NCBI GenBank assembly: GCA_045117595.1
Contig: JBGUNV010000002.1
Span: 2,659-66,658 of the forward strand
Source: Lachnospiraceae bacterium
GTDB lineage: Bacteria; Bacillota; Clostridia; Lachnospirales; Lachnospiraceae
Reading direction: 5' to 3'
DNA length: 64,000 nt
Each line of letters starts with the position of its first letter. Within the stretch, counting starts at the first letter, position 1. Positions 1 through 64,000 of this stretch are shown in pieces. The translations under genes were made by a program, and so were the position numbers. Under the pieces are notes generated by a model, which was not told the DNA's origin, did no database searches, and saw only the letters and a list, made by a program, of their open reading frames with translations.

Positions 1-18
1 ATATCTGCCAGCACGTTT

Positions 19-621
19 GTGACGATAATGGTCGATATGTGTGTTGCGCTTGTGATCGGATATATAATTTACAGGATATATAAACGGTTTTTTGCGGGAG
101 TGGTCTACAGCAGATACTTTGGAGTGACTCTGATCGGTATGACGGCGCTCACATGCATGGTGACGCTGGCTATCAGCACCAACATCGTGATCTCGCTCGG
201 TATGGTCGGTGCTCTCTCGATCGTAAGGTACAGGACTGCGATCAAGGAACCGCTTGATATCATGTATCTGTTCTGGGCAATAACAGAGGGTATTACGATA
301 GGGGCGAGCATGTACATACTTGCTGCCGTCGGTATGCTGGTGATGCTTGTCATAATAATCGGGATGAGCAGGATGAAGGAGAATTCCGGCGCATATGTCA
401 TGGTAGTTCATTTTGCGGGTGAAAAGGCTAAGGACGCAGTACTTGATGTGTTGAAGTCATATGTTTATTCGGAAAAAAGCTGCATCATGAGAGATGATGT
501 CACGGAAATGACGATCCAGATAGATATGAAAAAGGATGACGGTCTTGCCGAAAAGGTACGTGCCGTTGAGGGCGTAAATGATGTTGCACTGATAAGGTAT
601 AATGGTGAGTATCATGGATAA
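19..621 (+). CDS. Small polytopic membrane protein, DUF4956-like
   Basis: 200-aa ORF with a GTG at 19. The frame stays open back to the window edge, and ATG at 28 is also possible. Several hydrophobic helices (VALVIGYIIY, LIGMTALTCMVTLAI, ITIGASMYILAAVGMLVMLVIII) precede a soluble tail. The family call is from memory of DUF4956 proteins and was not searched. Confidence 0.5.
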   Translation: MTIMVDMCVALVIGYIIYRIYKRFFAGVVYSRYFGVTLIGMTALTCMVTLAISTNIVISLGMVGALSIVRYRTAIKEPLDIMYLFWAITEGITIGASMYILAAVGMLVMLVIIIGMSRMKENSGAYVMVVHFAGEKAKDAVLDVLKSYVYSEKSCIMRDDVTEMTIQIDMKKDDGLAEKVRAVEGVNDVALIRYNGEYHG

Positions 622-2362
622 AAAAACGTGGCAGTTGGTTACATTGGTATTACTGATAGTTTGCATTTCATACCCTGTATTATTTATGGATGTTGCAACG
701 GGACATGACCTGGATTTTCATTTGATGCGTATCGAGGGGTTATTTAGTGATCTGTCATTGACTAACTTTCCTGTAAGGATACAATCGAAATGGTTGGATG
801 GTTATGGATATCCGGTATCGATCCTTTATGGTGATATATTCTTATATATTGGGGCGTTGTTTCGGATAGCGGGCTTTTCCGTGATCAATGCTTATAGAGC
901 GTTTATTGTATTCGTTAATTCTGCAACCGTTATTATTTCTTACTATTCATTCAGAACAATATTTAAGAATAAGACCGTTGCATTTCTGTGTTCGGTATTG
1001 TATTCTACGGCGGCATATCGACTCGTAGATGAATATGTCAGAGCTGCGATTGGTGAGACGATAGCGATTGTTTTCTTTCCGGCAGTTGCGGCTACGGTGT
1101 ATCTTATCCTGACTGGTGAAGATCGTAATAAGAGATTTCGCGCAGCTGTGATCCTTGCATTTGTGGTTACTTCTGTAATATGTTCTCATACGTTGACAAC
1201 AAGTATGATGATATTTGTACTGATTCCGGTCTGCATTATTTGTCTTTTTCTGTTTTGTAAAAAGGGAGAGCGCTTTGCCAGATTTATAGATTTTTCGGCT
1301 GCGGGTATTATGGCGGCACTTATGGCAGCATTCTTTATTATTCCTTTCCTTGACTATTATCTGACGTCTGATATTGAGCTGGCTTCAAATGATGATATGA
1401 GTATCCAAAAAGTAGGTATTCATTTGTCGGATCTATTTGCTTTCTTTGCTGATCCGTTTCATCTTGACATAGGGGAGGTCAAAATCCAGAAAACACCAGG
1501 TATTGCTCTTATGGCAGTATTGATATGTGCGATCATATATTTTGTATTCTCCATTGTAAAGAAATCTTACTTCAGACATCACAGACGTATACTTTTTGAA
1601 ATGATATGTGCGACTGTGATGATATTCATGGCTATGCATGTATTTCCGTGGGATTTTATAGAATATAATGTTCCTTTCGGAAAGATCCTTACGGCCATAG
1701 AATATCCCATGAGATATCTGGCGTTTGCCATCCTGTTTATAACACTTCTTGCGGGTGACCTGTTTGTTGGTTTGTATGAAAAGTTAGGTACAACTGATAC
1801 AATAAAAGGTAACCGAATAATTGTGATAACTATGGCAGCTGTCTGTATCATGGGTGTGTTCAATGTTGCAAATCTAAGTGTTTATAATGAAAAGTATGAA
1901 TTTAAAACTGATTACAAGACTGAGGAAGATATAGGAAGATGGGAATACTATGCAATGGACTTTGTTCTGGAGCATGTAACAATAGATGATCTGCCGCTTG
2001 AAATCAGTACTGAGGGTATGGTTAGCATGGAGGTCTTATCGAGGGAGCATAATGACTTTTTGATCGCATGTGTAACCGGACCTGAGTATGGATGGATACA
2101 GCTTCCGGTGTTTAATTATAAGTATTTTTATGCTCATGATGTTGCGGATCCTTCAAAAGTGTTTGAGATACATGATGGTGCCAACAGAACTGTTGGCGTA
2201 TTGTTACCTGCTGATTATACCGGAATAATTCATGTTTACATGCGGGAACCCTTATGGTGGAAAATCGCTAAATATATATCCTTAGTCTCAGTTTTATTAG
2301 GACTGGTATATCTGGTTTTATCAAGTCCTTTGCATACGAGAAGATTGTCACGCAATAATTGA
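602..2362 (+). CDS. Polytopic membrane protein, GT-C-like glycosyltransferase candidate (tandem paralogue 1)
   Basis: 586-aa ORF with many TM segments and the N-terminal loop motif GHDLDFHLMRIEG. It is roughly 70% identical by eye to the next ORF. ATG at 614, overlapping the upstream stop, is an alternative start. Function is inferred from topology and context only. Confidence 0.55.
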   Translation: MVSIMDKKTWQLVTLVLLIVCISYPVLFMDVATGHDLDFHLMRIEGLFSDLSLTNFPVRIQSKWLDGYGYPVSILYGDIFLYIGALFRIAGFSVINAYRAFIVFVNSATVIISYYSFRTIFKNKTVAFLCSVLYSTAAYRLVDEYVRAAIGETIAIVFFPAVAATVYLILTGEDRNKRFRAAVILAFVVTSVICSHTLTTSMMIFVLIPVCIICLFLFCKKGERFARFIDFSAAGIMAALMAAFFIIPFLDYYLTSDIELASNDDMSIQKVGIHLSDLFAFFADPFHLDIGEVKIQKTPGIALMAVLICAIIYFVFSIVKKSYFRHHRRILFEMICATVMIFMAMHVFPWDFIEYNVPFGKILTAIEYPMRYLAFAILFITLLAGDLFVGLYEKLGTTDTIKGNRIIVITMAAVCIMGVFNVANLSVYNEKYEFKTDYKTEEDIGRWEYYAMDFVLEHVTIDDLPLEISTEGMVSMEVLSREHNDFLIACVTGPEYGWIQLPVFNYKYFYAHDVADPSKVFEIHDGANRTVGVLLPADYTGIIHVYMREPLWWKIAKYISLVSVLLGLVYLVLSSPLHTRRLSRNN

Positions 2363-2410
2363 AACATCTTTTGAATATTTGAAAAGACAGTATTCTTAAA
2401 TATATACAGT

Positions 2411-4183
2411 ATGGGTAATTTATCAAAGAATAAAGAAAAAATCAACAATGGTATATGTGCAGCAACGTTAGTGCTTATTATCGTCATGATATCCTGGCCT
2501 ATGTTATTTATGGATGTCGCCAAGGGGCATGACCTGGAGTTTCATCTGATGCGTATTGACGGGATATTAAGCGATGTATCCTTTTCCAATCTGCCGGTTC
2601 GGGTCCAGTCAAAATGGCTCGACGGCTACGGCTATCCCGTATCGATCCTCTACGGCGATCTGTTCCTGTATCCGGCGGCAGTGCTCCGCAAGATAGGTTT
2701 TTCAATCATAACCGCCTACCGTATATTTGTTGTATGCATTAATACCGCAACCGTACTTATCGCGTACTTTTCATTCAGAACGATATATAAGGAAAAAACG
2801 GTCAGTGTGCTGTCAACCGTGCTGTATTCTGCGGCGGCATACCGTCTTGTGGATGAATACGTCAGATCAGCCGTCGGCGAGACACTGACTATAGTCTTTT
2901 TGCCGGCTGTAGCGGTATCCGTATATACGATTCTGACCGGAAATGATACAAAACAGCGAATGCGGGGCGCGGTGCTGCTCGCTTTTGCATTTACTTCCGT
3001 AACATGTGCCCATACACTGACTACCAGTATGCTTATCGTTGTATTGCTCCCGGTATGTATTGCAGGACTTTTCCTTTTTTCGGGGAAGGGAGAAAGACTT
3101 GTACGGTTTGCATCCTTTGCCGTGGCGGCCGTGATATCGCTGCTCCTGTCGGGATTTTTTATCTTCCCGTTCCTTGATTACTATCTGACTGCGGATATAG
3201 CATTTGCATCTGCTGAGGACATGAGCATTCAGCAGTTTGGTGTCGGGATGCGGGATCTGTTCTCGTTTTTTGCGGATCCGTTCGGCACGGGAAAAGGTGG
3301 TATTCAAAAGACTCCGGGCATAGCTCTGATGCTGGCGCTCATCTGTGCGATCGTGTATATCATTGTATCCGTTATGAAAAAAAAGTATCTGAAACACCAT
3401 CTGAGGCTGGTTTTTGAGACGGTCTGCGCAGTCATGATGATCTTTATGGCGTCACATGTATTCCCGTGGGATTTTATTGAGCATAATATCCCGCTCGGAA
3501 ATATTCTTACAGCAATCGAGTTTCCCATGCGGTATCTTGCATTTGCCATACTGTTCATGGCGATGGTTGCTGCCGACCTGCTGAAAGGCATACCGGAGAT
3601 GCTGTCCGGATACGGCCCTGCGGTCGCAAAACGTGCGATGTATATCTCGGGTACAGTCATTTGTGTATTGTGCCTGTTCAATGTGATAAACCTTTGCATC
3701 GGAAATGCAAAATATGAGAAAAAAGCGCATTTTGTCACCGAAGAGGATCTGGGAAGGTGGGAATATTATGCGATGGATTTTCAGCTTAAGAACACGACCG
3801 TTAATGACCTGCCGCTCGGCCTTACATACGAAGGGCTTGAAAGCATGGAGGTTTTGTCGAGAAACAGCAATGATTTTCTGATAGCATGCGTTTCCGGACC
3901 CGAGTACGGGTGGATATCACTTCCGGTATTCAATTACAAGTATTATTATGCACATGATGTAGAGGATCCTTCTAAGGTTTTCGAGATACATGACGGTGCA
4001 AACAGGACTGTAGGCGTACTGCTTCCCGGTAACTACTCGGGGATAGTCCACGTATACTGGAGGGAGCCTGTGGCCTGGAAGATAGCCAAATACATATCGG
4101 TGCTGACATTCCTGGGCTGTGTCTGTTATCTGTTTGCGCCCGGCCTGCCCGGACATTTCAGAAGAGAGGCCAAAAACCCTTGA
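2411..4183 (+). CDS. Polytopic membrane protein, GT-C-like glycosyltransferase candidate (tandem paralogue 2)
   Basis: 590-aa ORF collinear with 602-2362. Shared blocks include GHDLEFHLMRIDG, QSKWLDGYGYPVSILYGD, AAYRLVDEYVR and PEYGWI.LPVFNYKY.YAHDV.DPSKVFEIHDGANRTVGVLLP. Confidence 0.55.
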   Translation: MGNLSKNKEKINNGICAATLVLIIVMISWPMLFMDVAKGHDLEFHLMRIDGILSDVSFSNLPVRVQSKWLDGYGYPVSILYGDLFLYPAAVLRKIGFSIITAYRIFVVCINTATVLIAYFSFRTIYKEKTVSVLSTVLYSAAAYRLVDEYVRSAVGETLTIVFLPAVAVSVYTILTGNDTKQRMRGAVLLAFAFTSVTCAHTLTTSMLIVVLLPVCIAGLFLFSGKGERLVRFASFAVAAVISLLLSGFFIFPFLDYYLTADIAFASAEDMSIQQFGVGMRDLFSFFADPFGTGKGGIQKTPGIALMLALICAIVYIIVSVMKKKYLKHHLRLVFETVCAVMMIFMASHVFPWDFIEHNIPLGNILTAIEFPMRYLAFAILFMAMVAADLLKGIPEMLSGYGPAVAKRAMYISGTVICVLCLFNVINLCIGNAKYEKKAHFVTEEDLGRWEYYAMDFQLKNTTVNDLPLGLTYEGLESMEVLSRNSNDFLIACVSGPEYGWISLPVFNYKYYYAHDVEDPSKVFEIHDGANRTVGVLLPGNYSGIVHVYWREPVAWKIAKYISVLTFLGCVCYLFAPGLPGHFRREAKNP

Positions 4184-4208
4184 CAACCTCGGTGGCTTCT
4201 TATATAAT
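4180..4208 (+). promoter_or_regulatory. Consensus sigma-A type promoter for the tRNA pair
   Basis: TTGACA (4180-4185), a 17-nt spacer, then TATAAT (4203-4208). It lies about 28 nt upstream of the tRNA-Val 5' end and overlaps the stop codon of the upstream CDS. Confidence 0.6.
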
Positions 4209-4236
4209 TTCAAATGTTCTGCGAAAAGCAGTACAG

Positions 4237-4309
4237 GGGATCTTAGCTCAGCTGGGAGAGCATCTGCCTTACAAGCAGAGGGTCATAGGTTCGAGCCCTA
4301 TAGGTCCCA
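4237..4309 (+). tRNA. tRNA-Val (anticodon TAC)
   Basis: Manual cloverleaf. Acceptor GGGATCT pairs with AGGTCCC. The anticodon loop is CTTACAA and the T-arm is ATAGG-TTCGAGC-CCTAT. Discriminator is A and no CCA is encoded. Confidence 0.9.
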
Positions 4310-4312
4310 TAT

Positions 4313-4386
4313 GGCGAGGTGGCTCAACTGGCTAGAGCGTCCGGTTCATACCCGGGAGGTTGAGAGTTCAAGTCTCTCCCTCGCTA
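4313..4386 (+). tRNA. tRNA with CAT anticodon (elongator Met, or Ile2 if lysidine-modified)
   Basis: Manual cloverleaf. Acceptor GGCGAGG pairs with CCTCGCT. The anticodon loop is TTCATAC and the T-arm is GAGAG-TTCAAGT-CTCTC. Position 1-72 is paired, so it is not an initiator type. Confidence 0.85.
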
Positions 4387-4396
4387 TTACCGAAAA

Positions 4397-4431
4397 CCCC
4401 GAAGACTCAACACTTTCGGGGCTTTTATTTT
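4397..4431 (+). terminator. Intrinsic terminator after the tRNA pair
   Basis: Hairpin CCCCGAAG...CTTTCGGGG followed by CTTTTATTTT. Confidence 0.7.
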
Positions 4432-4471
4432 ATCCGTTACCGTATTGATATGTATCGGGGGATATGATCTT

Positions 4472-6058
4472 ATGGAAGAAAAGAAATACAGGATTCTTAT
4501 GATTCTGACAGCCGCTGCGATCTTTGCGGCATTTCTCATAACACGTCTGTACAGACTTGATATCGTACCGTTTGGTGCGCACAGGATGCATATAGATGAG
4601 CTCGGGGCTGCGTATGATGCGTTCTGTATTTCCGATTACGGTGTTGATCAGTTCCTGTACCGCATGCCGGTATATTTCAAATGTTTCGGTGAGGGGCAGA
4701 ATGCTCTGTATACTTATCTGGCCGTTATTGCTTTCAGGATAGGCGGTATTTCCATTTTTACCTTCCGCCTTCCGGCTGTGATATGTGCGGCCGGTGCATT
4801 TGCGGCACTGTATTTTATGCTGAGGGATATGCTGGATCGCTGGTATGCCGTGGTAGGACTGGCACTTATGACAGTCATGCCCGTATTCATGATGAGTGAG
4901 CACTGGGGACTCGAGGCCTATCTGCTGATGAGTTTTGTTATCATCTCACTCTGTTTTCAGATCCGTGCCGTGACAAAGGACAGTTCACTGTGCTATTTTC
5001 TGGCAGGTATTTCATGGGGACTTTCGCTCTATACTTATTCCATGGCGTATGTAATTGTGCCGTTGTTCCTTTTTTTCTCATTTATAGCGCTTATCGTATA
5101 TAAAAAGCTCAGTCTGAAAAATGCTCTTCTGGCAGGGATTCCTCTGGTACTCCTTGGACTGCCTCTTTTTGTACAGCAACTGGTAATGATGGAAGCCATA
5201 CAGCCTTTTTCGTTTATGGGACTTGTTGATTTCTGGAGCACTTCCCACTACAGGGCAGATGAGATATCCATAGCAAATGTACCTGAAAACCTGATAATGT
5301 CGTTTAAATACACATATGTTGCAGACAGGTCAGCCTATGATGCCAATGCAAAATGGGGGACCATGTATTATATAACCATCCCGTTTATACTGGTCGGTAT
5401 CATAGCTTCCGCACGGGACGTTATAAAAAATGTCAGGGCAAAGGTACTTGATCCGTGGATGTTTGTCTGGATGTTTTTTATCGTATCGCGCATATTCCTG
5501 CTGTTTGTGAAATATCCAAACATCAACAGGATAAACGGGATTTTCCCGGCTTACCTTCTTTTTGCTGTCTACGGTATACGGACGGTTGCCGAAAAAATCA
5601 ATAAAAAAGTGTTGTTTTATTCTGTACTGTCTGTAATTTATCTTGTGTGTTTTCTGACTTTTTCAAGATATTTTTATTCACATGATGGGCTGCAGGCGGA
5701 TGCATATGACATAGGTGACAGCCTCGGATGCGATCTTGAGGCGGGAGAGGCTGCAGCGCTTGCCAAGCAGATCGCGATGGGAAGGCCGGTCTGCGCCATG
5801 CTCAATGACGGGTGGATGAGACATCTGTCGATAGCGATGTATACCGAAACGTCGCCGTATAAGTTCAACCGGGATCATGAACCGCAGGACCGCGATTTTA
5901 ACGGAGTTAAATGGTATATGCCGGAAGAACTCGATCTTTCGGGCAATACGGTATATCTGATAGATAATGAACTGAACCACATAATATCCTATCTTGTGTC
6001 TGAAGAGGGTTTTATGGTGGATGTATCGTATCCGGATTTTACGGTGGTATTCAAGTGA
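4472..6058 (+). CDS. ArnT/PMT-like (GT-C fold) membrane glycosyltransferase candidate
   Basis: The ORF is open from 4445 (TTG). ATG at 4472 follows a GGGGGA Shine-Dalgarno sequence. There are more than 10 TM helices, an acidic first-loop motif HIDELG, and a soluble C-terminal domain of about 130 aa. Confidence 0.55.
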   Translation: MEEKKYRILMILTAAAIFAAFLITRLYRLDIVPFGAHRMHIDELGAAYDAFCISDYGVDQFLYRMPVYFKCFGEGQNALYTYLAVIAFRIGGISIFTFRLPAVICAAGAFAALYFMLRDMLDRWYAVVGLALMTVMPVFMMSEHWGLEAYLLMSFVIISLCFQIRAVTKDSSLCYFLAGISWGLSLYTYSMAYVIVPLFLFFSFIALIVYKKLSLKNALLAGIPLVLLGLPLFVQQLVMMEAIQPFSFMGLVDFWSTSHYRADEISIANVPENLIMSFKYTYVADRSAYDANAKWGTMYYITIPFILVGIIASARDVIKNVRAKVLDPWMFVWMFFIVSRIFLLFVKYPNINRINGIFPAYLLFAVYGIRTVAEKINKKVLFYSVLSVIYLVCFLTFSRYFYSHDGLQADAYDIGDSLGCDLEAGEAAALAKQIAMGRPVCAMLNDGWMRHLSIAMYTETSPYKFNRDHEPQDRDFNGVKWYMPEELDLSGNTVYLIDNELNHIISYLVSEEGFMVDVSYPDFTVVFK

Positions 6059-6091
6059 CCCGGTCATTAACGCTTCTCTATTCGATTCCAT

Positions 6092-6120
6092 TTCACATTA
6101 TCCGGATTTCAATGTATAAT
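6092..6120 (+). promoter_or_regulatory. Putative promoter of cysE
   Basis: TTCACA (6092-6097), a 17-nt spacer, then TATAAT (6115-6120), with a TG at -14/-15. Confidence 0.4.
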
Positions 6121-6130
6121 TGAGTACGAT

Positions 6131-6814
6131 ATGGGTGTGATAAAAAGAATCCAAAACGAAATAGCCATAGTCAAGGAACGAGACCCCGCGATACATTCGT
6201 CGCTGGAGGTTTTTCTGTATCCGTCATTCAAGGTTATGATCAGTTACCGGCTGGCTCATAAACTATACCAGACGAAACATTATTTTCTCGCAAGATGGAT
6301 ATCCCAGCGTGCGGCACGCAAGACGGGCATTGAGATACATCCCGGTGCGACGATAGGAGAGGGATTCTTCATAGATCACGGAAACGGTGTGGTCATCGGC
6401 GAGACAACCGAGATCGGGAACAATGTCACGCTGTACCAGGGCGTGACGCTCGGCGGTACCGGTAAGGAGACCGGAAAGCGTCATCCCACGCTGTGCGATA
6501 ACGTAATGGTGTCTGTCGGAGCCAAGGTATTAGGTTCGTTCACGATAGGAGAGAACTCCAAAATCGGTGCCGGCTCAGTCGTGCTCGAGGAAGTGCCTCC
6601 TAACTGTACCGTAGTCGGTGTCCCAGGACGTGTCATAAAGAGAGACAATGTATCCATTCCCCGTGAAACACTCGACCAGACGGATCTTCCGGATCCTGTA
6701 CTTGAGGATATAAATGTACTCAAAAAAGAGAATTCAGAGCTTACAAGCAGGCTTCTGACCCTCGAGGACGAAGTCCGCCGCCTGTCAAAAAATGGCCCTG
6801 CGGGACGGGGTTAG
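6131..6814 (+). CDS. cysE: Serine O-acetyltransferase
   Basis: Hexapeptide-repeat core HPGATIGEGFFIDHGNGVVIGETTEIGNNVTLYQGVTLGGTG, and an N-terminal SATase helical region containing DPA. Confidence 0.9.
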   Translation: MGVIKRIQNEIAIVKERDPAIHSSLEVFLYPSFKVMISYRLAHKLYQTKHYFLARWISQRAARKTGIEIHPGATIGEGFFIDHGNGVVIGETTEIGNNVTLYQGVTLGGTGKETGKRHPTLCDNVMVSVGAKVLGSFTIGENSKIGAGSVVLEEVPPNCTVVGVPGRVIKRDNVSIPRETLDQTDLPDPVLEDINVLKKENSELTSRLLTLEDEVRRLSKNGPAGRG

Positions 6815-6824
6815 TGGTCCATTT
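6801..6824 (+). repeat. 24-nt element CGGGACGGGGTTAGTGGTCCATTT (copy 1)
   Basis: Identical 24-mer to 59801-59824. It spans the cysE stop codon and lies 30 nt upstream of the nadE ATG. Confidence 0.8.
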
Positions 6825-6854
6825 TTGTATGATCATCATGGAAGGAGTATTGAT

Positions 6855-7595
6855 ATGTTTGATGCCGAAAAAGCAGCAAAAGATTGTGCACAGTGGATAA
6901 GGCAGTTCTTTGAGGAGAACGGAAAAGGATGTAATGCGGTGCTTGGAATATCGGGCGGTAAGGATTCATCCGTTGCAGCTGCCGTATGTGTTGAAGCACT
7001 AGGTAGGGACCGTGTTATCGGCGTTCTGATGCCGAACGGTGAACAGGCGGATATAGATATGGCACATCTTCTGTGCGACCATCTCGGGATAAAAAGCTAT
7101 GTGGTAAATATCGCTGAAGCTGTGAACGGTGTTAAGAACGCGGTTCCGTTTGAACTGTCCGAGCAGAGCACGATCAATCTGCCGCCCAGGATCAGGATGG
7201 CTACATTGTACGCCGTATCGCAGAGCAATAATGGTAGAGTCGTAAATACGTGCAATCTTTCCGAGGACTGGGTTGGATACTCAACGAGATACGGTGATGC
7301 GGCAGGTGATTTTTCACCTCTGTCACAGTTTACGGTTCAGGAAGTCAAGGCTATAGGAAGAGCGCTGGGACTTCCGGACGTCCTTGTTGACAAGCCGCCG
7401 ATCGACGGGCTGTGTGGCAAGACAGATGAGGATAATCTCGGATTTACATATGCAGTGCTTGACCGCTATATTCGTACGGGTGAGATCGATGATCCAGAAA
7501 CAAAGGAACTAATTGACAGGAAGCACAAGGCAAATCTGTTCAAACTGAAGATGATGCCGAGCTTTGATTCGGGGATTCCTGTTCGGGCAGAATAA
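6855..7595 (+). CDS. nadE: NH3-dependent NAD+ synthetase
   Basis: PP-loop motif GISGGKDSSV. The start is set at ATG 6855 behind GGAAGGAG. The 6792 start in the ORF track would overlap cysE. Confidence 0.9.
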   Translation: MFDAEKAAKDCAQWIRQFFEENGKGCNAVLGISGGKDSSVAAAVCVEALGRDRVIGVLMPNGEQADIDMAHLLCDHLGIKSYVVNIAEAVNGVKNAVPFELSEQSTINLPPRIRMATLYAVSQSNNGRVVNTCNLSEDWVGYSTRYGDAAGDFSPLSQFTVQEVKAIGRALGLPDVLVDKPPIDGLCGKTDEDNLGFTYAVLDRYIRTGEIDDPETKELIDRKHKANLFKLKMMPSFDSGIPVRAE

Positions 7596-7745
7596 TGTAG
7601 AATTCCATTGACAGAACATATGTTCGAAATATGTAATATATAAAAGGTGTTACCATATACGGTAGGCGGTTGCCCGATCTTCGAAGTACTGTGAACTTCG
7701 TTTTCATAGAACCTCTTCGAGGAATCTTCGAAAGGAGGGATTGCC

Positions 7746-7817
7746 ATGTTGACCATAACTGATCTGATAGCTGTATTAGGCTACGCAGTTGGTCGTAGCA
7801 ATAAGGCAAATAAATAA
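7746..7817 (+). CDS. Hypothetical 23-aa peptide MLTITDLIAVLGYAVGRSNKANK
   Basis: Strong Shine-Dalgarno sequence AAGGAGGG 7 nt upstream of the ATG. The peptide has a hydrophobic N-terminal half and a basic tail. It sits alone in a 350-nt intergenic region with a structured leader. Too short for statistical support. Confidence 0.3.
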   Translation: MLTITDLIAVLGYAVGRSNKANK

Positions 7818-7945
7818 CCGCCCGGCCCACAACCAAACGGTTATTATCAACCAATATATGATGGGCGACCGTCTATCGGTAGCACCTTTTCTATGTTTGT
7901 AGTATAATCAATAAAGTTGCATTTGTCAATTGACGGGAGCATGAT

Positions 7946-8629
7946 ATGCGGATAGGAACAGGTTATGACGTACACCGGCTGGGACCGGAGCGAAGGCTTG
8001 TAATAGGAGGGATTGAGATCCCGTATGAACTGGGACTCGTCGGGCATTCTGATGCGGATGTCCTGCTTCATGCGATAATGGACGCACTTCTCGGAGCGGC
8101 AGCGCTTGGCGATATCGGAAAACTGTTTCCGGATACGGATGAGAGGTACAGAAACATTTCCTCGCTGCGCCTTCTGAAGCAGGTAGCGAAAATCCTTGAG
8201 GATGAGCATTATATCATCGAAAACATCGATGCCACGATAATTGCCCAGCAGCCCAAGATGAGACCTTATATAGACAGGATGCGCGCGGTGATCGCGGATG
8301 CGCTTGGTATCGAGATTTTCAGGGTAAGCGTTAAGGCAACCACGGAGGAGGGCCTGGGATTTACCGGGAGCGGAGAAGGCATCAGTTCACAGGCCATATG
8401 CCTGCTGTCGCATGCCGATGATCTGCGCGATAACGATGTACTAGTTGCAAATGGGGACGGGGACGGTAATATAGCCAGCCGTTCATGCGAAGGCTGCAGC
8501 GGTTGCGCGATGGTCGCGGATAAGGATAAGGACAGGACATCTTCGACTGAAAAGAAGAAAAAGGCCGGCAAAAAAGATAAGGCAGATAAGAAGAGTAAGA
8601 AGGATAAAAAAGGGAAAAAACAGCTATGA
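7946..8629 (+). CDS. ispF: 2-C-methyl-D-erythritol 2,4-cyclodiphosphate synthase with a C-terminal extension of about 65 aa
   Basis: [12 protein letters not shown] ... [31 protein letters not shown]. The core ends near ICLLSH. It is followed by a CEGCSGC motif and a Lys-rich tail. The stop overlaps the cysS ATG (ATGA). Confidence 0.9.
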
Positions 8630-10062
8630 GAATATATAATTCACTGACACAAAAAGTTGAGGAGTTCGTACCGAATACACCGGGGAAGGTCAGTATGTAT
8701 ACGTGCGGGCCTACCGTTTATCATTTTGCACATATCGGAAACCTGCGAAGCTATCTGATGGAGGATGTTCTCGAAAAGCTCCTGCGTTTTTCCGGATATG
8801 ATGTAAAGCGTGTCATGAATATTACCGATGTTGGTCATCTGTCATCTGATGCCGATACCGGAGAGGATAAGATGTTATCCGGTGCAAAGCGTGAGCACAA
8901 GAGTGTTATGGAGATCGCAAAGTTCTACACGGATGCCTTTTTTGCGGATTGTGAAAAACTCAACATCAAGACTCCGGATGTGGTGGAACCTGCCACAAAC
9001 TGTATCTCGGAGTTCATTCATATGATCGAGGTACTGCTTGAAAAAGGGTATGCCTACAAGGCCGGTGAGAACGTATATTTCGATACTTCAAAGCTTTCGG
9101 AATACTACGTATTCGGCAATCAGAACGAGGATGAACTCAAGGTTGCGGTAAGGGATGACGTGACCGAGGATGAGAACAAGCGGAATAAGAATGATTTTGT
9201 ACTCTGGTTCACGAAATCAAAGTTTGAGGATCAGGCGTTAAAATGGGACAGCCCCTGGGGCGTCGGCTATCCCGGATGGCATATAGAATGCTCGTGTATC
9301 AGCATGAAGCATCTCGGAGAATATATGGATATACACTGTGGCGGCGTTGACAATATTTTCCCACATCACACGAACGAGATCGCCCAGTCTGAATCATATA
9401 CGGGGCATAAATGGTGTAATTACTGGTTCCATGTGCATCACTTAAATGACGAGACGGGTAAGATGAGTAAGTCAAAAGGTGAATTCCTGACTCTGTCTCT
9501 TCTCCAGGAGAAGGGATATGATCCGCTCGTATACAGATTTTTCGCACTGCAGAGTCATTACCGCAAGCCGCTGGTTTTCAGTTATGATGCACTCGACCAG
9601 GCAACAAAGACATATAAAAAGCTTCTGGGAAGGATCGCATCCACAGATGGCAGCGGAGCAGTCGATGAGGCTGCCGTTAAAGAATGGCATGATAAATTTG
9701 CCGATACCGTCGGTAATGATGTCAATACCGCAATGGGTCTGACGCTTGTGTATGATGTGTTAAAAACTGACCTTTCGGGTGCGACCAAGCGTGCTGTCAT
9801 AGATGATTTCGATCAGGTACTCGGACTTGATCTTATAAAAAGGGCTTCGGAAATGCAGGGTTCGGGTGATGATACTGATTCTTCCGGAAACGGATGCGAT
9901 GATCCTGAATTTGCCGCAAAGGTTGAGGCACTTATCGCTGAGCGTGCCGCTGCCAAGAAGGAAAAGAACTTCGCCCGTGCAGACGAGATCAGGGTGCAGC
10001 TTCAGGCAGAGGGCGTAACACTCGTGGATACCCGCGAGGGAACGAAGTGGAATATGAATTAA
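8626..10062 (+). CDS. cysS: Cysteine--tRNA ligase
   Basis: Class I motifs HIGN ([10 protein letters not shown]) and KMSKS (GKMSKSKG), plus the Zn-site region GWHIEC. Confidence 0.95.
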
Positions 10063-10511
10063 AAAATATGCTCGACCAGATAAAACAACAATTCGCCCTT
10101 GATGGCGCAGATCCGAACCAGTATTCTCCGCTGTCTCTGGCATTTATAGGCGACAGCATATACGGTGCGGTCATAAAGACTATGGTAATCCTCGAGGGGA
10201 ACTGTTCTGCAAACAGTCTTGACGCCAAGGCCGTTACCCATATCAGGGCCACAAGCCAGGCAAAAGCCATCGATCATCTGATCGAAAATGATCTGCTGAC
10301 GGAGGAGGAGCTTGCCATATACAAGCGCGGCAGGAACGCCAAGTCGGCAACCACGGCAAAAAATGCCCCTGTGGGTGATTACCGCAAGGCCACGGGATTA
10401 GAAGCCGTCATCGGCTATGTGTATCTCAAAGGCGACATGGAGCGTGTGATAGCGATCATCCGTGAATGTGTGGATAGTGCCAAGGGTGTCAAAAGGGACG
10501 GTTCTTTTTGA
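10047..10511 (+). CDS. mrnC: Mini-ribonuclease 3
   Basis: RNase III-like signature LAFIGDSIYGAVI. The size and the position after cysS match the Bacillus cysS-mrnC-rlmB-sigH order. Confidence 0.85.
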   Translation: MEYELKNMLDQIKQQFALDGADPNQYSPLSLAFIGDSIYGAVIKTMVILEGNCSANSLDAKAVTHIRATSQAKAIDHLIENDLLTEEELAIYKRGRNAKSATTAKNAPVGDYRKATGLEAVIGYVYLKGDMERVIAIIRECVDSAKGVKRDGSF

Positions 10512-10558
10512 CAACTTTTTTGTTAGTTTAGTGAATAGATGGAATATGATGGGAAAAG

Positions 10559-11335
10559 TTGTCAAGAAGAACCGTCCCTTTTGACACTGTTGATGGTATG
10601 GATGAATTTACGATAGAAGGCCGCAATGCGGTTATAGAGGCGATAAGGTCGGGAAGGCCCATCGATAAGCTGTTTATACTCGACGGCTGTAACGACGGAC
10701 CGGTAAGTACCATAAAGCGCGAAGCCAAAAAGCACGATATCATGGTTAAGTATGTCGAAAAGGACAGACTTGATGCATTGTCTGATACAGGCCATCATCA
10801 AGGCGTTATCGCTAAGTGCGCGGCATATGAGTATGCGCAGGTTTCGGATATATTGGAGAAGGCGCGAGATAAGGGCGAGGATCCGTTTATCATCATTCTC
10901 GATAATATCGAGGATCCGCATAACCTCGGAGCGATCATAAGAAGTGCCAATCTTGCGGGGGCTCACGGTGTCATAATACCGAAAAACCGTGCCGTGGGGC
11001 TTACGGCGACTGTTGCCAGAACAAGTGCGGGTGCACTCAACTACACTCCCGTAGCAAGGGTTACCAACATTGCAAGGACTATAGAGGATCTGAAAAAAGA
11101 GGGTATCTGGTTTGCCTGTGCCGACATGGATGGAAATGAAATGTATTCATGCGACCTGCGTGGACCGATCGGCCTTGTGATCGGAAGCGAAGGTGAGGGC
11201 GTTGGCAGACTTGTGAAGGAAAAATGCGACCATATCTGCCGCATTCCCATGAAAGGTGATATAGATTCACTCAATGCGTCCGTTGCAGCGGGCGTCCTGA
11301 TGTACGAAGTTGTAAGACAGAGGCAGATAGGGTAG
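10559..11335 (+). CDS. rlmB: 23S rRNA 2'-O-methyltransferase, TrmH/SpoU family (RlmB/YacO-like)
   Basis: SpoU motifs IEDPHNLGAIIRSA, LVIGSEGEGV and SLNASVAAGVLMYE. The start is uncertain, either TTG at 10559 or ATG at 10598. Confidence 0.85.
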   Translation: MSRRTVPFDTVDGMDEFTIEGRNAVIEAIRSGRPIDKLFILDGCNDGPVSTIKREAKKHDIMVKYVEKDRLDALSDTGHHQGVIAKCAAYEYAQVSDILEKARDKGEDPFIIILDNIEDPHNLGAIIRSANLAGAHGVIIPKNRAVGLTATVARTSAGALNYTPVARVTNIARTIEDLKKEGIWFACADMDGNEMYSCDLRGPIGLVIGSEGEGVGRLVKEKCDHICRIPMKGDIDSLNASVAAGVLMYEVVRQRQIG

Positions 11336-11340
11336 GGAAT

Positions 11341-11967
11341 ATGATCAATTATGATACTGCATCTGATGAAGAGCTTATCATCGCTCTGCGCGACGGCGAC
11401 GGAAAGATCATAGATTTTATCATCGAGAAGTACAAGGAACTTGTCCGGATGAAGGCCGGGAGCATGTTCATTCTGGGCGCCGACAAGGAGGATCTGATCC
11501 AGGAGGGCATGATTGGGCTGTATAATGCCGTAAGGGATTATGATCCGGGCAGGGACGCGAGCTTTCATACCTTTGCGGATCTGTGTGTTTCCAGGCAGAT
11601 CTATAAGGCAGTAGAGGCGCAGAACCGTAAAAAACATGCCCCGCTCAATTCCTATGTTTCCATATATGAAGATGAGGCAGATAACGCTGATCATGAAGAA
11701 AACGCGAGCATAGCCGAGATGATCCTAGCCAGTGCCGGGATGAGTCCCGAGGATGTCGTTATAGATAACGAGCAGACGCAGCATCTCGAGCAGGAGATAT
11801 ATGACAGCCTCAGCGAATTCGAACGGAAAGTCCTCAATCTGCGCCTGACGGGACTTGATTATACTGATATAGCGAGGATCCTGGGCCGTGATGCCAAATC
11901 GACGGATAATGCCCTGTCGAGAATAAAGGTCAAGGTCAGGAAGATACTGGAAAAGAAAGCATTATGA
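11341..11967 (+). CDS. sigH: Sporulation/transition-state sigma factor SigH
   Basis: Region 2 DLIQEGMIGLYNAVRDYDP..SFHTFADLCVSRQI and RKKHAPLNSY closely resemble SigH. The synteny is conserved. Confidence 0.85.
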   Translation: MINYDTASDEELIIALRDGDGKIIDFIIEKYKELVRMKAGSMFILGADKEDLIQEGMIGLYNAVRDYDPGRDASFHTFADLCVSRQIYKAVEAQNRKKHAPLNSYVSIYEDEADNADHEENASIAEMILASAGMSPEDVVIDNEQTQHLEQEIYDSLSEFERKVLNLRLTGLDYTDIARILGRDAKSTDNALSRIKVKVRKILEKKAL

Positions 11968-12935
11968 AAAAGATCAGGGTAGCCTTTTCGGATTTCTGGG
12001 ATGTGTTTGATCCGAACGAAAACTTTCTGATGGATGCGCTTAAGAAGCATTTTGAAGTTGAGATCAGTGATGATCCCGACTTTGTTTTCTGTTCCATTTT
12101 CGGGAGAAGATATCTCAAATATGACTGCGCCAGGATATATTACACGGGTGAAAACATTGTGCCGGATTTTAACCTCGTGGATTACGGGATGGGATTTCCG
12201 GAGATGGACTTTTATGACAGATATTTAAGGCTCCCGCATTATGTGCTCTATCCGCGTGCAGTAAAACTTGCCACAACCGCTGCCGACATGACGGATCAGG
12301 AGCTGATCAGCAGAAAATTCTGTAATTATGTTATAAGCAATGCCCTTTCCGATCCCGCGCGCGGACAGATGATCGAAAAGCTCGGTCAATATAAGGAACT
12401 GGCCTCCGGCGGCCGCTATCATAACAATGTCGGAGGACCTGTTGCCGACAAGATCGAATTTGCCAGAGGATATAAGTTCTCGATCACATTTGAAAACAGC
12501 GGATCGAGGGGATATACCACTGAGAAGATAATGGAAAGCTTTGCTTCGCATTCGGTTCCCATCTACTGGGGCAATCCCGATATCGCAAGCGAGTTTAATC
12601 CCGACTGCTTCATCAACTGTCATGATTTTAAGGATTTTGATGAGGCGGTGGAGTATATTAAAAAGATCGATAATGATGATGAACTGTATCTGAAGATGGC
12701 AAAGGCACCGATAGTACGCGAAGACTCCGCGGCTGCAAAGTGCCTTGCAGAAGATTATCTGGCTGATTTTCTGTATAATATCTGCTCACAGGATCCTGCA
12801 TCTGCGATCAGACGTAATCGTATATATCAGGGTCAGTACTACGAAGATGAGGCGAGATTCCATGAAAGGACAGATGCAATTCTACGGCTTCCGAGGAGAG
12901 CTTTCAGGGGGATCCGTAACCGTTTGAGGAAATAA
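11964..12935 (+). CDS. Glycosyltransferase family 10 (alpha-1,3/4-fucosyltransferase-like)
   Basis: GT10 signatures FSDFWDVFDPNENF and KFSITFENSGSRGYTTEKIMESF. The ATG overlaps the sigH stop (ATGA). Confidence 0.75.
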   Translation: MKKIRVAFSDFWDVFDPNENFLMDALKKHFEVEISDDPDFVFCSIFGRRYLKYDCARIYYTGENIVPDFNLVDYGMGFPEMDFYDRYLRLPHYVLYPRAVKLATTAADMTDQELISRKFCNYVISNALSDPARGQMIEKLGQYKELASGGRYHNNVGGPVADKIEFARGYKFSITFENSGSRGYTTEKIMESFASHSVPIYWGNPDIASEFNPDCFINCHDFKDFDEAVEYIKKIDNDDELYLKMAKAPIVREDSAAAKCLAEDYLADFLYNICSQDPASAIRRNRIYQGQYYEDEARFHERTDAILRLPRRAFRGIRNRLRK

Positions 12936-14010
12936 ATAAAAGCGCGATCCGCCTGAGGCATTTATACATTCGCTGTCTGATATGCAGCCTGTCCTCGACC
13001 TTCCTTTGCAACATGTCATAGATAACCGATAATCCCAGAGATATTAAGAATATAATAAGCGTCAGTACCATGATGTTAAGCGCTGCCGGAAGGAGAGAAT
13101 ACAGCCGGTCCTCCGCCTTCATGATCGATGCAATCCTGGTGATAAGGTCAAGCACTCCGGCATGGAAAAGGTATATGTAAAAACAAAGTCCGGACAGTTT
13201 CTTCATATCCGAATCGATCTTAAAATGAGCCATGGATCCGAACATCAAGAGCGGACACAATATGACCATGATCCTCAAAACAGTGTTCAGTGTTACCGGA
13301 AGATCGTTGCCGGAATATGCCATGTATCTGGCGATCGAACCGATCATAAGGAATAAAAACGATGCCAGAAGCAATATGATCCCCCTGAGGTTGTTCTTGC
13401 GGCTTCTTTTGTATATAACATACCCCGCGAATACATAACCGACGTATCTGTATGCCGAACCCGGATCGTACTGGAGCATATGGGAGCTGGTCATATCGGA
13501 AACGGTCGATGATATGAATATCAGTATGGCGATCCGCTCAAATGCGGTCTCTCCGAGCATCTGACGCAGCCTGATGATCGCAGGGATGAACAGATGTATA
13601 CACAGGAGCGTGTACAGATACCACATGTGGAAAAATGGCCTCCCCTGCAGGGTTTCAAGGATCTCGTACCTGATGCCCGCACTGTCGTGCATCATAGCTG
13701 AAGGTATGATGGAGTATGCGATATAATATATGCTGAAGATTAACGTGGGGATTGCGATCGTTTGAGCCGAGTGTTTGTAGAACGTTTTGAAAGAGGCATA
13801 TCTGTCATTTGCAAGCAGAAACGCTCCGGTGATCACAAGAAAAATGCTGACACCGCAGTCAGTCATGTTCATCATGAACGAAAGCAGAAAAGACGGAGCC
13901 ATGGAACCGTCATGCATCATCAGATCATACGGTCCTGACACGTGTATGGCAATGACAAAAACAGATGCCACGATCCTGAGAAGATCTATGCTGTTATCCC
14001 TTTTATCCAT
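12904..14010 (-). CDS. Acyltransferase family 3 membrane O-acyltransferase
   Basis: Start chosen at MDKRDNSIDLLRIVASVFVIAIHV, the typical AT3 N-terminus. About 10 TM helices. The 3' end overlaps the convergent GT10 gene by 32 nt. Confidence 0.75.
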   Translation of the reverse strand: MDKRDNSIDLLRIVASVFVIAIHVSGPYDLMMHDGSMAPSFLLSFMMNMTDCGVSIFLVITGAFLLANDRYASFKTFYKHSAQTIAIPTLIFSIYYIAYSIIPSAMMHDSAGIRYEILETLQGRPFFHMWYLYTLLCIHLFIPAIIRLRQMLGETAFERIAILIFISSTVSDMTSSHMLQYDPGSAYRYVGYVFAGYVIYKRSRKNNLRGIILLLASFLFLMIGSIARYMAYSGNDLPVTLNTVLRIMVILCPLLMFGSMAHFKIDSDMKKLSGLCFYIYLFHAGVLDLITRIASIMKAEDRLYSLLPAALNIMVLTLIIFLISLGLSVIYDMLQRKVEDRLHIRQRMYKCLRRIALLFISSNGYGSP

Positions 14011-14102
14011 GTAAAAATCACCGATCCCGTAAGCTCCGGCCCTTTTGACCTTTGTGAGATTATAACTTTTTTTGGGGACGAGTTCAATAACAGTCATTTT
14101 AT

Positions 14103-14131
14103 TTGCTTTTTTTCATCTACTATGGTAGAAT
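14103..14131 (+). promoter_or_regulatory. Putative promoter of tRNA-Thr
   Basis: TTGCTT (14103-14108), a 17-nt spacer, then TAGAAT (14126-14131) with an upstream TG. It lies 12 nt before the tRNA 5' end. Confidence 0.5.
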
Positions 14132-14143
14132 CTTCTAGGTTTA

Positions 14144-14216
14144 GCTGACGTGGCACAGTAGGTAGCGCACCGCATTGGTAGTGCGGAGGTCTCGGGTCCG
14201 ATTCCCGACGTCAGCA
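14144..14216 (+). tRNA. tRNA-Thr (anticodon GGT)
   Basis: Manual cloverleaf. Acceptor GCTGACG pairs with CGTCAGC. The anticodon stem is CCGCA/TGCGG with loop TTGGTAG. The T-stem is TCGGG/CCCGA, and the T-loop is the unusual TCCGATT. Confidence 0.8.
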
Positions 14217-14226
14217 TTTGAAGACA

Positions 14227-14277
14227 GGGAGACACCGCAAACCCCTTTTGCAAAGCGGGACTCCCTTCTTTTTTTAT
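14227..14277 (+). terminator. Intrinsic terminator after tRNA-Thr
   Basis: Composite hairpin GGGAG..CCGC...GCGG..CTCCC followed by TTCTTTTTTTATT. Confidence 0.6.
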
Positions 14278-14278
14278 T

Positions 14279-15667
14279 ATGAGAAAACTTATAGGAAACA
14301 GACAATTTTATAAGACCCTGTTTTCCATCGCCCTGCCGATCATGATCCAGAACGGCATCTCAAATGTCGTCAACATGCTCGACAACCTTATGGTAGGACG
14401 TATTGGTACGGAGCAGCTGTCGGGCGTTTCCATCGTGAACGACCTTATGTTCGTGTACCAGCTTTGCCTGTTCGGAGCGATAAGCGGAGCCGGGATTTTT
14501 ACTGCGCAGTACTATGGCCAGAAAAATACCGAAGGCATCAGGAATACCTTTCGCATAAAGGTGGTCATCTGCGGTGTTATCATGCTCGCGGGACTCCTGC
14601 TATTCGGTTTCAGGGACAAAACGCTGATATCATATTATCTTCATGAAGGGTCTGAAAGCGGTGATCTTGCTGCAACACTCGGATATGCACATGTCTATAT
14701 GATGATAATGCTGGGCGGACTCCTTCCGCAGGCTGCCGAGTTCGTATATTCTTCGACCCTGCGTGAGACGGGAGAGACACTCGTTCCGATGAGGGCCAGC
14801 TTTGTTGCGGTATTCCTCAACCTTGTTCTGAACTATATACTGATATACGGAAAGCTCGGGTTCCCGGTAATGGGTGTTGCCGGGGCAGCTGTTGCCACGG
14901 TCATCTCCAGGATAGTTCAGGCGGGCATAGTTATGCTGTGGACACACAGACATGCAAATCTTATGCCTTATATAACGGGAGTTTATTCGACCTTTAAGGT
15001 CGGTTCGGGACTTATCAAAAAAGTATGTATCACCGGTCTTCCGCTTGTGATAAACGAGAGTCTCTGGTCTATCGGAATAGTGCTTCAGAAGCAGAGCTAT
15101 TCAACCAGGGGGCTTGCTGTTGTTGCCGGACTTAATATCAATTCGACGTTCTTTAACGTTTTTTCGATCTGTTTCGTAGCGTTTGGGGATGCCGTTGCCA
15201 TAATCGTCGGCCAGCTTCTCGGTGCCGGCAAAATGGATGAGGCCAAGGATACCGGAATTAAGATCAATGCGTTTGTGACGCTTTCGTGTACCGTTATGGG
15301 AGCGATACTTGTTGCGGTAGCACCGCTTCTTCCGCAGTTTTACAATACCACAGCCGAAGTAAAGGCGCTTGCCCGTGATTTTCTCCGTATAACGGGCATC
15401 ATGATGCCGCTGTTCGGACTGTGTCACAGCCTGTATTTCACGATACGGGCAGGAGGCAGGACGATTATAACGTTTTTGTTCGACAGTGCATTTCTGATGG
15501 TCATCGGCGTTCCGCTTGCCTTCGTACTTACAAGGTATACAGGCCTTAGCATAGTGACCGTTTACGCGATATGTGAAGGAACCGCGCTGATCAAGGTTAT
15601 CATCGGTTTTATCATTTCCGCGAGCGGAGTGTGGATGCAGAACATAGTGGCAACTGAAGAAACATGA
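14279..15667 (+). CDS. MATE family efflux transporter
   Basis: 462 aa with 12 TM segments. The N-terminus FYKTLFSIALPIMIQNGISNVVNMLDNLMVGRIG is typical of MatE. No obvious Shine-Dalgarno sequence precedes the ATG. Confidence 0.9.
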   Translation: MRKLIGNRQFYKTLFSIALPIMIQNGISNVVNMLDNLMVGRIGTEQLSGVSIVNDLMFVYQLCLFGAISGAGIFTAQYYGQKNTEGIRNTFRIKVVICGVIMLAGLLLFGFRDKTLISYYLHEGSESGDLAATLGYAHVYMMIMLGGLLPQAAEFVYSSTLRETGETLVPMRASFVAVFLNLVLNYILIYGKLGFPVMGVAGAAVATVISRIVQAGIVMLWTHRHANLMPYITGVYSTFKVGSGLIKKVCITGLPLVINESLWSIGIVLQKQSYSTRGLAVVAGLNINSTFFNVFSICFVAFGDAVAIIVGQLLGAGKMDEAKDTGIKINAFVTLSCTVMGAILVAVAPLLPQFYNTTAEVKALARDFLRITGIMMPLFGLCHSLYFTIRAGGRTIITFLFDSAFLMVIGVPLAFVLTRYTGLSIVTVYAICEGTALIKVIIGFIISASGVWMQNIVATEET

Positions 15668-15740
15668 ATATTCCCGGGATCGCGGGCTGTTTGCATAAAG
15701 AATCCTGTTGTGGTAGTATTTGATAAATGAATATTGAATG

Positions 15741-15935
15741 ACGGACGGTGCCGGCGCACAGACCAGGTGATCATGATATACAGGTCTTGGCAACGGTTAA
15801 AAGGGAAACAGGTGCAAAACCTGTGCGAACTCGTCACTGTAAGCGAGGAGTGTGAACATCGTAATATGTCACTGGGTATACCGGGAAGGCAGATGTTCAT
15901 TCGAGGATCCGCGAGCCAGGAGACCTGCCGCCCGT
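15741..15935 (+). promoter_or_regulatory. Cobalamin (B12) riboswitch aptamer
   Basis: Conserved core elements GGTGCC, AAAAGGGAAACAGGTGCAAAACCTGTGC, CACTGT, GTCACTGG, GGGAAGGC and the B12 box GAGCCAGGAGACCTGCCG. A P1-like pairing joins ACGGACGG (15741-15748) and CCGCCCGT (15928-15935). Confidence 0.85.
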
Positions 15936-16103
15936 AGCAGTACTGGATGCAGCATTTCCTGCATCCGTGTCACGAGTAATTGACTGTACTATATGTAGCA
16001 AGGAGGGGCCCGCGAAGCGGGAGGAGACCTTGCTACACCGCGAGGCCTATCGCGAAGCGATTTCTGATGGCCGAGCGACCTTGTATATCTGTGTCAATTT
16101 ACT

Positions 16104-16135
16104 CATCCGGCAAATGTCGGGTGATTTTTTATTTT
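16104..16135 (+). terminator. Intrinsic terminator, probable riboswitch expression platform
   Basis: Hairpin CATCCGGC-AAAT-GTCGGGTG followed by ATTTTTTATTTT. It lies 17 nt upstream of the cbiK-like ATG. Confidence 0.65.
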
Positions 16136-16151
16136 ATAATGTTATGGAGGT

Positions 16152-17810
16152 ATGATAATGAAAAAGAAGATTGTTGCTGTGATCATGGCTGTTGCCGTAT
16201 CTGCTGTGCTTAGTGCATGTGCAGGAGTAAATGTTAACGTTACTCCCAGAGCAGGTGAGGCAGAAGAATCTACAGGTGCGACAGAAAATCCCGTAAGGGG
16301 AGGAGATGATGGTCCGGATCTGGATCAGGTAAAGGCTGATGCCGTGGCTGAGCTTATTGATGCCATCTATGTTCAGGAGCGCAATGATGAGACCGATGCA
16401 CAGTGTGAGCTTGCAAAACAGGAATGGGATCTCCTTACCGATGAGCAGAAGGAACTTGTTGAAGGCGAATTTGCGGATCCCGATTATTTCGGAAGAGATA
16501 CAGGCGATGCCTCGGCAGATGATCCGTTAAATGCGGATGACATCGGACGTGATGAGATACTTGTCGTAAGTTTCGGCACATCATTCAATGATTCGAGGGT
16601 TGAGGACATAAGCGGAGTTGAAAAGGCCATCCAGGAAGCTTTTCCCGACTGGTCCGTAAGACGCGCATTTACCGCTCAGATCATAATCAATCATATCCAG
16701 GCCAGAGACGGAGAGAAGATCGATAACATGGATCAGGCTCTCGAGCGGGCTGTTGCAAACGGGGTGAAAAATCTCGTGATCCAGCCGACACACCTGATGC
16801 ACGGGGCTGAATATGACGAACTTGTTGCGGCAGTTGATGCATATTCGGACAAGTTTGAAACGATAGCAGTTGCGCAGCCGTTGCTTGGAGAAGTAGGAAA
16901 AGATGCTTCCGTTATCAATGACGACAAAAAGACGGTTGCCGAAGCCATCACGGCCGAGGCGGTTAAAACTGCGGGTTATGACAGCCTGGATGCAGCCGAA
17001 AAGGACGGGACCGCATTTGTATTTATGGGTCATGGTACAGCTCATACTGCCAAGGTAAGTTATGACCAGATGTCATCTCAGATGGAGGATCTCGGATATA
17101 AGAATGTTTTCATCGGAACGGTTGAAGGTGAACCTGAGGATACGGCCTGCGAAAATGTCATAGAGAAGGTTAAGGAGGCCGGTTATAAGAAGGTCATTCT
17201 CCGTCCGCTTATGGTAGTTGCAGGGGATCATGCAAACAACGACATGGCAGGCGATGAAGACGACAGCTGGAAGAGCATGTTTACCGCATCAGGAGCATTT
17301 GATCAGATTGACTGCCAGATAGCAGGCCTTGGAAGGATCGATGCAATAAAGAATCTGTATATAGAGCATACAAAGGCAGCTATAGATGGTATGGATCAGG
17401 CAGGTGCTGATAAGGAAGATGGTGCGGAGTCTGCAGGAGAGGCGGGCGAGCTTGCCGATGGTACTTATGAAGCAGAATTTACAACAGACAGCTCCATGTT
17501 CCATGTTAACGAGGCAAAGGACGGAAAGGGCGAGCTTACAGTAAAGGACGGAAAGATGACGATCCATGTAAGCCTTGCAACCAAGAATATAGTTAACCTC
17601 TACCCGGGACTGGCTTCGGATGCCGAAAAGGACGGAGCCGAGCTGCTCGAGCCTACTGTTGATACCGTGGAGTATTCGGATGGTACGACTGAGGAGGTAT
17701 ACGGATTTGATGTTCCCGTTCCCGCTCTTGACGAGGAGTTTGATCTTGCCATAATAGGAACCAAGAACAAATGGTATGACCACAAGGTGAGTGTATCTGT
17801 AGTAGAATAA
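16152..17810 (+). CDS. Lipoprotein with a CbiK-type (class II anaerobic) chelatase core and an extra C-terminal domain
   Basis: Signal peptide plus lipobox (AVSAVLSAC). CbiK-like blocks ILVVSFGTSFNDSR, LVIQPTHLMHGAEY and FVFMGHGTAH. The C-terminal region of about 115 aa is homologous by eye to the N-terminus of the next ORF. Confidence 0.7.
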   Translation: MIMKKKIVAVIMAVAVSAVLSACAGVNVNVTPRAGEAEESTGATENPVRGGDDGPDLDQVKADAVAELIDAIYVQERNDETDAQCELAKQEWDLLTDEQKELVEGEFADPDYFGRDTGDASADDPLNADDIGRDEILVVSFGTSFNDSRVEDISGVEKAIQEAFPDWSVRRAFTAQIIINHIQARDGEKIDNMDQALERAVANGVKNLVIQPTHLMHGAEYDELVAAVDAYSDKFETIAVAQPLLGEVGKDASVINDDKKTVAEAITAEAVKTAGYDSLDAAEKDGTAFVFMGHGTAHTAKVSYDQMSSQMEDLGYKNVFIGTVEGEPEDTACENVIEKVKEAGYKKVILRPLMVVAGDHANNDMAGDEDDSWKSMFTASGAFDQIDCQIAGLGRIDAIKNLYIEHTKAAIDGMDQAGADKEDGAESAGEAGELADGTYEAEFTTDSSMFHVNEAKDGKGELTVKDGKMTIHVSLATKNIVNLYPGLASDAEKDGAELLEPTVDTVEYSDGTTEEVYGFDVPVPALDEEFDLAIIGTKNKWYDHKVSVSVVE

Positions 17811-17842
17811 TCATAACAGGGTAACAAAGGATCGTATATTAT

Positions 17843-19411
17843 ATGAAATGTGTGATCGGGCGGCTAAAAGCTGCAGTTTTGATATTGATATGCGCCGTTT
17901 CTGTAACCTCCTGCAATATGCAGGGGGTTACTTCTGCCTCTGGCGCCGGAAAGGAGGGGCAGGCAGACGGCACGATAATGGTTGACATAACTATGGAAGG
18001 TGGTACGGGAAAGGCATTTGTCAGATCTCCCGTAAAGGTTACTTCCAAGGACGGTAAATATACGGCAACTCTCGTATGGAGCAGTAAAAACTACGATTAC
18101 GTGATCGTTGACGGTCAGAAGTACCAAAATGAAAACGATGGAGGGGATTCGACCTTTACCGTGCCGGTAGATACGCTTGATGAACCGTTTGTATTTATTG
18201 CGGATACTGTAGCCATGAGCAAGGCTCATGAGATAGAATATAAGATCATATGGCATACCGGTGATGACGGGAATGTCGGAGGCGAAGAGGAGGCAGACGA
18301 ATCTCCGGAATTTGAGTCTGAGACCGACGTCTCAGGATCCTTCGGCGGATTTTCGGATGCGGATTTTCCCGAAATCCCGGAGATAGCGGGTATACAGCAG
18401 ACCGGAGAAGTAAAGCTTGATCATGCCGAAGGATTCAGGATAAATAAATACGGTAACTACTGCCTTATCTCGATACGTGGTGTGGGAGATTATCTTATCG
18501 TGCCTGAAGGGGAGGATATCCCCGAGACGGATAACGGCATAAAGGTGCTCCAAAAGCCTTTTGATGCGACATATCTCGTGTCTACATCGGCAATGGACCT
18601 GGTACGCGAGCTGGAAAGCCTCGACAGCATACGATTTTCGCCCCTCAGGGCACAGGACTGGGATATCCCGGAGGTTGAAGATCTGATGAGTCGGGGAAAT
18701 ATGACGTATGCGGGCAAATACAGGATGCCCGATTATGAGCTTCTTGTTGCAAAAGGGTGTGATCTGGCTGTTGAGAACACGATGATCTACCATGATCCGG
18801 AGGTCATCGAAAAACTTGAGGAACTCGGTATCCCCGTGATCGTTGAGACTTCAAGCTATGAGGCTACTCCTCTTGGAAGGCTTGAGTGGATCAAACTGTA
18901 TGGCGTGCTTTTTGACAGGGAAAAGGAAGCCGGAGAGTATTTTGACAGCGTCAGCGAACGTATGGATGACCTTGGGAAGATACCGGATACCGGAAAAAAA
19001 GTTGCCTGCTTCTATGTATCGGCAACCGGAATGATAAACGTACGTGGCAGCGGTGATTATATGGCGAAAATGATAGGCCTGGCAGGTGGAGAATATGTTC
19101 CTGCTACAGGCGACGGCGGTACTTCTTCCGTGAACATGCAGATGGAGGATTTCTATGCTGCGGCAGCCGATGCGGATGTTCTGCTCTATAACGGCACGAT
19201 CGGGGGAGATATCGGATCTGTTGATGATCTTGTTGCCAAAAACAGCCTGTTTTCGGACTTTGAGGCGGTAAAGAGCGGGAATGTCTACTGCCTGCAGGCG
19301 GATCTGTTCCGTCATCCGACCGATACGGTGGAGTTTATGGAGGAACTAGGAGTGGTTCTTGCCGGAAACCCGGGAGAAAACGCCCAATATATACATAAAG
19401 TGGTGCAGTGA
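17843..19411 (+). CDS. ABC substrate-binding lipoprotein, BtuF/FhuD (cluster A-II) type, with an extra N-terminal domain
   Basis: Signal peptide plus lipobox (SVTSC). The C-terminal part, about 330 aa, resembles periplasmic binding protein family 2 (ATYLVSTSAMDLV, DLAVENTMIY). It sits beside FecCD-type permease and ATPase genes under the B12 riboswitch. Confidence 0.75.
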   Translation: MKCVIGRLKAAVLILICAVSVTSCNMQGVTSASGAGKEGQADGTIMVDITMEGGTGKAFVRSPVKVTSKDGKYTATLVWSSKNYDYVIVDGQKYQNENDGGDSTFTVPVDTLDEPFVFIADTVAMSKAHEIEYKIIWHTGDDGNVGGEEEADESPEFESETDVSGSFGGFSDADFPEIPEIAGIQQTGEVKLDHAEGFRINKYGNYCLISIRGVGDYLIVPEGEDIPETDNGIKVLQKPFDATYLVSTSAMDLVRELESLDSIRFSPLRAQDWDIPEVEDLMSRGNMTYAGKYRMPDYELLVAKGCDLAVENTMIYHDPEVIEKLEELGIPVIVETSSYEATPLGRLEWIKLYGVLFDREKEAGEYFDSVSERMDDLGKIPDTGKKVACFYVSATGMINVRGSGDYMAKMIGLAGGEYVPATGDGGTSSVNMQMEDFYAAAADADVLLYNGTIGGDIGSVDDLVAKNSLFSDFEAVKSGNVYCLQADLFRHPTDTVEFMEELGVVLAGNPGENAQYIHKVVQ

Positions 19412-19412
19412 T

Positions 19413-20423
19413 ATGGACAGAAAGAGGTGCATTGCGGCATTTGTTGTTATGGCAGTGCTGCTTGCGGCTGCGGTGATCATAAATCTGATAGTCGGGAGCG
19501 TATCCGTCGGTCTTGGAGAGGTTACGGATATACTTGTCGGAAGAGGCGCTGATGAAACCGCATCAAACATTATACTTTCCATAAGGCTTCCGAGGATCGC
19601 ATCCGCGGTAATCCTGGGGGGAGCACTTGCGCTGTCGGGATATATGCTGCAGACTTTTTTTGACAACCCGATAGTGGGACCTTATGTACTGGGTATATCA
19701 TCGGGTGCAAAGCTTATAGTTGCGCTCGTACTGATATCGGTTGCATCATCGGGCATCAGACTGTCATCTGTAACGCTCGTTGCTGCCGCATTTATCGGTG
19801 CCATGATGGCAATGGCATTTGTTATCCCCGTATCCATGAGGGTCAGGAGTATGGGAATTCTTGTGGTATGCGGTATAATGACGGGATATATCTGCTCGGC
19901 TGTCACAGACCTTGTTGTGACATTTGCAGATGATTCAAATATCGTGAACCTGCATAACTGGTCTATGGGGAGCCTTTCGGGAATGAATTCGGGCGATGTA
20001 AGGGTTATGGCCGTTATAGTCGGGCTGTGCTTTATCGCAGCGTTCCTTATGGCAAAACCCATAGGTGCTTACAGGCTCGGCGAGATATATGCAAGATCGG
20101 CAGGGGTTAACATAACTATACTGCGGGTGATGCTGATAATTGTTTCGGGGCTGCTGGCTGCTGTTGTTACGGCATTTGCAGGTCCGATATCATTTGTCGG
20201 GATCGCGGTCCCGCACCTTGTTAAGGGCATGACGAAGACAAGTTCGCCTTATGTGATGATACCGGGGTGTTTTCTGTTTGGGGCGGTGGTGACGCTCATC
20301 TGTGACGGTATCGCCAGATGTCTGTTTGCGCCTGTTGAAGTGTCGATAAGCTCTGTTACCGCAGCACTTCTTGTGCCTGTCGTTATAGTTGTGATGCTTG
20401 GAAGGAAGAAGATGTCGGACTGA
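19413..20423 (+). CDS. ABC permease, FecCD/BtuC family
   Basis: Start at ATG 19413, just after the upstream stop. Ten TM helices, with the typical LPRIASAVILGGALALSG and GPISFVGIAVPHL motifs. Confidence 0.85.
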   Translation: MDRKRCIAAFVVMAVLLAAAVIINLIVGSVSVGLGEVTDILVGRGADETASNIILSIRLPRIASAVILGGALALSGYMLQTFFDNPIVGPYVLGISSGAKLIVALVLISVASSGIRLSSVTLVAAAFIGAMMAMAFVIPVSMRVRSMGILVVCGIMTGYICSAVTDLVVTFADDSNIVNLHNWSMGSLSGMNSGDVRVMAVIVGLCFIAAFLMAKPIGAYRLGEIYARSAGVNITILRVMLIIVSGLLAAVVTAFAGPISFVGIAVPHLVKGMTKTSSPYVMIPGCFLFGAVVTLICDGIARCLFAPVEVSISSVTAALLVPVVIVVMLGRKKMSD

Positions 20424-20445
20424 TCTGACAAAGTATCAAAAGTAT

Positions 20446-22860
20446 ATGTCATCAGATGAAAAATCGGTTCTTTTGACCGAAAAACTTACAATCGGATATG
20501 ATGAGGATCTGATAAGGGATATATCGTTAAAAGTTACTCCCGGCAGGATCGTGACACTTATCGGGCCTAACGGATGCGGCAAATCAACGTTGCTTAGGAC
20601 TGTTTCGGGACACCTAAAAAGCCGTGGCGGTTTGGTATTTCTCGACGGCCGGGATTCATCCCTGATGTCATCAAATGACAGGGCCAGGATATTATCCCTT
20701 GTGATGACGCGAAAATCCCGTCCGGATCTTATGACCTGCCGCGAGGTGGTTGAGACCGGTCGATATCCGTATACCGGGATGATGGGAAGGCTGTCGGATG
20801 AAGATGAACAGGCGGTTGATGAAGCCATGGAGATGACGGGGATCGCGCAGCTGTCTGACAGGATGTTCACCAATATCAGCGACGGGCAGGCGCAGCGTGT
20901 CATGCTGGCCGCGGCCATAGCCAGGAAGCCCCGGATCCTCGTGCTTGACGAGCCTGTTTCATACCTGGATATCAGGTACAAGATAGATATCCTGAAAAAA
21001 ATACGCGATCTTGCTGCGACTGGGAATGTGGCTGTACTTATGTCGGTTCATGAGCCGGAGATCGCGATGAACCTGGCCGATACGGTTGTCGCCATGGGAG
21101 AAGGTCAGGTGCAAAGGATCGGAAGCCCTGCAGAAGTATTTGAGGAATCGTTCATAAGAAGACTTTATAGTCTTGGAGATGAGGATGTATCGCTGCTGGG
21201 AAGCCTTCCGTGGTATGAAGGTCCTGAAGGAGAGCGTGGGGCGGGAGGATCTGCGGATCTGCCGCATGCCAATTCAGAAAGATCTAAAAGATCAGAAAGC
21301 CCAGAAAGCGCAGAAGACTCACAAAGTAATTCGGATAGGACAACTGACCATGAAATCAAAAAAGGCGGTTCCATCATGGTCATGGGGACGATGTCGGGCG
21401 TGGGAAAGAGCGTTATTACTGCCGGACTTTGCCGCATATTCGCAAATGAAGGCCTGAAGGTGGCTCCCTTTAAGTCCCAGAACATGGCAAATAATTCATT
21501 TATTACCGATGAGGGGCTCGAGATGGGACGTGCCCAGGTGATGCAGGCACAGTGCGCCAAAACGCGCCCGAGGGCCTGCATGAATCCGGTTCTGTTAAAA
21601 CCGGTCAGTGACTGCGGATCACAGGTAGTTGTAAACGGTAAGTCCGTAGGCAACATGCGGGCAAAGGAATACCATGGCTATAAAAAAGAGCTCATACCTG
21701 TTATATGTGATGCCTTTTGTGAGCTTAAAAGCGAAAATGATGTGGTTATCGTGGAAGGTGCCGGCTCGCCCGCTGAGATCAATCTGCGGGAAAACGATAT
21801 CGTGAACATGGGACTGGCCGAAATGATCGATGCCCCGGTCATTCTTGTCGGGGATATCGACAGGGGCGGAGTATTCGCGCAGCTTATCGGAACGCTAGAT
21901 CTTCTGACAAAAGAGGAAAGAAGCAGGGTACGAGGACTTATTATCAACAAATTCAGGGGAGATAAGGAACTGCTGCTTCCGGGTATCAGACAGCTCGAGG
22001 AGAGGGCAAAGTGTCCCGTGATAGGTGTTGTTCCGTTAATGGATCTGGATCTTGAGGATGAGGACTCGCTTTCTGACAGATTCCGGAAAAAATCCCCCGG
22101 GGCATTTGATATTGTGGCGATCCGTTTTCCGCATATATCAAATTACACGGATCTGGATGTATTTGAGCAGGTAGAGGGTGTATCGGTAAGGTATATCACC
22201 GATCCTGCGGATATGCTCGATCCGGACCTTCTGGTACTCCCGGGGTCCAAGAATACGATAGGCGACATGAAGTGGATGGATGAAAAGGGTATATCCGGAG
22301 CGGTAAAAAGGCTTGCGGCAAAGGGTACTCCCGTTCTCGGGATATGCGGAGGCTTCCAGATGCTCGGAAGAGGCATAAGTGATCCTGAAAATGCTGAATC
22401 CGGCGGAAACATCGAAGGTCTAGCGCTTCTTCCGATCGATACCGTGATGAAACCCGAGAAGACGCAAAGACCGTTTGAGGGCTTTATAGACAGTGCTACG
22501 GGCATATTGCAGCAGCTAGCAGGATGTAAGGTGACGGGATATGAGATACATATGGGTATGAGCGTACCGTATGACGAAGTATCACATTTTACATCAGATG
22601 ACAGCGGATATTGCCGTGATAACATTTACGGGACATATGTACATGGCCTGTTTGACCGGAAGGAGATCGCATCTGCCATTATTACGGCTGTTGCCGCCAG
22701 AAACAAAAAGGATATAGATCCGGGCAGGATAAAGGATCTGGATGAGCTTCGCGACAGGCAATATGATATACTTGCCGAAACTCTTAAAAACAGCGTGGAT
22801 ATGGCAAAAATATACGAGATTGCCGGTATCTCGCCGGTAAGGGAAGCTGAACATGGGTAA
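20446..22860 (+). CDS. cobQ: Fusion protein: ABC ATPase (BtuD/FepC-like) + cobyric acid synthase CobQ/CbiP
   Basis: N-terminal part has Walker A GPNGCGKST, signature ISDGQAQR and Walker B ILVLDEP. A low-complexity linker of about 50 aa follows. The CobQ part has MVMGTMSGVGKSVITAGLCR, KSQNMANNS, VIVEGAGSPAEINL and a GATase end with ICGGFQMLG..YVHGLFD. It is one uninterrupted frame. Confidence 0.85.
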   Translation: MSSDEKSVLLTEKLTIGYDEDLIRDISLKVTPGRIVTLIGPNGCGKSTLLRTVSGHLKSRGGLVFLDGRDSSLMSSNDRARILSLVMTRKSRPDLMTCREVVETGRYPYTGMMGRLSDEDEQAVDEAMEMTGIAQLSDRMFTNISDGQAQRVMLAAAIARKPRILVLDEPVSYLDIRYKIDILKKIRDLAATGNVAVLMSVHEPEIAMNLADTVVAMGEGQVQRIGSPAEVFEESFIRRLYSLGDEDVSLLGSLPWYEGPEGERGAGGSADLPHANSERSKRSESPESAEDSQSNSDRTTDHEIKKGGSIMVMGTMSGVGKSVITAGLCRIFANEGLKVAPFKSQNMANNSFITDEGLEMGRAQVMQAQCAKTRPRACMNPVLLKPVSDCGSQVVVNGKSVGNMRAKEYHGYKKELIPVICDAFCELKSENDVVIVEGAGSPAEINLRENDIVNMGLAEMIDAPVILVGDIDRGGVFAQLIGTLDLLTKEERSRVRGLIINKFRGDKELLLPGIRQLEERAKCPVIGVVPLMDLDLEDEDSLSDRFRKKSPGAFDIVAIRFPHISNYTDLDVFEQVEGVSVRYITDPADMLDPDLLVLPGSKNTIGDMKWMDEKGISGAVKRLAAKGTPVLGICGGFQMLGRGISDPENAESGGNIEGLALLPIDTVMKPEKTQRPFEGFIDSATGILQQLAGCKVTGYEIHMGMSVPYDEVSHFTSDDSGYCRDNIYGTYVHGLFDRKEIASAIITAVAARNKKDIDPGRIKDLDELRDRQYDILAETLKNSVDMAKIYEIAGISPVREAEHG

Positions 22861-23941
22861 AGAGGAACTGTTCGGATTAAGAATAGATGAGCCTTCCGCT
22901 GATGTATACAAAAAGGCGAAACAGCATTTTGACGAGCTTGCCAAACCGATAGACGGGTTCGGCATGTTTGAGGATATGATATGCCGTATTGCCGCCATAC
23001 AGGGATCAGACAGACCATGTATTGACAAAAAGGCCCTTATCATTATGATCGCAGACACGAAGGTCGTAAATGAGGGCATATCCCAGACAGATCCGTCCGT
23101 GACGCTGCAGGTTGCCCGGCTTATGGGGAAGAATGAAAGCACGGTCGGAGCCATGACAAGGGGTTATGATGTTGACGTGATCCCGGTGGATGTAGGTATT
23201 GATTCTGATATTAAGATAAGCGGGATCATAGACAAAAAGATCGCAAAAGGAGCCGGGAACATAGCAACTGAGCCTGCGATGACTGCGGAGCAGTGTCTTG
23301 AGGCTATAGAGGCCGGTATAGATATGGTCAGGTACTGCCGCGAAAGAGGATACGATATCATATCCACAGGCGAGATGGGCATAGGAAATACTACGACTGC
23401 AACGACCCTGTTGTGTGCGTTGACGGGGGCGGAACCTGCTGAAGTTACAGGCAGGGGAGCTGGATTATCTGCGGAAGGTCTAAGAAGAAAAACGGATGTT
23501 ATTAAAAGAACACTGAATCTGCATAAATTAAATAACACACATAAAATAACGCCGACGAAACACTATGTATACAATGCCGTGACGAAGGTCGGAGGCCTTG
23601 ATATTGCGGCACTTTCCGGTGTATACATTGGAGCCGCACTCTATCATATCCCGGTTGTTATCGATGGTATGATAAGTGCCGTGGCGGCCCTTGCTGCTGA
23701 GTGTATGGTCGGGGGGTCACGTGCATATATGATCGCTTCACATACAGGCCGGGAAAAGGGATGCCGGATCGCTCTTGAAAGACTTGGATTAAAAGCCGTC
23801 TTGTCTGCGGACATGGCACTTGGCGAGGGTACCGGAGCCGTGATGATATTTCCGATCCTGGATATGGTAATGTCAGTGTATGATGACGGCACGCGATTTG
23901 ACGACACTCCGATAGACAGATACGAGAGATTTGATAAATGA
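22853..23941 (+). CDS. cobT: Nicotinate-nucleotide--dimethylbenzimidazole phosphoribosyltransferase
   Basis: GEMGIGNTTTAT motif, LAKPIDGFG, and typical length. Confidence 0.9.
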   Translation: MGKEELFGLRIDEPSADVYKKAKQHFDELAKPIDGFGMFEDMICRIAAIQGSDRPCIDKKALIIMIADTKVVNEGISQTDPSVTLQVARLMGKNESTVGAMTRGYDVDVIPVDVGIDSDIKISGIIDKKIAKGAGNIATEPAMTAEQCLEAIEAGIDMVRYCRERGYDIISTGEMGIGNTTTATTLLCALTGAEPAEVTGRGAGLSAEGLRRKTDVIKRTLNLHKLNNTHKITPTKHYVYNAVTKVGGLDIAALSGVYIGAALYHIPVVIDGMISAVAALAAECMVGGSRAYMIASHTGREKGCRIALERLGLKAVLSADMALGEGTGAVMIFPILDMVMSVYDDGTRFDDTPIDRYERFDK

Positions 23942-24477
23942 TCACACTGGTAAAGGGACCGCCGGACTGCGGGAAATCAAAGTTTGCGGAACAGCTGGCG
24001 GTAAACTGTAATATGAAACCGCTGTATTACCTGGCAACGATGAAGGTAATGGATGAAGTCGGGAGAGAACGCGTAAAAAAGCACCGCAGGCAGCGTGAGG
24101 GCGCGGGTTTTATAACTCTGGAGATACCGGTGGATATACAAAACTTTCCTGATACTGTGACAGATGCGGCAGGAAGCGCTGTTGTTCTGGAGTGTGTATC
24201 AAACCTTGTGGGCAATCTCATGTATGATGATCCTCATATGTCATATAAGTGCAGACAAGGAAGCGCCGGTGAAGGAGTTCTGATTGATGATGCGGTATCA
24301 CGTATCACTACTCTGGCCGGCAGGGTGGGTCATCTTATAGTTGTATCAACCGACTACGACCACAGTGAGGAAGAAGACAGTGATACGGCACTGTACATCC
24401 GATTGATAGATGCCGTAAATAATGAACTGTGCCGGATCGCAGATATGATTTATGATAAGAAAACAGGTAATTTCTGA
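23938..24477 (+). CDS. cobU: Adenosylcobinamide kinase / adenosylcobinamide-phosphate guanylyltransferase
   Basis: 179 aa with P-loop GPPDCGKSKFAE, located between cobT and cobS. Confidence 0.8.
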   Translation: MITLVKGPPDCGKSKFAEQLAVNCNMKPLYYLATMKVMDEVGRERVKKHRRQREGAGFITLEIPVDIQNFPDTVTDAAGSAVVLECVSNLVGNLMYDDPHMSYKCRQGSAGEGVLIDDAVSRITTLAGRVGHLIVVSTDYDHSEEEDSDTALYIRLIDAVNNELCRIADMIYDKKTGNF

Positions 24478-24494
24478 CCGACAGGTGGAACGGA

Positions 24495-25280
24495 TTGAAG
24501 ATATTAAGACGGATAGCTGCGGCTTTTATGCTGTATTCCATAGTGCCGATGCCGAAGAACAGCGCATCAGGTGAGGATATGGAGGGTGCGATAACTTTTC
24601 TGCCTCTGGTGGGCATAGTTATCGCCCTGGTCATGTATCCTCTTGTATGGCTGTTGTTTGTGGGAGATATTCCTGTATTTATAAGGGCGATAACAGTTAT
24701 ACTGGTTCCACTTGTCATTACAGGGAGATTTCATCTGGACGGGTTCATGGATACCGTGGATGCGATCCGTTCATATCAGCCGCGTGAGCGCAAACTTGCG
24801 ATAATGAAGGATCCGCACACGGGATCATTTGCCGTAACAGGACTGGTCATGACAGTACTGTTCATTATATCCGGCATGGGCGTGATATTGAATATACCGG
24901 CTTTTGATCCGGGCCTTACGATAAATATCTGTGGGATATTTGTGATATCGAGAGCCATGACGGCTGTGACTTCATTATGGATAAAAAAGGCAAAACAGGA
25001 CGGAATGCTTGTAAACGAGACGCTTGGGGCCGGAAGGATCCAAACGGCTGTGGTATTTACTCAAATGGCAGTTGCCCTTTTTATTATGATATGCGTAAGA
25101 TGGCAGGCGGCTTTACCGATAATCGCTGCTTTCGCAGTATTTACCAGATGGTACAGGCATATGGTAACGAAGGAATTCGGAGGTGTGACAGGGGATACGG
25201 CCGGATACTTTGTAACAGTAAGTGAAACGGTTGCGGTATGCGCTCTGGCTGTTTGCGAACTTGCCATAAGAAGTTTATAG
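24495..25280 (+). CDS. cobS: Adenosylcobinamide-GDP ribazoletransferase (cobalamin synthase)
   Basis: Polytopic protein of 261 aa with HLDGFMDTVDA and GGVTGD motifs. TTG start. Confidence 0.85.
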   Translation: MKILRRIAAAFMLYSIVPMPKNSASGEDMEGAITFLPLVGIVIALVMYPLVWLLFVGDIPVFIRAITVILVPLVITGRFHLDGFMDTVDAIRSYQPRERKLAIMKDPHTGSFAVTGLVMTVLFIISGMGVILNIPAFDPGLTINICGIFVISRAMTAVTSLWIKKAKQDGMLVNETLGAGRIQTAVVFTQMAVALFIMICVRWQAALPIIAAFAVFTRWYRHMVTKEFGGVTGDTAGYFVTVSETVAVCALAVCELAIRSL

Positions 25281-25358
25281 GAAGCTTGTGAGAGACTGAA
25301 ACCAGGTTGGTAAGAATCTGGTAGGAAGAAACAATGAGAGAAAGGAAAAACCCGACAG

Positions 25359-25979
25359 ATGGAACCGGAGACCAGAAAAACGGTAATACTGATCCGCCAC
25401 GGCAGGACCGAGTACAACACGCTTGGTAAATATATGGGAAGAGGTGTTGATATAGGCCTGTCGCCTGAAGGGATCAGGGAGATCGAGGAAAAAAGAGACC
25501 GGGTAAGGGACGTTTCCGAAGGCGCCGTGATATTTACGGGACCACTCCTTCGGGCGAAGGATACGGCAAAGCTAGTCTTTTTTGATCGGGATATAAATGT
25601 ATGCGACAGCCTGACTGAGATTGATTTCGGGGATTTTGAGGGAAAATCTGCTGCCGAATTGGGTGATGATCCGCGATACCAGCAGTGGATAGACTCTGAC
25701 GGTACACTTCAGTTCCCGAACGGGGAGAGCATAGAGGAATTCCGTGCACGTACGATGGATAGTTTACATAACATTATCCAAACGGCGGGTAATGAGCCGA
25801 AGATCGCGATAGTATGTCATGGCGGCTGCATTATGGCGATAATGAGCGGACTGTGCGGGGGAAAATACCATGATTACCTGATCCCCAATCTCGACGGTTA
25901 TATCCTGCAAATGACGGTGGAAGATGAGAGAATATCTGATATTACATATGATCGCATTGGGAGCGGGGATCATACTTGA
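25359..25979 (+). CDS. cobC: Alpha-ribazole phosphatase (histidine phosphatase family)
   Basis: LIRHGRTEYN catalytic motif and a second His in VCHGG. The context supports the call. Confidence 0.8.
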   Translation: MEPETRKTVILIRHGRTEYNTLGKYMGRGVDIGLSPEGIREIEEKRDRVRDVSEGAVIFTGPLLRAKDTAKLVFFDRDINVCDSLTEIDFGDFEGKSAAELGDDPRYQQWIDSDGTLQFPNGESIEEFRARTMDSLHNIIQTAGNEPKIAIVCHGGCIMAIMSGLCGGKYHDYLIPNLDGYILQMTVEDERISDITYDRIGSGDHT

Positions 25980-26955
25980 TATCCTGCTTGGTGATCCTCA
26001 CGGCCTTCCTCACCCGGTGCGGGCGATAGGTGCGCTTACAGCTGCGCTTGAAAGGCGTTTTAACCGGGAAGCTGACTGCGAAGATCGCAAAGATCCTGCG
26101 ATGAAGCATAAACAGCAGATAATTAGGGGATCACTACTCTGGCTGATCGTGGTGATACTTACAGCTGCGGCAGTTGTTGTTGTCATGGTAGTATCATATC
26201 GTGCCGGTAAAATAGCGGGCGTTATCGTTGAGGCGATACTTACATATTATGTACTGGCAGCAAAATCTCTTAGAGATGAGAGCATGAAGGTATATTCGTG
26301 CCTGACTGATGCTGATACGGATATAAATGAGACCAGAGCCGCGCTTTCAATGATAGTTGGAAGAGATACTGCAGCACTTGATGAGGCCGGAATTGAGCGG
26401 GCAGCGGTTGAGACCGTTGCGGAGAATACTTCCGACGGGGTGATCGCCCCGTTGATATATACTGCAATCGGAGGACCTGTGGCCGGCTTTATATATAAGG
26501 CGATCAACACCATGGATTCGATGATAGGCTATCATAATGAAAGGTATGAGTATTTTGGAAGATTTGCGGCACGCGCCGATGATGTAGCAAATTTTCTTCC
26601 CTCCAGGATAAGCGCAGTATTTATGATCGCAGCTGCGTCAATATGCGAACTATTTGATAAGGAAAAGATATACAATCACACACGTGCATTTTGCATCTGG
26701 AGACGTGACAGGAGGGCTCACAAGAGCCCTAACAGCGCCCAAACCGAGAGCGTTTGTGCGGGTTCGCTCGGCCTGAGGCTTGCCGGAGATGCGAGCTATG
26801 GCGGAGTGATCGTAAGAAAACCATACATCGGCGATGAGACTAGGTCTGTTGAGGCGGAAGATATAAAAAGGGCAATAAGATTGATGTTTGTTACGGAGGC
26901 GGTATGCACGGCGGCGATATATATAATAATATTGTTGATATTGATTTTTCCGTAA
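25924..26955 (+). CDS. cbiB: Adenosylcobinamide-phosphate synthase
   Basis: N-terminus LDILLGDPHGLPHPVRAIG, plus SPNSAQTES and a membrane topology. ATG at 25948 is an alternative start. Confidence 0.85.
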   Translation: MREYLILHMIALGAGIILDILLGDPHGLPHPVRAIGALTAALERRFNREADCEDRKDPAMKHKQQIIRGSLLWLIVVILTAAAVVVVMVVSYRAGKIAGVIVEAILTYYVLAAKSLRDESMKVYSCLTDADTDINETRAALSMIVGRDTAALDEAGIERAAVETVAENTSDGVIAPLIYTAIGGPVAGFIYKAINTMDSMIGYHNERYEYFGRFAARADDVANFLPSRISAVFMIAAASICELFDKEKIYNHTRAFCIWRRDRRAHKSPNSAQTESVCAGSLGLRLAGDASYGGVIVRKPYIGDETRSVEAEDIKRAIRLMFVTEAVCTAAIYIIILLILIFP

Positions 26956-27956
26956 ATCTGAATCCTTATGTCATACCCTCTGTCAGGGAAGCATTGGAAG
27001 AATCTGTCCGGGAAGGGACGAATATGGCCGGGTGTTACCCCGATCCTGACCAGACGGCTGTCAGGTCTGCGATCGCCAGATCGGAATATGTTGATCCAGA
27101 TTGTGTTTTTGCAGGGAACGGATCATCTGAGATCATAATGGCATTGGTAAATTATCTGTCTCCTTCAAGGGCGCTTCTGGCCAAACCGTGTTTTGACGGC
27201 TACGAATATGCCCTTGAATCTGCACGTGCTTGCAGAATTGAGAAATATGATCTGAAAGAAGAAGAGGGATTCGAGCTTGGAAATGACTTCACCGATATGC
27301 TGTCATGTGATGTAAACCTTCTGTTTCTGACAGATCCGAACAATCCAACCGGCAAAAATACGGATGAAGACCTGCTCGAGGAAATACTTAATACATCAGA
27401 TGAACTTGGAATCAGTGTGATTCTGGATCAGAGCTTTTTTACAATTTCCGACAAATATCTAAAATGCACAGATGAGTATATAGCGGATAAGATCAAACAT
27501 CATAAAAACCTGTTTATCGTCAGATCCTATACAAAAAGCTTTGCACTTCCCGGCATACGGATGGGATATGTCATAAGCTGCCCGGAGAACATATCCGGAC
27601 TCAGGAGATGCGTTCCCGAGTGGAATCTTTCGTCGATCTCAACAGCACTTATGAGAAGGTTATCTGTCATAGCGGCAGACGGGTCATTTTATAATGATTC
27701 GATCAAAATGATTGCAGAAGAGAGACAATATCTTGCCACCGGGTTATCGTGTCTCGGATATACCGTTTTTAGCAGTAATACTAACTTTATACTGCTTAAA
27801 AGTCAAAAAGACATATATGAGAAGCTACTCTCCCGCAGGATACTGATCAGAAGATATGATGATCAAACAGGGCCGGGTCAGAGGTACTTCAGGGTAGCTG
27901 TCAGGAGTCACGAAGATAACATGAAACTTATTGATACACTTTCTGATATAGGATGA
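26904..27956 (+). CDS. cobD: L-threonine-O-3-phosphate decarboxylase (class I/II aminotransferase fold)
   Basis: Starts MHGGDIY. PLP-lysine region SYTKSFALPGIRMGY. Located next to cbiB. Confidence 0.85.
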   Translation: MHGGDIYNNIVDIDFSVNLNPYVIPSVREALEESVREGTNMAGCYPDPDQTAVRSAIARSEYVDPDCVFAGNGSSEIIMALVNYLSPSRALLAKPCFDGYEYALESARACRIEKYDLKEEEGFELGNDFTDMLSCDVNLLFLTDPNNPTGKNTDEDLLEEILNTSDELGISVILDQSFFTISDKYLKCTDEYIADKIKHHKNLFIVRSYTKSFALPGIRMGYVISCPENISGLRRCVPEWNLSSISTALMRRLSVIAADGSFYNDSIKMIAEERQYLATGLSCLGYTVFSSNTNFILLKSQKDIYEKLLSRRILIRRYDDQTGPGQRYFRVAVRSHEDNMKLIDTLSDIG

Positions 27957-27960
27957 ATAA

Positions 27961-29907
27961 ATGGATACACAGCATTTGACGCCTTCCCAAATAGAAAAAA
28001 AGAGTTTTGAGATCATTAGCGAGACGCTATCGGGTATGGATATCATGATCAACGGGCAGGAATACATGCCCGGAAGATCTGATGATCCTTACGAAGAAGT
28101 AATGCTGAGCGTTATAAAACGCTGTATTCATACCACTGCGGACTTTGATTATGCGAAAAACATGTATTTTTCCGAAGGAAGCATAGAAAGGTTTTCGGAG
28201 TTGATCAGATCCGGTGCTACGATAGTTACCGATACAAATATGGCGCTTTCCGGAATAAACAGGAAGACTGCGACCCGGTTCGGATGCAAATTATACTGTT
28301 TTATGGCGGATGAGGATGTCGCCATTGAAGCAGGGGAGAGAAAAATAACACGCGCTACCGTTTCGATGGAGAGGGCAATGAAGCTGGGAGGTCCTGTGAT
28401 CTTCGTTATCGGGAATGCTCCTACAGCCCTTATGACTCTGAAGGAGTTTTATGACCGTAGGGATTATATACCTGCATTTGTCGTTGGGATGCCTGTAGGG
28501 TTCGTTAATGTTGTTTCGGCAAAAGAGATGATAATGCAGACGGACATACCGTATATCATAGGCAGCGGCCGTAAGGGCGGAAGCAATGTGGCGGCGGCTG
28601 TTGTAAATGCGATTCTGTACTCTATGTCTGATAAGGCGGAGAATGCCTGTATCTCATCCGGAGAGGGAAGGGAAAACCGTATTTTGTCTGAAGAGACGGG
28701 CGGGGCCTCAGTTAATAAGGGATTTACAACCGGTAGCTGCGCTGCTGCGGCTGCAAAGGCTGCTGCTTTTATGCTTCTGGATGGAAGGAAGACAGATAAG
28801 ATATCGATAGATACACCGTCGGGGGTCAGATATGAGACGGAGCTGATTGATGTTATGTTAACCTGCGATGACGGCACCGAGAATACCCCCCGGGCAGATC
28901 AGAAGGTTGTGTCGGCAAGCTGCGCTGTCAGAAAGCCCGAATGCGATGATCCTGATGTTACGGCGGGAATGCTCATATATGCAAAGGCTGAGTATGCAAA
29001 TGATGATTCCGGAAGAGAATGTCATGCTCTTAACAGGGAAAGACTATATAATGCAGGATCCGATGATCTGCGTGTGATCATCGAAGGTGGAAAGGGGATA
29101 GGCAAGCTTACAAAGCCGGGACTTGACCGGGAAGTAGGCGAATATGCCATAAATTCCGTGCCACGCAAAATGATCACGGCGGAAGTGCTGTCGGTAATGG
29201 AAGAATATGACTATCAGGGGCCGTTAAGGATTGAAATATCCGCGCCCGAAGGTGAAAAGATCGCGGAAAAGACGTTCAACCATTCATTCGGGATAGAAGG
29301 CGGAATATCCATTATAGGTACGAGCGGGCTTGTTGAGCCGATGAGCACGACGGCTCTGATCGATACGATCCATGTATCGCTTCGTCAGCAAAGAGCCATG
29401 GGATCTGACGTTGTGGTCGTATCCCCGGGTAACTACGGACTTGATTATCTGGTATCGGAGTACGGATATGATCCCGACAGGATCGTTAAATGCTCAAACT
29501 TTATCGGGGAAACCATAGATTTGGCTGTAAAATCAGGCTTTTCCGGGATGCTGCTAACGGGCCACATAGGAAAGCTTGTTAAGGTTTCCGGGGGCATCAT
29601 GAACACGCATTCTTCAGAAGCGGACTGCCGGATGGAACTTCTGGCCTCTGCAGCTGCAAAATGCGGAGCAGACACGGAACTTATCGGAAAAATACTTGAC
29701 TGTGCCTCCACGGAGGAAGCCTGCGGATATGTGATCGATGCCGGGATGAAGGAAGGCTGTTTTGACTATCTGATCCGAAAAATACAGTCAAACTTAATAA
29801 AGCGTTCAAAAGATATGGAGATCGGATGCATCATTTATTCAACCAGGTATGGACAACTCGGAATGACGGATAATGCGGCATCCTTAATGGAAAGAGCAGG
29901 GAAATGA
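27961..29907 (+). CDS. cbiC-cbiD: Fusion: precorrin-8X methylmutase (CbiC) + cobalt-precorrin-5B C1-methyltransferase (CbiD)
   Basis: The N-terminal half has the CbiC motifs HTTADFD and VIGNAPTAL. The C-terminal half has the CbiD motifs GFTTGSCAAAAAKAA and GIEGGISIIGTSG. Confidence 0.85.
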   Translation: MDTQHLTPSQIEKKSFEIISETLSGMDIMINGQEYMPGRSDDPYEEVMLSVIKRCIHTTADFDYAKNMYFSEGSIERFSELIRSGATIVTDTNMALSGINRKTATRFGCKLYCFMADEDVAIEAGERKITRATVSMERAMKLGGPVIFVIGNAPTALMTLKEFYDRRDYIPAFVVGMPVGFVNVVSAKEMIMQTDIPYIIGSGRKGGSNVAAAVVNAILYSMSDKAENACISSGEGRENRILSEETGGASVNKGFTTGSCAAAAAKAAAFMLLDGRKTDKISIDTPSGVRYETELIDVMLTCDDGTENTPRADQKVVSASCAVRKPECDDPDVTAGMLIYAKAEYANDDSGRECHALNRERLYNAGSDDLRVIIEGGKGIGKLTKPGLDREVGEYAINSVPRKMITAEVLSVMEEYDYQGPLRIEISAPEGEKIAEKTFNHSFGIEGGISIIGTSGLVEPMSTTALIDTIHVSLRQQRAMGSDVVVVSPGNYGLDYLVSEYGYDPDRIVKCSNFIGETIDLAVKSGFSGMLLTGHIGKLVKVSGGIMNTHSSEADCRMELLASAAAKCGADTELIGKILDCASTEEACGYVIDAGMKEGCFDYLIRKIQSNLIKRSKDMEIGCIIYSTRYGQLGMTDNAASLMERAGK

Positions 29908-29908
29908 T

Positions 29909-30667
29909 ATGATACACTTTGTAGGTGCAGGCCCCGGAGCCGTTGATCTTATAACAGTCAGGGGTATGAAACTCATAGAGGAAGCTGATGTGATAATCTA
30001 TGCCGGAAGCCTCGTAAATCCGGCTCTGCTTGATAGTGCCAGAAAGGATGCGAAAGTATATAACAGCGCTACGATGACCCTCGAGGAGGTCATCGAAGTT
30101 ATGTTAACCGCAGAAGAACAGGGGAAAACCACGGTAAGGCTTCATACGGGGGATGCGAGCATATACGGAGCCGTAAGGGAGCAGATGGATATCCTTGATG
30201 AGAAGGGTATAGCATATGATTCCTGTCCCGGAGTCAGTGCCTGTTTTGGTGCTGCGGCTTCTCTAAATATCGAATATACACTGCCTGATGTATCACAGAC
30301 CCTCATAATAACAAGGATGGAGGGCAGGACGCCGGTACCGGATGAGGAATCGATAGAAAAACTGGCAGGACACCATGCATCAATGGCGATATATTTAAGT
30401 GCGGGCGATCTGGATGAACTGTCGCGCCGTCTCATGGCCGGAGGAATACCGGAAGATACTCCCGCAGCGATTGTATACAAGGCCACCTGGCCTGAAGAAA
30501 AAAGCTTCATCTGCACGGTCGGAGAGCTGGGAAATACAGGTAGGAAAAATCACATTACAAAGACCGCGGTTGTATTGGTCGGAAAAGCCGTAACCCATGA
30601 TAAATACAGCAGATCAAGGCTTTACGCCCCTGATTTTTCTACCGGATTTCGAGAAGCAAAAGAATAA
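29909..30667 (+). CDS. cbiF: Cobalt-precorrin-4 C11-methyltransferase
   Basis: IHFVGAGPGAVDLITVRG and LHTGDASIYGA, typical of tetrapyrrole methylases. The length fits CbiF. Confidence 0.85.
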   Translation: MIHFVGAGPGAVDLITVRGMKLIEEADVIIYAGSLVNPALLDSARKDAKVYNSATMTLEEVIEVMLTAEEQGKTTVRLHTGDASIYGAVREQMDILDEKGIAYDSCPGVSACFGAAASLNIEYTLPDVSQTLIITRMEGRTPVPDEESIEKLAGHHASMAIYLSAGDLDELSRRLMAGGIPEDTPAAIVYKATWPEEKSFICTVGELGNTGRKNHITKTAVVLVGKAVTHDKYSRSRLYAPDFSTGFREAKE

Positions 30668-30719
30668 ATAACACCATAAAATAACACTAATGAATAACAT
30701 ATAGTATTTTATAAGCAAA

Positions 30720-31775
30720 ATGGAAAAACGGATCATATGCTTCAGCCAAAAGGGCAGGGAAGTAGCAGAAGGTTTAAATAGAAAATATAAGGACGCGGGT
30801 ATCGAACCTGCAACCGTTTTTTACGGCTTTGATTTTCCGGGCGAAAGTGCAGTAGAAGGTACAGTCGAAGGTACAGGCAAAGATCTCGTAGATGTAACAA
30901 AAGGCGAAGAGTATCCCCGTGTGACTATCGCGGATTTTGCAAAGGAAGGTTTTGCGGCAGGAGCAGCTCTTATTTTTACAGGTGCGGTCGGTATAGCAGT
31001 TCGTGCGATAAGCTCTTATGTAAAGGATAAGCTTACGGACAGTCCTGTGGTAGTTATCGACGATAACGGACGGTTCGTGATACCGTTACTGGCCGGACAT
31101 GCAGGCGGAGCCAACAAGATCGCCGCTACTATAGCCGGGCTTATCGGAGCGATACCGGTCATCACTACATCTACGGATGCGGGCGGTGCTTTTTCCGCAG
31201 ATGTGTTTGCTGCTGAAAATGCACTTACGATCAGGAACCGGGACGGTATCAAAAAGGTATCGGCCAAAGCGGTTGAGGGGAAACCGGTAACGTTGTCCAT
31301 AAAGGATTATCCACCGTCCGATCCGGTTGACATAATTATCGCAGATGAGACTGACAGGGAGTATTCACTCCTCCTGTCTCCGAAAGGATATACGATCGGG
31401 ATAGGCCTGAAAAAGGGCAAGGATCCTGCAGAACTGGAGGATTATGTCCTGTCTATGTTACGGGACAGGGATATAGATATCAATGACGTATATGCCGTAT
31501 GTACGATCGATGTCAAGGAAAATGAGAGAGCACTAAGGATGCTGTGCGATAAATACAGACTTCCTCTTATAACCTTTGAAGCGTCGCTGCTTCAAAAGGC
31601 ACAGGGGGATTTTACGGCTTCTGATTTTGTGAAGGAAACCGTCGGGACAGATAATGTGTGTGAAAGAGCCGCAGTTCTCGGGGGTGGTCCGGGTGCTGAA
31701 CTTATTATCCGCAAAATGGCGCATGAAGGCATGACAATAGCTGTGGCAAAGCGCCGGCTGAAAGGAAACGGATGA
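30720..31775 (+). CDS. cbiG: Cobalt-precorrin-5A hydrolase
   Basis: LLAGHAGGANKIA and GTDNVCERAA motifs, and the position between cbiF and cbiH. Confidence 0.8.
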   Translation: MEKRIICFSQKGREVAEGLNRKYKDAGIEPATVFYGFDFPGESAVEGTVEGTGKDLVDVTKGEEYPRVTIADFAKEGFAAGAALIFTGAVGIAVRAISSYVKDKLTDSPVVVIDDNGRFVIPLLAGHAGGANKIAATIAGLIGAIPVITTSTDAGGAFSADVFAAENALTIRNRDGIKKVSAKAVEGKPVTLSIKDYPPSDPVDIIIADETDREYSLLLSPKGYTIGIGLKKGKDPAELEDYVLSMLRDRDIDINDVYAVCTIDVKENERALRMLCDKYRLPLITFEASLLQKAQGDFTASDFVKETVGTDNVCERAAVLGGGPGAELIIRKMAHEGMTIAVAKRRLKGNG

Positions 31776-31779
31776 GTAT

Positions 31780-32511
31780 ATGGGCAGGATTTATGTGATA
31801 GGTATAGGCCCCGGGGATATTTCCTCAATGACCAAAAGAGCATTACAGGCGATTGAAGAATGTGATGTGATCGTCGGATACAGGGTATATATGGATCTGG
31901 TCAAGGAGATATGTACCGGAAAACAGGTTATAGAGTCTGGTATGCGGCAGGAAACAGAAAGATGCAGGACATGTATTGATCTTGCTAAAGAAGGCAGGAC
32001 GGTCGGACTTGTGTGCAGCGGAGATGCCGGAGTATACGGAATGGCCTCTCCCATGCTTGAGATTGCTGAAGAAGAGGGCTTTTCCGATGTGGTGATCGTT
32101 CCCGGAGTGACCAGTGCCCTGTCATCTGCGGCGCTCCTTGGAGCTCCGATAGGGCACGATTTTTGTGTTATAAGCTTAAGTGACCTGCTGACACCGTGGG
32201 ATGTCATTGAAAAGAGACTGAATGCTGCCGCAATGGCGGATTTTTGCATCGTTATATATAATCCCGCAAGCAATAAAAGACCGGATTATCTGAAAAGAGC
32301 ATGCCAAGTTATGTCAACCACAATACCACCCGAACGCCCGTGCGGATATGTCAGAAATGCCGGAAGAGACGGTGAGAATGTCACGGTCTGTACGTTTGAG
32401 GAACTGGATAATGCTGCGGCAGATATGTATACGACCGTTTTTATTGGAAATTCCGCAACAAAGGTAATTAACGGTAAGCTCATAACACCGAGAGGATATA
32501 CGATAGATTGA
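31780..32511 (+). CDS. cbiH: Cobalt-precorrin-3B C17-methyltransferase
   Basis: IYVIGIGPGD, VCSGDAGVYGMASP, and typical length. Confidence 0.85.
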   Translation: MGRIYVIGIGPGDISSMTKRALQAIEECDVIVGYRVYMDLVKEICTGKQVIESGMRQETERCRTCIDLAKEGRTVGLVCSGDAGVYGMASPMLEIAEEEGFSDVVIVPGVTSALSSAALLGAPIGHDFCVISLSDLLTPWDVIEKRLNAAAMADFCIVIYNPASNKRPDYLKRACQVMSTTIPPERPCGYVRNAGRDGENVTVCTFEELDNAAADMYTTVFIGNSATKVINGKLITPRGYTID

Positions 32512-34043
32512 AGATCATGATTTTTTCGGGTACAACAGAAGGAAGAAAACTGTCCCGGATGCTGTCAGAAAGCAGGATTGACCACTTTCTGTGCGTGGCG
32601 ACTTCCTATGGCAGCGATGTTATGGAGAAAAGCCCGTATGTCGTGATAAATGTCGGTCGTATGGATTCTGAAGGCATGACCCTGTATATGGATAAATGCG
32701 GATTCGGCGAAGAGGATATGGTAGTTGATGTAACACATCCGTATGCTGTCGAGGTAAGCCGCAATATCATACAGGCAGCAGAAAAAAAAGGCTGCAGGCT
32801 GCTCCGTGTTGAGAGGGATAAAACCGGTGAGAAAGAGGACGAAAAGGAAGATGGAAGTTATGTAAACTACATTGATTCGATAGAATCCTTTGCCCGGCTC
32901 ATCGGGGACAGACCCGGGAATATACTGCTCACCACCGGGAGCAGGGATCTTCCGGTATACTGCGGGAGCGTGTCGGATAAAACGCTCGAAAGGACGTATA
33001 TACGCGTACTTCCGGCCGAGGAAAGCATCAGGGCATGTTCTGACCTCGGGATAAAAAGTACGAACATTATAGCAATGCACGGCCCGTTTTCGTACGAACT
33101 TAATGCAGCTTTGTTCAGACAGTATGATATCAGGCATATTCTTACCAAGGACAGCGGGACGACGGGAGGATACCCGGAGAAGGTGATGGCAGCTTCGGAT
33201 CTCGGCATTTCGGTTTATGTTCTGAAGCGGCCGGAAAAAGAAGGAAATACCGAAGGCTTTAGCGTATATAAGGCGTTTGAAGAGATCACGGGTCGCAGAT
33301 ATGAGCCGAAGAGAACCATAGTCCTGGCAGGCGCCGGTCCGGGCGGATGGAATGCCCTGACCATAGCGGCAGCGGAGAGTTTATCAGCGGCCGATGCGGT
33401 ATTTGGTGCAAAAAGGGTTCTCGATCCGCTGTATCGTGATAGTGATTCAACTGTTTCGCCTTCGAGACATATAACCGGCAGAAGATATGATATGTACAGG
33501 GCCGGCGACATTATCGAAGTCCTTGATAATGAGCCCGATATCAGGAATGCAGTTATACTCTTTTCGGGAGATACGGGATTTTACAGTGGGGCAGGGGCCT
33601 GCCGAAAAGAACTCGAAAGCAGGTTCAAGGATGCGGATATTACCGTGATTCCCGGAATTTCTTCAGTGTCATACCTTGTTGCCGTGCTGCATGAAACTTA
33701 TGATGATGCTGTTGTAACGAGTATCCACGGAAGAAATAGTTTACATAACATAGAGAAACTGACATATCTTGTCAGAAATAACCGCAAGACCTTTGCTCTT
33801 ATGTCCGATGACAGCGATGTCAGAAAATGCGCAAAAATGCTGGGTGAAGCGGGGATAGACGCGACGGTTATCTGCGGGATTAACCTGAGCGGAGATATCA
33901 ACACGGGAAGTCACGTAAACCCGGATCAGAAAAATGATGAAAGTGTAATAAGACTGTCAATAAAAGAAGCTCAGACATTCGTCTCCGAAGGATTAATAAC
34001 GGTGTTATTTATAAACGATAACCATGAAAAAAGCCATGAGTGA
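32508..34043 (+). CDS. cbiJ-cbiE: Fusion: cobalt-precorrin-6A reductase (CbiJ) + cobalt-precorrin-7 C5-methyltransferase (CbiE)
   Basis: The N-terminus MIFSGTTEGRKLS...THPYA...LTKDSG matches CbiJ/CobK. The C-terminal part, IVLAGAGPGG...FSGDTGFYSG, is a CbiE-type methylase. The remaining length is too short for a CbiT module. Confidence 0.75.
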   Translation: MKIMIFSGTTEGRKLSRMLSESRIDHFLCVATSYGSDVMEKSPYVVINVGRMDSEGMTLYMDKCGFGEEDMVVDVTHPYAVEVSRNIIQAAEKKGCRLLRVERDKTGEKEDEKEDGSYVNYIDSIESFARLIGDRPGNILLTTGSRDLPVYCGSVSDKTLERTYIRVLPAEESIRACSDLGIKSTNIIAMHGPFSYELNAALFRQYDIRHILTKDSGTTGGYPEKVMAASDLGISVYVLKRPEKEGNTEGFSVYKAFEEITGRRYEPKRTIVLAGAGPGGWNALTIAAAESLSAADAVFGAKRVLDPLYRDSDSTVSPSRHITGRRYDMYRAGDIIEVLDNEPDIRNAVILFSGDTGFYSGAGACRKELESRFKDADITVIPGISSVSYLVAVLHETYDDAVVTSIHGRNSLHNIEKLTYLVRNNRKTFALMSDDSDVRKCAKMLGEAGIDATVICGINLSGDINTGSHVNPDQKNDESVIRLSIKEAQTFVSEGLITVLFINDNHEKSHE

Positions 34044-35505
34044 AGACGCAAATAAAAATGATCGTGATATGACAGCAGGACTAATGGTGCCAAGAGTCAT
34101 GATAGCAGCTGATGCAAGCGGGGCGGGCAAGACCATTATGACATGCGCACTTCTTCACATACTGAAGGAGCGTGGGCCTGATCCGGCTCCGTTTAAATGC
34201 GGGCCCGATTATATAGATCCTATGTATCATCTGACACAATGCGATGTACCGTCAGTAAACCTCGACACGTTCCTGGCGGGCAGGAGTGCCATACCGGAGC
34301 TGGTCGCAACAGCTTTCGGCCGTTATGCCGTGATCGAAGGGGTGATGGGGATATATGACGGTATATCTCCGGATTCGTTTGAAGGATCGTGTTATGAGAT
34401 AGCACAGCTATCACACACTCCTATAATACTTACGGTTGACGCTGCAGGTGCCGGAAGAACGCTGATCTCGCGTATTAAGGGTATACTGGCCGATGACAGG
34501 GAGCATCTGATAAAGGGGATAATATTAAACCGTATGTCAGATGCATATTATTCAAGGTCGTATGCCGCATTTTCCGAGGAACTTGCCCGGTGCGGTTATG
34601 AGACAAAGATTCTGGGCAATATCCCGAAGCTCGAGGCGGCCGGTATGGACAGCAGGCACCTCGGACTTAAGATGCCGAATGAGATTGATGATATCAGGAA
34701 GCGTATCGGTGACGTCGCCGATGTGCTCGGTAAATGCTGTGATATTGATGGTATCATAAGGATCATGGAAGAGGCGCCGCCCGTATTTTCCGAAGATGAT
34801 GCGGCAACCGTTAACGAAGATAATACTGAAAGGACAGACTGCAAAAGCCTTGCAGGTGTGCATCTGGCCGTTGCAAGGGATGAGGCATTCTGTTTTTACT
34901 ACAGCGAAAACCTCCGTCTGCTTGAAAGGATGGGCGCAAAAACAGAGTATTTTTCACCCATACATGATAAGGCGATTCCAAAGAAGGCGAATGCACTCCT
35001 TATCGGAGGCGGATATCCCGAGCTGTATCTGGAGGAACTGTCAAAAAACACCTCAATGCTCGGATCGGTGCGAAGCGCGATAAATGCAGGTATGCCAAGC
35101 ATCGCAGAATGCGGCGGGTTCATGTATCTGCATAAAACGGTCTGTGACCGGGACGGAAGAGAGTATGACCTTGTTGGTGCGGTAGACGGAAAATGCACTT
35201 ATACCGGACATCTTGTAAACTTCGGATATACCATGGTGAAGGGTGGAAACCCTGATAGATCCGCTGACGATTCGAAACAAAAAGGTGTTGCGGAAGTTCT
35301 TGCAGGTATGAGAGGGCATGAATTCCATTACTATGACAGTACCTGCAATGGAGAGGATATTGAGTTATGTAAACCTTCGACAGGTAAAACATATCAGGGG
35401 ATGATAGCCGGGGCCGCCCGTCTATGGGGATGGCCGCATCTGTACTATCCGTCGGCACCGGATGCCGTCATAAAAATCCTTAAGCCCGCAGATGATATCA
35501 GATAA
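34024..35505 (+). CDS. cbiA: Cobyrinate a,c-diamide synthase
   Basis: AADASGAGKT P-loop, FKCGPDYIDP, and a GATase region with IAECGGFMYL and GHEFHY. Confidence 0.85.
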   Translation: MKKAMSEDANKNDRDMTAGLMVPRVMIAADASGAGKTIMTCALLHILKERGPDPAPFKCGPDYIDPMYHLTQCDVPSVNLDTFLAGRSAIPELVATAFGRYAVIEGVMGIYDGISPDSFEGSCYEIAQLSHTPIILTVDAAGAGRTLISRIKGILADDREHLIKGIILNRMSDAYYSRSYAAFSEELARCGYETKILGNIPKLEAAGMDSRHLGLKMPNEIDDIRKRIGDVADVLGKCCDIDGIIRIMEEAPPVFSEDDAATVNEDNTERTDCKSLAGVHLAVARDEAFCFYYSENLRLLERMGAKTEYFSPIHDKAIPKKANALLIGGGYPELYLEELSKNTSMLGSVRSAINAGMPSIAECGGFMYLHKTVCDRDGREYDLVGAVDGKCTYTGHLVNFGYTMVKGGNPDRSADDSKQKGVAEVLAGMRGHEFHYYDSTCNGEDIELCKPSTGKTYQGMIAGAARLWGWPHLYYPSAPDAVIKILKPADDIR

Positions 35506-35553
35506 CAGCGACCGAAGACGATAACGAAGGAATTCATAGAATATTGAGGTACC

Positions 35554-35790
35554 ATGGAAAATTCAACGACTTTTTTTGCAAACAAAGCATGTAAATACTA
35601 CCCATGTCATGAATGCAGCGAGGACATCAACTGCCTGTTCTGCTACTGTCCGTTGTATGGGATGGACTGTCCCGGCGATTATACGATGGTAAAAAAGGGC
35701 GATAAAGAAGTCAAAAGCTGTGTGAACTGCACATTTCCGCATATCGCGTCAAATTACCCCGATGTGATCAGACTGTTAAAACTCCGGTAA
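35554..35790 (+). CDS. Cysteine-rich small domain protein (zf-like family seen in cobalamin clusters)
   Basis: 78 aa with the motif CKYYPCH..C..INCLFCYCPLY..CPG...C.NC. The family call is from memory of the Pfam Cysteine-rich small domain. Confidence 0.6.
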   Translation: MENSTTFFANKACKYYPCHECSEDINCLFCYCPLYGMDCPGDYTMVKKGDKEVKSCVNCTFPHIASNYPDVIRLLKLR

Positions 35791-35868
35791 GTCAATCTTA
35801 TGGTCAGATTTGTCCGTTCAGTTAGGCTGTTTTTGGTAATATTACTATAAAAGAGACAACTGTCAGTA

Positions 35869-35897
35869 TTGTAAAAGTATGTGATTGACATTATAAT
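35869..35897 (+). promoter_or_regulatory. Putative promoter of the TIR/RyR operon
   Basis: TTGTAA (35869-35874), a 17-nt spacer, then TATAAT (35892-35897). It lies 48 nt upstream of the ATG, which has the Shine-Dalgarno sequence GAGGAGG. Confidence 0.5.
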
Positions 35898-35945
35898 TCA
35901 ATTCATGCGGATTAAGCAGAAATATATTATTGCGAGGAGGACGAA

Positions 35946-37844
35946 ATGGGACTATCTAAGGAAGATATCAGAAGGAGAAATGAAGCGACCGTAGGAATAA
36001 GGACATTTGAACCCAAGGATGATAAGGATTATGTGTTTATCAGCTATAAAAGTGATAACTGGGAAATCGTTCTGGATGAAATAGTCAGAAAACTGGTCGA
36101 TAAATACGGCCTTCGTGTATATTTTGATAAGAATTTCGATCGTGATAATGAATCCTGGGTAACTAATATGGAGGATGCTATCAGAACACAAAAGTGCAAG
36201 GCAATCCTTTCATTTGTCAGTAAAGAGTATATGGAAAGTTATGCATGCCTGATGGAACTGCTGACCGCAAGGTCCAAAAAAGCAAAATCCAAACATAAAA
36301 AAGACAGACTTACCATTTGTCCCATTATAATAAGTGAGGCAAAATCTATAAATGATCTTGCATCCACATCAAGTGACAGAGTGGAAATAAAAGAATGGGA
36401 TGATTACTCGGCTATCGTAGAAAATGCATTTGAAAATGATGAGTGGGTCAAGGGTGATGTCAAGGACTCGATTGGTGAACTGTTGGATAACGGGTCAAGG
36501 GCTACTATAGAAGATATTTCATCTGCGATGGAATCAATTCTTGATGATAAAACACATCTGCGGACATATGACGGGTCGGACCTGTTCTATGAGAATCTGG
36601 TTGATTCGCTGAAAAAGGAAAGTGACACCATTTTTGAGGAGATCAAACCCGTTAAAGTCGAAAAAGAAACTCCTATAGTCGAAAAGGAAACTCCTAAGAA
36701 AACAGAAACAAAGGTTGCTCCTATCGTTGAAGAAGCAAAGATTTATCATCTGTCCACCAGAACAGGGAATATTGATGTCACATTTCAGGTGGTTGAAAAT
36801 GGTTTTATTGTTAAACAGGGCAGTAAGATACATGAGGCTCAGTTCACTCCTAAGAAGATCATGAAGGCTAACATAGATAAGATATCCCATGGGGTTCTTA
36901 CAGGAGATATTTGTATAGATGGTGACGAGGGAGTATTGTCCCGATTTATTGCGGGAAGCGATAATTATAAGGCCCAGATCAGATCTATGGTGGCCGATAA
37001 TTCCGATAATACAAATGTTTCGAAGCCGGTTGAACAAGAGAAAGAGAGCAAAGAGACAATAGGGGAAACGAAAGTCGGTGATCATTCTGTGATTGATGAC
37101 AAGAGCGCTGCCAAGGAGTTTCTTGCTAAAAAAGGTGTAAGAATCAGCAATAAACTTACTTATGCAGCTTATAACGAAAGGACAGATGGTTTTTGGGCAA
37201 ATCCGAAACCGGATAATCTAAAGGAGGAATGGACATTGATTTTGAACAACAAGATAACAGGAAAACTTGTTGTTCTTATTGTGCCACCTAATAGCATAGG
37301 ACTCGAAAGTGAGAACGTAAATGGTTTGAAAATCAGACGGGACAGACCTGTGATTGACCTCGTCATAAGCGATGATGGTGAGTATACGGATAAAAGAAGT
37401 AAGGTAAGTTTTAAACCGTTTGTTGTTGCGCAGTATTCTTATTCCGGCGACGAAAAGCCGGAGGGAAGACAAGATGGAAGTATGCGTCGCGGTGAAATAG
37501 ATTATTATGTCTATGGAGAAAAGCATTCCGGGGATCAGTCTGATCTTATGTTTGATACCATAGAAGCAGTGCTGACAAGGCATCCGGATATATGCGACAG
37601 AGCAGTACAAAAGTGTACATGTCTTGCATATGGTGACGACATCTATTCGCCTGAGGGTACTCTTGTTCCGTACTTCAGAGGAAAAAGAGAGATTACCGTT
37701 AACGGGAAAAAGGTTTATATAGGTTCGAGTTACGGCCTGGATGCCAAGAAGACTCAGATGCGTTATGTGATAAATCTGGCTCAGGAAAAGATCACGGATG
37801 TAGTTCGGATAGACAGTGAAGACCCCAGATACAGATTTGGATGA
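35946..37844 (+). CDS. TIR-domain protein with a long uncharacterised C-terminal region
   Basis: The N-terminal 110 aa, DYVFISYKSDN...RVYFDKNF...AILSFVSKEYMESYACLMELL, carry the TIR beta-A and catalytic-Glu-helix signatures. A KE/P-rich linker with the tandem repeat VEKETPIVEKETP follows. The remaining region of about 380 aa has no motif I recognise. Confidence 0.7.
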   Translation: MGLSKEDIRRRNEATVGIRTFEPKDDKDYVFISYKSDNWEIVLDEIVRKLVDKYGLRVYFDKNFDRDNESWVTNMEDAIRTQKCKAILSFVSKEYMESYACLMELLTARSKKAKSKHKKDRLTICPIIISEAKSINDLASTSSDRVEIKEWDDYSAIVENAFENDEWVKGDVKDSIGELLDNGSRATIEDISSAMESILDDKTHLRTYDGSDLFYENLVDSLKKESDTIFEEIKPVKVEKETPIVEKETPKKTETKVAPIVEEAKIYHLSTRTGNIDVTFQVVENGFIVKQGSKIHEAQFTPKKIMKANIDKISHGVLTGDICIDGDEGVLSRFIAGSDNYKAQIRSMVADNSDNTNVSKPVEQEKESKETIGETKVGDHSVIDDKSAAKEFLAKKGVRISNKLTYAAYNERTDGFWANPKPDNLKEEWTLILNNKITGKLVVLIVPPNSIGLESENVNGLKIRRDRPVIDLVISDDGEYTDKRSKVSFKPFVVAQYSYSGDEKPEGRQDGSMRRGEIDYYVYGEKHSGDQSDLMFDTIEAVLTRHPDICDRAVQKCTCLAYGDDIYSPEGTLVPYFRGKREITVNGKKVYIGSSYGLDAKKTQMRYVINLAQEKITDVVRIDSEDPRYRFG

Positions 37845-37862
37845 TAAAGCAGGAGAAAAATA

Positions 37863-40301
37863 ATGGCTTATAATGCTCTCGACAGTATGAAAAGGATCAA
37901 TGAAGAATTACTGGGGGTTCAGATCGCCGGTGTTCCGAAGCTTGGAGAGGATATTTTTGATGACGGACCCAAATCAGATATACCGGCTTCGGCCTGCAGG
38001 TTTATCAGGGAATGTGAAGATCTGGGATTCAATCCCGGATCTGATGAGATTGCCTCATACAGGGAACTCCTTGAAAGATTAAATGATCAGAAGGATTTTT
38101 CGACAGATAATAAGTTTACCGGAAAAAGCGCCGGAAGAGGCCAGATACCCGAAAATGTAGAAAAGGATCTGGACAGACTTTCTTTTGAAAATGCGATAAG
38201 ACGATTCTGCAAGACAGGTTCAGGGGATGATGCATTTGATGTCTATTTCTGTTATCTGTCTATATTTTTCGGCGATTACAGAAATACACGGGATATCATC
38301 GAGATGCTCTGTGAATTTGAGAATAATGCGGGATCCCTGCTGATGAAACACAGGGATCACTATTCACATTCCGTTTATGTTTTTCTTATCGGACTTGCCA
38401 TATACGAGAACAACAGACTGTATCGTAACAGTTATTCTGAGTATTACAACCGGAAGATGAAGTCCGAGGGAAGGGAAGAGACATTAAATGAGATCGGAGC
38501 GAGAAGACATTTTCTGAAGTTCTGGGGTCTGACATCATTGTTCCATGATATCGGATATCCGTTTGAATTGCCTTTTGAGCAGATAAAAAGCTATTTTGCA
38601 AACAGTGTTTACAAGAGAACAGCCAGGAGCATCAAGGACAGTTTTATCCAGACAATGCCGTATGTGGCATATCAGAATATGAATGACTTCCTGTCGAATC
38701 TGAATATCAACTCCAGGACAATCACACAGACAGATCTTAATGAAAAGATCGATCAGTGGACAAATAATGAAAGAGTCTGTGATCTGTCGGATGTGTTCTC
38801 ATTGCAGTTATCCAAAATGTTAACGGGTTCGGAGAAGTATTACGATCCGAAGAATGATAAAAATCCGTTTACAGCTTATTGTAAGTCCCGCGGTATCAGA
38901 CTTCTGGAAGATAAAGCACCGGATAATTACCAACAGTTGTACAGACGGTATCTTCAGGATGTGCTTGGTAATAAACCGTCTCATCCGGAAGCATTCAACG
39001 GTTATATGGATCATGCCTATTTTTCTGCTGTTCTGATGCTCCATAAGATGAATGAAATGAAGGAACTACAGATTAACACGGACTATACGGATGCATTGTG
39101 TGCGATACTTTTGCACAACAGCATCTTTAAGCGGGCCATTGTAACAAATGGCAACAGGGATCATGCATTTTCCGTTGATGAGAGCCCGCTTGCATATCTG
39201 CTTATGTTATGTGATGAACTTCAATGTTGGGACAGGGCATCTTACGGACTTAACAACAGAAATGCCATTTATGCCATGGATTGTCATTTTTCGTTTGATG
39301 AATCCGATGATTCGGTGGAAGTAAGATATATTTTTGATGAGTATTTCAAAAAAAACAGACGTCTGGAGTTTTATGACTGGATAAAGGAAAAGGCAGCCGA
39401 GAAAAACAGCTCTCTCAAAGAATACTATAAGAGTTTCAGGGCGTTGGATGAAAATGATTATAAGAATCTGTATGACAGCGAAATATACAGGGATTCGGGG
39501 GAAACGGTTTATCATTACTTTTTGAACATTCTGGATAATCCTTCCGTTGATCTTCCTGAAAAGATGAATGATTATCTCCAGATGAGTACAACAGACAAAG
39601 AAAGCCCCAGTAAGTTCTTTTCCGATCTGGAAGAAATAGTAAAATTAGACGGAACAGAAGGTGTTCTTGTGAGAATACCTCCGGTAGACAGCAAAATTTC
39701 TACTGAGAAACACAAGGAAAAGAATACCTATCTCTCACGGTCAAGTTACATGCATTTATATGATTTTGCTGTAGCACTTAATTATCAATATAATTGCAGG
39801 AATAAGGAAAAAGTCTTTATCGGCGCATCTCCGGATATGATGGAGGAATCATTTGCAGATATATCACTTGAATATCAGCTGTCAAATATCAACCAGGCCA
39901 AGTCATTTGCCGGATATCTGGATGAAATAGGTGCATACTATACGGATCGCCCTGTAGGATACCCTCCTCTTGATCATTTTGAAGATGATGAACTTCGACG
40001 TCTTGGTATTATGGAGCATGACAGATGGTGGGAAGAAAAGAAATCCATGGGCTGGACAGCGGACAAATGGATCAGGGAGAAAGAGGGCGGACACGGAGAG
40101 ATAACAAGCCGGCTCGGTCTTAAGGACAGAGTATGGCTTCGGGAATGTATACATATTCATTGCGATATGAGGAAATTCTCGGAACTTGACCAGAAGGATA
40201 TCCGGAAGGATACCGACCCGATGAATGATATGGTCAGGCTGCTTGAGGAATACGACGGACTGAGGATATACAGAACGCAGAAAAACAAAAAGAATGGTTG
40301 A
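37863..40301 (+). CDS. HD-domain phosphohydrolase fused to a C-terminal RyR-like domain
   Basis: HD superfamily motifs in order: HRDHYSHS, LFHDIGYP, LLHNS, LCDELQCWD. The C-terminus has MEHDRWWEEKKSMGW ... FSELDQKDIRKDTD, which resembles the bacterial RyR repeat. Confidence 0.65.
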   Translation: MAYNALDSMKRINEELLGVQIAGVPKLGEDIFDDGPKSDIPASACRFIRECEDLGFNPGSDEIASYRELLERLNDQKDFSTDNKFTGKSAGRGQIPENVEKDLDRLSFENAIRRFCKTGSGDDAFDVYFCYLSIFFGDYRNTRDIIEMLCEFENNAGSLLMKHRDHYSHSVYVFLIGLAIYENNRLYRNSYSEYYNRKMKSEGREETLNEIGARRHFLKFWGLTSLFHDIGYPFELPFEQIKSYFANSVYKRTARSIKDSFIQTMPYVAYQNMNDFLSNLNINSRTITQTDLNEKIDQWTNNERVCDLSDVFSLQLSKMLTGSEKYYDPKNDKNPFTAYCKSRGIRLLEDKAPDNYQQLYRRYLQDVLGNKPSHPEAFNGYMDHAYFSAVLMLHKMNEMKELQINTDYTDALCAILLHNSIFKRAIVTNGNRDHAFSVDESPLAYLLMLCDELQCWDRASYGLNNRNAIYAMDCHFSFDESDDSVEVRYIFDEYFKKNRRLEFYDWIKEKAAEKNSSLKEYYKSFRALDENDYKNLYDSEIYRDSGETVYHYFLNILDNPSVDLPEKMNDYLQMSTTDKESPSKFFSDLEEIVKLDGTEGVLVRIPPVDSKISTEKHKEKNTYLSRSSYMHLYDFAVALNYQYNCRNKEKVFIGASPDMMEESFADISLEYQLSNINQAKSFAGYLDEIGAYYTDRPVGYPPLDHFEDDELRRLGIMEHDRWWEEKKSMGWTADKWIREKEGGHGEITSRLGLKDRVWLRECIHIHCDMRKFSELDQKDIRKDTDPMNDMVRLLEEYDGLRIYRTQKNKKNG

Positions 40302-41766
40302 TGAAAACAAGGAAAAAAAGAAGATAAAACTGTTCACATGGCCTCTTATCATAATATCTCTTGCGGGTGGTGTGATCAGTTATCTGTACGCAGGTTACAC
40401 GTTTGAAGATGCCTTATATTCGGCGGTTGACATGTTTGCGTTTAATATTGACGATATACCGTTAAATGCAGGCCTTCGGATATTTCGCTGGCTTGCCCCG
40501 CTGTCTGTTGCCACAACGCTTTTTATTGAGATAGCCCCGATATTCCGATGGTTTCGAGACAGGATCGTATTCTTTGCGCCGGGATCCGGCAGGACCATTA
40601 TCTACAGCGACTGTGAAGCCGGTAGCGCGTTATACGATAACATGGAAAAACATGCCGTATTAAGGAGGGAATGTACCCCTTTTGCCCTTTCGGATAATGC
40701 CAACAGATCAGTTATCCTTATGAAAAATGATAAGGATGCGCTCTCTCTTTTTCGAAAGCTCGGAAGACCTGATAACAGTTTTCTGTGTCTGAATTCGATG
40801 GAGCCGTCATTGATACCTTCATCGGGTAATACAGTTGTTTCCAATATCAATGATATAATAGCCGGTTATTTCTGGCATAAGGAGTTTATGGCCTTTGCGG
40901 GAAAGGATACGACCGGAGGACTTTTATCATGGCGCGGTCGTGATGGAATACCGGTTTTTCGAAAAGAAAACGACAGGTGTTTTCGGATCGTGATCTACGG
41001 ATTTACGGACCTCGGTAAAAGACTTCTGTACAAAGGACTGCTGTTCAACATTTTTTCACCGTCTCAACACATTATATATCACGTCTATGATCCGGATCAT
41101 AAAGTATATCTGTACCGCAAAGATATAAACAATGCTGTCTCTGTAAATGGTGATAAGGTTTTATTTCACGATAACCCGGATGATCTCGCGAAGATCCTGA
41201 ATGAAGCTGATGCGATAATAATACCCGGGTCTTCGAATCCACGTTTAATACAGGAACTGCTGTATTCAACCGCCAAACCCGAACTGTATTATTATGATCC
41301 GGAGGGAGTAGGACTTGAGACTGTATTCGCCTCAGACGATCGTGTGGTCCGGGAGGGGTTGTATGGCAGGTTACATGCGTTCGGATCGGATAAGAAGATA
41401 TTCATCGAAAAATATATTCTTCACAGCAGTCTTATAGAAAAAGCCCGGAAGATCAACGAAGACTACCTTATTTCCAATCCCGGAGAAGGACATGTGTGGG
41501 AGGAACTTTCGGGATTTGATAAAGGCTCAAACGTTAATGCAGCTGATTATATCGAGATAGGCTCAGAGGTAAGTTCGTGGGATATGTTCTCCCTTGATGA
41601 ACTTGCAAGTTTAGAACATGACAGATGGCGAAGATATAATTATTTAAATCATCAGGGTTCTAACAGCAATCCGGCGGGAAACTCCAGATATTTCGTTCCA
41701 TTTTCCGAACTTGATGAAGCTGATAAGGAAAAGAACAGAAGGATAGTAAGATTATGGACATTTTAG
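40294..41766 (+). CDS. 2-TM channel-like membrane protein with Rossmann/RCK-like segments and a C-terminal RyR-like domain
   Basis: TM1 WPLIIISLAGGVISYLYAGY, a pore-helix-like FEDALYSAVDMFAF, and TM2 FRWLAPLSVATTLFIEIAPIF. A TrkA-N-like segment is FRIVIYGFTDLGKRLL. The C-terminus has LEHDRWRRYNYL...FSELDEADKEKNRR. It overlaps the upstream gene by 8 nt. Confidence 0.55.
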   Translation: MVDENKEKKKIKLFTWPLIIISLAGGVISYLYAGYTFEDALYSAVDMFAFNIDDIPLNAGLRIFRWLAPLSVATTLFIEIAPIFRWFRDRIVFFAPGSGRTIIYSDCEAGSALYDNMEKHAVLRRECTPFALSDNANRSVILMKNDKDALSLFRKLGRPDNSFLCLNSMEPSLIPSSGNTVVSNINDIIAGYFWHKEFMAFAGKDTTGGLLSWRGRDGIPVFRKENDRCFRIVIYGFTDLGKRLLYKGLLFNIFSPSQHIIYHVYDPDHKVYLYRKDINNAVSVNGDKVLFHDNPDDLAKILNEADAIIIPGSSNPRLIQELLYSTAKPELYYYDPEGVGLETVFASDDRVVREGLYGRLHAFGSDKKIFIEKYILHSSLIEKARKINEDYLISNPGEGHVWEELSGFDKGSNVNAADYIEIGSEVSSWDMFSLDELASLEHDRWRRYNYLNHQGSNSNPAGNSRYFVPFSELDEADKEKNRRIVRLWTF

Positions 41767-41775
41767 GAGGAAAAG

Positions 41776-44625
41776 ATGAAACTTGTAATAAGGACGAGAG
41801 GCGATCTGACATCAAGAGATAAAGAAAAAGTGCTATTGGCGATTGCATCGGATGATATAGGATTATATGCCGATGTGATGATTGAGGATCTCCTTAAGGC
41901 TGCAAATGTAGCGGTATATTATCCTGCGTCAGCAAATGATACAAAAGACGGTGTGATAGAGATTGATGAGACGAAACCCGAAGAGTATTTGGAGGAATTT
42001 CGCCTGATCATATTTCCTGTAACGATGAACTTTCTGGAAAAGGATAATCCTGTCCGGGACCAGATCCTGCCGTATGTTATTCATCATAAAGCGTATATAC
42101 CCATAATACTGGAGAGGGATCTGTTGGAGAGTTTTGGTGATCATTTTGGAGACATTCAGTTCCTTGACCGGTACGGTCTATACAAAAAGGGCGAAAACGA
42201 AATCCCGTACGAGGAAAAACTGAAGCTGAGAATGAGCGAGGTCATAACCTCTGACAGCGAGCGTGACAGGATAGATGATGCATTCAGGGCTATGATATTT
42301 TTAAGTTACAGGAAGATTGACCGGGTTGAGGCGCAGAAACTGATGAATCTGGTTCATAGTGATCCGGACTGTGAGGATATAGCTATCTGGTATGATGAGT
42401 ATCTTGTACCTGGTGAGGATTTTAATGAAGCGATCAGGAGTGCCATGGATAGATCAGATGTTATCGCACTCAATGTAACGAATAATCTTCTTGAGATCAC
42501 GAACGGAAAACCCAATTATGTGATGGATCAGGAATATCCGAATGCGAGAAGGAGCCAAAAGCCCATAATCTCGGTAGAAATGGAGAAAACAGACAAAGAA
42601 GCGCTCAGGGAACATTACGAGAAAATAGATGACAGTCTGGTGACGGTTGATGAACATGATAAGGTCCCCGAAGAGCTGAAACGCGTACTGGACCGGATCC
42701 GGGATGAACTCAGGACCAAGAATGCTGACAAAAAGGCTCTTTCGGAAGAAGAGAAGGAATACTATCTGGGACTTGCATATCTGGGTGGTGTCAATACCGA
42801 GAAGGATCAGATGAGGTCGAAGGAATTACTCGAACGATCTGCAAACCAGGGCCTTGCCAGGGCAATGAAGAAACTATCCCATGCTTACAGAAACGGTGAC
42901 CTGGGAGATATCAGTATTGAAAAATCGGCGGAGTGGATGAAGGAAGCTGTTGAGAACGAGGCTGGTGAAGCTGTTGCATGTGCCGACAGAGAATCTTTTG
43001 AACTGTTCAGGGAAGACTGTCTGGACCTGTGGGATATGTATGATTCGATAGAAGATGATACCGGGAGAGACCATTGTAAAACGCTGATGGTTGATGCCTG
43101 GCGCAAACTCCGTCAGAGTATCAGAGAAGATATGGAGTTGTATGAGATCGTTACGGGATCTTGCGTCAGGGCATGCTGCAGAAGGGGCGATACAGTCACG
43201 TGCAGGGAGGTGCTTCAGGATATCGATTCACTCTTCAACAATCATCAGGGACTTGATGAATGTAAACTTGTCGTGTCACTTCGTTCGGATGCTGCATACA
43301 GAATGGGAGATTATTCTCTGGCTCAATATGTCGGGGGTGCTATGAGGATCATAGAAACAGAGTTTGGGGACAGTGTTTCCGATGATGAAATGTATGATCT
43401 GTATTATCTGATGACCAGGGGTTATTCCGGGAAGGACATAATAGACGGCCTTGCTTTATTCGGAACATCTTTGCGAGTGTCAGAGGAATATCTGCAAACA
43501 GAATATTTGTGGTGGGACAGCTCCGATAAGGCAATAGCTATCACGCAGAAGTGCCTGGCGGATGATCCGGAAGATACACTTTGGAAGAAAAGAAGAGCTG
43601 AAATACTCATGGAAAAAGGCAACCTGATCAGCCGATCCATCTGTGCAGTACAGTGTGATCTTGTTGATAAAGAAGTTGATGATGCGGCATTTTCATATAT
43701 GACTGAAGCAATAGGCCTGTATAAGGAGATCATTCATGATATCGGGGATAAAAATGAGATCAGGAGAGTAATAGAAGAGATTAAAAGATCCGGATTCTTC
43801 CTGATATCCAACTATCCCGAGAGGATGCCTGATATAACGGGAGTAGAGTTCTACAGGTATTCGGTAGAACTGGCAGAATCTTTGTATAAAGAGGAGAAAA
43901 GTCGTGAAAATCTGCTGTTTCTCTGGGAGACAGTAAGTTATTGCTGCGAGATAGGCTATATATATGATCTTCCGGATAAGGCCATCGCTATCGCAAAGGA
44001 ACTGTATGAGAGCGATCACACGCTATCGTCATACGAACACGTTGCCAAGGCATATGAACTGAAGGCTACACGAGGGTTTGGCAGGGCCGGCGAACTCGAA
44101 TATGAGATTGCCACCAATGAAGCCGGTGCACAGGCACAATCGGGTGACTATGATGATATCGATATGGAATCGTTTGCGCGACTGTTTGATGAGTATATTG
44201 CTTTTTTCAGCAACAGAAGAGATGCGGTTGAACCGGAGGAGACGGATTTTATACTGTTAAAAAGGGAAGGAACCGAAGCTCTGTCTTATGCAGTGGCTAT
44301 ATACAGGGAAGTGTATGATAAAGCGGGAATGATGTCTGAACGCTATCGGAAAAAGATTCTCGGTAATATCATCAGCTGTTACAGATCGTTTGAGGCATGT
44401 GCCGATGTGGAAGATGGTGATTTCGGTAAAAAGGCGCTCGATAAACTGGCAGAGGGAATGGATTTTATACTGAATGAAGCTTCCGCGAAGGATACCATAA
44501 TTTCGCCTGACTGGTTTAAAGAATGGAGAAGTATGTATAATACGGCCCTTGACGGCGGTTATGACAGCGAGGCACTCTCAGTCAGAAGATCCCGTGCCGA
44601 GAGTTTGGCGGGAGACAGGATCTGA
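41776..44625 (+). CDS. Tandem TIR-like domains + SEL1/TPR-like repeat protein
   Basis: Residues about 172-270 read IFLSYRKIDRVEAQKL...IAIWYDEYLVPGEDFNEAIRSAMDRSDVIAL...YVMDQEY, which is TIR-like. Residues 1-130 resemble a second, degenerate TIR. A SEL1-like segment reads YYLGLAYLGGVNTEKDQMRSKELLERSANQGLARAMKKLSHAY. A helical-repeat region of about 550 aa follows. Confidence 0.65.
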   Translation: MKLVIRTRGDLTSRDKEKVLLAIASDDIGLYADVMIEDLLKAANVAVYYPASANDTKDGVIEIDETKPEEYLEEFRLIIFPVTMNFLEKDNPVRDQILPYVIHHKAYIPIILERDLLESFGDHFGDIQFLDRYGLYKKGENEIPYEEKLKLRMSEVITSDSERDRIDDAFRAMIFLSYRKIDRVEAQKLMNLVHSDPDCEDIAIWYDEYLVPGEDFNEAIRSAMDRSDVIALNVTNNLLEITNGKPNYVMDQEYPNARRSQKPIISVEMEKTDKEALREHYEKIDDSLVTVDEHDKVPEELKRVLDRIRDELRTKNADKKALSEEEKEYYLGLAYLGGVNTEKDQMRSKELLERSANQGLARAMKKLSHAYRNGDLGDISIEKSAEWMKEAVENEAGEAVACADRESFELFREDCLDLWDMYDSIEDDTGRDHCKTLMVDAWRKLRQSIREDMELYEIVTGSCVRACCRRGDTVTCREVLQDIDSLFNNHQGLDECKLVVSLRSDAAYRMGDYSLAQYVGGAMRIIETEFGDSVSDDEMYDLYYLMTRGYSGKDIIDGLALFGTSLRVSEEYLQTEYLWWDSSDKAIAITQKCLADDPEDTLWKKRRAEILMEKGNLISRSICAVQCDLVDKEVDDAAFSYMTEAIGLYKEIIHDIGDKNEIRRVIEEIKRSGFFLISNYPERMPDITGVEFYRYSVELAESLYKEEKSRENLLFLWETVSYCCEIGYIYDLPDKAIAIAKELYESDHTLSSYEHVAKAYELKATRGFGRAGELEYEIATNEAGAQAQSGDYDDIDMESFARLFDEYIAFFSNRRDAVEPEETDFILLKREGTEALSYAVAIYREVYDKAGMMSERYRKKILGNIISCYRSFEACADVEDGDFGKKALDKLAEGMDFILNEASAKDTIISPDWFKEWRSMYNTALDGGYDSEALSVRRSRAESLAGDRI

Positions 44626-44630
44626 ATCGT

Positions 44631-45869
44631 ATGACTATGAAAACAACCGGTTCGGGAAAAAGTGAATATGAGAAGCTCATGTCGGCATATATGGAAGTCT
44701 GGATAGTTTATGTTCTCAGAACGTTTTCGACACGGGAACATCCCATGAGCCGGAAGGAGATCGCCGACAAGGTCAGTGAACTGATAAATATCGGTACTGT
44801 ATCTGAAACCAGACAATCGGATAATACCATCGCCAAAACCGTTTCCAGAAGACTCGATGAACTTGAAATGATGGGTAATCTCTACGAAGGAGAAGGTGGG
44901 AGCCATGTTCCTCCGGCGTTTTACAGAGTGATGGGAGGAGCGGTAAAAGTAATACAGGATCGCCCTGTCAGATACTATTTTGATCCGATACTTGCTCCCG
45001 GAGAAGTATCGATGATATGTGCCGCGATCGAGAGTAATCATTATCTGTCCCCCGAAGAGATCAATTACCTGATAAAGCGTGAGTGTGCCGTACTGGGGTA
45101 TCAGGAACAGGAATTGCATCTTCCTGTAACAAACTCTGCATCCGGAAGATCGCTCAGGCTTCCCAAACGTCCCAGGTCGGGAAACGATCTCACTCTCCCG
45201 CCGGCAAGGTCATCGGTAACTCTCAGAAAGATCGCAGTTATACAGTATGCCATAGCAAGAAAACTTATGATAAGAGTTATTCCGGGGACATATTCAAACC
45301 GCGACGGCAAGATCGTATTCGGACCCAAAAGGGACAGGGAGAGTATTCTCAATCCGTATGCCATGATCTCTCAGAACGGTCAGTATTATATTGTCGTTAC
45401 CCATGAAGGTTTTACAAATCCCACGCATTACAGGATCGACAGGCTGTTTTCGGTAAGTCTCTGTGAAGATGAGAATCCGAGGAGAAAGCAGATAGCCGGG
45501 TATAAAAAGCGGGAACCTATACCTGTAAGGCTTCAGAGATTTTTTACCGGAAACGGGAAGTTCAAGGCGGATGAGTATACGGCCATATATCCGCTGATGA
45601 TATATAATGAGGGCGAGGGAATAAAACAGTGCCGGTTCCTGTGTGCCAAAAGCGGTGTTACGGTAGCGATAGACCACTTCGGAGTCGGAGTAGGTGTGAA
45701 GATGGAAGAGACGGATGATGATTCAAAGGTTTTGTTTACAGTCATGGCTGATTACAATAATGTCAGATATTTCTGTATCCAACAAAACGCCATTGTAAGT
45801 CCCGTCGCTCCCGATGAACTGAAAGATGATGTGAAACAGGCACTGAAAAAAGCATATGACGCGATATAG
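44631..45869 (+). CDS. wHTH-WYL-WCX transcriptional regulator (BrxR/CapW-like class)
   Basis: The N-terminal wHTH reads MSRKEIADKVSE...TVSRRLDELE. The WYL core reads LNPYAMISQNGQYYIVVTHEGFTNPTHYRIDRLFSV. The C-terminus, FTVMADYNNVRYFCIQQNAIVSPVAPDEL, is WCX-like. Confidence 0.7.
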   Translation: MTMKTTGSGKSEYEKLMSAYMEVWIVYVLRTFSTREHPMSRKEIADKVSELINIGTVSETRQSDNTIAKTVSRRLDELEMMGNLYEGEGGSHVPPAFYRVMGGAVKVIQDRPVRYYFDPILAPGEVSMICAAIESNHYLSPEEINYLIKRECAVLGYQEQELHLPVTNSASGRSLRLPKRPRSGNDLTLPPARSSVTLRKIAVIQYAIARKLMIRVIPGTYSNRDGKIVFGPKRDRESILNPYAMISQNGQYYIVVTHEGFTNPTHYRIDRLFSVSLCEDENPRRKQIAGYKKREPIPVRLQRFFTGNGKFKADEYTAIYPLMIYNEGEGIKQCRFLCAKSGVTVAIDHFGVGVGVKMEETDDDSKVLFTVMADYNNVRYFCIQQNAIVSPVAPDELKDDVKQALKKAYDAI

Positions 45870-45874
45870 TTAAC

Positions 45875-45888
45875 GGACAGATCTGTCC
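45875..45888. repeat. Perfect 14-bp palindrome GGACAGATCTGTCC
   Basis: Read directly from the sequence, 6 nt after the WYL gene stop and upstream of the terminator. Confidence 0.9.
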
Positions 45889-45917
45889 AAACACATATTT
45901 GTAACGGAGATAATATA

Positions 45918-45952
45918 AGATCACAGAAATGGTTCTGTGGTCTTATTTTTTT
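45918..45952 (+). terminator. Intrinsic terminator closing the five-gene operon
   Basis: Hairpin AGATCACAGAA-ATGG-TTCTGTGGTCT followed by TATTTTTTT. Confidence 0.7.
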
Positions 45953-45973
45953 GAGTATGCAGGAGGGAAGATT

Positions 45974-47647
45974 ATGGGTAATGAGGTTTCGGTAAAGGAG
46001 CTGATATTAAATGAGGACGAGCTTACCGGAACGCGTGTAAAACGCCGGAAGGATAAGAGCGGATACACATATCGCGTCATCATGCAGAGCGGTTGTGATT
46101 TTGCGATAGAGCGTACCCGTAAGAACCAGAAGGGTTCAGTACGTCTTGTAATACTTGTCAGCCGGGAGCAGTACTATCTGGAGGAGAACGGAAAAGTCAG
46201 AAGACTGAACCGCAACATGTTCAAGAGTTTCTTCGGCTGTCTTGAGAAGGGCAGCACGATCCCCCTTCCGGATGTAAACTGGCTTGATCATATAGAATAT
46301 GACGGACCCCGGGGAATGGTACAGAAGATAGCGGATATCCTGTTTGTCAGAGAGTATATCCGGTTCCACGATATGATCCGGCATGGGAGTTTTGCCTGTC
46401 AGAACGAACATGATTTCGGATTCTGTTCAAATATCTGTGAGGTACGCTATACGGGGGATAACAGGAAACTGATCGGTGATTTTGCTCCGTATGCCGAACC
46501 GGATGTTCAGATGGATGAGGTGTTTGGGAATCCCTTTTTACCGAATGATCCGTTTCGGGACAATGAAGGGATTGAAGGTGATTGTCTGTTTGACCCTGTG
46601 TTTATCGTCAGATATTATGCCGGATACAATCCTGCAAAGGAGTGCGGCATCAGATTGGTGGAAAATGCGGGATTCTGGATGCTTAGGCCATCTTATGAGG
46701 AATTGCAGTGCAGCCTTTGTAATCTCTCTCCCAGGTTATATGAGTATATGCTGAGCATGTTATCCGAGCGGGCACAGGTTTCCAAAAAGGAGCTGCTTAC
46801 AGGGATATTATGTGACTGGAAGCGGGTTGAATCCATGTTATTCCAGAGCTTTCCGGCCTTTGTGATGATAGAATGCTCATTTGGAACGAATACGGCCCGT
46901 AAGGCGATGAACATGTATCTGGATAGCGGGATAGCGGATATCATACCGGCAACGCAGATGTCCATATTCCTGTTCGGATCCCGGATAATCCTGCCTTTGT
47001 CTGATCAAAATACAGGAAACATATATCATCTTAAAAGTGAGTCTTTTTTAAGGTACATGTTCAACGAATCCGTCAGACAGGGTTATATGCATAATATGAA
47101 TCTTTTTCTTTACCAGTGGGGACAGTTTCTGTTCCTGCAGCGGGCGATGGAATGTAAGAGGGTGGATAAGTATCCGAAATATCTGGCATCCCGTGTTGTG
47201 GAACTGATGTCGATGATACCGGATTACAGCGAGCACGTAGAAAAGATGCTGTGGGAAGAGGCCGTGAGGTATGCCGAACCTCTGGAATACAGGGGAGAAA
47301 AATACAGTATCATCATCCCCAGACGAACCAGAGATATAGTCGAAGAGGCCGAAAGGCAGGGTAATTGCCTGAGGTCATACGAGTCTGCAATTTTGCGGCG
47401 ACAGACAAGGATATGTTTTCTCAGATACACCGACCCGGCCAGGGCGGACATATCACTTGTGACCCTGGAGGTATCGGGAGATGCGGTCATACAGTGCAAG
47501 GCGCGTTACAACGCCGTTCCATCAATCGAACAACTGGAATTCATCAGGGAGTGGGAGGCGGCCCGCTCACTTCACGGGGAATATTATCCAAATTATTACA
47601 CTTATCAGGAATTTCAGGGCATAGATACAGATGATGAAACTGCATAA
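45974..47647 (+). CDS. PcfJ-like domain protein
   Basis: Start at ATG 45974 behind AGGAGGGA. The C-terminal block EAERQGNCLRSYESAILRRQTRICFLRY...SLVTLEV...VIQCKARYN resembles the PcfJ-like family signature (E..GN/HC...Y...I..G......R). The N-terminal region of about 420 aa is unassigned. Confidence 0.55.
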   Translation: MGNEVSVKELILNEDELTGTRVKRRKDKSGYTYRVIMQSGCDFAIERTRKNQKGSVRLVILVSREQYYLEENGKVRRLNRNMFKSFFGCLEKGSTIPLPDVNWLDHIEYDGPRGMVQKIADILFVREYIRFHDMIRHGSFACQNEHDFGFCSNICEVRYTGDNRKLIGDFAPYAEPDVQMDEVFGNPFLPNDPFRDNEGIEGDCLFDPVFIVRYYAGYNPAKECGIRLVENAGFWMLRPSYEELQCSLCNLSPRLYEYMLSMLSERAQVSKKELLTGILCDWKRVESMLFQSFPAFVMIECSFGTNTARKAMNMYLDSGIADIIPATQMSIFLFGSRIILPLSDQNTGNIYHLKSESFLRYMFNESVRQGYMHNMNLFLYQWGQFLFLQRAMECKRVDKYPKYLASRVVELMSMIPDYSEHVEKMLWEEAVRYAEPLEYRGEKYSIIIPRRTRDIVEEAERQGNCLRSYESAILRRQTRICFLRYTDPARADISLVTLEVSGDAVIQCKARYNAVPSIEQLEFIREWEAARSLHGEYYPNYYTYQEFQGIDTDDETA

Positions 47648-47668
47648 GAATTCACAGGAGGGACAGGT

Positions 47669-49639
47669 ATGTCAAAAAACATGAACCTTTTAAAACCGGA
47701 TATACGAGATGGACATTTTAAGGGTACAAATGATAATGAACGGTACAGAATCCTTCATATACCGGCGGATGACTGGGATGACCGCCTGGAAGAGGATATC
47801 AGGGCCGGAGCGGTGCAATACGGTGCATGCAGGGAATGTGCCGGGGATAACCATTTCAGATTTGTTATCATTCAGTGCGACACGGAAGAAGAGGGACTGA
47901 ATGCGATAACTTATATCAGGGGAGCCCGGGGATTTGGCGGGGATGCGGATGATGAAGACGATCCCGTCGAAGATGACGGGGATTACGGATGGTTTGAATT
48001 CGATAATAATCTGCCTGTGATCAGCATGAATGAGATAGCAGCATATGAAAAGGAGACATCTGAAGATGTTAATAATCAGTTTTTGTTTCAGGAGGCGAAG
48101 AAGAAGGAAAAAAGCAATCCTTACTGGCTGAGTTACAACGGAGATGTGATCATAACCGACGTGTGTATGACGGATGATTTCGGAAACATTGCGCTTCGTA
48201 ATTATGATCTGAATGCTTTTTCCAATCCTTTCATGGATTCAACCGGCAGTAAATGGAAATGGCATGAATATTTTGATAGATTTATGGAGGATCCGGATGC
48301 AACAGTGTTCTATGTTCTGGTACGGGACAGAGGATTGAAGGAGTTGTTTGAAGAACATAAACAGGATGATACGGATGATGAGTTTGATGATTTCGGTATG
48401 TACAGATGCAATTTTGATGAGGACTATTCTCTGTGTTCGCTCGTGCTGAAATATACGGCGGAAACAGTTGTGATCGATGCTAAAAAGGAGCAGAAGGAGA
48501 AGTATTACACAGGCCTGTTTAAAAACTGGCTGGAAGAATACGGATACACTCTTGAAAAAAGATTCCCGGTCAGGAAGCTGCTTAAGGGCATTTGTATGAT
48601 GGACCCGGCCCCGTCACAGACAATGGACAGGATCTTAAGGTTTATCCGCCACAAGTATCCGGATGTCAAGGTTCTTGAGAGGTCATTGTTCACCCAGACC
48701 GGAGTGCTCAAAAATGTATTTGATTACAAGAACGAAGAGAAGAAGCGCCAGAACCATGAACTTACCATGGATGATCTTGTCGGGATGAAGGATATCAAAA
48801 AGCAGTTCAATGACATCATCAGATCGATCAAGTTCAGTCGAAAGAGGCAGGAAAAAGGTCTTCCGATGCTCGATTACAGGAATATTTTTCTGCTCATAGG
48901 TGCCCCGGGTACAGCCAAGACAACCATGGCCAATATTCTCGGCAGGATGATGAGACAGGAAAAGCTCCTCGGCGGCACCAGATTCGGATCATTTTCCGGA
49001 GCGCAGCTTAAGGCTGAATACGTCGGACAGACGGCCCATAAGGTTCATAGTATATTTGAAAATCACGATATAATAATCATTGATGAGGCTTATTCACTTA
49101 CGGCATCGGATCACGGCGGCATGGATACCTACAGTCAGGAGGCTCTCGGACAGCTTGCCATCGAACTTGAGGAACATGGGACAGACAGGCTTGTATTCTT
49201 TGCGGGGTACGGCGGAAATGATGTAAGTGAGAAGAATAACAAGATGAGGGAGTTTCTTGATGCCAATCCGGGGATCAAGAGCAGGATCAACGGAACGATC
49301 GTTTTTCCTTCATACAGCGCTAAGCAGATGGTTGAGATAGTAAAGGGCATAGCCGGCAGATACGGGTATATATTTGAGGACGGAGCGCTTGACGGACTTG
49401 AAGGATACTATGCAAAGCGTATATGTGACGAGAGGTTCGGTAACGGCAGGGAGGCCAGGAGTTTTGTCGACAACTGTCAGATGACGCTTGCATCAAGAAT
49501 CATGAACATTCCGCCTAATAAGCAGACCAGAAAAATGATGCAGCTTATCACGAAGGAAGACGTGGATATGACCATAAAGCGGCTGTCCGAATCCGACGAT
49601 AATCAGACCGGGAAAAAAGTGATATACGGATTTGCCTGA
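47669..49639 (+). CDS. AAA+ ATPase, SpoVK/CbbX/EccA-like, with an unassigned N-terminal region of about 380 aa
   Basis: Walker A LLIGAPGTAKTT, Walker B IIIIDEAYSL, and a CbbX-type tail with GNGREARSFV. The N-terminus has acidic low-complexity stretches. Confidence 0.8.
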   Translation: MSKNMNLLKPDIRDGHFKGTNDNERYRILHIPADDWDDRLEEDIRAGAVQYGACRECAGDNHFRFVIIQCDTEEEGLNAITYIRGARGFGGDADDEDDPVEDDGDYGWFEFDNNLPVISMNEIAAYEKETSEDVNNQFLFQEAKKKEKSNPYWLSYNGDVIITDVCMTDDFGNIALRNYDLNAFSNPFMDSTGSKWKWHEYFDRFMEDPDATVFYVLVRDRGLKELFEEHKQDDTDDEFDDFGMYRCNFDEDYSLCSLVLKYTAETVVIDAKKEQKEKYYTGLFKNWLEEYGYTLEKRFPVRKLLKGICMMDPAPSQTMDRILRFIRHKYPDVKVLERSLFTQTGVLKNVFDYKNEEKKRQNHELTMDDLVGMKDIKKQFNDIIRSIKFSRKRQEKGLPMLDYRNIFLLIGAPGTAKTTMANILGRMMRQEKLLGGTRFGSFSGAQLKAEYVGQTAHKVHSIFENHDIIIIDEAYSLTASDHGGMDTYSQEALGQLAIELEEHGTDRLVFFAGYGGNDVSEKNNKMREFLDANPGIKSRINGTIVFPSYSAKQMVEIVKGIAGRYGYIFEDGALDGLEGYYAKRICDERFGNGREARSFVDNCQMTLASRIMNIPPNKQTRKMMQLITKEDVDMTIKRLSESDDNQTGKKVIYGFA

Positions 49640-49751
49640 TTTTGCTTTTATTTCCTATGTTTATATGTTATAATCACATTTCGGTTGTATTGCGCAAAAA
49701 TATACTGTGTATTGCAGCTTGATAATAGAGTTTGATTCGGAGGATTACGTA

Positions 49752-51047
49752 ATGAGTTTACAGGTTGAAAAACTGGAAAAGAACATGGCAAAGCTTACGA
49801 TTGAAGTAGATGCCGCAAAGCTTAATGATGCCATCAAGAAGGCCTATCAGAAAAATAAAGGCAAGATGAGCGTTCCCGGATTTCGAAAGGGTAAAGTGCC
49901 CCAGGCAATGATCGAAAAGATGTACGGACCTGAGGTTTTCTATGAGGATGCAGCCAATTATCTGATCCCGGAAGCATATGGGGAAGAGGTTGAAAACGCT
50001 AAGGATCTCGAGATCGTTTCACAGCCCAAGATCGATGTTGTTCAGATCGAAAAGGGCAAGAATTTTATATTTACCGCAGAGGTTGCATTAAAGCCTCCGG
50101 TAGAGCTCGGTAAGTACAAGGGTGTCAAGATCGACAAGATCGACAGGGAAGTTACCGACGAGGACATCGAAAAGGAGATAAAGCGTGAGCAGGAGGCTAA
50201 TGCCAGAACGATCACGGTAACTGACAGACCCATAAAGGACGGTGATACTGCAGTCATCGATTATGAAGGATTTGTAGGCGATGAAGCATTTGAAGGCGGT
50301 AAGGGAGAGAACTATCCGCTCGTTATCGGATCGGGTTCATTCATCCCCGGTTTTGAGGAACAGCTCATCGGAAAGAACTCAGGTGATGATGTTGATGTTA
50401 AGGTGACATTCCCCGAGGAATACCATGCTGATAACCTTGCCGGCAAGGAAGCCGTATTCAAGGTCAAGATAAACGAGATCAAGGAAAAGGAACTTCCCGA
50501 GCTTGATGATGAGTTCGCATCCGAGGTATCCGAGTTTGATACGATGGCCGAATACCGTGAGGATGTTAAGAAAAACCTTGCGGAAAAGAAGGAGAAGGAA
50601 GCCAAGGACAAGAAGGAAGATGCCGTTATCGAAGCTATCGTCAAGGATTCGAAGATGGAGATTCCCGAGGCGATGATCGATACGAACGTTCGTAACATGG
50701 TAAACGACTACGCCAGAAGGCTTCAGAGCCAGGGACTGTCGCTTGAACAGTACTTCATGTTCACGGGACTTGATATGGATAAGTTCCAGGAGCAGATGAG
50801 ACCCGGCGCCATAAAGCGTATCGAGTCAAGACTTATCCTGGAAGCCATCGTCAAGGCTGAGAATTTTGAAGTTACCGAAGAGGAATATGAGAAGGAACTC
50901 GAGCGTATCGCCGAAGAGTCCAAGATGGAACTTGATAAGCTCAAAGAGTATATCGGTGATGACGAGTATGGACGTGAGCAGATAGAAGAAGATCTGAAGA
51001 TCCAGAAGGCTATCGATCTGATAGTTGATAATGCCAAGGAAAAGTAA
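49752..51047 (+). CDS. tig: Trigger factor
   Basis: [19 protein letters not shown]...[10 protein letters not shown], an FKBP middle domain, and tig-clpP-clpX-lon synteny. The start is set at ATG 49752 behind GGAGG. Confidence 0.95.
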
Positions 51048-51061
51048 GAAGGGAGCAGACC

Positions 51062-51646
51062 ATGAGTTTAGTACCTTATGTCATTGAACAGACAAGCCGT
51101 GGAGAGAGAAGTTACGATATTTTTTCAAGACTTCTGAAGGAGAGGATCGTATTCTTAGGCGAAGAAGTAAACCCGACGACATCAAGTCTTATCGTTGCGC
51201 AGATGATGTTCCTCGAGGCTGAGGATCCCGAGAAGGATATCCATTTTTACATTAACAGCCCCGGCGGTTCCGTCACGGACGGCTTTGCCATCTATGATAC
51301 GATGAATTACGTAAAGTGCGATGTTGCAACATACTGTATCGGTATGGCTGCCTCCATGGGAGCTTTCCTGCTCGCCGGAGGAACAAAGGGCAAGAGATTT
51401 GCTCTTCCCAACGCCGAGATAATGATCCATCAGCCTTCGGGCGGCGCAAGGGGTCAGGCTACCGAGATCGAGATAGTTGCCAAGAACATACTCCGCACCA
51501 AGGAACGCCTCAACAGGATACTGGCAGAGAATACGGGACAGCCGATCGAGAAGATCGCAGAGGATACGGACCGCGATAATTACATGAGCGCCGAAGAGGC
51601 ACTTGAATACGGACTTATAGACAAGATAATCAGTAACAGGGCATAG
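51062..51646 (+). CDS. clpP: ATP-dependent Clp protease proteolytic subunit
   Basis: [18 protein letters not shown], the catalytic Ser region GMAASMG, and HQP. Confidence 0.95.
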
Positions 51647-51658
51647 ACGGGAGAATAA

Positions 51659-52930
51659 ATGGTTAAGAAAGATATCAGATGTTCATTTTGCGGAAAGGGC
51701 CAGGAGGAGGTCAAGAAACTGATCGCCGGCCCCGAAGGGGTGTTCATATGTGACGAGTGCATAGAAGTATGCATGGAGATAGTGGAAGATGAACTGTACG
51801 ATGCAGATGAACCGGAAGAGGCAGATAATGACCTTGACATCAATCTTGTTAAACCGAGAGAGATGAAGGAGTTCCTCGATGAGAATGTAATCGGACAGGA
51901 GCAGGCCAAGAGGGTATTATCGGTAGCTGTTTACAACCACTACAAGAGGATACTGTCACAGAAGGATACCGGAGATATCGAACTGCAGAAATCAAACGTC
52001 ATAATGTTAGGGCCCACGGGTTCCGGTAAGACGCTTCTCGCCCAGACGCTCGCGAAGATAATAAACGTGCCGTTTGCCATAGCCGATGCTACAGCCCTTA
52101 CTGAGGCCGGATACGTTGGAGAGGATGTTGAAAATATCCTCCTCAAGGTCATCCAGGCCGCTGATTACAATATTGAAAAAGCCCAGTACGGTATCATCTA
52201 CATAGATGAGATCGACAAGATCACGAGAAAGAGCGAGAATGTCTCGATTACAAGGGATGTATCGGGAGAAGGTGTGCAGCAGGCGCTCCTGAAGATCATA
52301 GAGGGTACCAATGCCTCCGTGCCTCCGCAGGGTGGCAGAAAGCATCCCCATCAGGAACTGATCCCGATCAATACGACAAACATTCTGTTCATCTGCGGCG
52401 GTGCATTTGACGGACTTGAGAAGATTGTCGAGAACAGGCTTGACCGCAAATCGATCGGATTCAATGCCGAGATAGCAACGAAGACAGAGCATGAGGTAGG
52501 GCAGCTCCTTGCGCAGGTCCAGCCCGAAGACCTCATCAAATACGGTCTTATCCCCGAGTTTGTCGGACGTGTGCCGATCTGCGTGAGTCTCGAAGGACTT
52601 GATGAGGAGGCACTTATCAAAGTGCTCAAAGAGCCGAAAAATGCGATCACCAAGCAGTATATCAAGCTGTTTGAGATTGACGGCGTCGAGCTTGAATTTG
52701 AAGAAGATGCTATCGCTGAGATAGCTCACAGAGCATATGAGAAAAAGACCGGAGCGAGAGGCCTGCGTTCTATCCTTGAGGCGATAATGAACGATCTGAT
52801 GTTTGAGATCCCGTCCGATGAGACCATCACGAAATGCGTTATAACAAAAGGTGCCGTGACGGGTGAGGGTGCTCCTCTTATCGTGCGCAAGACAGATAAC
52901 GTCAAGAAGAATCTTAAGAAAGCAGAGTAG
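51659..52930 (+). CDS. clpX: ATP-dependent Clp protease ATP-binding subunit ClpX
   Basis: Zinc finger CSFCGK...CDEC, Walker A GPTGSGKT, and Walker [10 protein letters not shown]. Confidence 0.95.
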
Positions 52931-52932
52931 AT

Positions 52933-55302
52933 TTGCGAAGGATCATAAAGAAGAAATATCCATGTGTTGTTGTAAAAATGATGGCGGTGCTTCCGGGCAT
53001 GGTCATTCATTTTGATGTAAACAACCCTTTTGCGGTCAAGGCAGTTGAAGCAGCCATGTTAAAGGACCGCAATATGTTCGTTGTGGCGGAACATGAAAAA
53101 GATGACAGGGAACGCACGGATAAGGTCGACCTGTACGATCACGGATGTGTCTGTTCGATAAAGCAGGTCGTAAAGCTTCCCGGCGGGGTTGTGCGTGTAC
53201 TTGTTGAAGGCATGATGCGAGCAAGGCTGTTAGGTATCGAAAAGAGCGAATATCTTACGGCAACTACGCGCGAAGTCGTACCGCCCGATGACTGGATAAT
53301 CGATAAACCCATAGGGCCTGTTAACAGTGAAGCCGTAGAGGATAATGAAGAAGCCAGACTAGAGATAATGGCCAGGATCAATATCCTCAAGGACCTTCTT
53401 ACGACCATGCTCGGTTACAATCCCCAGATAGGTAAATCACTTACCAAGCAGTTTGAAGATGCGCAGACTTTTGCGGAACTGCTTGATTATGTTGCCATAA
53501 ACGTCCCGATGCATTTTCTGGACAGACAGCGTCTTCTTGAGGCCGAGACCGTTGAGGACAGGTTCATGGCCCTGATGACGATACTCCAGCGGGAAGTAAA
53601 CGTTCTTGATATCAAGACGAATATCGCCAAGCAGATAAAGGAGCGTGTCGACAAGAACCAGAGGGAATATGTCCTGCGTGAACAGCTCCGTGTCATCAAG
53701 GAGGAACTCGGCGAGGGCAGTACGGCGACCGAAGAGGAAAAATACAAGGAAGCCGCCCTGAAACTGAAGGCCTCCAAAGAGATAAAGGACAAGATCTTAA
53801 AGGAAATTGACCGCTTCAGTCATCTGCATGACGGGTCTTCAGAAGCGGAGGTATCAAGGGGGTATATAGAAACGCTCCTTGCAATGCCGTGGAACAAAGC
53901 TTCGAAGGACAACACAGACATAAACAGGGCACAGCGCATACTCGACAGAGATCATTACGGACTCGACAAGGTCAAGGAGAGGATGCTTGAATTCCTGGCG
54001 GTAAGGAATCTGACCCGGAAGGGTAATTCGCCCATCATATGTCTGGTGGGGCCTCCCGGTACGGGAAAGACCAGTATTGCAAAATCCGTTGCCACGGCAC
54101 TTGACAAGCAGTACATACGCATAAGCCTCGGAGGTGTAAGGGATGAGGCTGAGATAAGGGGACACCGCAGGACCTATGTCGGTGCCATGCCGGGACGTAT
54201 CGCCGTGGGGCTCAAGAATGCGGGCACCAAGAACCCGCTGATACTACTCGACGAAGTCGATAAGATGAGCAATGATTTCAAGGGTGATCCGTCCGCAGCT
54301 CTTCTCGAAGTGCTCGACAGCGAACAGAATTCAAGATTTTCCGATCATTATATAGAACTGCCTGTGGATCTGTCCGAGGTGCTGTTTATCGCGACGGCCA
54401 ATTCACTTTCCGATATCCCCAGACCGCTTCTTGACAGGATGGAGATAATCGAGGTCAACAGTTATACTGAAAACGAGAAGGTTCATATAGCCAGGGAGCA
54501 TCTGTTCCCGAAACAGCTGAAAAAACACGGGCTGAAGAAGAACCAGCTGATATTGGCCGACACGGTATGGCCCGAGATCGTCAGCGGCTACACGAAGGAA
54601 GCCGGCGTCCGTTCGCTCGAACGTAAGATAGCCGCCATTTGCCGTAAGGCCGCAAGGCTCATTTACCAGGACGGCAAGACGACGGTCAGGGTAAACCGGG
54701 GAAATCTGGCCGATTTTCTCGGATCACGTAAATTTGAACAGGATAAAAAGAATGAAAAGGATGATGTCGGTATCGTCCGCGGGCTTGCGTGGACAAGTGT
54801 CGGCGGCGATACGCTTTCGATAGAAGTTAATGTTATGCCCGGAAAGGGCGAGATACTGCTGACCGGCCAGCTCGGTGACGTCATGAAGGAATCTGCGCAG
54901 GCAGGCATGAGCTATATACGTTCGATCGCCCCAAAGCACAGGATATCAGCTGATTATTTCAAAAAACATGATTTTCACCTGCATATCCCGGAAGGAAGCG
55001 TCCCGAAGGACGGACCGTCAGCCGGTATAACGATGGCGACCGCTTTGTTTTCCGCGATCACGGGCAAAAAAGTCCGCGCAGATGTTGCCATGACCGGAGA
55101 AATCACGCTGCGGGGGCGTGTGCTTCCGATAGGCGGCCTGAAGGAAAAGGTGCTTGCGGCGAAAAATGCGGGTATCAAAAAGGTGCTTGTTCCCGTTGCC
55201 AATACGAAGGATATAGAGGAGCTTGATGCTGAGATCACGCAGGGGCTTCGGATCGTGTTTGTGGAACATATGGATCAGGTACTGAAGGAAGCCCTGGTGT
55301 AA
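52933..55302 (+). CDS. lon: Lon protease (LonA)
   Basis: TTG start. LON N-domain, Walker [10 protein letters not shown], and the protease Ser site [15 protein letters not shown]. Confidence 0.95.
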
Positions 55303-55336
55303 TGTTACAGAGCGCGCTCATATCAAGGAATAAACT

Positions 55337-55927
55337 ATGGTTATCAAGAGTGTAGATCTGGAAATTGTATGCGGGGTCACGAGCAAGCTGCCTGAGACAG
55401 CGCTCTGCGAGGTCGCATTTGCAGGTAAGTCCAATGTTGGTAAATCATCGCTGATCAATGCCCTGATGAACCGCAAGAGCTATGCGAGAACGAGCCAGCA
55501 GCCGGGTAAGACGCAGACTATAAATTTTTACAATATAAATAAGGAGATATACTTTGTCGATCTTCCCGGATACGGGTATGCCAAAGCGTCAAAGACCGAG
55601 GTTGAAAAGTGGGGAAAGATGATAGAACGCTATCTGAAGACCTCAAAGCAGCTTAGGTGTGTTTTTCTCCTTATTGATATAAGGCATGAGCCCGGCTCGA
55701 ATGACCGGATGATGTACGACTGGATCGTATCAAACGGATTTACGCCGGTTATCATAGCTACCAAGCTTGACAAGATAAAAAGAAGCCAGATCGATAAACA
55801 GATAAAGCTTATACGCACGACACTCGGGGCGTCGGGTGTTGCGATAATACCTTTTTCCGCTGTAAGTAAGCAGGGAAGGGAGGAAATATATGAGATCATC
55901 GACAAAATACTTGAAGATACTGTTTAA
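55337..55927 (+). CDS. engB: Ribosome biogenesis GTP-binding protein EngB/YsxC
   Basis: G1 motif GKSNVGKSSLINAL, G3 motif DLPGYG, G4 motif TKLDK. It follows lon, as in Bacillus. Confidence 0.9.
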   Translation: MVIKSVDLEIVCGVTSKLPETALCEVAFAGKSNVGKSSLINALMNRKSYARTSQQPGKTQTINFYNINKEIYFVDLPGYGYAKASKTEVEKWGKMIERYLKTSKQLRCVFLLIDIRHEPGSNDRMMYDWIVSNGFTPVIIATKLDKIKRSQIDKQIKLIRTTLGASGVAIIPFSAVSKQGREEIYEIIDKILEDTV

Positions 55928-57089
55928 TTATCTGTTCGCGATCATACTCGTTGTATTCCTTGTGGTCGTACTTCCCAGGGCACTGGCGTATTTCTGGCCG
56001 TTTGTCGTTGCGGCGATCATCGCAGCCATAGCAAATCCGCTCGTAAGATTTCTCGAGAAGAAAATGAACATAAAGCGAAAAGCCGGATCCGTTGTGGTTG
56101 TCGTCCTGACGCTTGTCGTTGTCGGAGCGGCCTTTTATGGAGTTGTCTATGTGCTCGTTACCCAGGTTGTCGGGTTCATTACGAGTGCACCCAACATGTG
56201 GGCAAAGGTCAGCAATGCGATACAGAGCATGACGGATGAGGTCAGTTACAGGTTTGCGCTTCTTCCGAAGGGTACGAAGGATTTCTTCAGGAATCTGGGT
56301 GAGAATATATATGATACGCTTTCGGATATGGGATCCGCGATGGGAGAAAGAGCAGCCGAGTCAGCCGGAAACAGTGTCAAAAACGCGCCGAACGTGCTTG
56401 TCGGGATCGTGATGTGCATTCTTGCAAGTTACCTGTTTGTAGCGGAACGCGATAAGATCGGAAAATATTTTACGGCACTTATCCCGAAGCATATCAGGGA
56501 ACGTTATTATATCGTTGCAGAAACCATGAAGTCGGCAGTTGGCGGATATTTCAAAGCCCAGTTCAAGATCATGGGATTTGTATATATAGTCCTGTTTATC
56601 GGATTTCTGGTGCTGCGCATAGATTATGCATTTCTTATAGCGCTACTGATCGCATTCCTTGATTTTCTCCCGTTCTTCGGAACAGGGGCCGTGATGTGGC
56701 CGTGGGCTCTGTATGCATTTGTTCAGAAGGATTACAAGTTTGCGGTAGGGATGATGATAGTATGGGGACTCTCACAGCTTGTGAGACAGCTTATCCAACC
56801 GAAGCTTGTCGGGGATTCGATAGGAATGCCGGCTATACCGACGCTCCTGCTTCTGTATGTCGGATTTCGCGTAAAGGGCGCTCTGGGGCTGATTCTTGCG
56901 GTACCGGTCGGTATGATCGTTTACAATCTGTACCGGGCGGGGCTTTTTTCAAACTTTATCTACAGTACGAGAATGCTTCTTGATGATTTCAGGAAGATGA
57001 GGATATTTACGCCGGAGGAGCTTTCGGCCGAGGGTATCGAAGAGACCAAGACCGGGAGAAGTAACCCCAAAAACAAAGATGGAGCGTGA
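55890..57089 (+). CDS. AI-2E family transporter / YtvI-like membrane protein
   Basis: 399 aa with about 8 TM helices. FLDFLPFFGTGAVMWPWA is typical of the PerM/AI-2E family. Confidence 0.7.
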   Translation: MRSSTKYLKILFNYLFAIILVVFLVVVLPRALAYFWPFVVAAIIAAIANPLVRFLEKKMNIKRKAGSVVVVVLTLVVVGAAFYGVVYVLVTQVVGFITSAPNMWAKVSNAIQSMTDEVSYRFALLPKGTKDFFRNLGENIYDTLSDMGSAMGERAAESAGNSVKNAPNVLVGIVMCILASYLFVAERDKIGKYFTALIPKHIRERYYIVAETMKSAVGGYFKAQFKIMGFVYIVLFIGFLVLRIDYAFLIALLIAFLDFLPFFGTGAVMWPWALYAFVQKDYKFAVGMMIVWGLSQLVRQLIQPKLVGDSIGMPAIPTLLLLYVGFRVKGALGLILAVPVGMIVYNLYRAGLFSNFIYSTRMLLDDFRKMRIFTPEELSAEGIEETKTGRSNPKNKDGA

Positions 57090-58261
57090 TTTTTATGATC
57101 AGACTTCTTGCAAGGATATTTATCAAAAATCATAAGAACACGGAGGATGCTGCCGTCAGACACTCGTATGGCGTTTTAAGCGGTGCGGTCGGCATCTTTT
57201 TTAACATATGTCTGTTCGCAGTAAAGTTTTTTGCCGGTATGATATCGGGAAGCGTTGCGATCACTGCAGATGCTTTCAATAACCTGAGCGATGCGGGTTC
57301 GTCGGTCGTGACCATGGTCGGATTCAAGATGGCAGGCCAGAAGCCTGATCCCGAGCACCCGTTCGGACACGGAAGGATAGAGTATGTAACGGGTCTGGTC
57401 GTTTCCATGATCATAATCCTGATGGGTGTTGAACTTCTCAAATCATCATATGATAAGATACGTCACCCCGAACTCCCTGTGCTGACGCCACTCGTGGCGG
57501 GCATACTGATCATATCGATCGTCGTAAAGCTCTATATGTATCATTATAATACGTCTCTGGGTGAAAAGTTCGCATCATCGGCCATGAAGGCCACGGCAAT
57601 GGATTCATTTACGGATTCCGTAGCGACACTGACCGTTCTGGCATGTTCTCTGATCGGTTATTATACGGGGTTATGCATAGACGGATGGTGTGGTCTTGCC
57701 GTGTCGTTCTTTGTGCTGTATGCCGGCATATCATCCGCCAAGGACACCATAGATCCGCTCCTTGGCAGCAAGCCGTCCCGGGAATATGTCAAGGCCATTG
57801 AGAAGTTCGTGATGTCATATGATGAAGTTATAGGCATACATGATCTGGTAGTACATGATTACGGTCCGGGCAGGGTGATGATATCGCTTCATGCAGAGGT
57901 AAGTGCCGATCGTAATATCCTTGATGTTCATGATACGATCGACAATATTGAGCGCCGCATCAACGAGACCCTCGGCTGCCAGTGCGTGATCCATATGGAT
58001 CCCGTTGTTACCGGGGATGAGATGACCAACAGGATGAAGCGACTTGCCGAACTTATTGCCAAGAGCGTTGACGAGAGATTTACGATACATGATTTTCGCA
58101 TGGTCAAGGGACCGTCACATACAAATCTGATATTCGATGTGGTAGCGCCGTTTGACTGCCGCCTGTCGGAAGAAGAGATAAAAAACACGATAAAAAGTAA
58201 GGTCGAAAGTCTGCCCGGCAATCACTATGCGGTCATCGAAGTCGACCGCCCTTATGTATAA
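57086..58261 (+). CDS. Cation diffusion facilitator family transporter
   Basis: Six TM helices, metal-site motifs AITADAFNNLSD and MDSFTD, and a C-terminal cytoplasmic domain with HDL.VH. Confidence 0.85.
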   Translation: MIFMIRLLARIFIKNHKNTEDAAVRHSYGVLSGAVGIFFNICLFAVKFFAGMISGSVAITADAFNNLSDAGSSVVTMVGFKMAGQKPDPEHPFGHGRIEYVTGLVVSMIIILMGVELLKSSYDKIRHPELPVLTPLVAGILIISIVVKLYMYHYNTSLGEKFASSAMKATAMDSFTDSVATLTVLACSLIGYYTGLCIDGWCGLAVSFFVLYAGISSAKDTIDPLLGSKPSREYVKAIEKFVMSYDEVIGIHDLVVHDYGPGRVMISLHAEVSADRNILDVHDTIDNIERRINETLGCQCVIHMDPVVTGDEMTNRMKRLAELIAKSVDERFTIHDFRMVKGPSHTNLIFDVVAPFDCRLSEEEIKNTIKSKVESLPGNHYAVIEVDRPYV

Positions 58262-58301
58262 TGCAGACAGAAGGGGCCCACGAAGTGGGAAGAGAATTAA
58301 T

Positions 58302-59795
58302 ATGGATAAAACAAGAAAAAGCGGAGTTCTGATGCCCGTGGCATCACTTTCGGGGAAATACGGTATCGGTACTTTCGGAAAGGAAAGCTATGACTTTGTG
58401 GATATGCTTGCCGAGGCAGGACAGAGTTACTGGCAGATACTTCCGCTTGTGCCTACAAGCTACGGAGACAGTCCGTACCAGTCGTTTTCGACATTTGCCG
58501 GGAACCCGTATTTCATCGATCCGGAGATATTAATAGAGAAAGGCCTTCTGACCCGAAAGGAAGCGGATTCGTATGACTTCGGGAAAAAGGCGGATGAGAT
58601 TGATTACTGTAAGTTATATAACGCCCGTTTCAAAATGCTGAAAAAGGCGTACAAACGGTTTGATGCCAAAAATGACAAAGGTTATGAAAAGTTCTGCAGA
58701 ACGAACAGGTTTTGGCTTGACGATTACGCCCTTTATATGGCTGTCAAGAATTCGTTTGGCGCGAAGAGTTATATTGAATGGGATGAGCCTGTAAGGAAGC
58801 GTGAAAAAGAAGTACTTGAAGCATATAGGAATAAGTATGCCGATGAGATCGCATTTTACATGTTCCTGCAGTATGAATTCACGGTTCAGTGGAAAGCACT
58901 CAAGAAATATGCCAATAAGTCGGGCATTAAGATAATAGGTGATATTCCGATATATGTCGCATTTGACAGTGCGGATACATGGGCTAATCCGGAACTTTTC
59001 CGGCTCGATGAGGATGGATTTCCGACGGCTGTGGCAGGCTGCCCGCCCGATGCATTTTCAAAGACCGGCCAGTTGTGGGGCAATCCGCTGTATGACTGGG
59101 AATATCATGCCAGGACCGGATATAAATGGTGGATACGCCGTATAAAATATTGTTTCGAGCTCTATGATGTATTGAGAGTTGATCATTTCAGAGGGTTTGA
59201 CGAGTATTATGCGATCCCGTACAGGGATAAGACCGCGGAATTCGGCAAATGGGAAAAGGGCCCGGGCTATAACCTGTTTAAGGCTGTAAAGGCAAAACTC
59301 GGTGATGTGGATATGATAGCCGAGGACCTCGGATATATAACAGATTCCGTCAGGAGGCTTGTTAAAAGATGCGGCGCTCCCGGAATGAAAGTGCTGCAGT
59401 TCGCGTTTGATTCGAGAGAAGACTCCGATTATCTGCCTCATAATTATGACAGGAACTCGGTCGTATATACAGGCACACATGACAACGATACACTTGTCGG
59501 ATGGTTTGGCGTCATGAAGGCGGCAGATCGCAGGATGGCCCTTAAGTACATGAACAGGAATGGCTTTGAATCTGACCGCGATCTTGCATATTCATTCATA
59601 AAGCTTGCCATGAGCTCGGTATCGGATCTGTGCATCATTCCGATGCAGGACTGGCTCAGCCTTGATGGCAGGGCACGTATTAACACACCTTCAACACTTG
59701 GAGGAAACTGGGTGTGGAGGATGAAAAAGGGAGCATTTACCCCCAGAACGGCAAAGCAGATGTGCGAGATAACAAAACTGTACGCCAGACTGTGA
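58302..59795 (+). CDS. malQ: 4-alpha-glucanotransferase (amylomaltase, GH77)
   Basis: SGVLMPVASL..YGIGTFG, SPYQS, RVDHFRGF and YTGTHDNDT. The start is set at ATG 58302. Confidence 0.9.
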   Translation: MDKTRKSGVLMPVASLSGKYGIGTFGKESYDFVDMLAEAGQSYWQILPLVPTSYGDSPYQSFSTFAGNPYFIDPEILIEKGLLTRKEADSYDFGKKADEIDYCKLYNARFKMLKKAYKRFDAKNDKGYEKFCRTNRFWLDDYALYMAVKNSFGAKSYIEWDEPVRKREKEVLEAYRNKYADEIAFYMFLQYEFTVQWKALKKYANKSGIKIIGDIPIYVAFDSADTWANPELFRLDEDGFPTAVAGCPPDAFSKTGQLWGNPLYDWEYHARTGYKWWIRRIKYCFELYDVLRVDHFRGFDEYYAIPYRDKTAEFGKWEKGPGYNLFKAVKAKLGDVDMIAEDLGYITDSVRRLVKRCGAPGMKVLQFAFDSREDSDYLPHNYDRNSVVYTGTHDNDTLVGWFGVMKAADRRMALKYMNRNGFESDRDLAYSFIKLAMSSVSDLCIIPMQDWLSLDGRARINTPSTLGGNWVWRMKKGAFTPRTAKQMCEITKLYARL

Positions 59796-59800
59796 ACCCC

Positions 59801-59864
59801 CGGGACGGGGTTAGTGGTCCATTTGGTGGATGGATCCCCGGGACGGGGTTTATGGTACATCTGG
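59801..59864 (+). repeat. 24-nt element CGGGACGGGGTTAGTGGTCCATTT (copy 2) plus an adjacent degenerate copy
   Basis: 59801-59824 is identical to 6801-6824. 59839-59862 matches at 20 of 24 positions (CGGGACGGGGTTTATGGTACATCT). The element lies between the malQ stop and the argC start. Confidence 0.8.
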
Positions 59865-59910
59865 TACAAAAACCGCGCCGGAACCGGCAGATATACGGGA
59901 GATACGGATA

Positions 59911-60864
59911 ATGAGTAAAAAAGTTAAAGTATTTATAGACGGAAGCGAGGGTACGACAGGACTTCGCATAAATGAGAGATTCGAGAAGCGTGATGATATA
60001 GAGGTGCTTCGTATAGACAGTGATCTGCGTAAGGATCCCGCTGAGCGAAAAAGGCTCATAAATGAGTCGGATTATACGTTTCTGTGCCTGCCTGATGCGG
60101 CAGCGATCGAAGCGGCAGAGCTGTGTGACGATCCGGATACGGTAATAATCGATGCTTCTACCGCCCACAGGGTGAACAGTGAGTGGGCATACGGACTGCC
60201 CGAACTGTCCGCTGAGCATTTTGAGAAGATAAAAAGGTCAAAACGTATAGCGGTGCCCGGCTGTTATGCGTCGGGATTTATAATGATGGCATATCCGCTC
60301 GTGCATGAAGGGATACTTGGTGATGACTATCCGTTTACCGTTCCTGCACTTTCGGGATATTCAGGGGCCGGCAAGAAGGCGATCGCGCTGTATGAGGCTG
60401 ACGATAAGAGCGGGGATCTGTTCGCTCCGCGTGAATATGCCCTTACCCAGATGCATAAGCATCTTCCGGAGATGAAGGTGATAACGCACCTTAAGAACGA
60501 GCCGATATTCATGCCGGTCGTTGATGATTATTACTGCGGGATGATCGTGAATCTCCCGATACATGCCAATCTTATGAAAAAGAGGCTGACACCCATAGAG
60601 GTTCATGCTTTTTTGAGCGATTATTACAGTGGTCAGACATTTATCCGTGTGTGCGAATATGGCTCGGAAAGTGAAATGAACGGATTTCTGGCGGCAAACA
60701 GCATGGCGGGCGTAGATTATGCGAACATATACATTACCGGAAACGATGACCGTATAATGGTCATGGCAACATTTGACAATCTCGGTAAAGGTGCAAGCGG
60801 GGCAGCGATCGAATGCCTTAACATATCAATGGGAATTGATCCTGCTACCGGACTTGTTGTCTAG
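59911..60864 (+). CDS. argC: N-acetyl-gamma-glutamyl-phosphate reductase
   Basis: VKVFIDGSEGTTG NAD-binding start and the catalytic Cys in VPGCYASG. The start is set at ATG 59911. Confidence 0.9.
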   Translation: MSKKVKVFIDGSEGTTGLRINERFEKRDDIEVLRIDSDLRKDPAERKRLINESDYTFLCLPDAAAIEAAELCDDPDTVIIDASTAHRVNSEWAYGLPELSAEHFEKIKRSKRIAVPGCYASGFIMMAYPLVHEGILGDDYPFTVPALSGYSGAGKKAIALYEADDKSGDLFAPREYALTQMHKHLPEMKVITHLKNEPIFMPVVDDYYCGMIVNLPIHANLMKKRLTPIEVHAFLSDYYSGQTFIRVCEYGSESEMNGFLAANSMAGVDYANIYITGNDDRIMVMATFDNLGKGASGAAIECLNISMGIDPATGLVV

Positions 60865-61312
60865 AAAGATAGGCATTGCGGTATTCCTCCCGGTCTGTGA
60901 CATCCTCATCAAACCAGTCCGGAGGCGTAAAACCATCAGCCACATCTGTTGAATCAAATTCAACTTCGGCAATGATAAGCGGATCAAAGGGCTCGGCAAA
61001 TACGTCGAGCTCTATTGTATGTTCGCCGAAGGGGATCAGATAACGTTTTTTACGGATAAGATTCCCGTCCGCCTTGTCTTTTAACGTTTCATAGGCCTCA
61101 GCGGTCAGCGGCAGGTTATACTCTTCATGGGACAGTGAAGTGTTGTCGCCGCCGACTCCTTTATAGGTCATGTAGTATCTGTCGTCTTCGCGGCGGATCC
61201 TTATCACCGGTTCTGTTGTAAGGTACGCCTGTTCTATGATGTGACAGTCATAACCGTCAAGTCCGTCCGGCAGATGCTTTATCGTAAATTTTCTTTCTAT
61301 TTCTCTTCCCAT
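60845..61312 (-). CDS. CYTH domain protein (CyaB-like/triphosphatase family)
   Basis: Starts MGREIERKFTI, the EXEXK hallmark. About 155 aa. The 3' end overlaps argC by 20 nt. Confidence 0.8.
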   Translation of the reverse strand: MGREIERKFTIKHLPDGLDGYDCHIIEQAYLTTEPVIRIRREDDRYYMTYKGVGGDNTSLSHEEYNLPLTAEAYETLKDKADGNLIRKKRYLIPFGEHTIELDVFAEPFDPLIIAEVEFDSTDVADGFTPPDWFDEDVTDREEYRNAYLSRQQVR

Positions 61313-61486
61313 GTGCCTTGCTCCTCTGTAACAGCCTGAACACGATCTGTTTTGAATCAATATCATATACTATGAATTTACACCACATAGATGGGCGCGG
61401 CAAGAAAAAGATGGTGCTGAAATGCCGGAAGGGTATATGTTATAATGCCATGTAGGAAATGAACTGTACGGACAGGAGGTGCAAAA

Positions 61487-62038
61487 ATGGTTAATGTATA
61501 TTTGGCTGACGGATTTGAGGAGATAGAGGCGTTAACGCCTGTTGATCTGCTAAGGCGAGCCGGTGTAAAGGTGCAGACGGTTTCGATATATCCCGACAGG
61601 AAGAATGTTACGGGTGCACGTAATATAGAGGTTGTTGCTGATACTACGATCGGTAAGGAAGGTGATAGCGCCGATATAATCGTTCTGCCGGGAGGAATGC
61701 CGGGTACCGTTAACCTGCTTGAATGCAAGGCTCTTATGGATATAGTTGACAGACAGAATGAAAAGGGAGCACGTATCGCAGCAATATGTGCTGCTCCGGC
61801 GAGAATACTCGGAAGCCGCGGGCTTCTGAAGGGGAAAAATGCTACATGTTATCCCGGGCTGGAGGAGATGCTGGAAGGAGCAACACCTGTTATAAAACCG
61901 GTCGTTACCGATGGGAACATAACGACTTCCAGAGGCCTGGGAACCGCTGTGGACTTTGCCTGCGAGCTCATAACGCTTATATGCGGCAAGGAAAAATCCG
62001 ACGAAATAAGATCCTCGGTAGTAGCAGACCTAAACTAG
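61487..62038 (+). CDS. DJ-1/PfpI/ThiJ family protein
   Basis: 183 aa with a nucleophile elbow AAICAAP and LPGGMPG. Confidence 0.85.
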   Translation: MVNVYLADGFEEIEALTPVDLLRRAGVKVQTVSIYPDRKNVTGARNIEVVADTTIGKEGDSADIIVLPGGMPGTVNLLECKALMDIVDRQNEKGARIAAICAAPARILGSRGLLKGKNATCYPGLEEMLEGATPVIKPVVTDGNITTSRGLGTAVDFACELITLICGKEKSDEIRSSVVADLN

Positions 62039-62039
62039 C

Positions 62040-62077
62040 AATATTCATAAATATAACATCTGATATTTATGAATATT
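62040..62077. repeat. Perfect 15-bp inverted repeat AATATTCATAAATAT-N8-ATATTTATGAATATT
   Basis: Read directly from the sequence. It starts 2 nt after the DJ-1 family gene stop. Confidence 0.9.
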
Positions 62078-62092
62078 TCAGATATTGCGTGA

Positions 62093-62136
62093 GAAAATCT
62101 TGTATGATATCATCCGTCATACAAGATTTTCTGTTT
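62093..62136 (+). terminator. Strong hairpin, probable terminator
   Basis: Perfect 15-bp stem GAAAATCTTGTATGA / TCATACAAGATTTTC with a 9-nt loop, followed by TGTTTG, which is a weak U-tract. Confidence 0.6.
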
Positions 62137-62206
62137 GCGCATCTTTGCGAATGGACGCATCGCAATGATCCCAGATCAATAAATTTAACAGCAGTTGGAG
62201 TTGCCC

Positions 62207-64000
62207 ATGGGCGTTTTGTACGTTTCCGGAGAGGGTACGGCTTATAGTATCGGCAGAGACCCCGGGAATGATATGGTCCTTGATGGTACCTTTGTATCGA
62301 GGAGACATCTGAGACTTCTGTTTGTCACGGAAGATGTGGCAATAGCGGAAGTTCTCGGTATGAACGGGGCCGTTATCGGAGGAAGACAAGTGAATAAAGG
62401 GGACAGGTGCTTAACCGGAGCGGGAGAGCGGATCAGGATAGGCTCCTATGACATAGTCTGGACCGGTAAGCCGCTACGAAAATCTGCACGTTTCATACGA
62501 ACGCACAATGAATACGACATTCCGGGGACAGAGGCCGTAGAGATCGAAGGCCCTCCTGCAAGAAGGATACCGGAAAAACCGTCGGTCATGCTGGCGGCAG
62601 GTCCGGCACTTACAATGGCTGTCCCGATACTGCTTGGAGCGGGGAGGACAATAGCGATATTATCGTCGGTCTTTGCGGCTGCCTGGGCGGCATTTAATGT
62701 TATCGCCAGAATCAGGAGACAGAGATCCGAGGAAAGGAGGAGACGCAATGCTTATATTACATACCTGAGGTCGTGTGAGGATACCATAAGGGTGCGGATC
62801 GAAAAGGTCAGGGAGGCCCTCGCCGGTCTTTATCCTCCTGTCGGAGATTATTTCACAGATACAGGGGATACATGTGTACCCTGGAGCAGATCATGTAAGG
62901 ACAGGACGTTATCAGTGAGGATAGGTATCGGACAGGTCGAAAATCCCGTCAATATCGAGATACCGAAGGAGAGATTTGCGGCTGTGGATGACTCGTTGAA
63001 GGAAATGCCGCAGCTTCTTCGGAAAAAGTACGAAAGCATCCAGGCTGCTCCCGTGATAATGGAACTGACGGGAAAAAGTATTCCGGCTTTTGATGTCTCA
63101 GGTACCCGGGGGTATATGATCCTATCATCGGCGATCCTGCAGCTGGCGGTCACATATTCTCCGGATGAGATGGTGATATCCGTGAAAATGACTGACGAGA
63201 TGAAGCGCGGTTTTATATGGGTCACTTTTTTGCCTCACTATCGTGATCCGGTGGAGCAACTGCCGGAGGATGGCACACTGACCATTCTGGTCACCGACAA
63301 CAAAAACACCGCATATGAATCACTGTCCGAAAATGTCAGAGTTATCCTTGCCATTTCTTCCGGTCATGAGGTTTCGGGAGGAATATTCGATCTGATCAGC
63401 GGGAAGAGGCAGTGTAAATGTGCCAAACCTGACATGATCCCTGATAGACTGTGCGCATCCTATGCCAGAAGCCTGTCGCGAATGTGGGGGATGGGAGGAA
63501 AGAGTGAAGAGATACCTGTGACGGTGTCGTTTGGCGAGTTGCTATCGGGATCATGTTTTGAGGGATCTGTACCCGATCAGGAGAAGGTGGCGGAATGGAT
63601 ATGTGAGAATTACAGGCGTTCTGACATAACGTGCAGGTTTGATGCACCGATAGGCACGGGGGCCGGAGGCAGAAAGGTGTTTCTCGACCTTCATGAGAAG
63701 GCTCACGGACCCCACGGACTTATAGCCGGTACAACGGGGAGCGGTAAGAGTGAACTTCTGACTACGATGATCCTGTCGTTCGCGGTAAGGTTTTCCTCGG
63801 AAAGGCTCGGCTTTTTTCTCATCGATTACAAAGGCGGTGGAATGTCAAACCTTTTCGGCAGGCTTCCGCATCTGCTCGGGAGCATCTCCAACCTGTCCTC
63901 GTCCGAGTCACGAAGAGCGATGATAGCATTAAAGAGCGAGAACATAAGACGACAGGAACTGTTTGCCAGGGTCGGCGTAAACAACATAAATGATTACACG
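62207..64000 (+). CDS. essC: Type VII secretion FtsK/SpoIIIE-family ATPase EssC/YukB-like with N-terminal FHA domain (3' end outside window)
   Basis: My own translation of an open frame that is absent from the ORF track because no stop lies in the window. It reads MGVLYVSGEGTAYSIGRDPGNDMVLDGTFVSRRHLRL (FHA), then two TM helices (SVMLAAGPALTMAVPILLG, AILSSVFAAAWAAFNVI), then HGLIAGTTGSGKSELL (Walker A). Confidence 0.85.
   Translation, partial: MGVLYVSGEGTAYSIGRDPGNDMVLDGTFVSRRHLRLLFVTEDVAIAEVLGMNGAVIGGRQVNKGDRCLTGAGERIRIGSYDIVWTGKPLRKSARFIRTHNEYDIPGTEAVEIEGPPARRIPEKPSVMLAAGPALTMAVPILLGAGRTIAILSSVFAAAWAAFNVIARIRRQRSEERRRRNAYITYLRSCEDTIRVRIEKVREALAGLYPPVGDYFTDTGDTCVPWSRSCKDRTLSVRIGIGQVENPVNIEIPKERFAAVDDSLKEMPQLLRKKYESIQAAPVIMELTGKSIPAFDVSGTRGYMILSSAILQLAVTYSPDEMVISVKMTDEMKRGFIWVTFLPHYRDPVEQLPEDGTLTILVTDNKNTAYESLSENVRVILAISSGHEVSGGIFDLISGKRQCKCAKPDMIPDRLCASYARSLSRMWGMGGKSEEIPVTVSFGELLSGSCFEGSVPDQEKVAEWICENYRRSDITCRFDAPIGTGAGGRKVFLDLHEKAHGPHGLIAGTTGSGKSELLTTMILSFAVRFSSERLGFFLIDYKGGGMSNLFGRLPHLLGSISNLSSSESRRAMIALKSENIRRQELFARVGVNNINDYT

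Follow-up and report, generated by a model that had tools for sequence, protein, structure and literature searches.

A filter-less K+-channel-like protein with a RyR domain, encoded beside TIR genes in a Lachnospiraceae genome, is a probable membrane-damaging arm of a Thoeris-like system

Experiments have validated Thoeris systems whose effectors are membrane proteins or ion channels; the membrane effectors include Macro-TM (type II), DUF2270 (type V), DUF6650-TM (type VI), SLATT (type VII) and the "ion channel" ThsK (type X) (Yirmiya et al., 10.64898/2025.12.03.692087). RyR domains of phages bind 2'/3'cADPR, and those of the RyDEP type are glycosidases or sponges for this molecule, with H75, W78, H100 and D117 as the ligand residues (2026 preprint, 10.64898/2026.05.28.727677). 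A link between the activity of the animal RyR and cADPR, which TIR and CD38 produce, is discussed in two preprints (10.64898/2025.12.03.692087; 10.64898/2026.05.28.727677). The window, which is the whole 64,000-nucleotide stretch of Lachnospiraceae DNA that was analysed, contains an operon where two TIR genes flank the genes of an HD-like protein and a channel-like membrane protein (Table 1). Because relatives of the latter nearly always adjoin TIR immune-signalling genes, it probably serves as the membrane-damaging arm of a bacterial anti-phage system that has not been described before.

Table 1. Features of the operon and of the channel-like protein (coordinates in the window)
Feature	Coordinates	Strand	Evidence
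Promoter-like site TTGTAA-17-TATAAT ahead of operon	35869..35897	+	Consensus scan 10/12; regional count not above shuffles
TIR-domain protein, 632 aa; TIR ~30-138, long uncharacterised C-terminal region	35946..37844	+	Pfam TIR_2 E 6.4e-13
HD-like phosphohydrolase/nuclease candidate, 812 aa, intact C-terminal RyR	37863..40301	+	Invariant motifs, weak matches
Filter-less K+-channel-like 2-TM protein, two Rossmann-like domains and RyR domain, 490 aa	40294..41766	+	
TM1, residues 16-35, WPLIIISLAGGVISYLYAGY	40339..40398	+	Hydropathy; AlphaFold2 helix 4-32
Pore-helix-like short helix (37-47) and variable loop (48-58) in place of the TVGYG filter	40402..40467	+	AlphaFold2
TM2, residues 64-84, FRWLAPLSVATTLFIEIAPIF; family motif (E)IARWxAP at start	40483..40545	+	Hydropathy; AlphaFold2 helix 59-94
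Rossmann-like domain 1, residues 101-198	40594..40887	+	AlphaFold2 strand/helix pattern; Foldseek two-Rossmann-domain enzymes, hSlo1
Rossmann-like domain 2, residues 229-363, degenerate glycine motif G236-F-T-D-L-G241	40978..41382	+	AlphaFold2
Degenerate RyR domain, residues 434-489	41593..41760	+	Pfam RyR E 0.17
Second TIR protein, 949 aa; TIR ~174-285 and Sel1/TPR-like repeats	41776..44625	+	Pfam TIR_2 E 1.9e-7, Sel1
WYL-domain regulator, last operon gene	44631..45869	+	PADLOC WYL E 3.8e-10
Terminator-like hairpin and T-run	45915..45946	+	14-pair stem then TTTTTTT
PcfJ-like protein and AAA+ ATPase	45929..49639	+	Pfam PcfJ, AAA, AAA_lid_6

Starting from its N-terminus, the channel-like protein has TM1, a short helix, a loop and TM2; two Rossmann-like domains come next, and a RyR domain lies at the C-terminus. 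In the AlphaFold2 model generated from a 115-sequence alignment (pLDDT 92, pTM 0.89), the helices of the membrane module are followed by two alpha/beta domains, with strands within residues 101-184 and 229-363, and the C-terminus is helical. Hydropathy in 19-residue windows peaks solely near residues 19-28 and 72-76. All segments quoted in an earlier sequence-only reading of this DNA were found where it had placed them; the amphipathic helix FEDALYSAVDMFAF spans residues 37-50, FAFNIDDIP residues 48-56 and the glycine-motif segment IVIYGFTDLGKRLL residues 232-245. Since the N-terminus is K/R-rich and RWFRDR follows TM2, both termini should be cytoplasmic (N-in/C-in). The pattern P22/G26/G29/Y30/G34 of TM1 is conserved in the family, as are D39-A40-x-Y42 ... 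L47-Y48 in the helix-loop segment and, among 98 members, R65 (87), W66 (83), A68 (87) and P69 (75) in TM2. The loop varies at columns 52-57, where acidic residues are frequent, and N58 is kept.

This layout had been likened to the 2-TM pore of K+ channels without the selectivity filter, and both parts of that description are upheld by the family, which comprises at least 361 clusters at 50% identity from gut and rumen Clostridia. The arrangement of TM1, helix, loop and TM2 is retained in 98 filter-less homologues and is therefore not a chance trait of one sequence. None of these 98 members matches K+-channel models; the filter is missing throughout the family and not in this gene alone. A collinear sister subfamily, homologous to the filter-less proteins across the cytoplasmic part, has an Ion_trans_2 pore (E 7e-11) with TTVGYGD at the aligned site, and the short helix and loop align with the pore helix and TTVGYGD of P0008 and P0009. 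One branch of the tree, with support of 100, splits filter-bearing from filter-less proteins, and one filter-bearing copy is present in the same genome as the gene studied here. When compared on their own, the first 100 residues align only weakly with the N-termini of true channels (hhalign P = 0.003, probability 4%). As the loop that replaces the filter is unconserved, the 2-TM module could be only an anchor or an oligomerisation device.

The two Rossmann-like segments of the sequence-only reading correspond to the alpha/beta domains of the AlphaFold2 model and to Foldseek matches with two-Rossmann-domain enzymes. The degenerate glycine motif of the second, compared earlier with that of RCK/TrkA-N domains, is present and is partly conserved in the family (G236 95%, middle Gly 56% with Thr in our protein, G241 77%). 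Membership of the RCK/TrkA-N group, however, was not supported: Pfam gave no TrkA_N or Ion_trans_2 match for the protein, Pfam and PDB sequence searches gave no match for its central region, and the Foldseek match to hSlo1 (8gh9, a pore-plus-tandem-RCK channel) is weak (564 columns, E 1e-3). None of the PADLOC models matches the protein.

PF02026 (Pfam RyR) matches 92 of 100 family members. The family profile matches RyR repeats in the PDB (E 2e-23) and RyDEP (35tm, E 5e-7), and there is no K+ channel among its matches to PDB sequences. Residues equivalent to the RyDEP ligand residues are conserved in the family (H75 99%, W78 98%, H100 94%, D117 80%), and the likeliest role of the family RyR domain is that of signal sensor. 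Our protein retains two of these four residues (His and Trp): EHDRW is kept, the second His is replaced by Ser or a gap together with loss of the W-x-Y-G loop, and Asp is changed to Asn. The RyR domain as likeliest sensor, its degeneracy in this protein and the family-wide loss of the filter had all been overlooked in the sequence-only reading.

With a GC content below that of its flanks, the operon region forms a small low-GC island that houses the system. The first TIR protein keeps every conserved TIR column, including the Glu found in 64 of 67, clusters with TIR genes adjoining family members in 39 loci and is presumed to be the sensor and signal generator. The second has Asp at the conserved Glu column, matches ThsB-like models of PADLOC (E 1.7e-4) and clusters with the TIR-Sel1/TPR neighbours of three other loci (L008, L066, L080). 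Assignment of HD and RyR domains to the HD-like protein makes it a candidate, based on invariant motifs and weak matches. H163, H166, H169, H228-D229, D383-H384, H418 and D451 are invariant in 25 homologues, and its RyR motif consists of E718-H719-x-R721-W722, H766 and K782-D783. Matches to PDB RyR structures are weak (E 0.009-0.3), a Pfam search gave no match, the AlphaFold2 pLDDT is 80, and the best Foldseek matches, HD-GYP Bd1817 (E 0.7) and a Bt-hRyR chimera, are non-significant. On this footing the operon does encode two RyR-bearing proteins, as had been proposed, and the 8-nt overlap ATGGTTGA, by which the channel-like gene starts within the 3' end of the HD-RyR gene, was confirmed. The HD-RyR protein, homologues of which are found in 25 family loci, is presumed to be a second effector or a signal processor. 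The WYL regulator also recurs adjoining family members (L010, L013, L001, L004), and an AAA+ ATPase repeatedly accompanies the system (homologues in L001, L004, L009, L010).

Among 73 species-level loci with adequate flanks, 60 (82%) have a TIR (56) or DUF4062 TIR-like (4) gene within ~5 kb, as compared to ~2% expected from the TIR density of the genome; TIR HMM matches lie within ~5 kb at 59 of 87 loci. In 42 of 81 loci the nearest TIR directly neighbours the family gene, with 30 on the same strand, and in 59 it is at most two genes away. Across the 3.03 Mb of the genome there are only five TIR_2 matches, two of which flank the channel-like gene. Partner TIRs vary in architecture (TIR-unknown, TIR-WD40, TIR-STAND-TPR, TIR-Sel1/TPR, DUF4062-NACHT-TPR) while the RyR effector is constant, and several are of the STAND/Avs-like kind. 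Recurrent partners are the HD-RyR protein, a PD-(D/E)XK nuclease and WYL regulators, and two loci (L005/L006) consist of the TIR and family genes alone. Judged from gene neighbourhoods, this linkage across the family speaks strongly for an effector function within an immune system.

We place the probability at roughly 0.58 that the locus is a Thoeris-like system in which RyR-bearing effectors sense a TIR-made signal and the channel-like protein acts on the membrane. The signal production, ligand, gating, pore formation and defence phenotype that we infer would run as follows. Upon infection, a flanking TIR protein would be activated via its large C-terminal or repeat region and would turn NAD+ into an ADP-ribose-derived signal. 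RyR domains, having the same fold as the phage RyDEP that binds 2'/3'cADPR, would capture this signal, and ligand binding in the cytoplasmic Rossmann-Rossmann-RyR assembly would be relayed to the K+-channel-derived 2-TM module. Lacking a selectivity filter, this module would open into a non-selective leak, probably with a preference for cations, so that the cell would be depolarised and phage growth halted. The co-translated HD-RyR protein may be a second signal-responsive enzyme, acting as a nucleic-acid/nucleotide hydrolase or as a signal terminator. Because the RyR domain of the channel protein is degenerate in its subclade, sensing may fall to the HD partner with its intact RyR, for example through a heterodimer of the two RyR domains, or else to the Rossmann domain.

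The order of events could also be reversed, with the membrane protein sensing a phage-induced change (membrane state, nucleotide pools) via its Rossmann or RyR domains and activating TIRs that kill by NAD+ depletion, or the gene could be an independent defence gene that simply shares islands with TIR genes. Clustering of defence genes is a known phenomenon, and in STAND/Avs-like TIR proteins the TIR is usually an NAD+-depleting effector, not a signal maker. The TIR-STAND-TPR, TIR-WD40 and DUF4062-NACHT-TPR partners resemble such self-contained Avs-like sensor-effectors, and DUF4062 is reported to be an NAD+-hydrolysing TIR-like domain (10.64898/2026.05.01.722283). We nevertheless consider this unlikely, since the TIR partners bear sensor-type repeat domains of their own, the linkage is tight and operonic, and RyR is now documented as a TIR-signal-binding fold. 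Moreover, the linkage is kept in every major clade despite changes in TIR architecture, a pattern that suits a common downstream effector better than a common upstream sensor. Quite unlikely, in our estimate, is a membrane-anchored buffer or terminator, in which RyR would sequester or cleave a TIR-made cADPR-type signal, setting a threshold or switching the response off, with the 2-TM module as anchor and killing left to HD, PD-(D/E)XK or TIR NAD+ depletion. The glycosidase or sponge activity of RyDEP-type domains, the retention of the RyDEP catalytic dyad His and Asp in the family and the unconserved loop would accord with it. However, the same His and Asp are also kept in non-catalytic animal RyR repeats (10.64898/2026.05.28.727677), and catalysis is unlikely in our protein, which has Asn for Asp and has lost the second His. 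A buffer would need neither a strongly conserved, channel-like TM module (D39/A40/Y42/Y48/N58/R65/W66/A68/P69) nor two Rossmann domains, and in the two-gene loci the family protein is the sole candidate effector.

An ion-homeostasis protein, either a ligand-regulated cation channel or a Ktr/Trk/MthK-type K+-uptake regulator without immune role, would be suggested by the 2-TM and Rossmann-like layout, by the sister subfamily with a canonical K+ filter and its copy in the same genome, and by 13 orphan loci (~18% of those assessable) that have no TIR nearby and lie amid housekeeping genes. The family-wide loss of the filter, the missing TrkA_N and Ion_trans_2 matches, the patchy presence of the gene (9 of 41 related genomes), the TIR linkage far above expectation and the low-GC island with its WYL regulator make such a role very improbable, and the homologues, apart from these orphans, do not look like the housekeeping K+-uptake regulators against which the sequence-only reading had set its proposal.

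A Thoeris-like system with a membrane-acting, RyR-bearing effector, our preferred reading, can be compared with several described proteins. GsuK is a 2-TM K+ channel with cytoplasmic tandem RCK domains. As in MthK and Slo1/BK (2-TM, tandem RCK; Pfam Ion_trans_2 and TrkA_N), an N-in/C-in unit of TM1, P-helix, loop and TM2 is predicted to precede two Rossmann-type domains; unlike them, our protein has no filter, no Pfam match to either model, a central region without sequence relatives in the PDB, an extra RyR domain and a TIR-linked, accessory gene instead of a housekeeping one. Fusion of RyR to a cation-channel-type membrane module is shared with eukaryotic ryanodine receptors and oomycete PKDRR channels (PMC4820453), whose 6-TM pore is unrelated in detail to the 2-TM module and whose RyR repeats form tandem pairs, in contrast to the single repeat here; the family data do not bear on Ca2+ release. 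With phage RyDEP (Lopez Rivera et al., 10.64898/2026.05.28.727677; PDB 35TM), the family shares the RyR (PF02026) fold and the conserved ligand residues, of which our protein keeps just His and Trp. RyDEP itself is small, soluble and phage-encoded, and it destroys or sequesters the signal of the host, whereas the RyR domain here is encoded by the host, within a TIR operon, and follows the membrane and Rossmann parts of its protein.

Identity with the type X Thoeris "ion channel" effector was rejected, as P0390 (246 aa, multi-TM), the type X effector candidate adjoining a B. cereus type X TIR, gave an hhalign probability of 0.2% against the family. Type X TIRs are small ThsB_TIR proteins, while those found here are large multidomain TIR_2 proteins. 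The text and part of the supplements of the Thoeris study (10.64898/2025.12.03.692087) mention neither a RyR sensor domain nor HD-RyR or PD-(D/E)XK co-effectors. Although its putative effector belongs to another family, the locus is like Thoeris in that one or more TIR genes adjoin the gene of a membrane protein that has a ligand-type domain in the cytoplasm, a constant effector is often accompanied by several or variable TIR genes, and the family locus sits in a defence island.

The ORF at 40294-41766 of the forward strand encodes a protein of 490 residues (P0001), in which all of the motifs quoted in the sequence-only reading were found at the expected residues. Hydropathy of transmembrane level is reached in two segments only, and the Lys-rich N-terminus together with the RWFRDR stretch after TM2 suggests that both ends of the protein should be cytoplasmic. 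The AlphaFold2 monomer model (pLDDT 92, pTM 0.89; alignment of 115 sequences) consists of a helix (residues 4-32), a short helix (37-47), a loop (48-58) and a long helix (59-94), followed by two alpha/beta domains (101-198 and 229-363) and a helical C-terminal domain (378-489). The predicted structure has the TM1, pore-helix-like helix, loop and TM2 topology of the Ion_trans_2 family, with both ends predicted to be cytoplasmic. No match of P0001 to PF07885 (Ion_trans_2) was obtained even at E < 10, and searches with P0001 alone gave no above-threshold match in Pfam, NCBIfam, PADLOC or the PDB sequences. Foldseek comparison of the full-length model with the PDB gave weak matches, mostly to generic two-Rossmann proteins; the top matches are two-domain dehydrogenases (E 2e-4), and the fifth is human Slo1, a pore with tandem RCK domains (564 columns, E 1e-3). 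The absence of a selectivity filter, noticed earlier, holds in the alignment, where FAFNIDD occupies the place of T-x-G-Y/F-G.

Coordinates of features in P0001 (residues), in the window and in loci around homologues (L handles; nucleotides)
Feature	Where	Coordinates
TM1	P0001	16-35
FEDALYSAVDMFAF	P0001	37-50
FAFNIDDIP	P0001	48-56
TM2	P0001	64-84
IVIYGFTDLGKRLL	P0001	232-245
Promoter-like site	window	35869-35897
TIR_2 gene	window	35946-37844
HD-RyR gene, 812 aa	window	37863-40301
TIR_2 gene (TIR-Sel1)	window	41776-44625
Terminator-like hairpin	window	45915-45946
DUF4062-NACHT-TPR gene	L067	7441-11697
DUF4062-NACHT-TPR gene	L072	7483-12384
DUF4062-NACHT-TPR gene, 1616 aa	L080	
DUF4062-NACHT-TPR gene	L038	1-384
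Canonical-filter pair	L087	3122-6560
Canonical-filter pair	L090	3133-6584
Canonical-filter pair	L104	5142-8569
Canonical-filter pair	L106	5130-8575
Canonical-filter pair	L103	7001-10146

An exhaustive phmmer search (E < 1e-3) recovered representatives of 361 clusters, most of them full-length proteins of 440-530 aa, which puts the family at no fewer than 361 clusters at 50% identity. Among 100 aligned members, 92 match the Pfam RyR domain (PF02026) and only two, P0008 and P0009, match Ion_trans_2; these two carry TTVGYGD exactly at the position of FAFNIDD in P0001. None of the 98 filter-less members matches Ion_trans_2 or has GYG at the filter place. A search seeded with P0008 returned 113 canonical-filter proteins with the length and domain order of the family, and in a tree of 84 + 21 proteins one fully supported branch splits the filter-less from the filter-bearing sequences. 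This single branch indicates that filter loss is a trait of the whole diverse family and not a lesion of P0001. The N-terminal module is well kept in the filter-less family (P22, G26, G29, Y30, G34, D39-A40-x-Y42, L47-Y48 and N58) and (E)IARWxAP is conserved at the start of TM2. Residues 49-57, the loop in place of the filter, vary and are frequently acidic.

The collinearity with the canonical-filter sister subfamily, the topology of the AlphaFold2 model and the Foldseek match to human Slo1 together make it likely that the N-terminal module is derived from a K+-channel pore. The N-terminal 100 residues align weakly with the N-termini of true channels (hhalign P 0.003, probability 4%), and pore homology is therefore not claimed as proven from sequence alone; K+ channels are absent from the PDB matches of the family profile. 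The central domains of P0001 are Rossmann-like by their predicted structure. No TrkA_N Pfam match to P0001 was found, and a profile search with the central region gave no PDB relatives, whether RCK, KTN or other. The family consensus of the second domain, IIGFGxLG, corresponds to GxGxxG with the middle Gly present in 56% of the members, and P0001 reads G-F-T-D-L-G, with Thr for the middle Gly; this is the degenerate glycine motif described earlier.

RyR domains occur in bacteria, archaea and viruses, and act as dimers or tandem pairs in ryanodine receptors and in RyDEP, the phage RyR-domain proteins that bind 2'/3'cADPR. P0001 alone scores below the cut-off of PF02026 (E 0.17; 12.6 against 27.4 bits). 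The family profile matches PDB structures of ryanodine-receptor repeats (E 2e-23), a Bacteroides "putative ryanodine receptor" (E ~1e-11) and the phage RyDEP 35TM (E 5e-7). The ligand contacts of RyDEP are H75, W78, H100 and D117 (10.64898/2026.05.28.727677); the 35TM match aligns these with family columns that hold a His (H442) present in 99% of members, a Trp (W445) in 98%, a second His in 94% and an Asp in 80%. The full H-W-W-H-D signature is found in 65 of 84 species-level members. P0001 does not have the full set of RyDEP-equivalent ligand residues: it keeps H442 and W445, its loop is shortened and without the second His, and N481 stands in place of the Asp. The second His is missing from only four of the 84 members, namely P0001 and its three nearest relatives, each of which has an HD-RyR gene directly upstream. 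The degenerate RyR and glycine motifs of P0001 suggest that its sensing may have shifted to the co-translated HD-RyR partner. Another fusion of a RyR domain to a signalling output is seen in P0269, a protein of 691 aa with a guanylate/adenylate cyclase domain (PF00211).

The P0001 gene is the third of five close genes on the same strand, in the order TIR, HD-RyR, channel-like RyR, TIR-Sel1 and WYL, with gaps of 18, -8, 9 and 5 nt and a GC content of 39-45% compared to 47-49% in the flanks. The 8-nt overlap reported from the sequence is confirmed, the ATG of P0001 lying within the 3' end of the upstream gene (aATGgtTGA). The HD-RyR protein has a complete RyR signature (E718-H719-x-R721-W722, W731, H766 and K782-D783) and an HD-like set, H163/H166/H169, H228-D229, D383-H384, H418 and D451, which is invariant in 25 homologues. 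It gave no match to Pfam HD, and its model gave no significant Foldseek match, the best being the HD-GYP protein Bd1817 (E 0.7). A Glu column, which we infer to be the catalytic Glu, is kept in 64 of 67 partner TIRs; the protein of the first TIR gene in the window has Glu there and the TIR-Sel1 protein has Asp, and the latter may be catalytically altered or regulatory. An AAA+ ATPase gene (AAA and AAA_lid_6, weak IetA-like PADLOC matches) follows a PcfJ-like gene in the window (the two together at 45929-49639), and recurs with WYL regulators in other loci (L001:3970-5988, L004:82-2082, L009:8627-10603 and L010:6661-7629).

Taking one genome per species, the family was found at 248 loci, all in Clostridia and mainly in gut and rumen Lachnospiraceae and Oscillospiraceae. 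Neighbour genes were clustered for 86 loci and the window. The first gene of the operon in the window belongs to the commonest cluster, a TIR family (39 loci), which is followed by the HD-RyR family (25 loci) and a 405-aa PD-(D/E)XK and RAMA protein (12 loci); further clusters are again TIR proteins (TIR-WD40, TIR-STAND-TPR and TIR-Sel1/TPR), besides DUF4062-NACHT-TPR. DUF4062 is reported to be a TIR-like NADase (10.64898/2026.05.01.722283). With an HMM built from the partner TIR proteins, a TIR was detected within about 5 kb in 59 of 87 loci. Where each flank covers 2.5 kb or more (73 loci), a TIR or DUF4062 gene is present in 60 (82%). In 42 of 81 loci the closest TIR directly adjoins the family gene, and in 59 of them it is at most two genes away; this linkage is spread across all major clades of the family. 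The own genome of P0001 holds five TIR_2 matches in 3.03 Mb, two of which flank the P0001 gene, which gives a random gene a chance of about 2% of lying equally close to a TIR. The 13 loci (18%) without TIR lie beside UvrAB, FtsH, MnmA, glycosidase or GGDEF/EAL genes; their TIR may be located at another site, or part of the family may serve a different function.

The gene order of the window is partly retained in close homologues from metagenomes, where TIR, a protein of ~800 aa and the channel-like protein follow each other (L001-L004); in L005 and L006 the locus is reduced to two genes, TIR and channel-like alone. An operon of HD-RyR (~665 aa), TIR (~550 aa), a PD-(D/E)XK_4 and RAMA nuclease (405 aa) and the filter-less channel-RyR protein is present in at least 10 species (L009, L011, L013, L016, L022, L024, L034, L039, L082 and L086, in the genes upstream of ~6000). 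This four-gene operon appears to be the canonical version of the system, and the window carries a rearranged variant without the nuclease.

Other neighbours were observed in parts of the family. Giant DUF4062-NACHT-TPR proteins (1400-1630 aa) are encoded directly downstream of family genes in one clade, where they replace the classical TIR. In two clades (L085:4268-5956, L059, L081 and L049; L051:4631-5947, L071 and L083), family members are directly preceded by PAS-GGDEF(-EAL) genes; the first of these clades is without a nearby TIR and is possibly connected with c-di-GMP signalling. Among the closest homologues, that of L004 has a gene of the microbial PARG type (poly-ADP-ribose glycohydrolase; L004:12799-13548) beside its operon, which adds a further enzyme that handles ADP-ribose to the surroundings. 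In L001, the locus of a 57%-identical relative, a second short TIR is located between two GNAT acetyltransferase genes downstream of the channel-like gene (11479-13662), and these are followed by a 1082-aa paralogue of HD-RyR.

The sister subfamily is present in the same genome. On the 10-kb contig C66 (L100:3286-7939), a canonical K+ channel of 532 aa, which combines an Ion_trans_2 filter with a RyR domain, is followed by a 617-aa soluble protein with a RyR motif and a 391-aa protein of unknown kind. No TIR is visible on this contig, where a large beta-propeller gene runs off the end; its product could not be shown to be a cut-off TIR-WD40 protein. In nearly all cases a canonical-filter gene forms a pair, overlapping at start and stop, with the gene of a soluble protein of ~620 aa (537 aa in L103), in which a Rossmann-like GxGxxG stretch and a RyR motif are recognised. 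In L090 and L104 a TIR-TPR gene is found at a distance of two to three genes, but not in L087, L103 and L106. TIR-TPR genes are nearby in 2 of 6 distinct contexts. A class-level search of 400 genomes found two carriers of the canonical-filter form, too few to decide whether this subfamily is as closely linked to TIR.

The sequence-only reading had proposed a membrane-permeabilising effector, which is supported in part: a role as effector of a TIR system is strongly suggested, while the pore and the RCK assignment are putative. The pattern of a variable TIR with a constant partner and the two-gene minimal loci both fit an effector role of the family. That reading had also allowed for the homologues being ordinary housekeeping K+-uptake regulators; this view is rejected on the loss of the filter, the patchy distribution (family present in 9 of 41 related genomes) and the TIR linkage. 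Rival readings are that the family serves as a membrane-anchored signal buffer or hydrolase, that it is a sensor for NADase-type TIRs or a mere neighbour on the same island, or that it is a housekeeping channel.

The evidence best supports a Thoeris-like pathway (Thoeris being TIR signalling defence systems) with a putative pore, a candidate ligand and a putative role in defence. A TIR protein, switched on via the large C-terminal or repeat region that it carries, would make an ADPR-derived signal, which would be bound by the RyR domains on the effectors. The channel-derived membrane protein would then open or assemble into a non-selective leak, and the HD and PD-(D/E)XK partners would attack nucleotides or nucleic acids; alternatively, the HD enzyme might end the signal. 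A more novel reading goes further and proposes a TIR-RyR-channel axis in bacteria, in which a TIR makes a cyclic ADP-ribose-type messenger that is read by RyR domains of K+-channel-derived membrane proteins, with and without the filter; we give this reading a probability of 0.3.

If the Thoeris-like reading is right, Clostridia of gut and rumen would have a widespread, so far undescribed immune system based on TIR, represented by the 248 species-level loci, with effectors addressed via the RyR domain. A K+-channel scaffold would have become, through the loss of its filter, a probable cell-killing device, for which the canonical sister channel of the same genome offers a comparison. The phage RyR sponges and glycosidases would be explained as mimics of the host's own receptor, and the system would be a tractable bacterial model in which nucleotide binding by RyR is coupled to a channel-like membrane module. 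The link between cADPR and ryanodine receptors in animals is disputed; the TIR-RyR-channel axis, if true, would be its prokaryotic counterpart and possibly its evolutionary source.

To our knowledge, the RyR fold has so far been known in two roles only: as a counter-defence tool of phages and as a regulatory repeat, itself enigmatic, in animal ryanodine receptors. A full-text literature search gave no paper on host RyR-domain effectors in TIR systems, and only the RyDEP preprint surfaced. The list of 29 putative Thoeris types, of which types V-XI are validated and several have membrane effectors (Yirmiya et al., 10.64898/2025.12.03.692087), makes no mention of RyR, TrkA or ryanodine in its text or in the searched portions of its supplements. 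The effector of type X is annotated there as an "ion channel" with an unknown signal (10.64898/2025.12.03.692087). A B. cereus TIR that shares 89% identity with its type X counterpart in B. cereus Q1 adjoins a gene for a 246-aa multi-TM protein, which we take from this adjacency to be the type X effector ThsK; no similarity of this protein to our family was detected (hhalign probability 0.2%), and identity with that effector is rejected. In contrast to the family, this protein is without Rossmann or RyR parts, and type X TIRs are small ThsB_TIR proteins. The TIR-RyR axis, if true, would be a new Thoeris type with a sensor domain, RyR, that is new to the Thoeris repertoire and with RyR-tagged effectors comprising the channel-like protein, the HD enzyme and soluble Rossmann-RyR proteins. 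In comparison to known TIR defence with a membrane effector, the elements that are new in the present finding are RyR as the sensor domain and a K+-channel scaffold without the filter.
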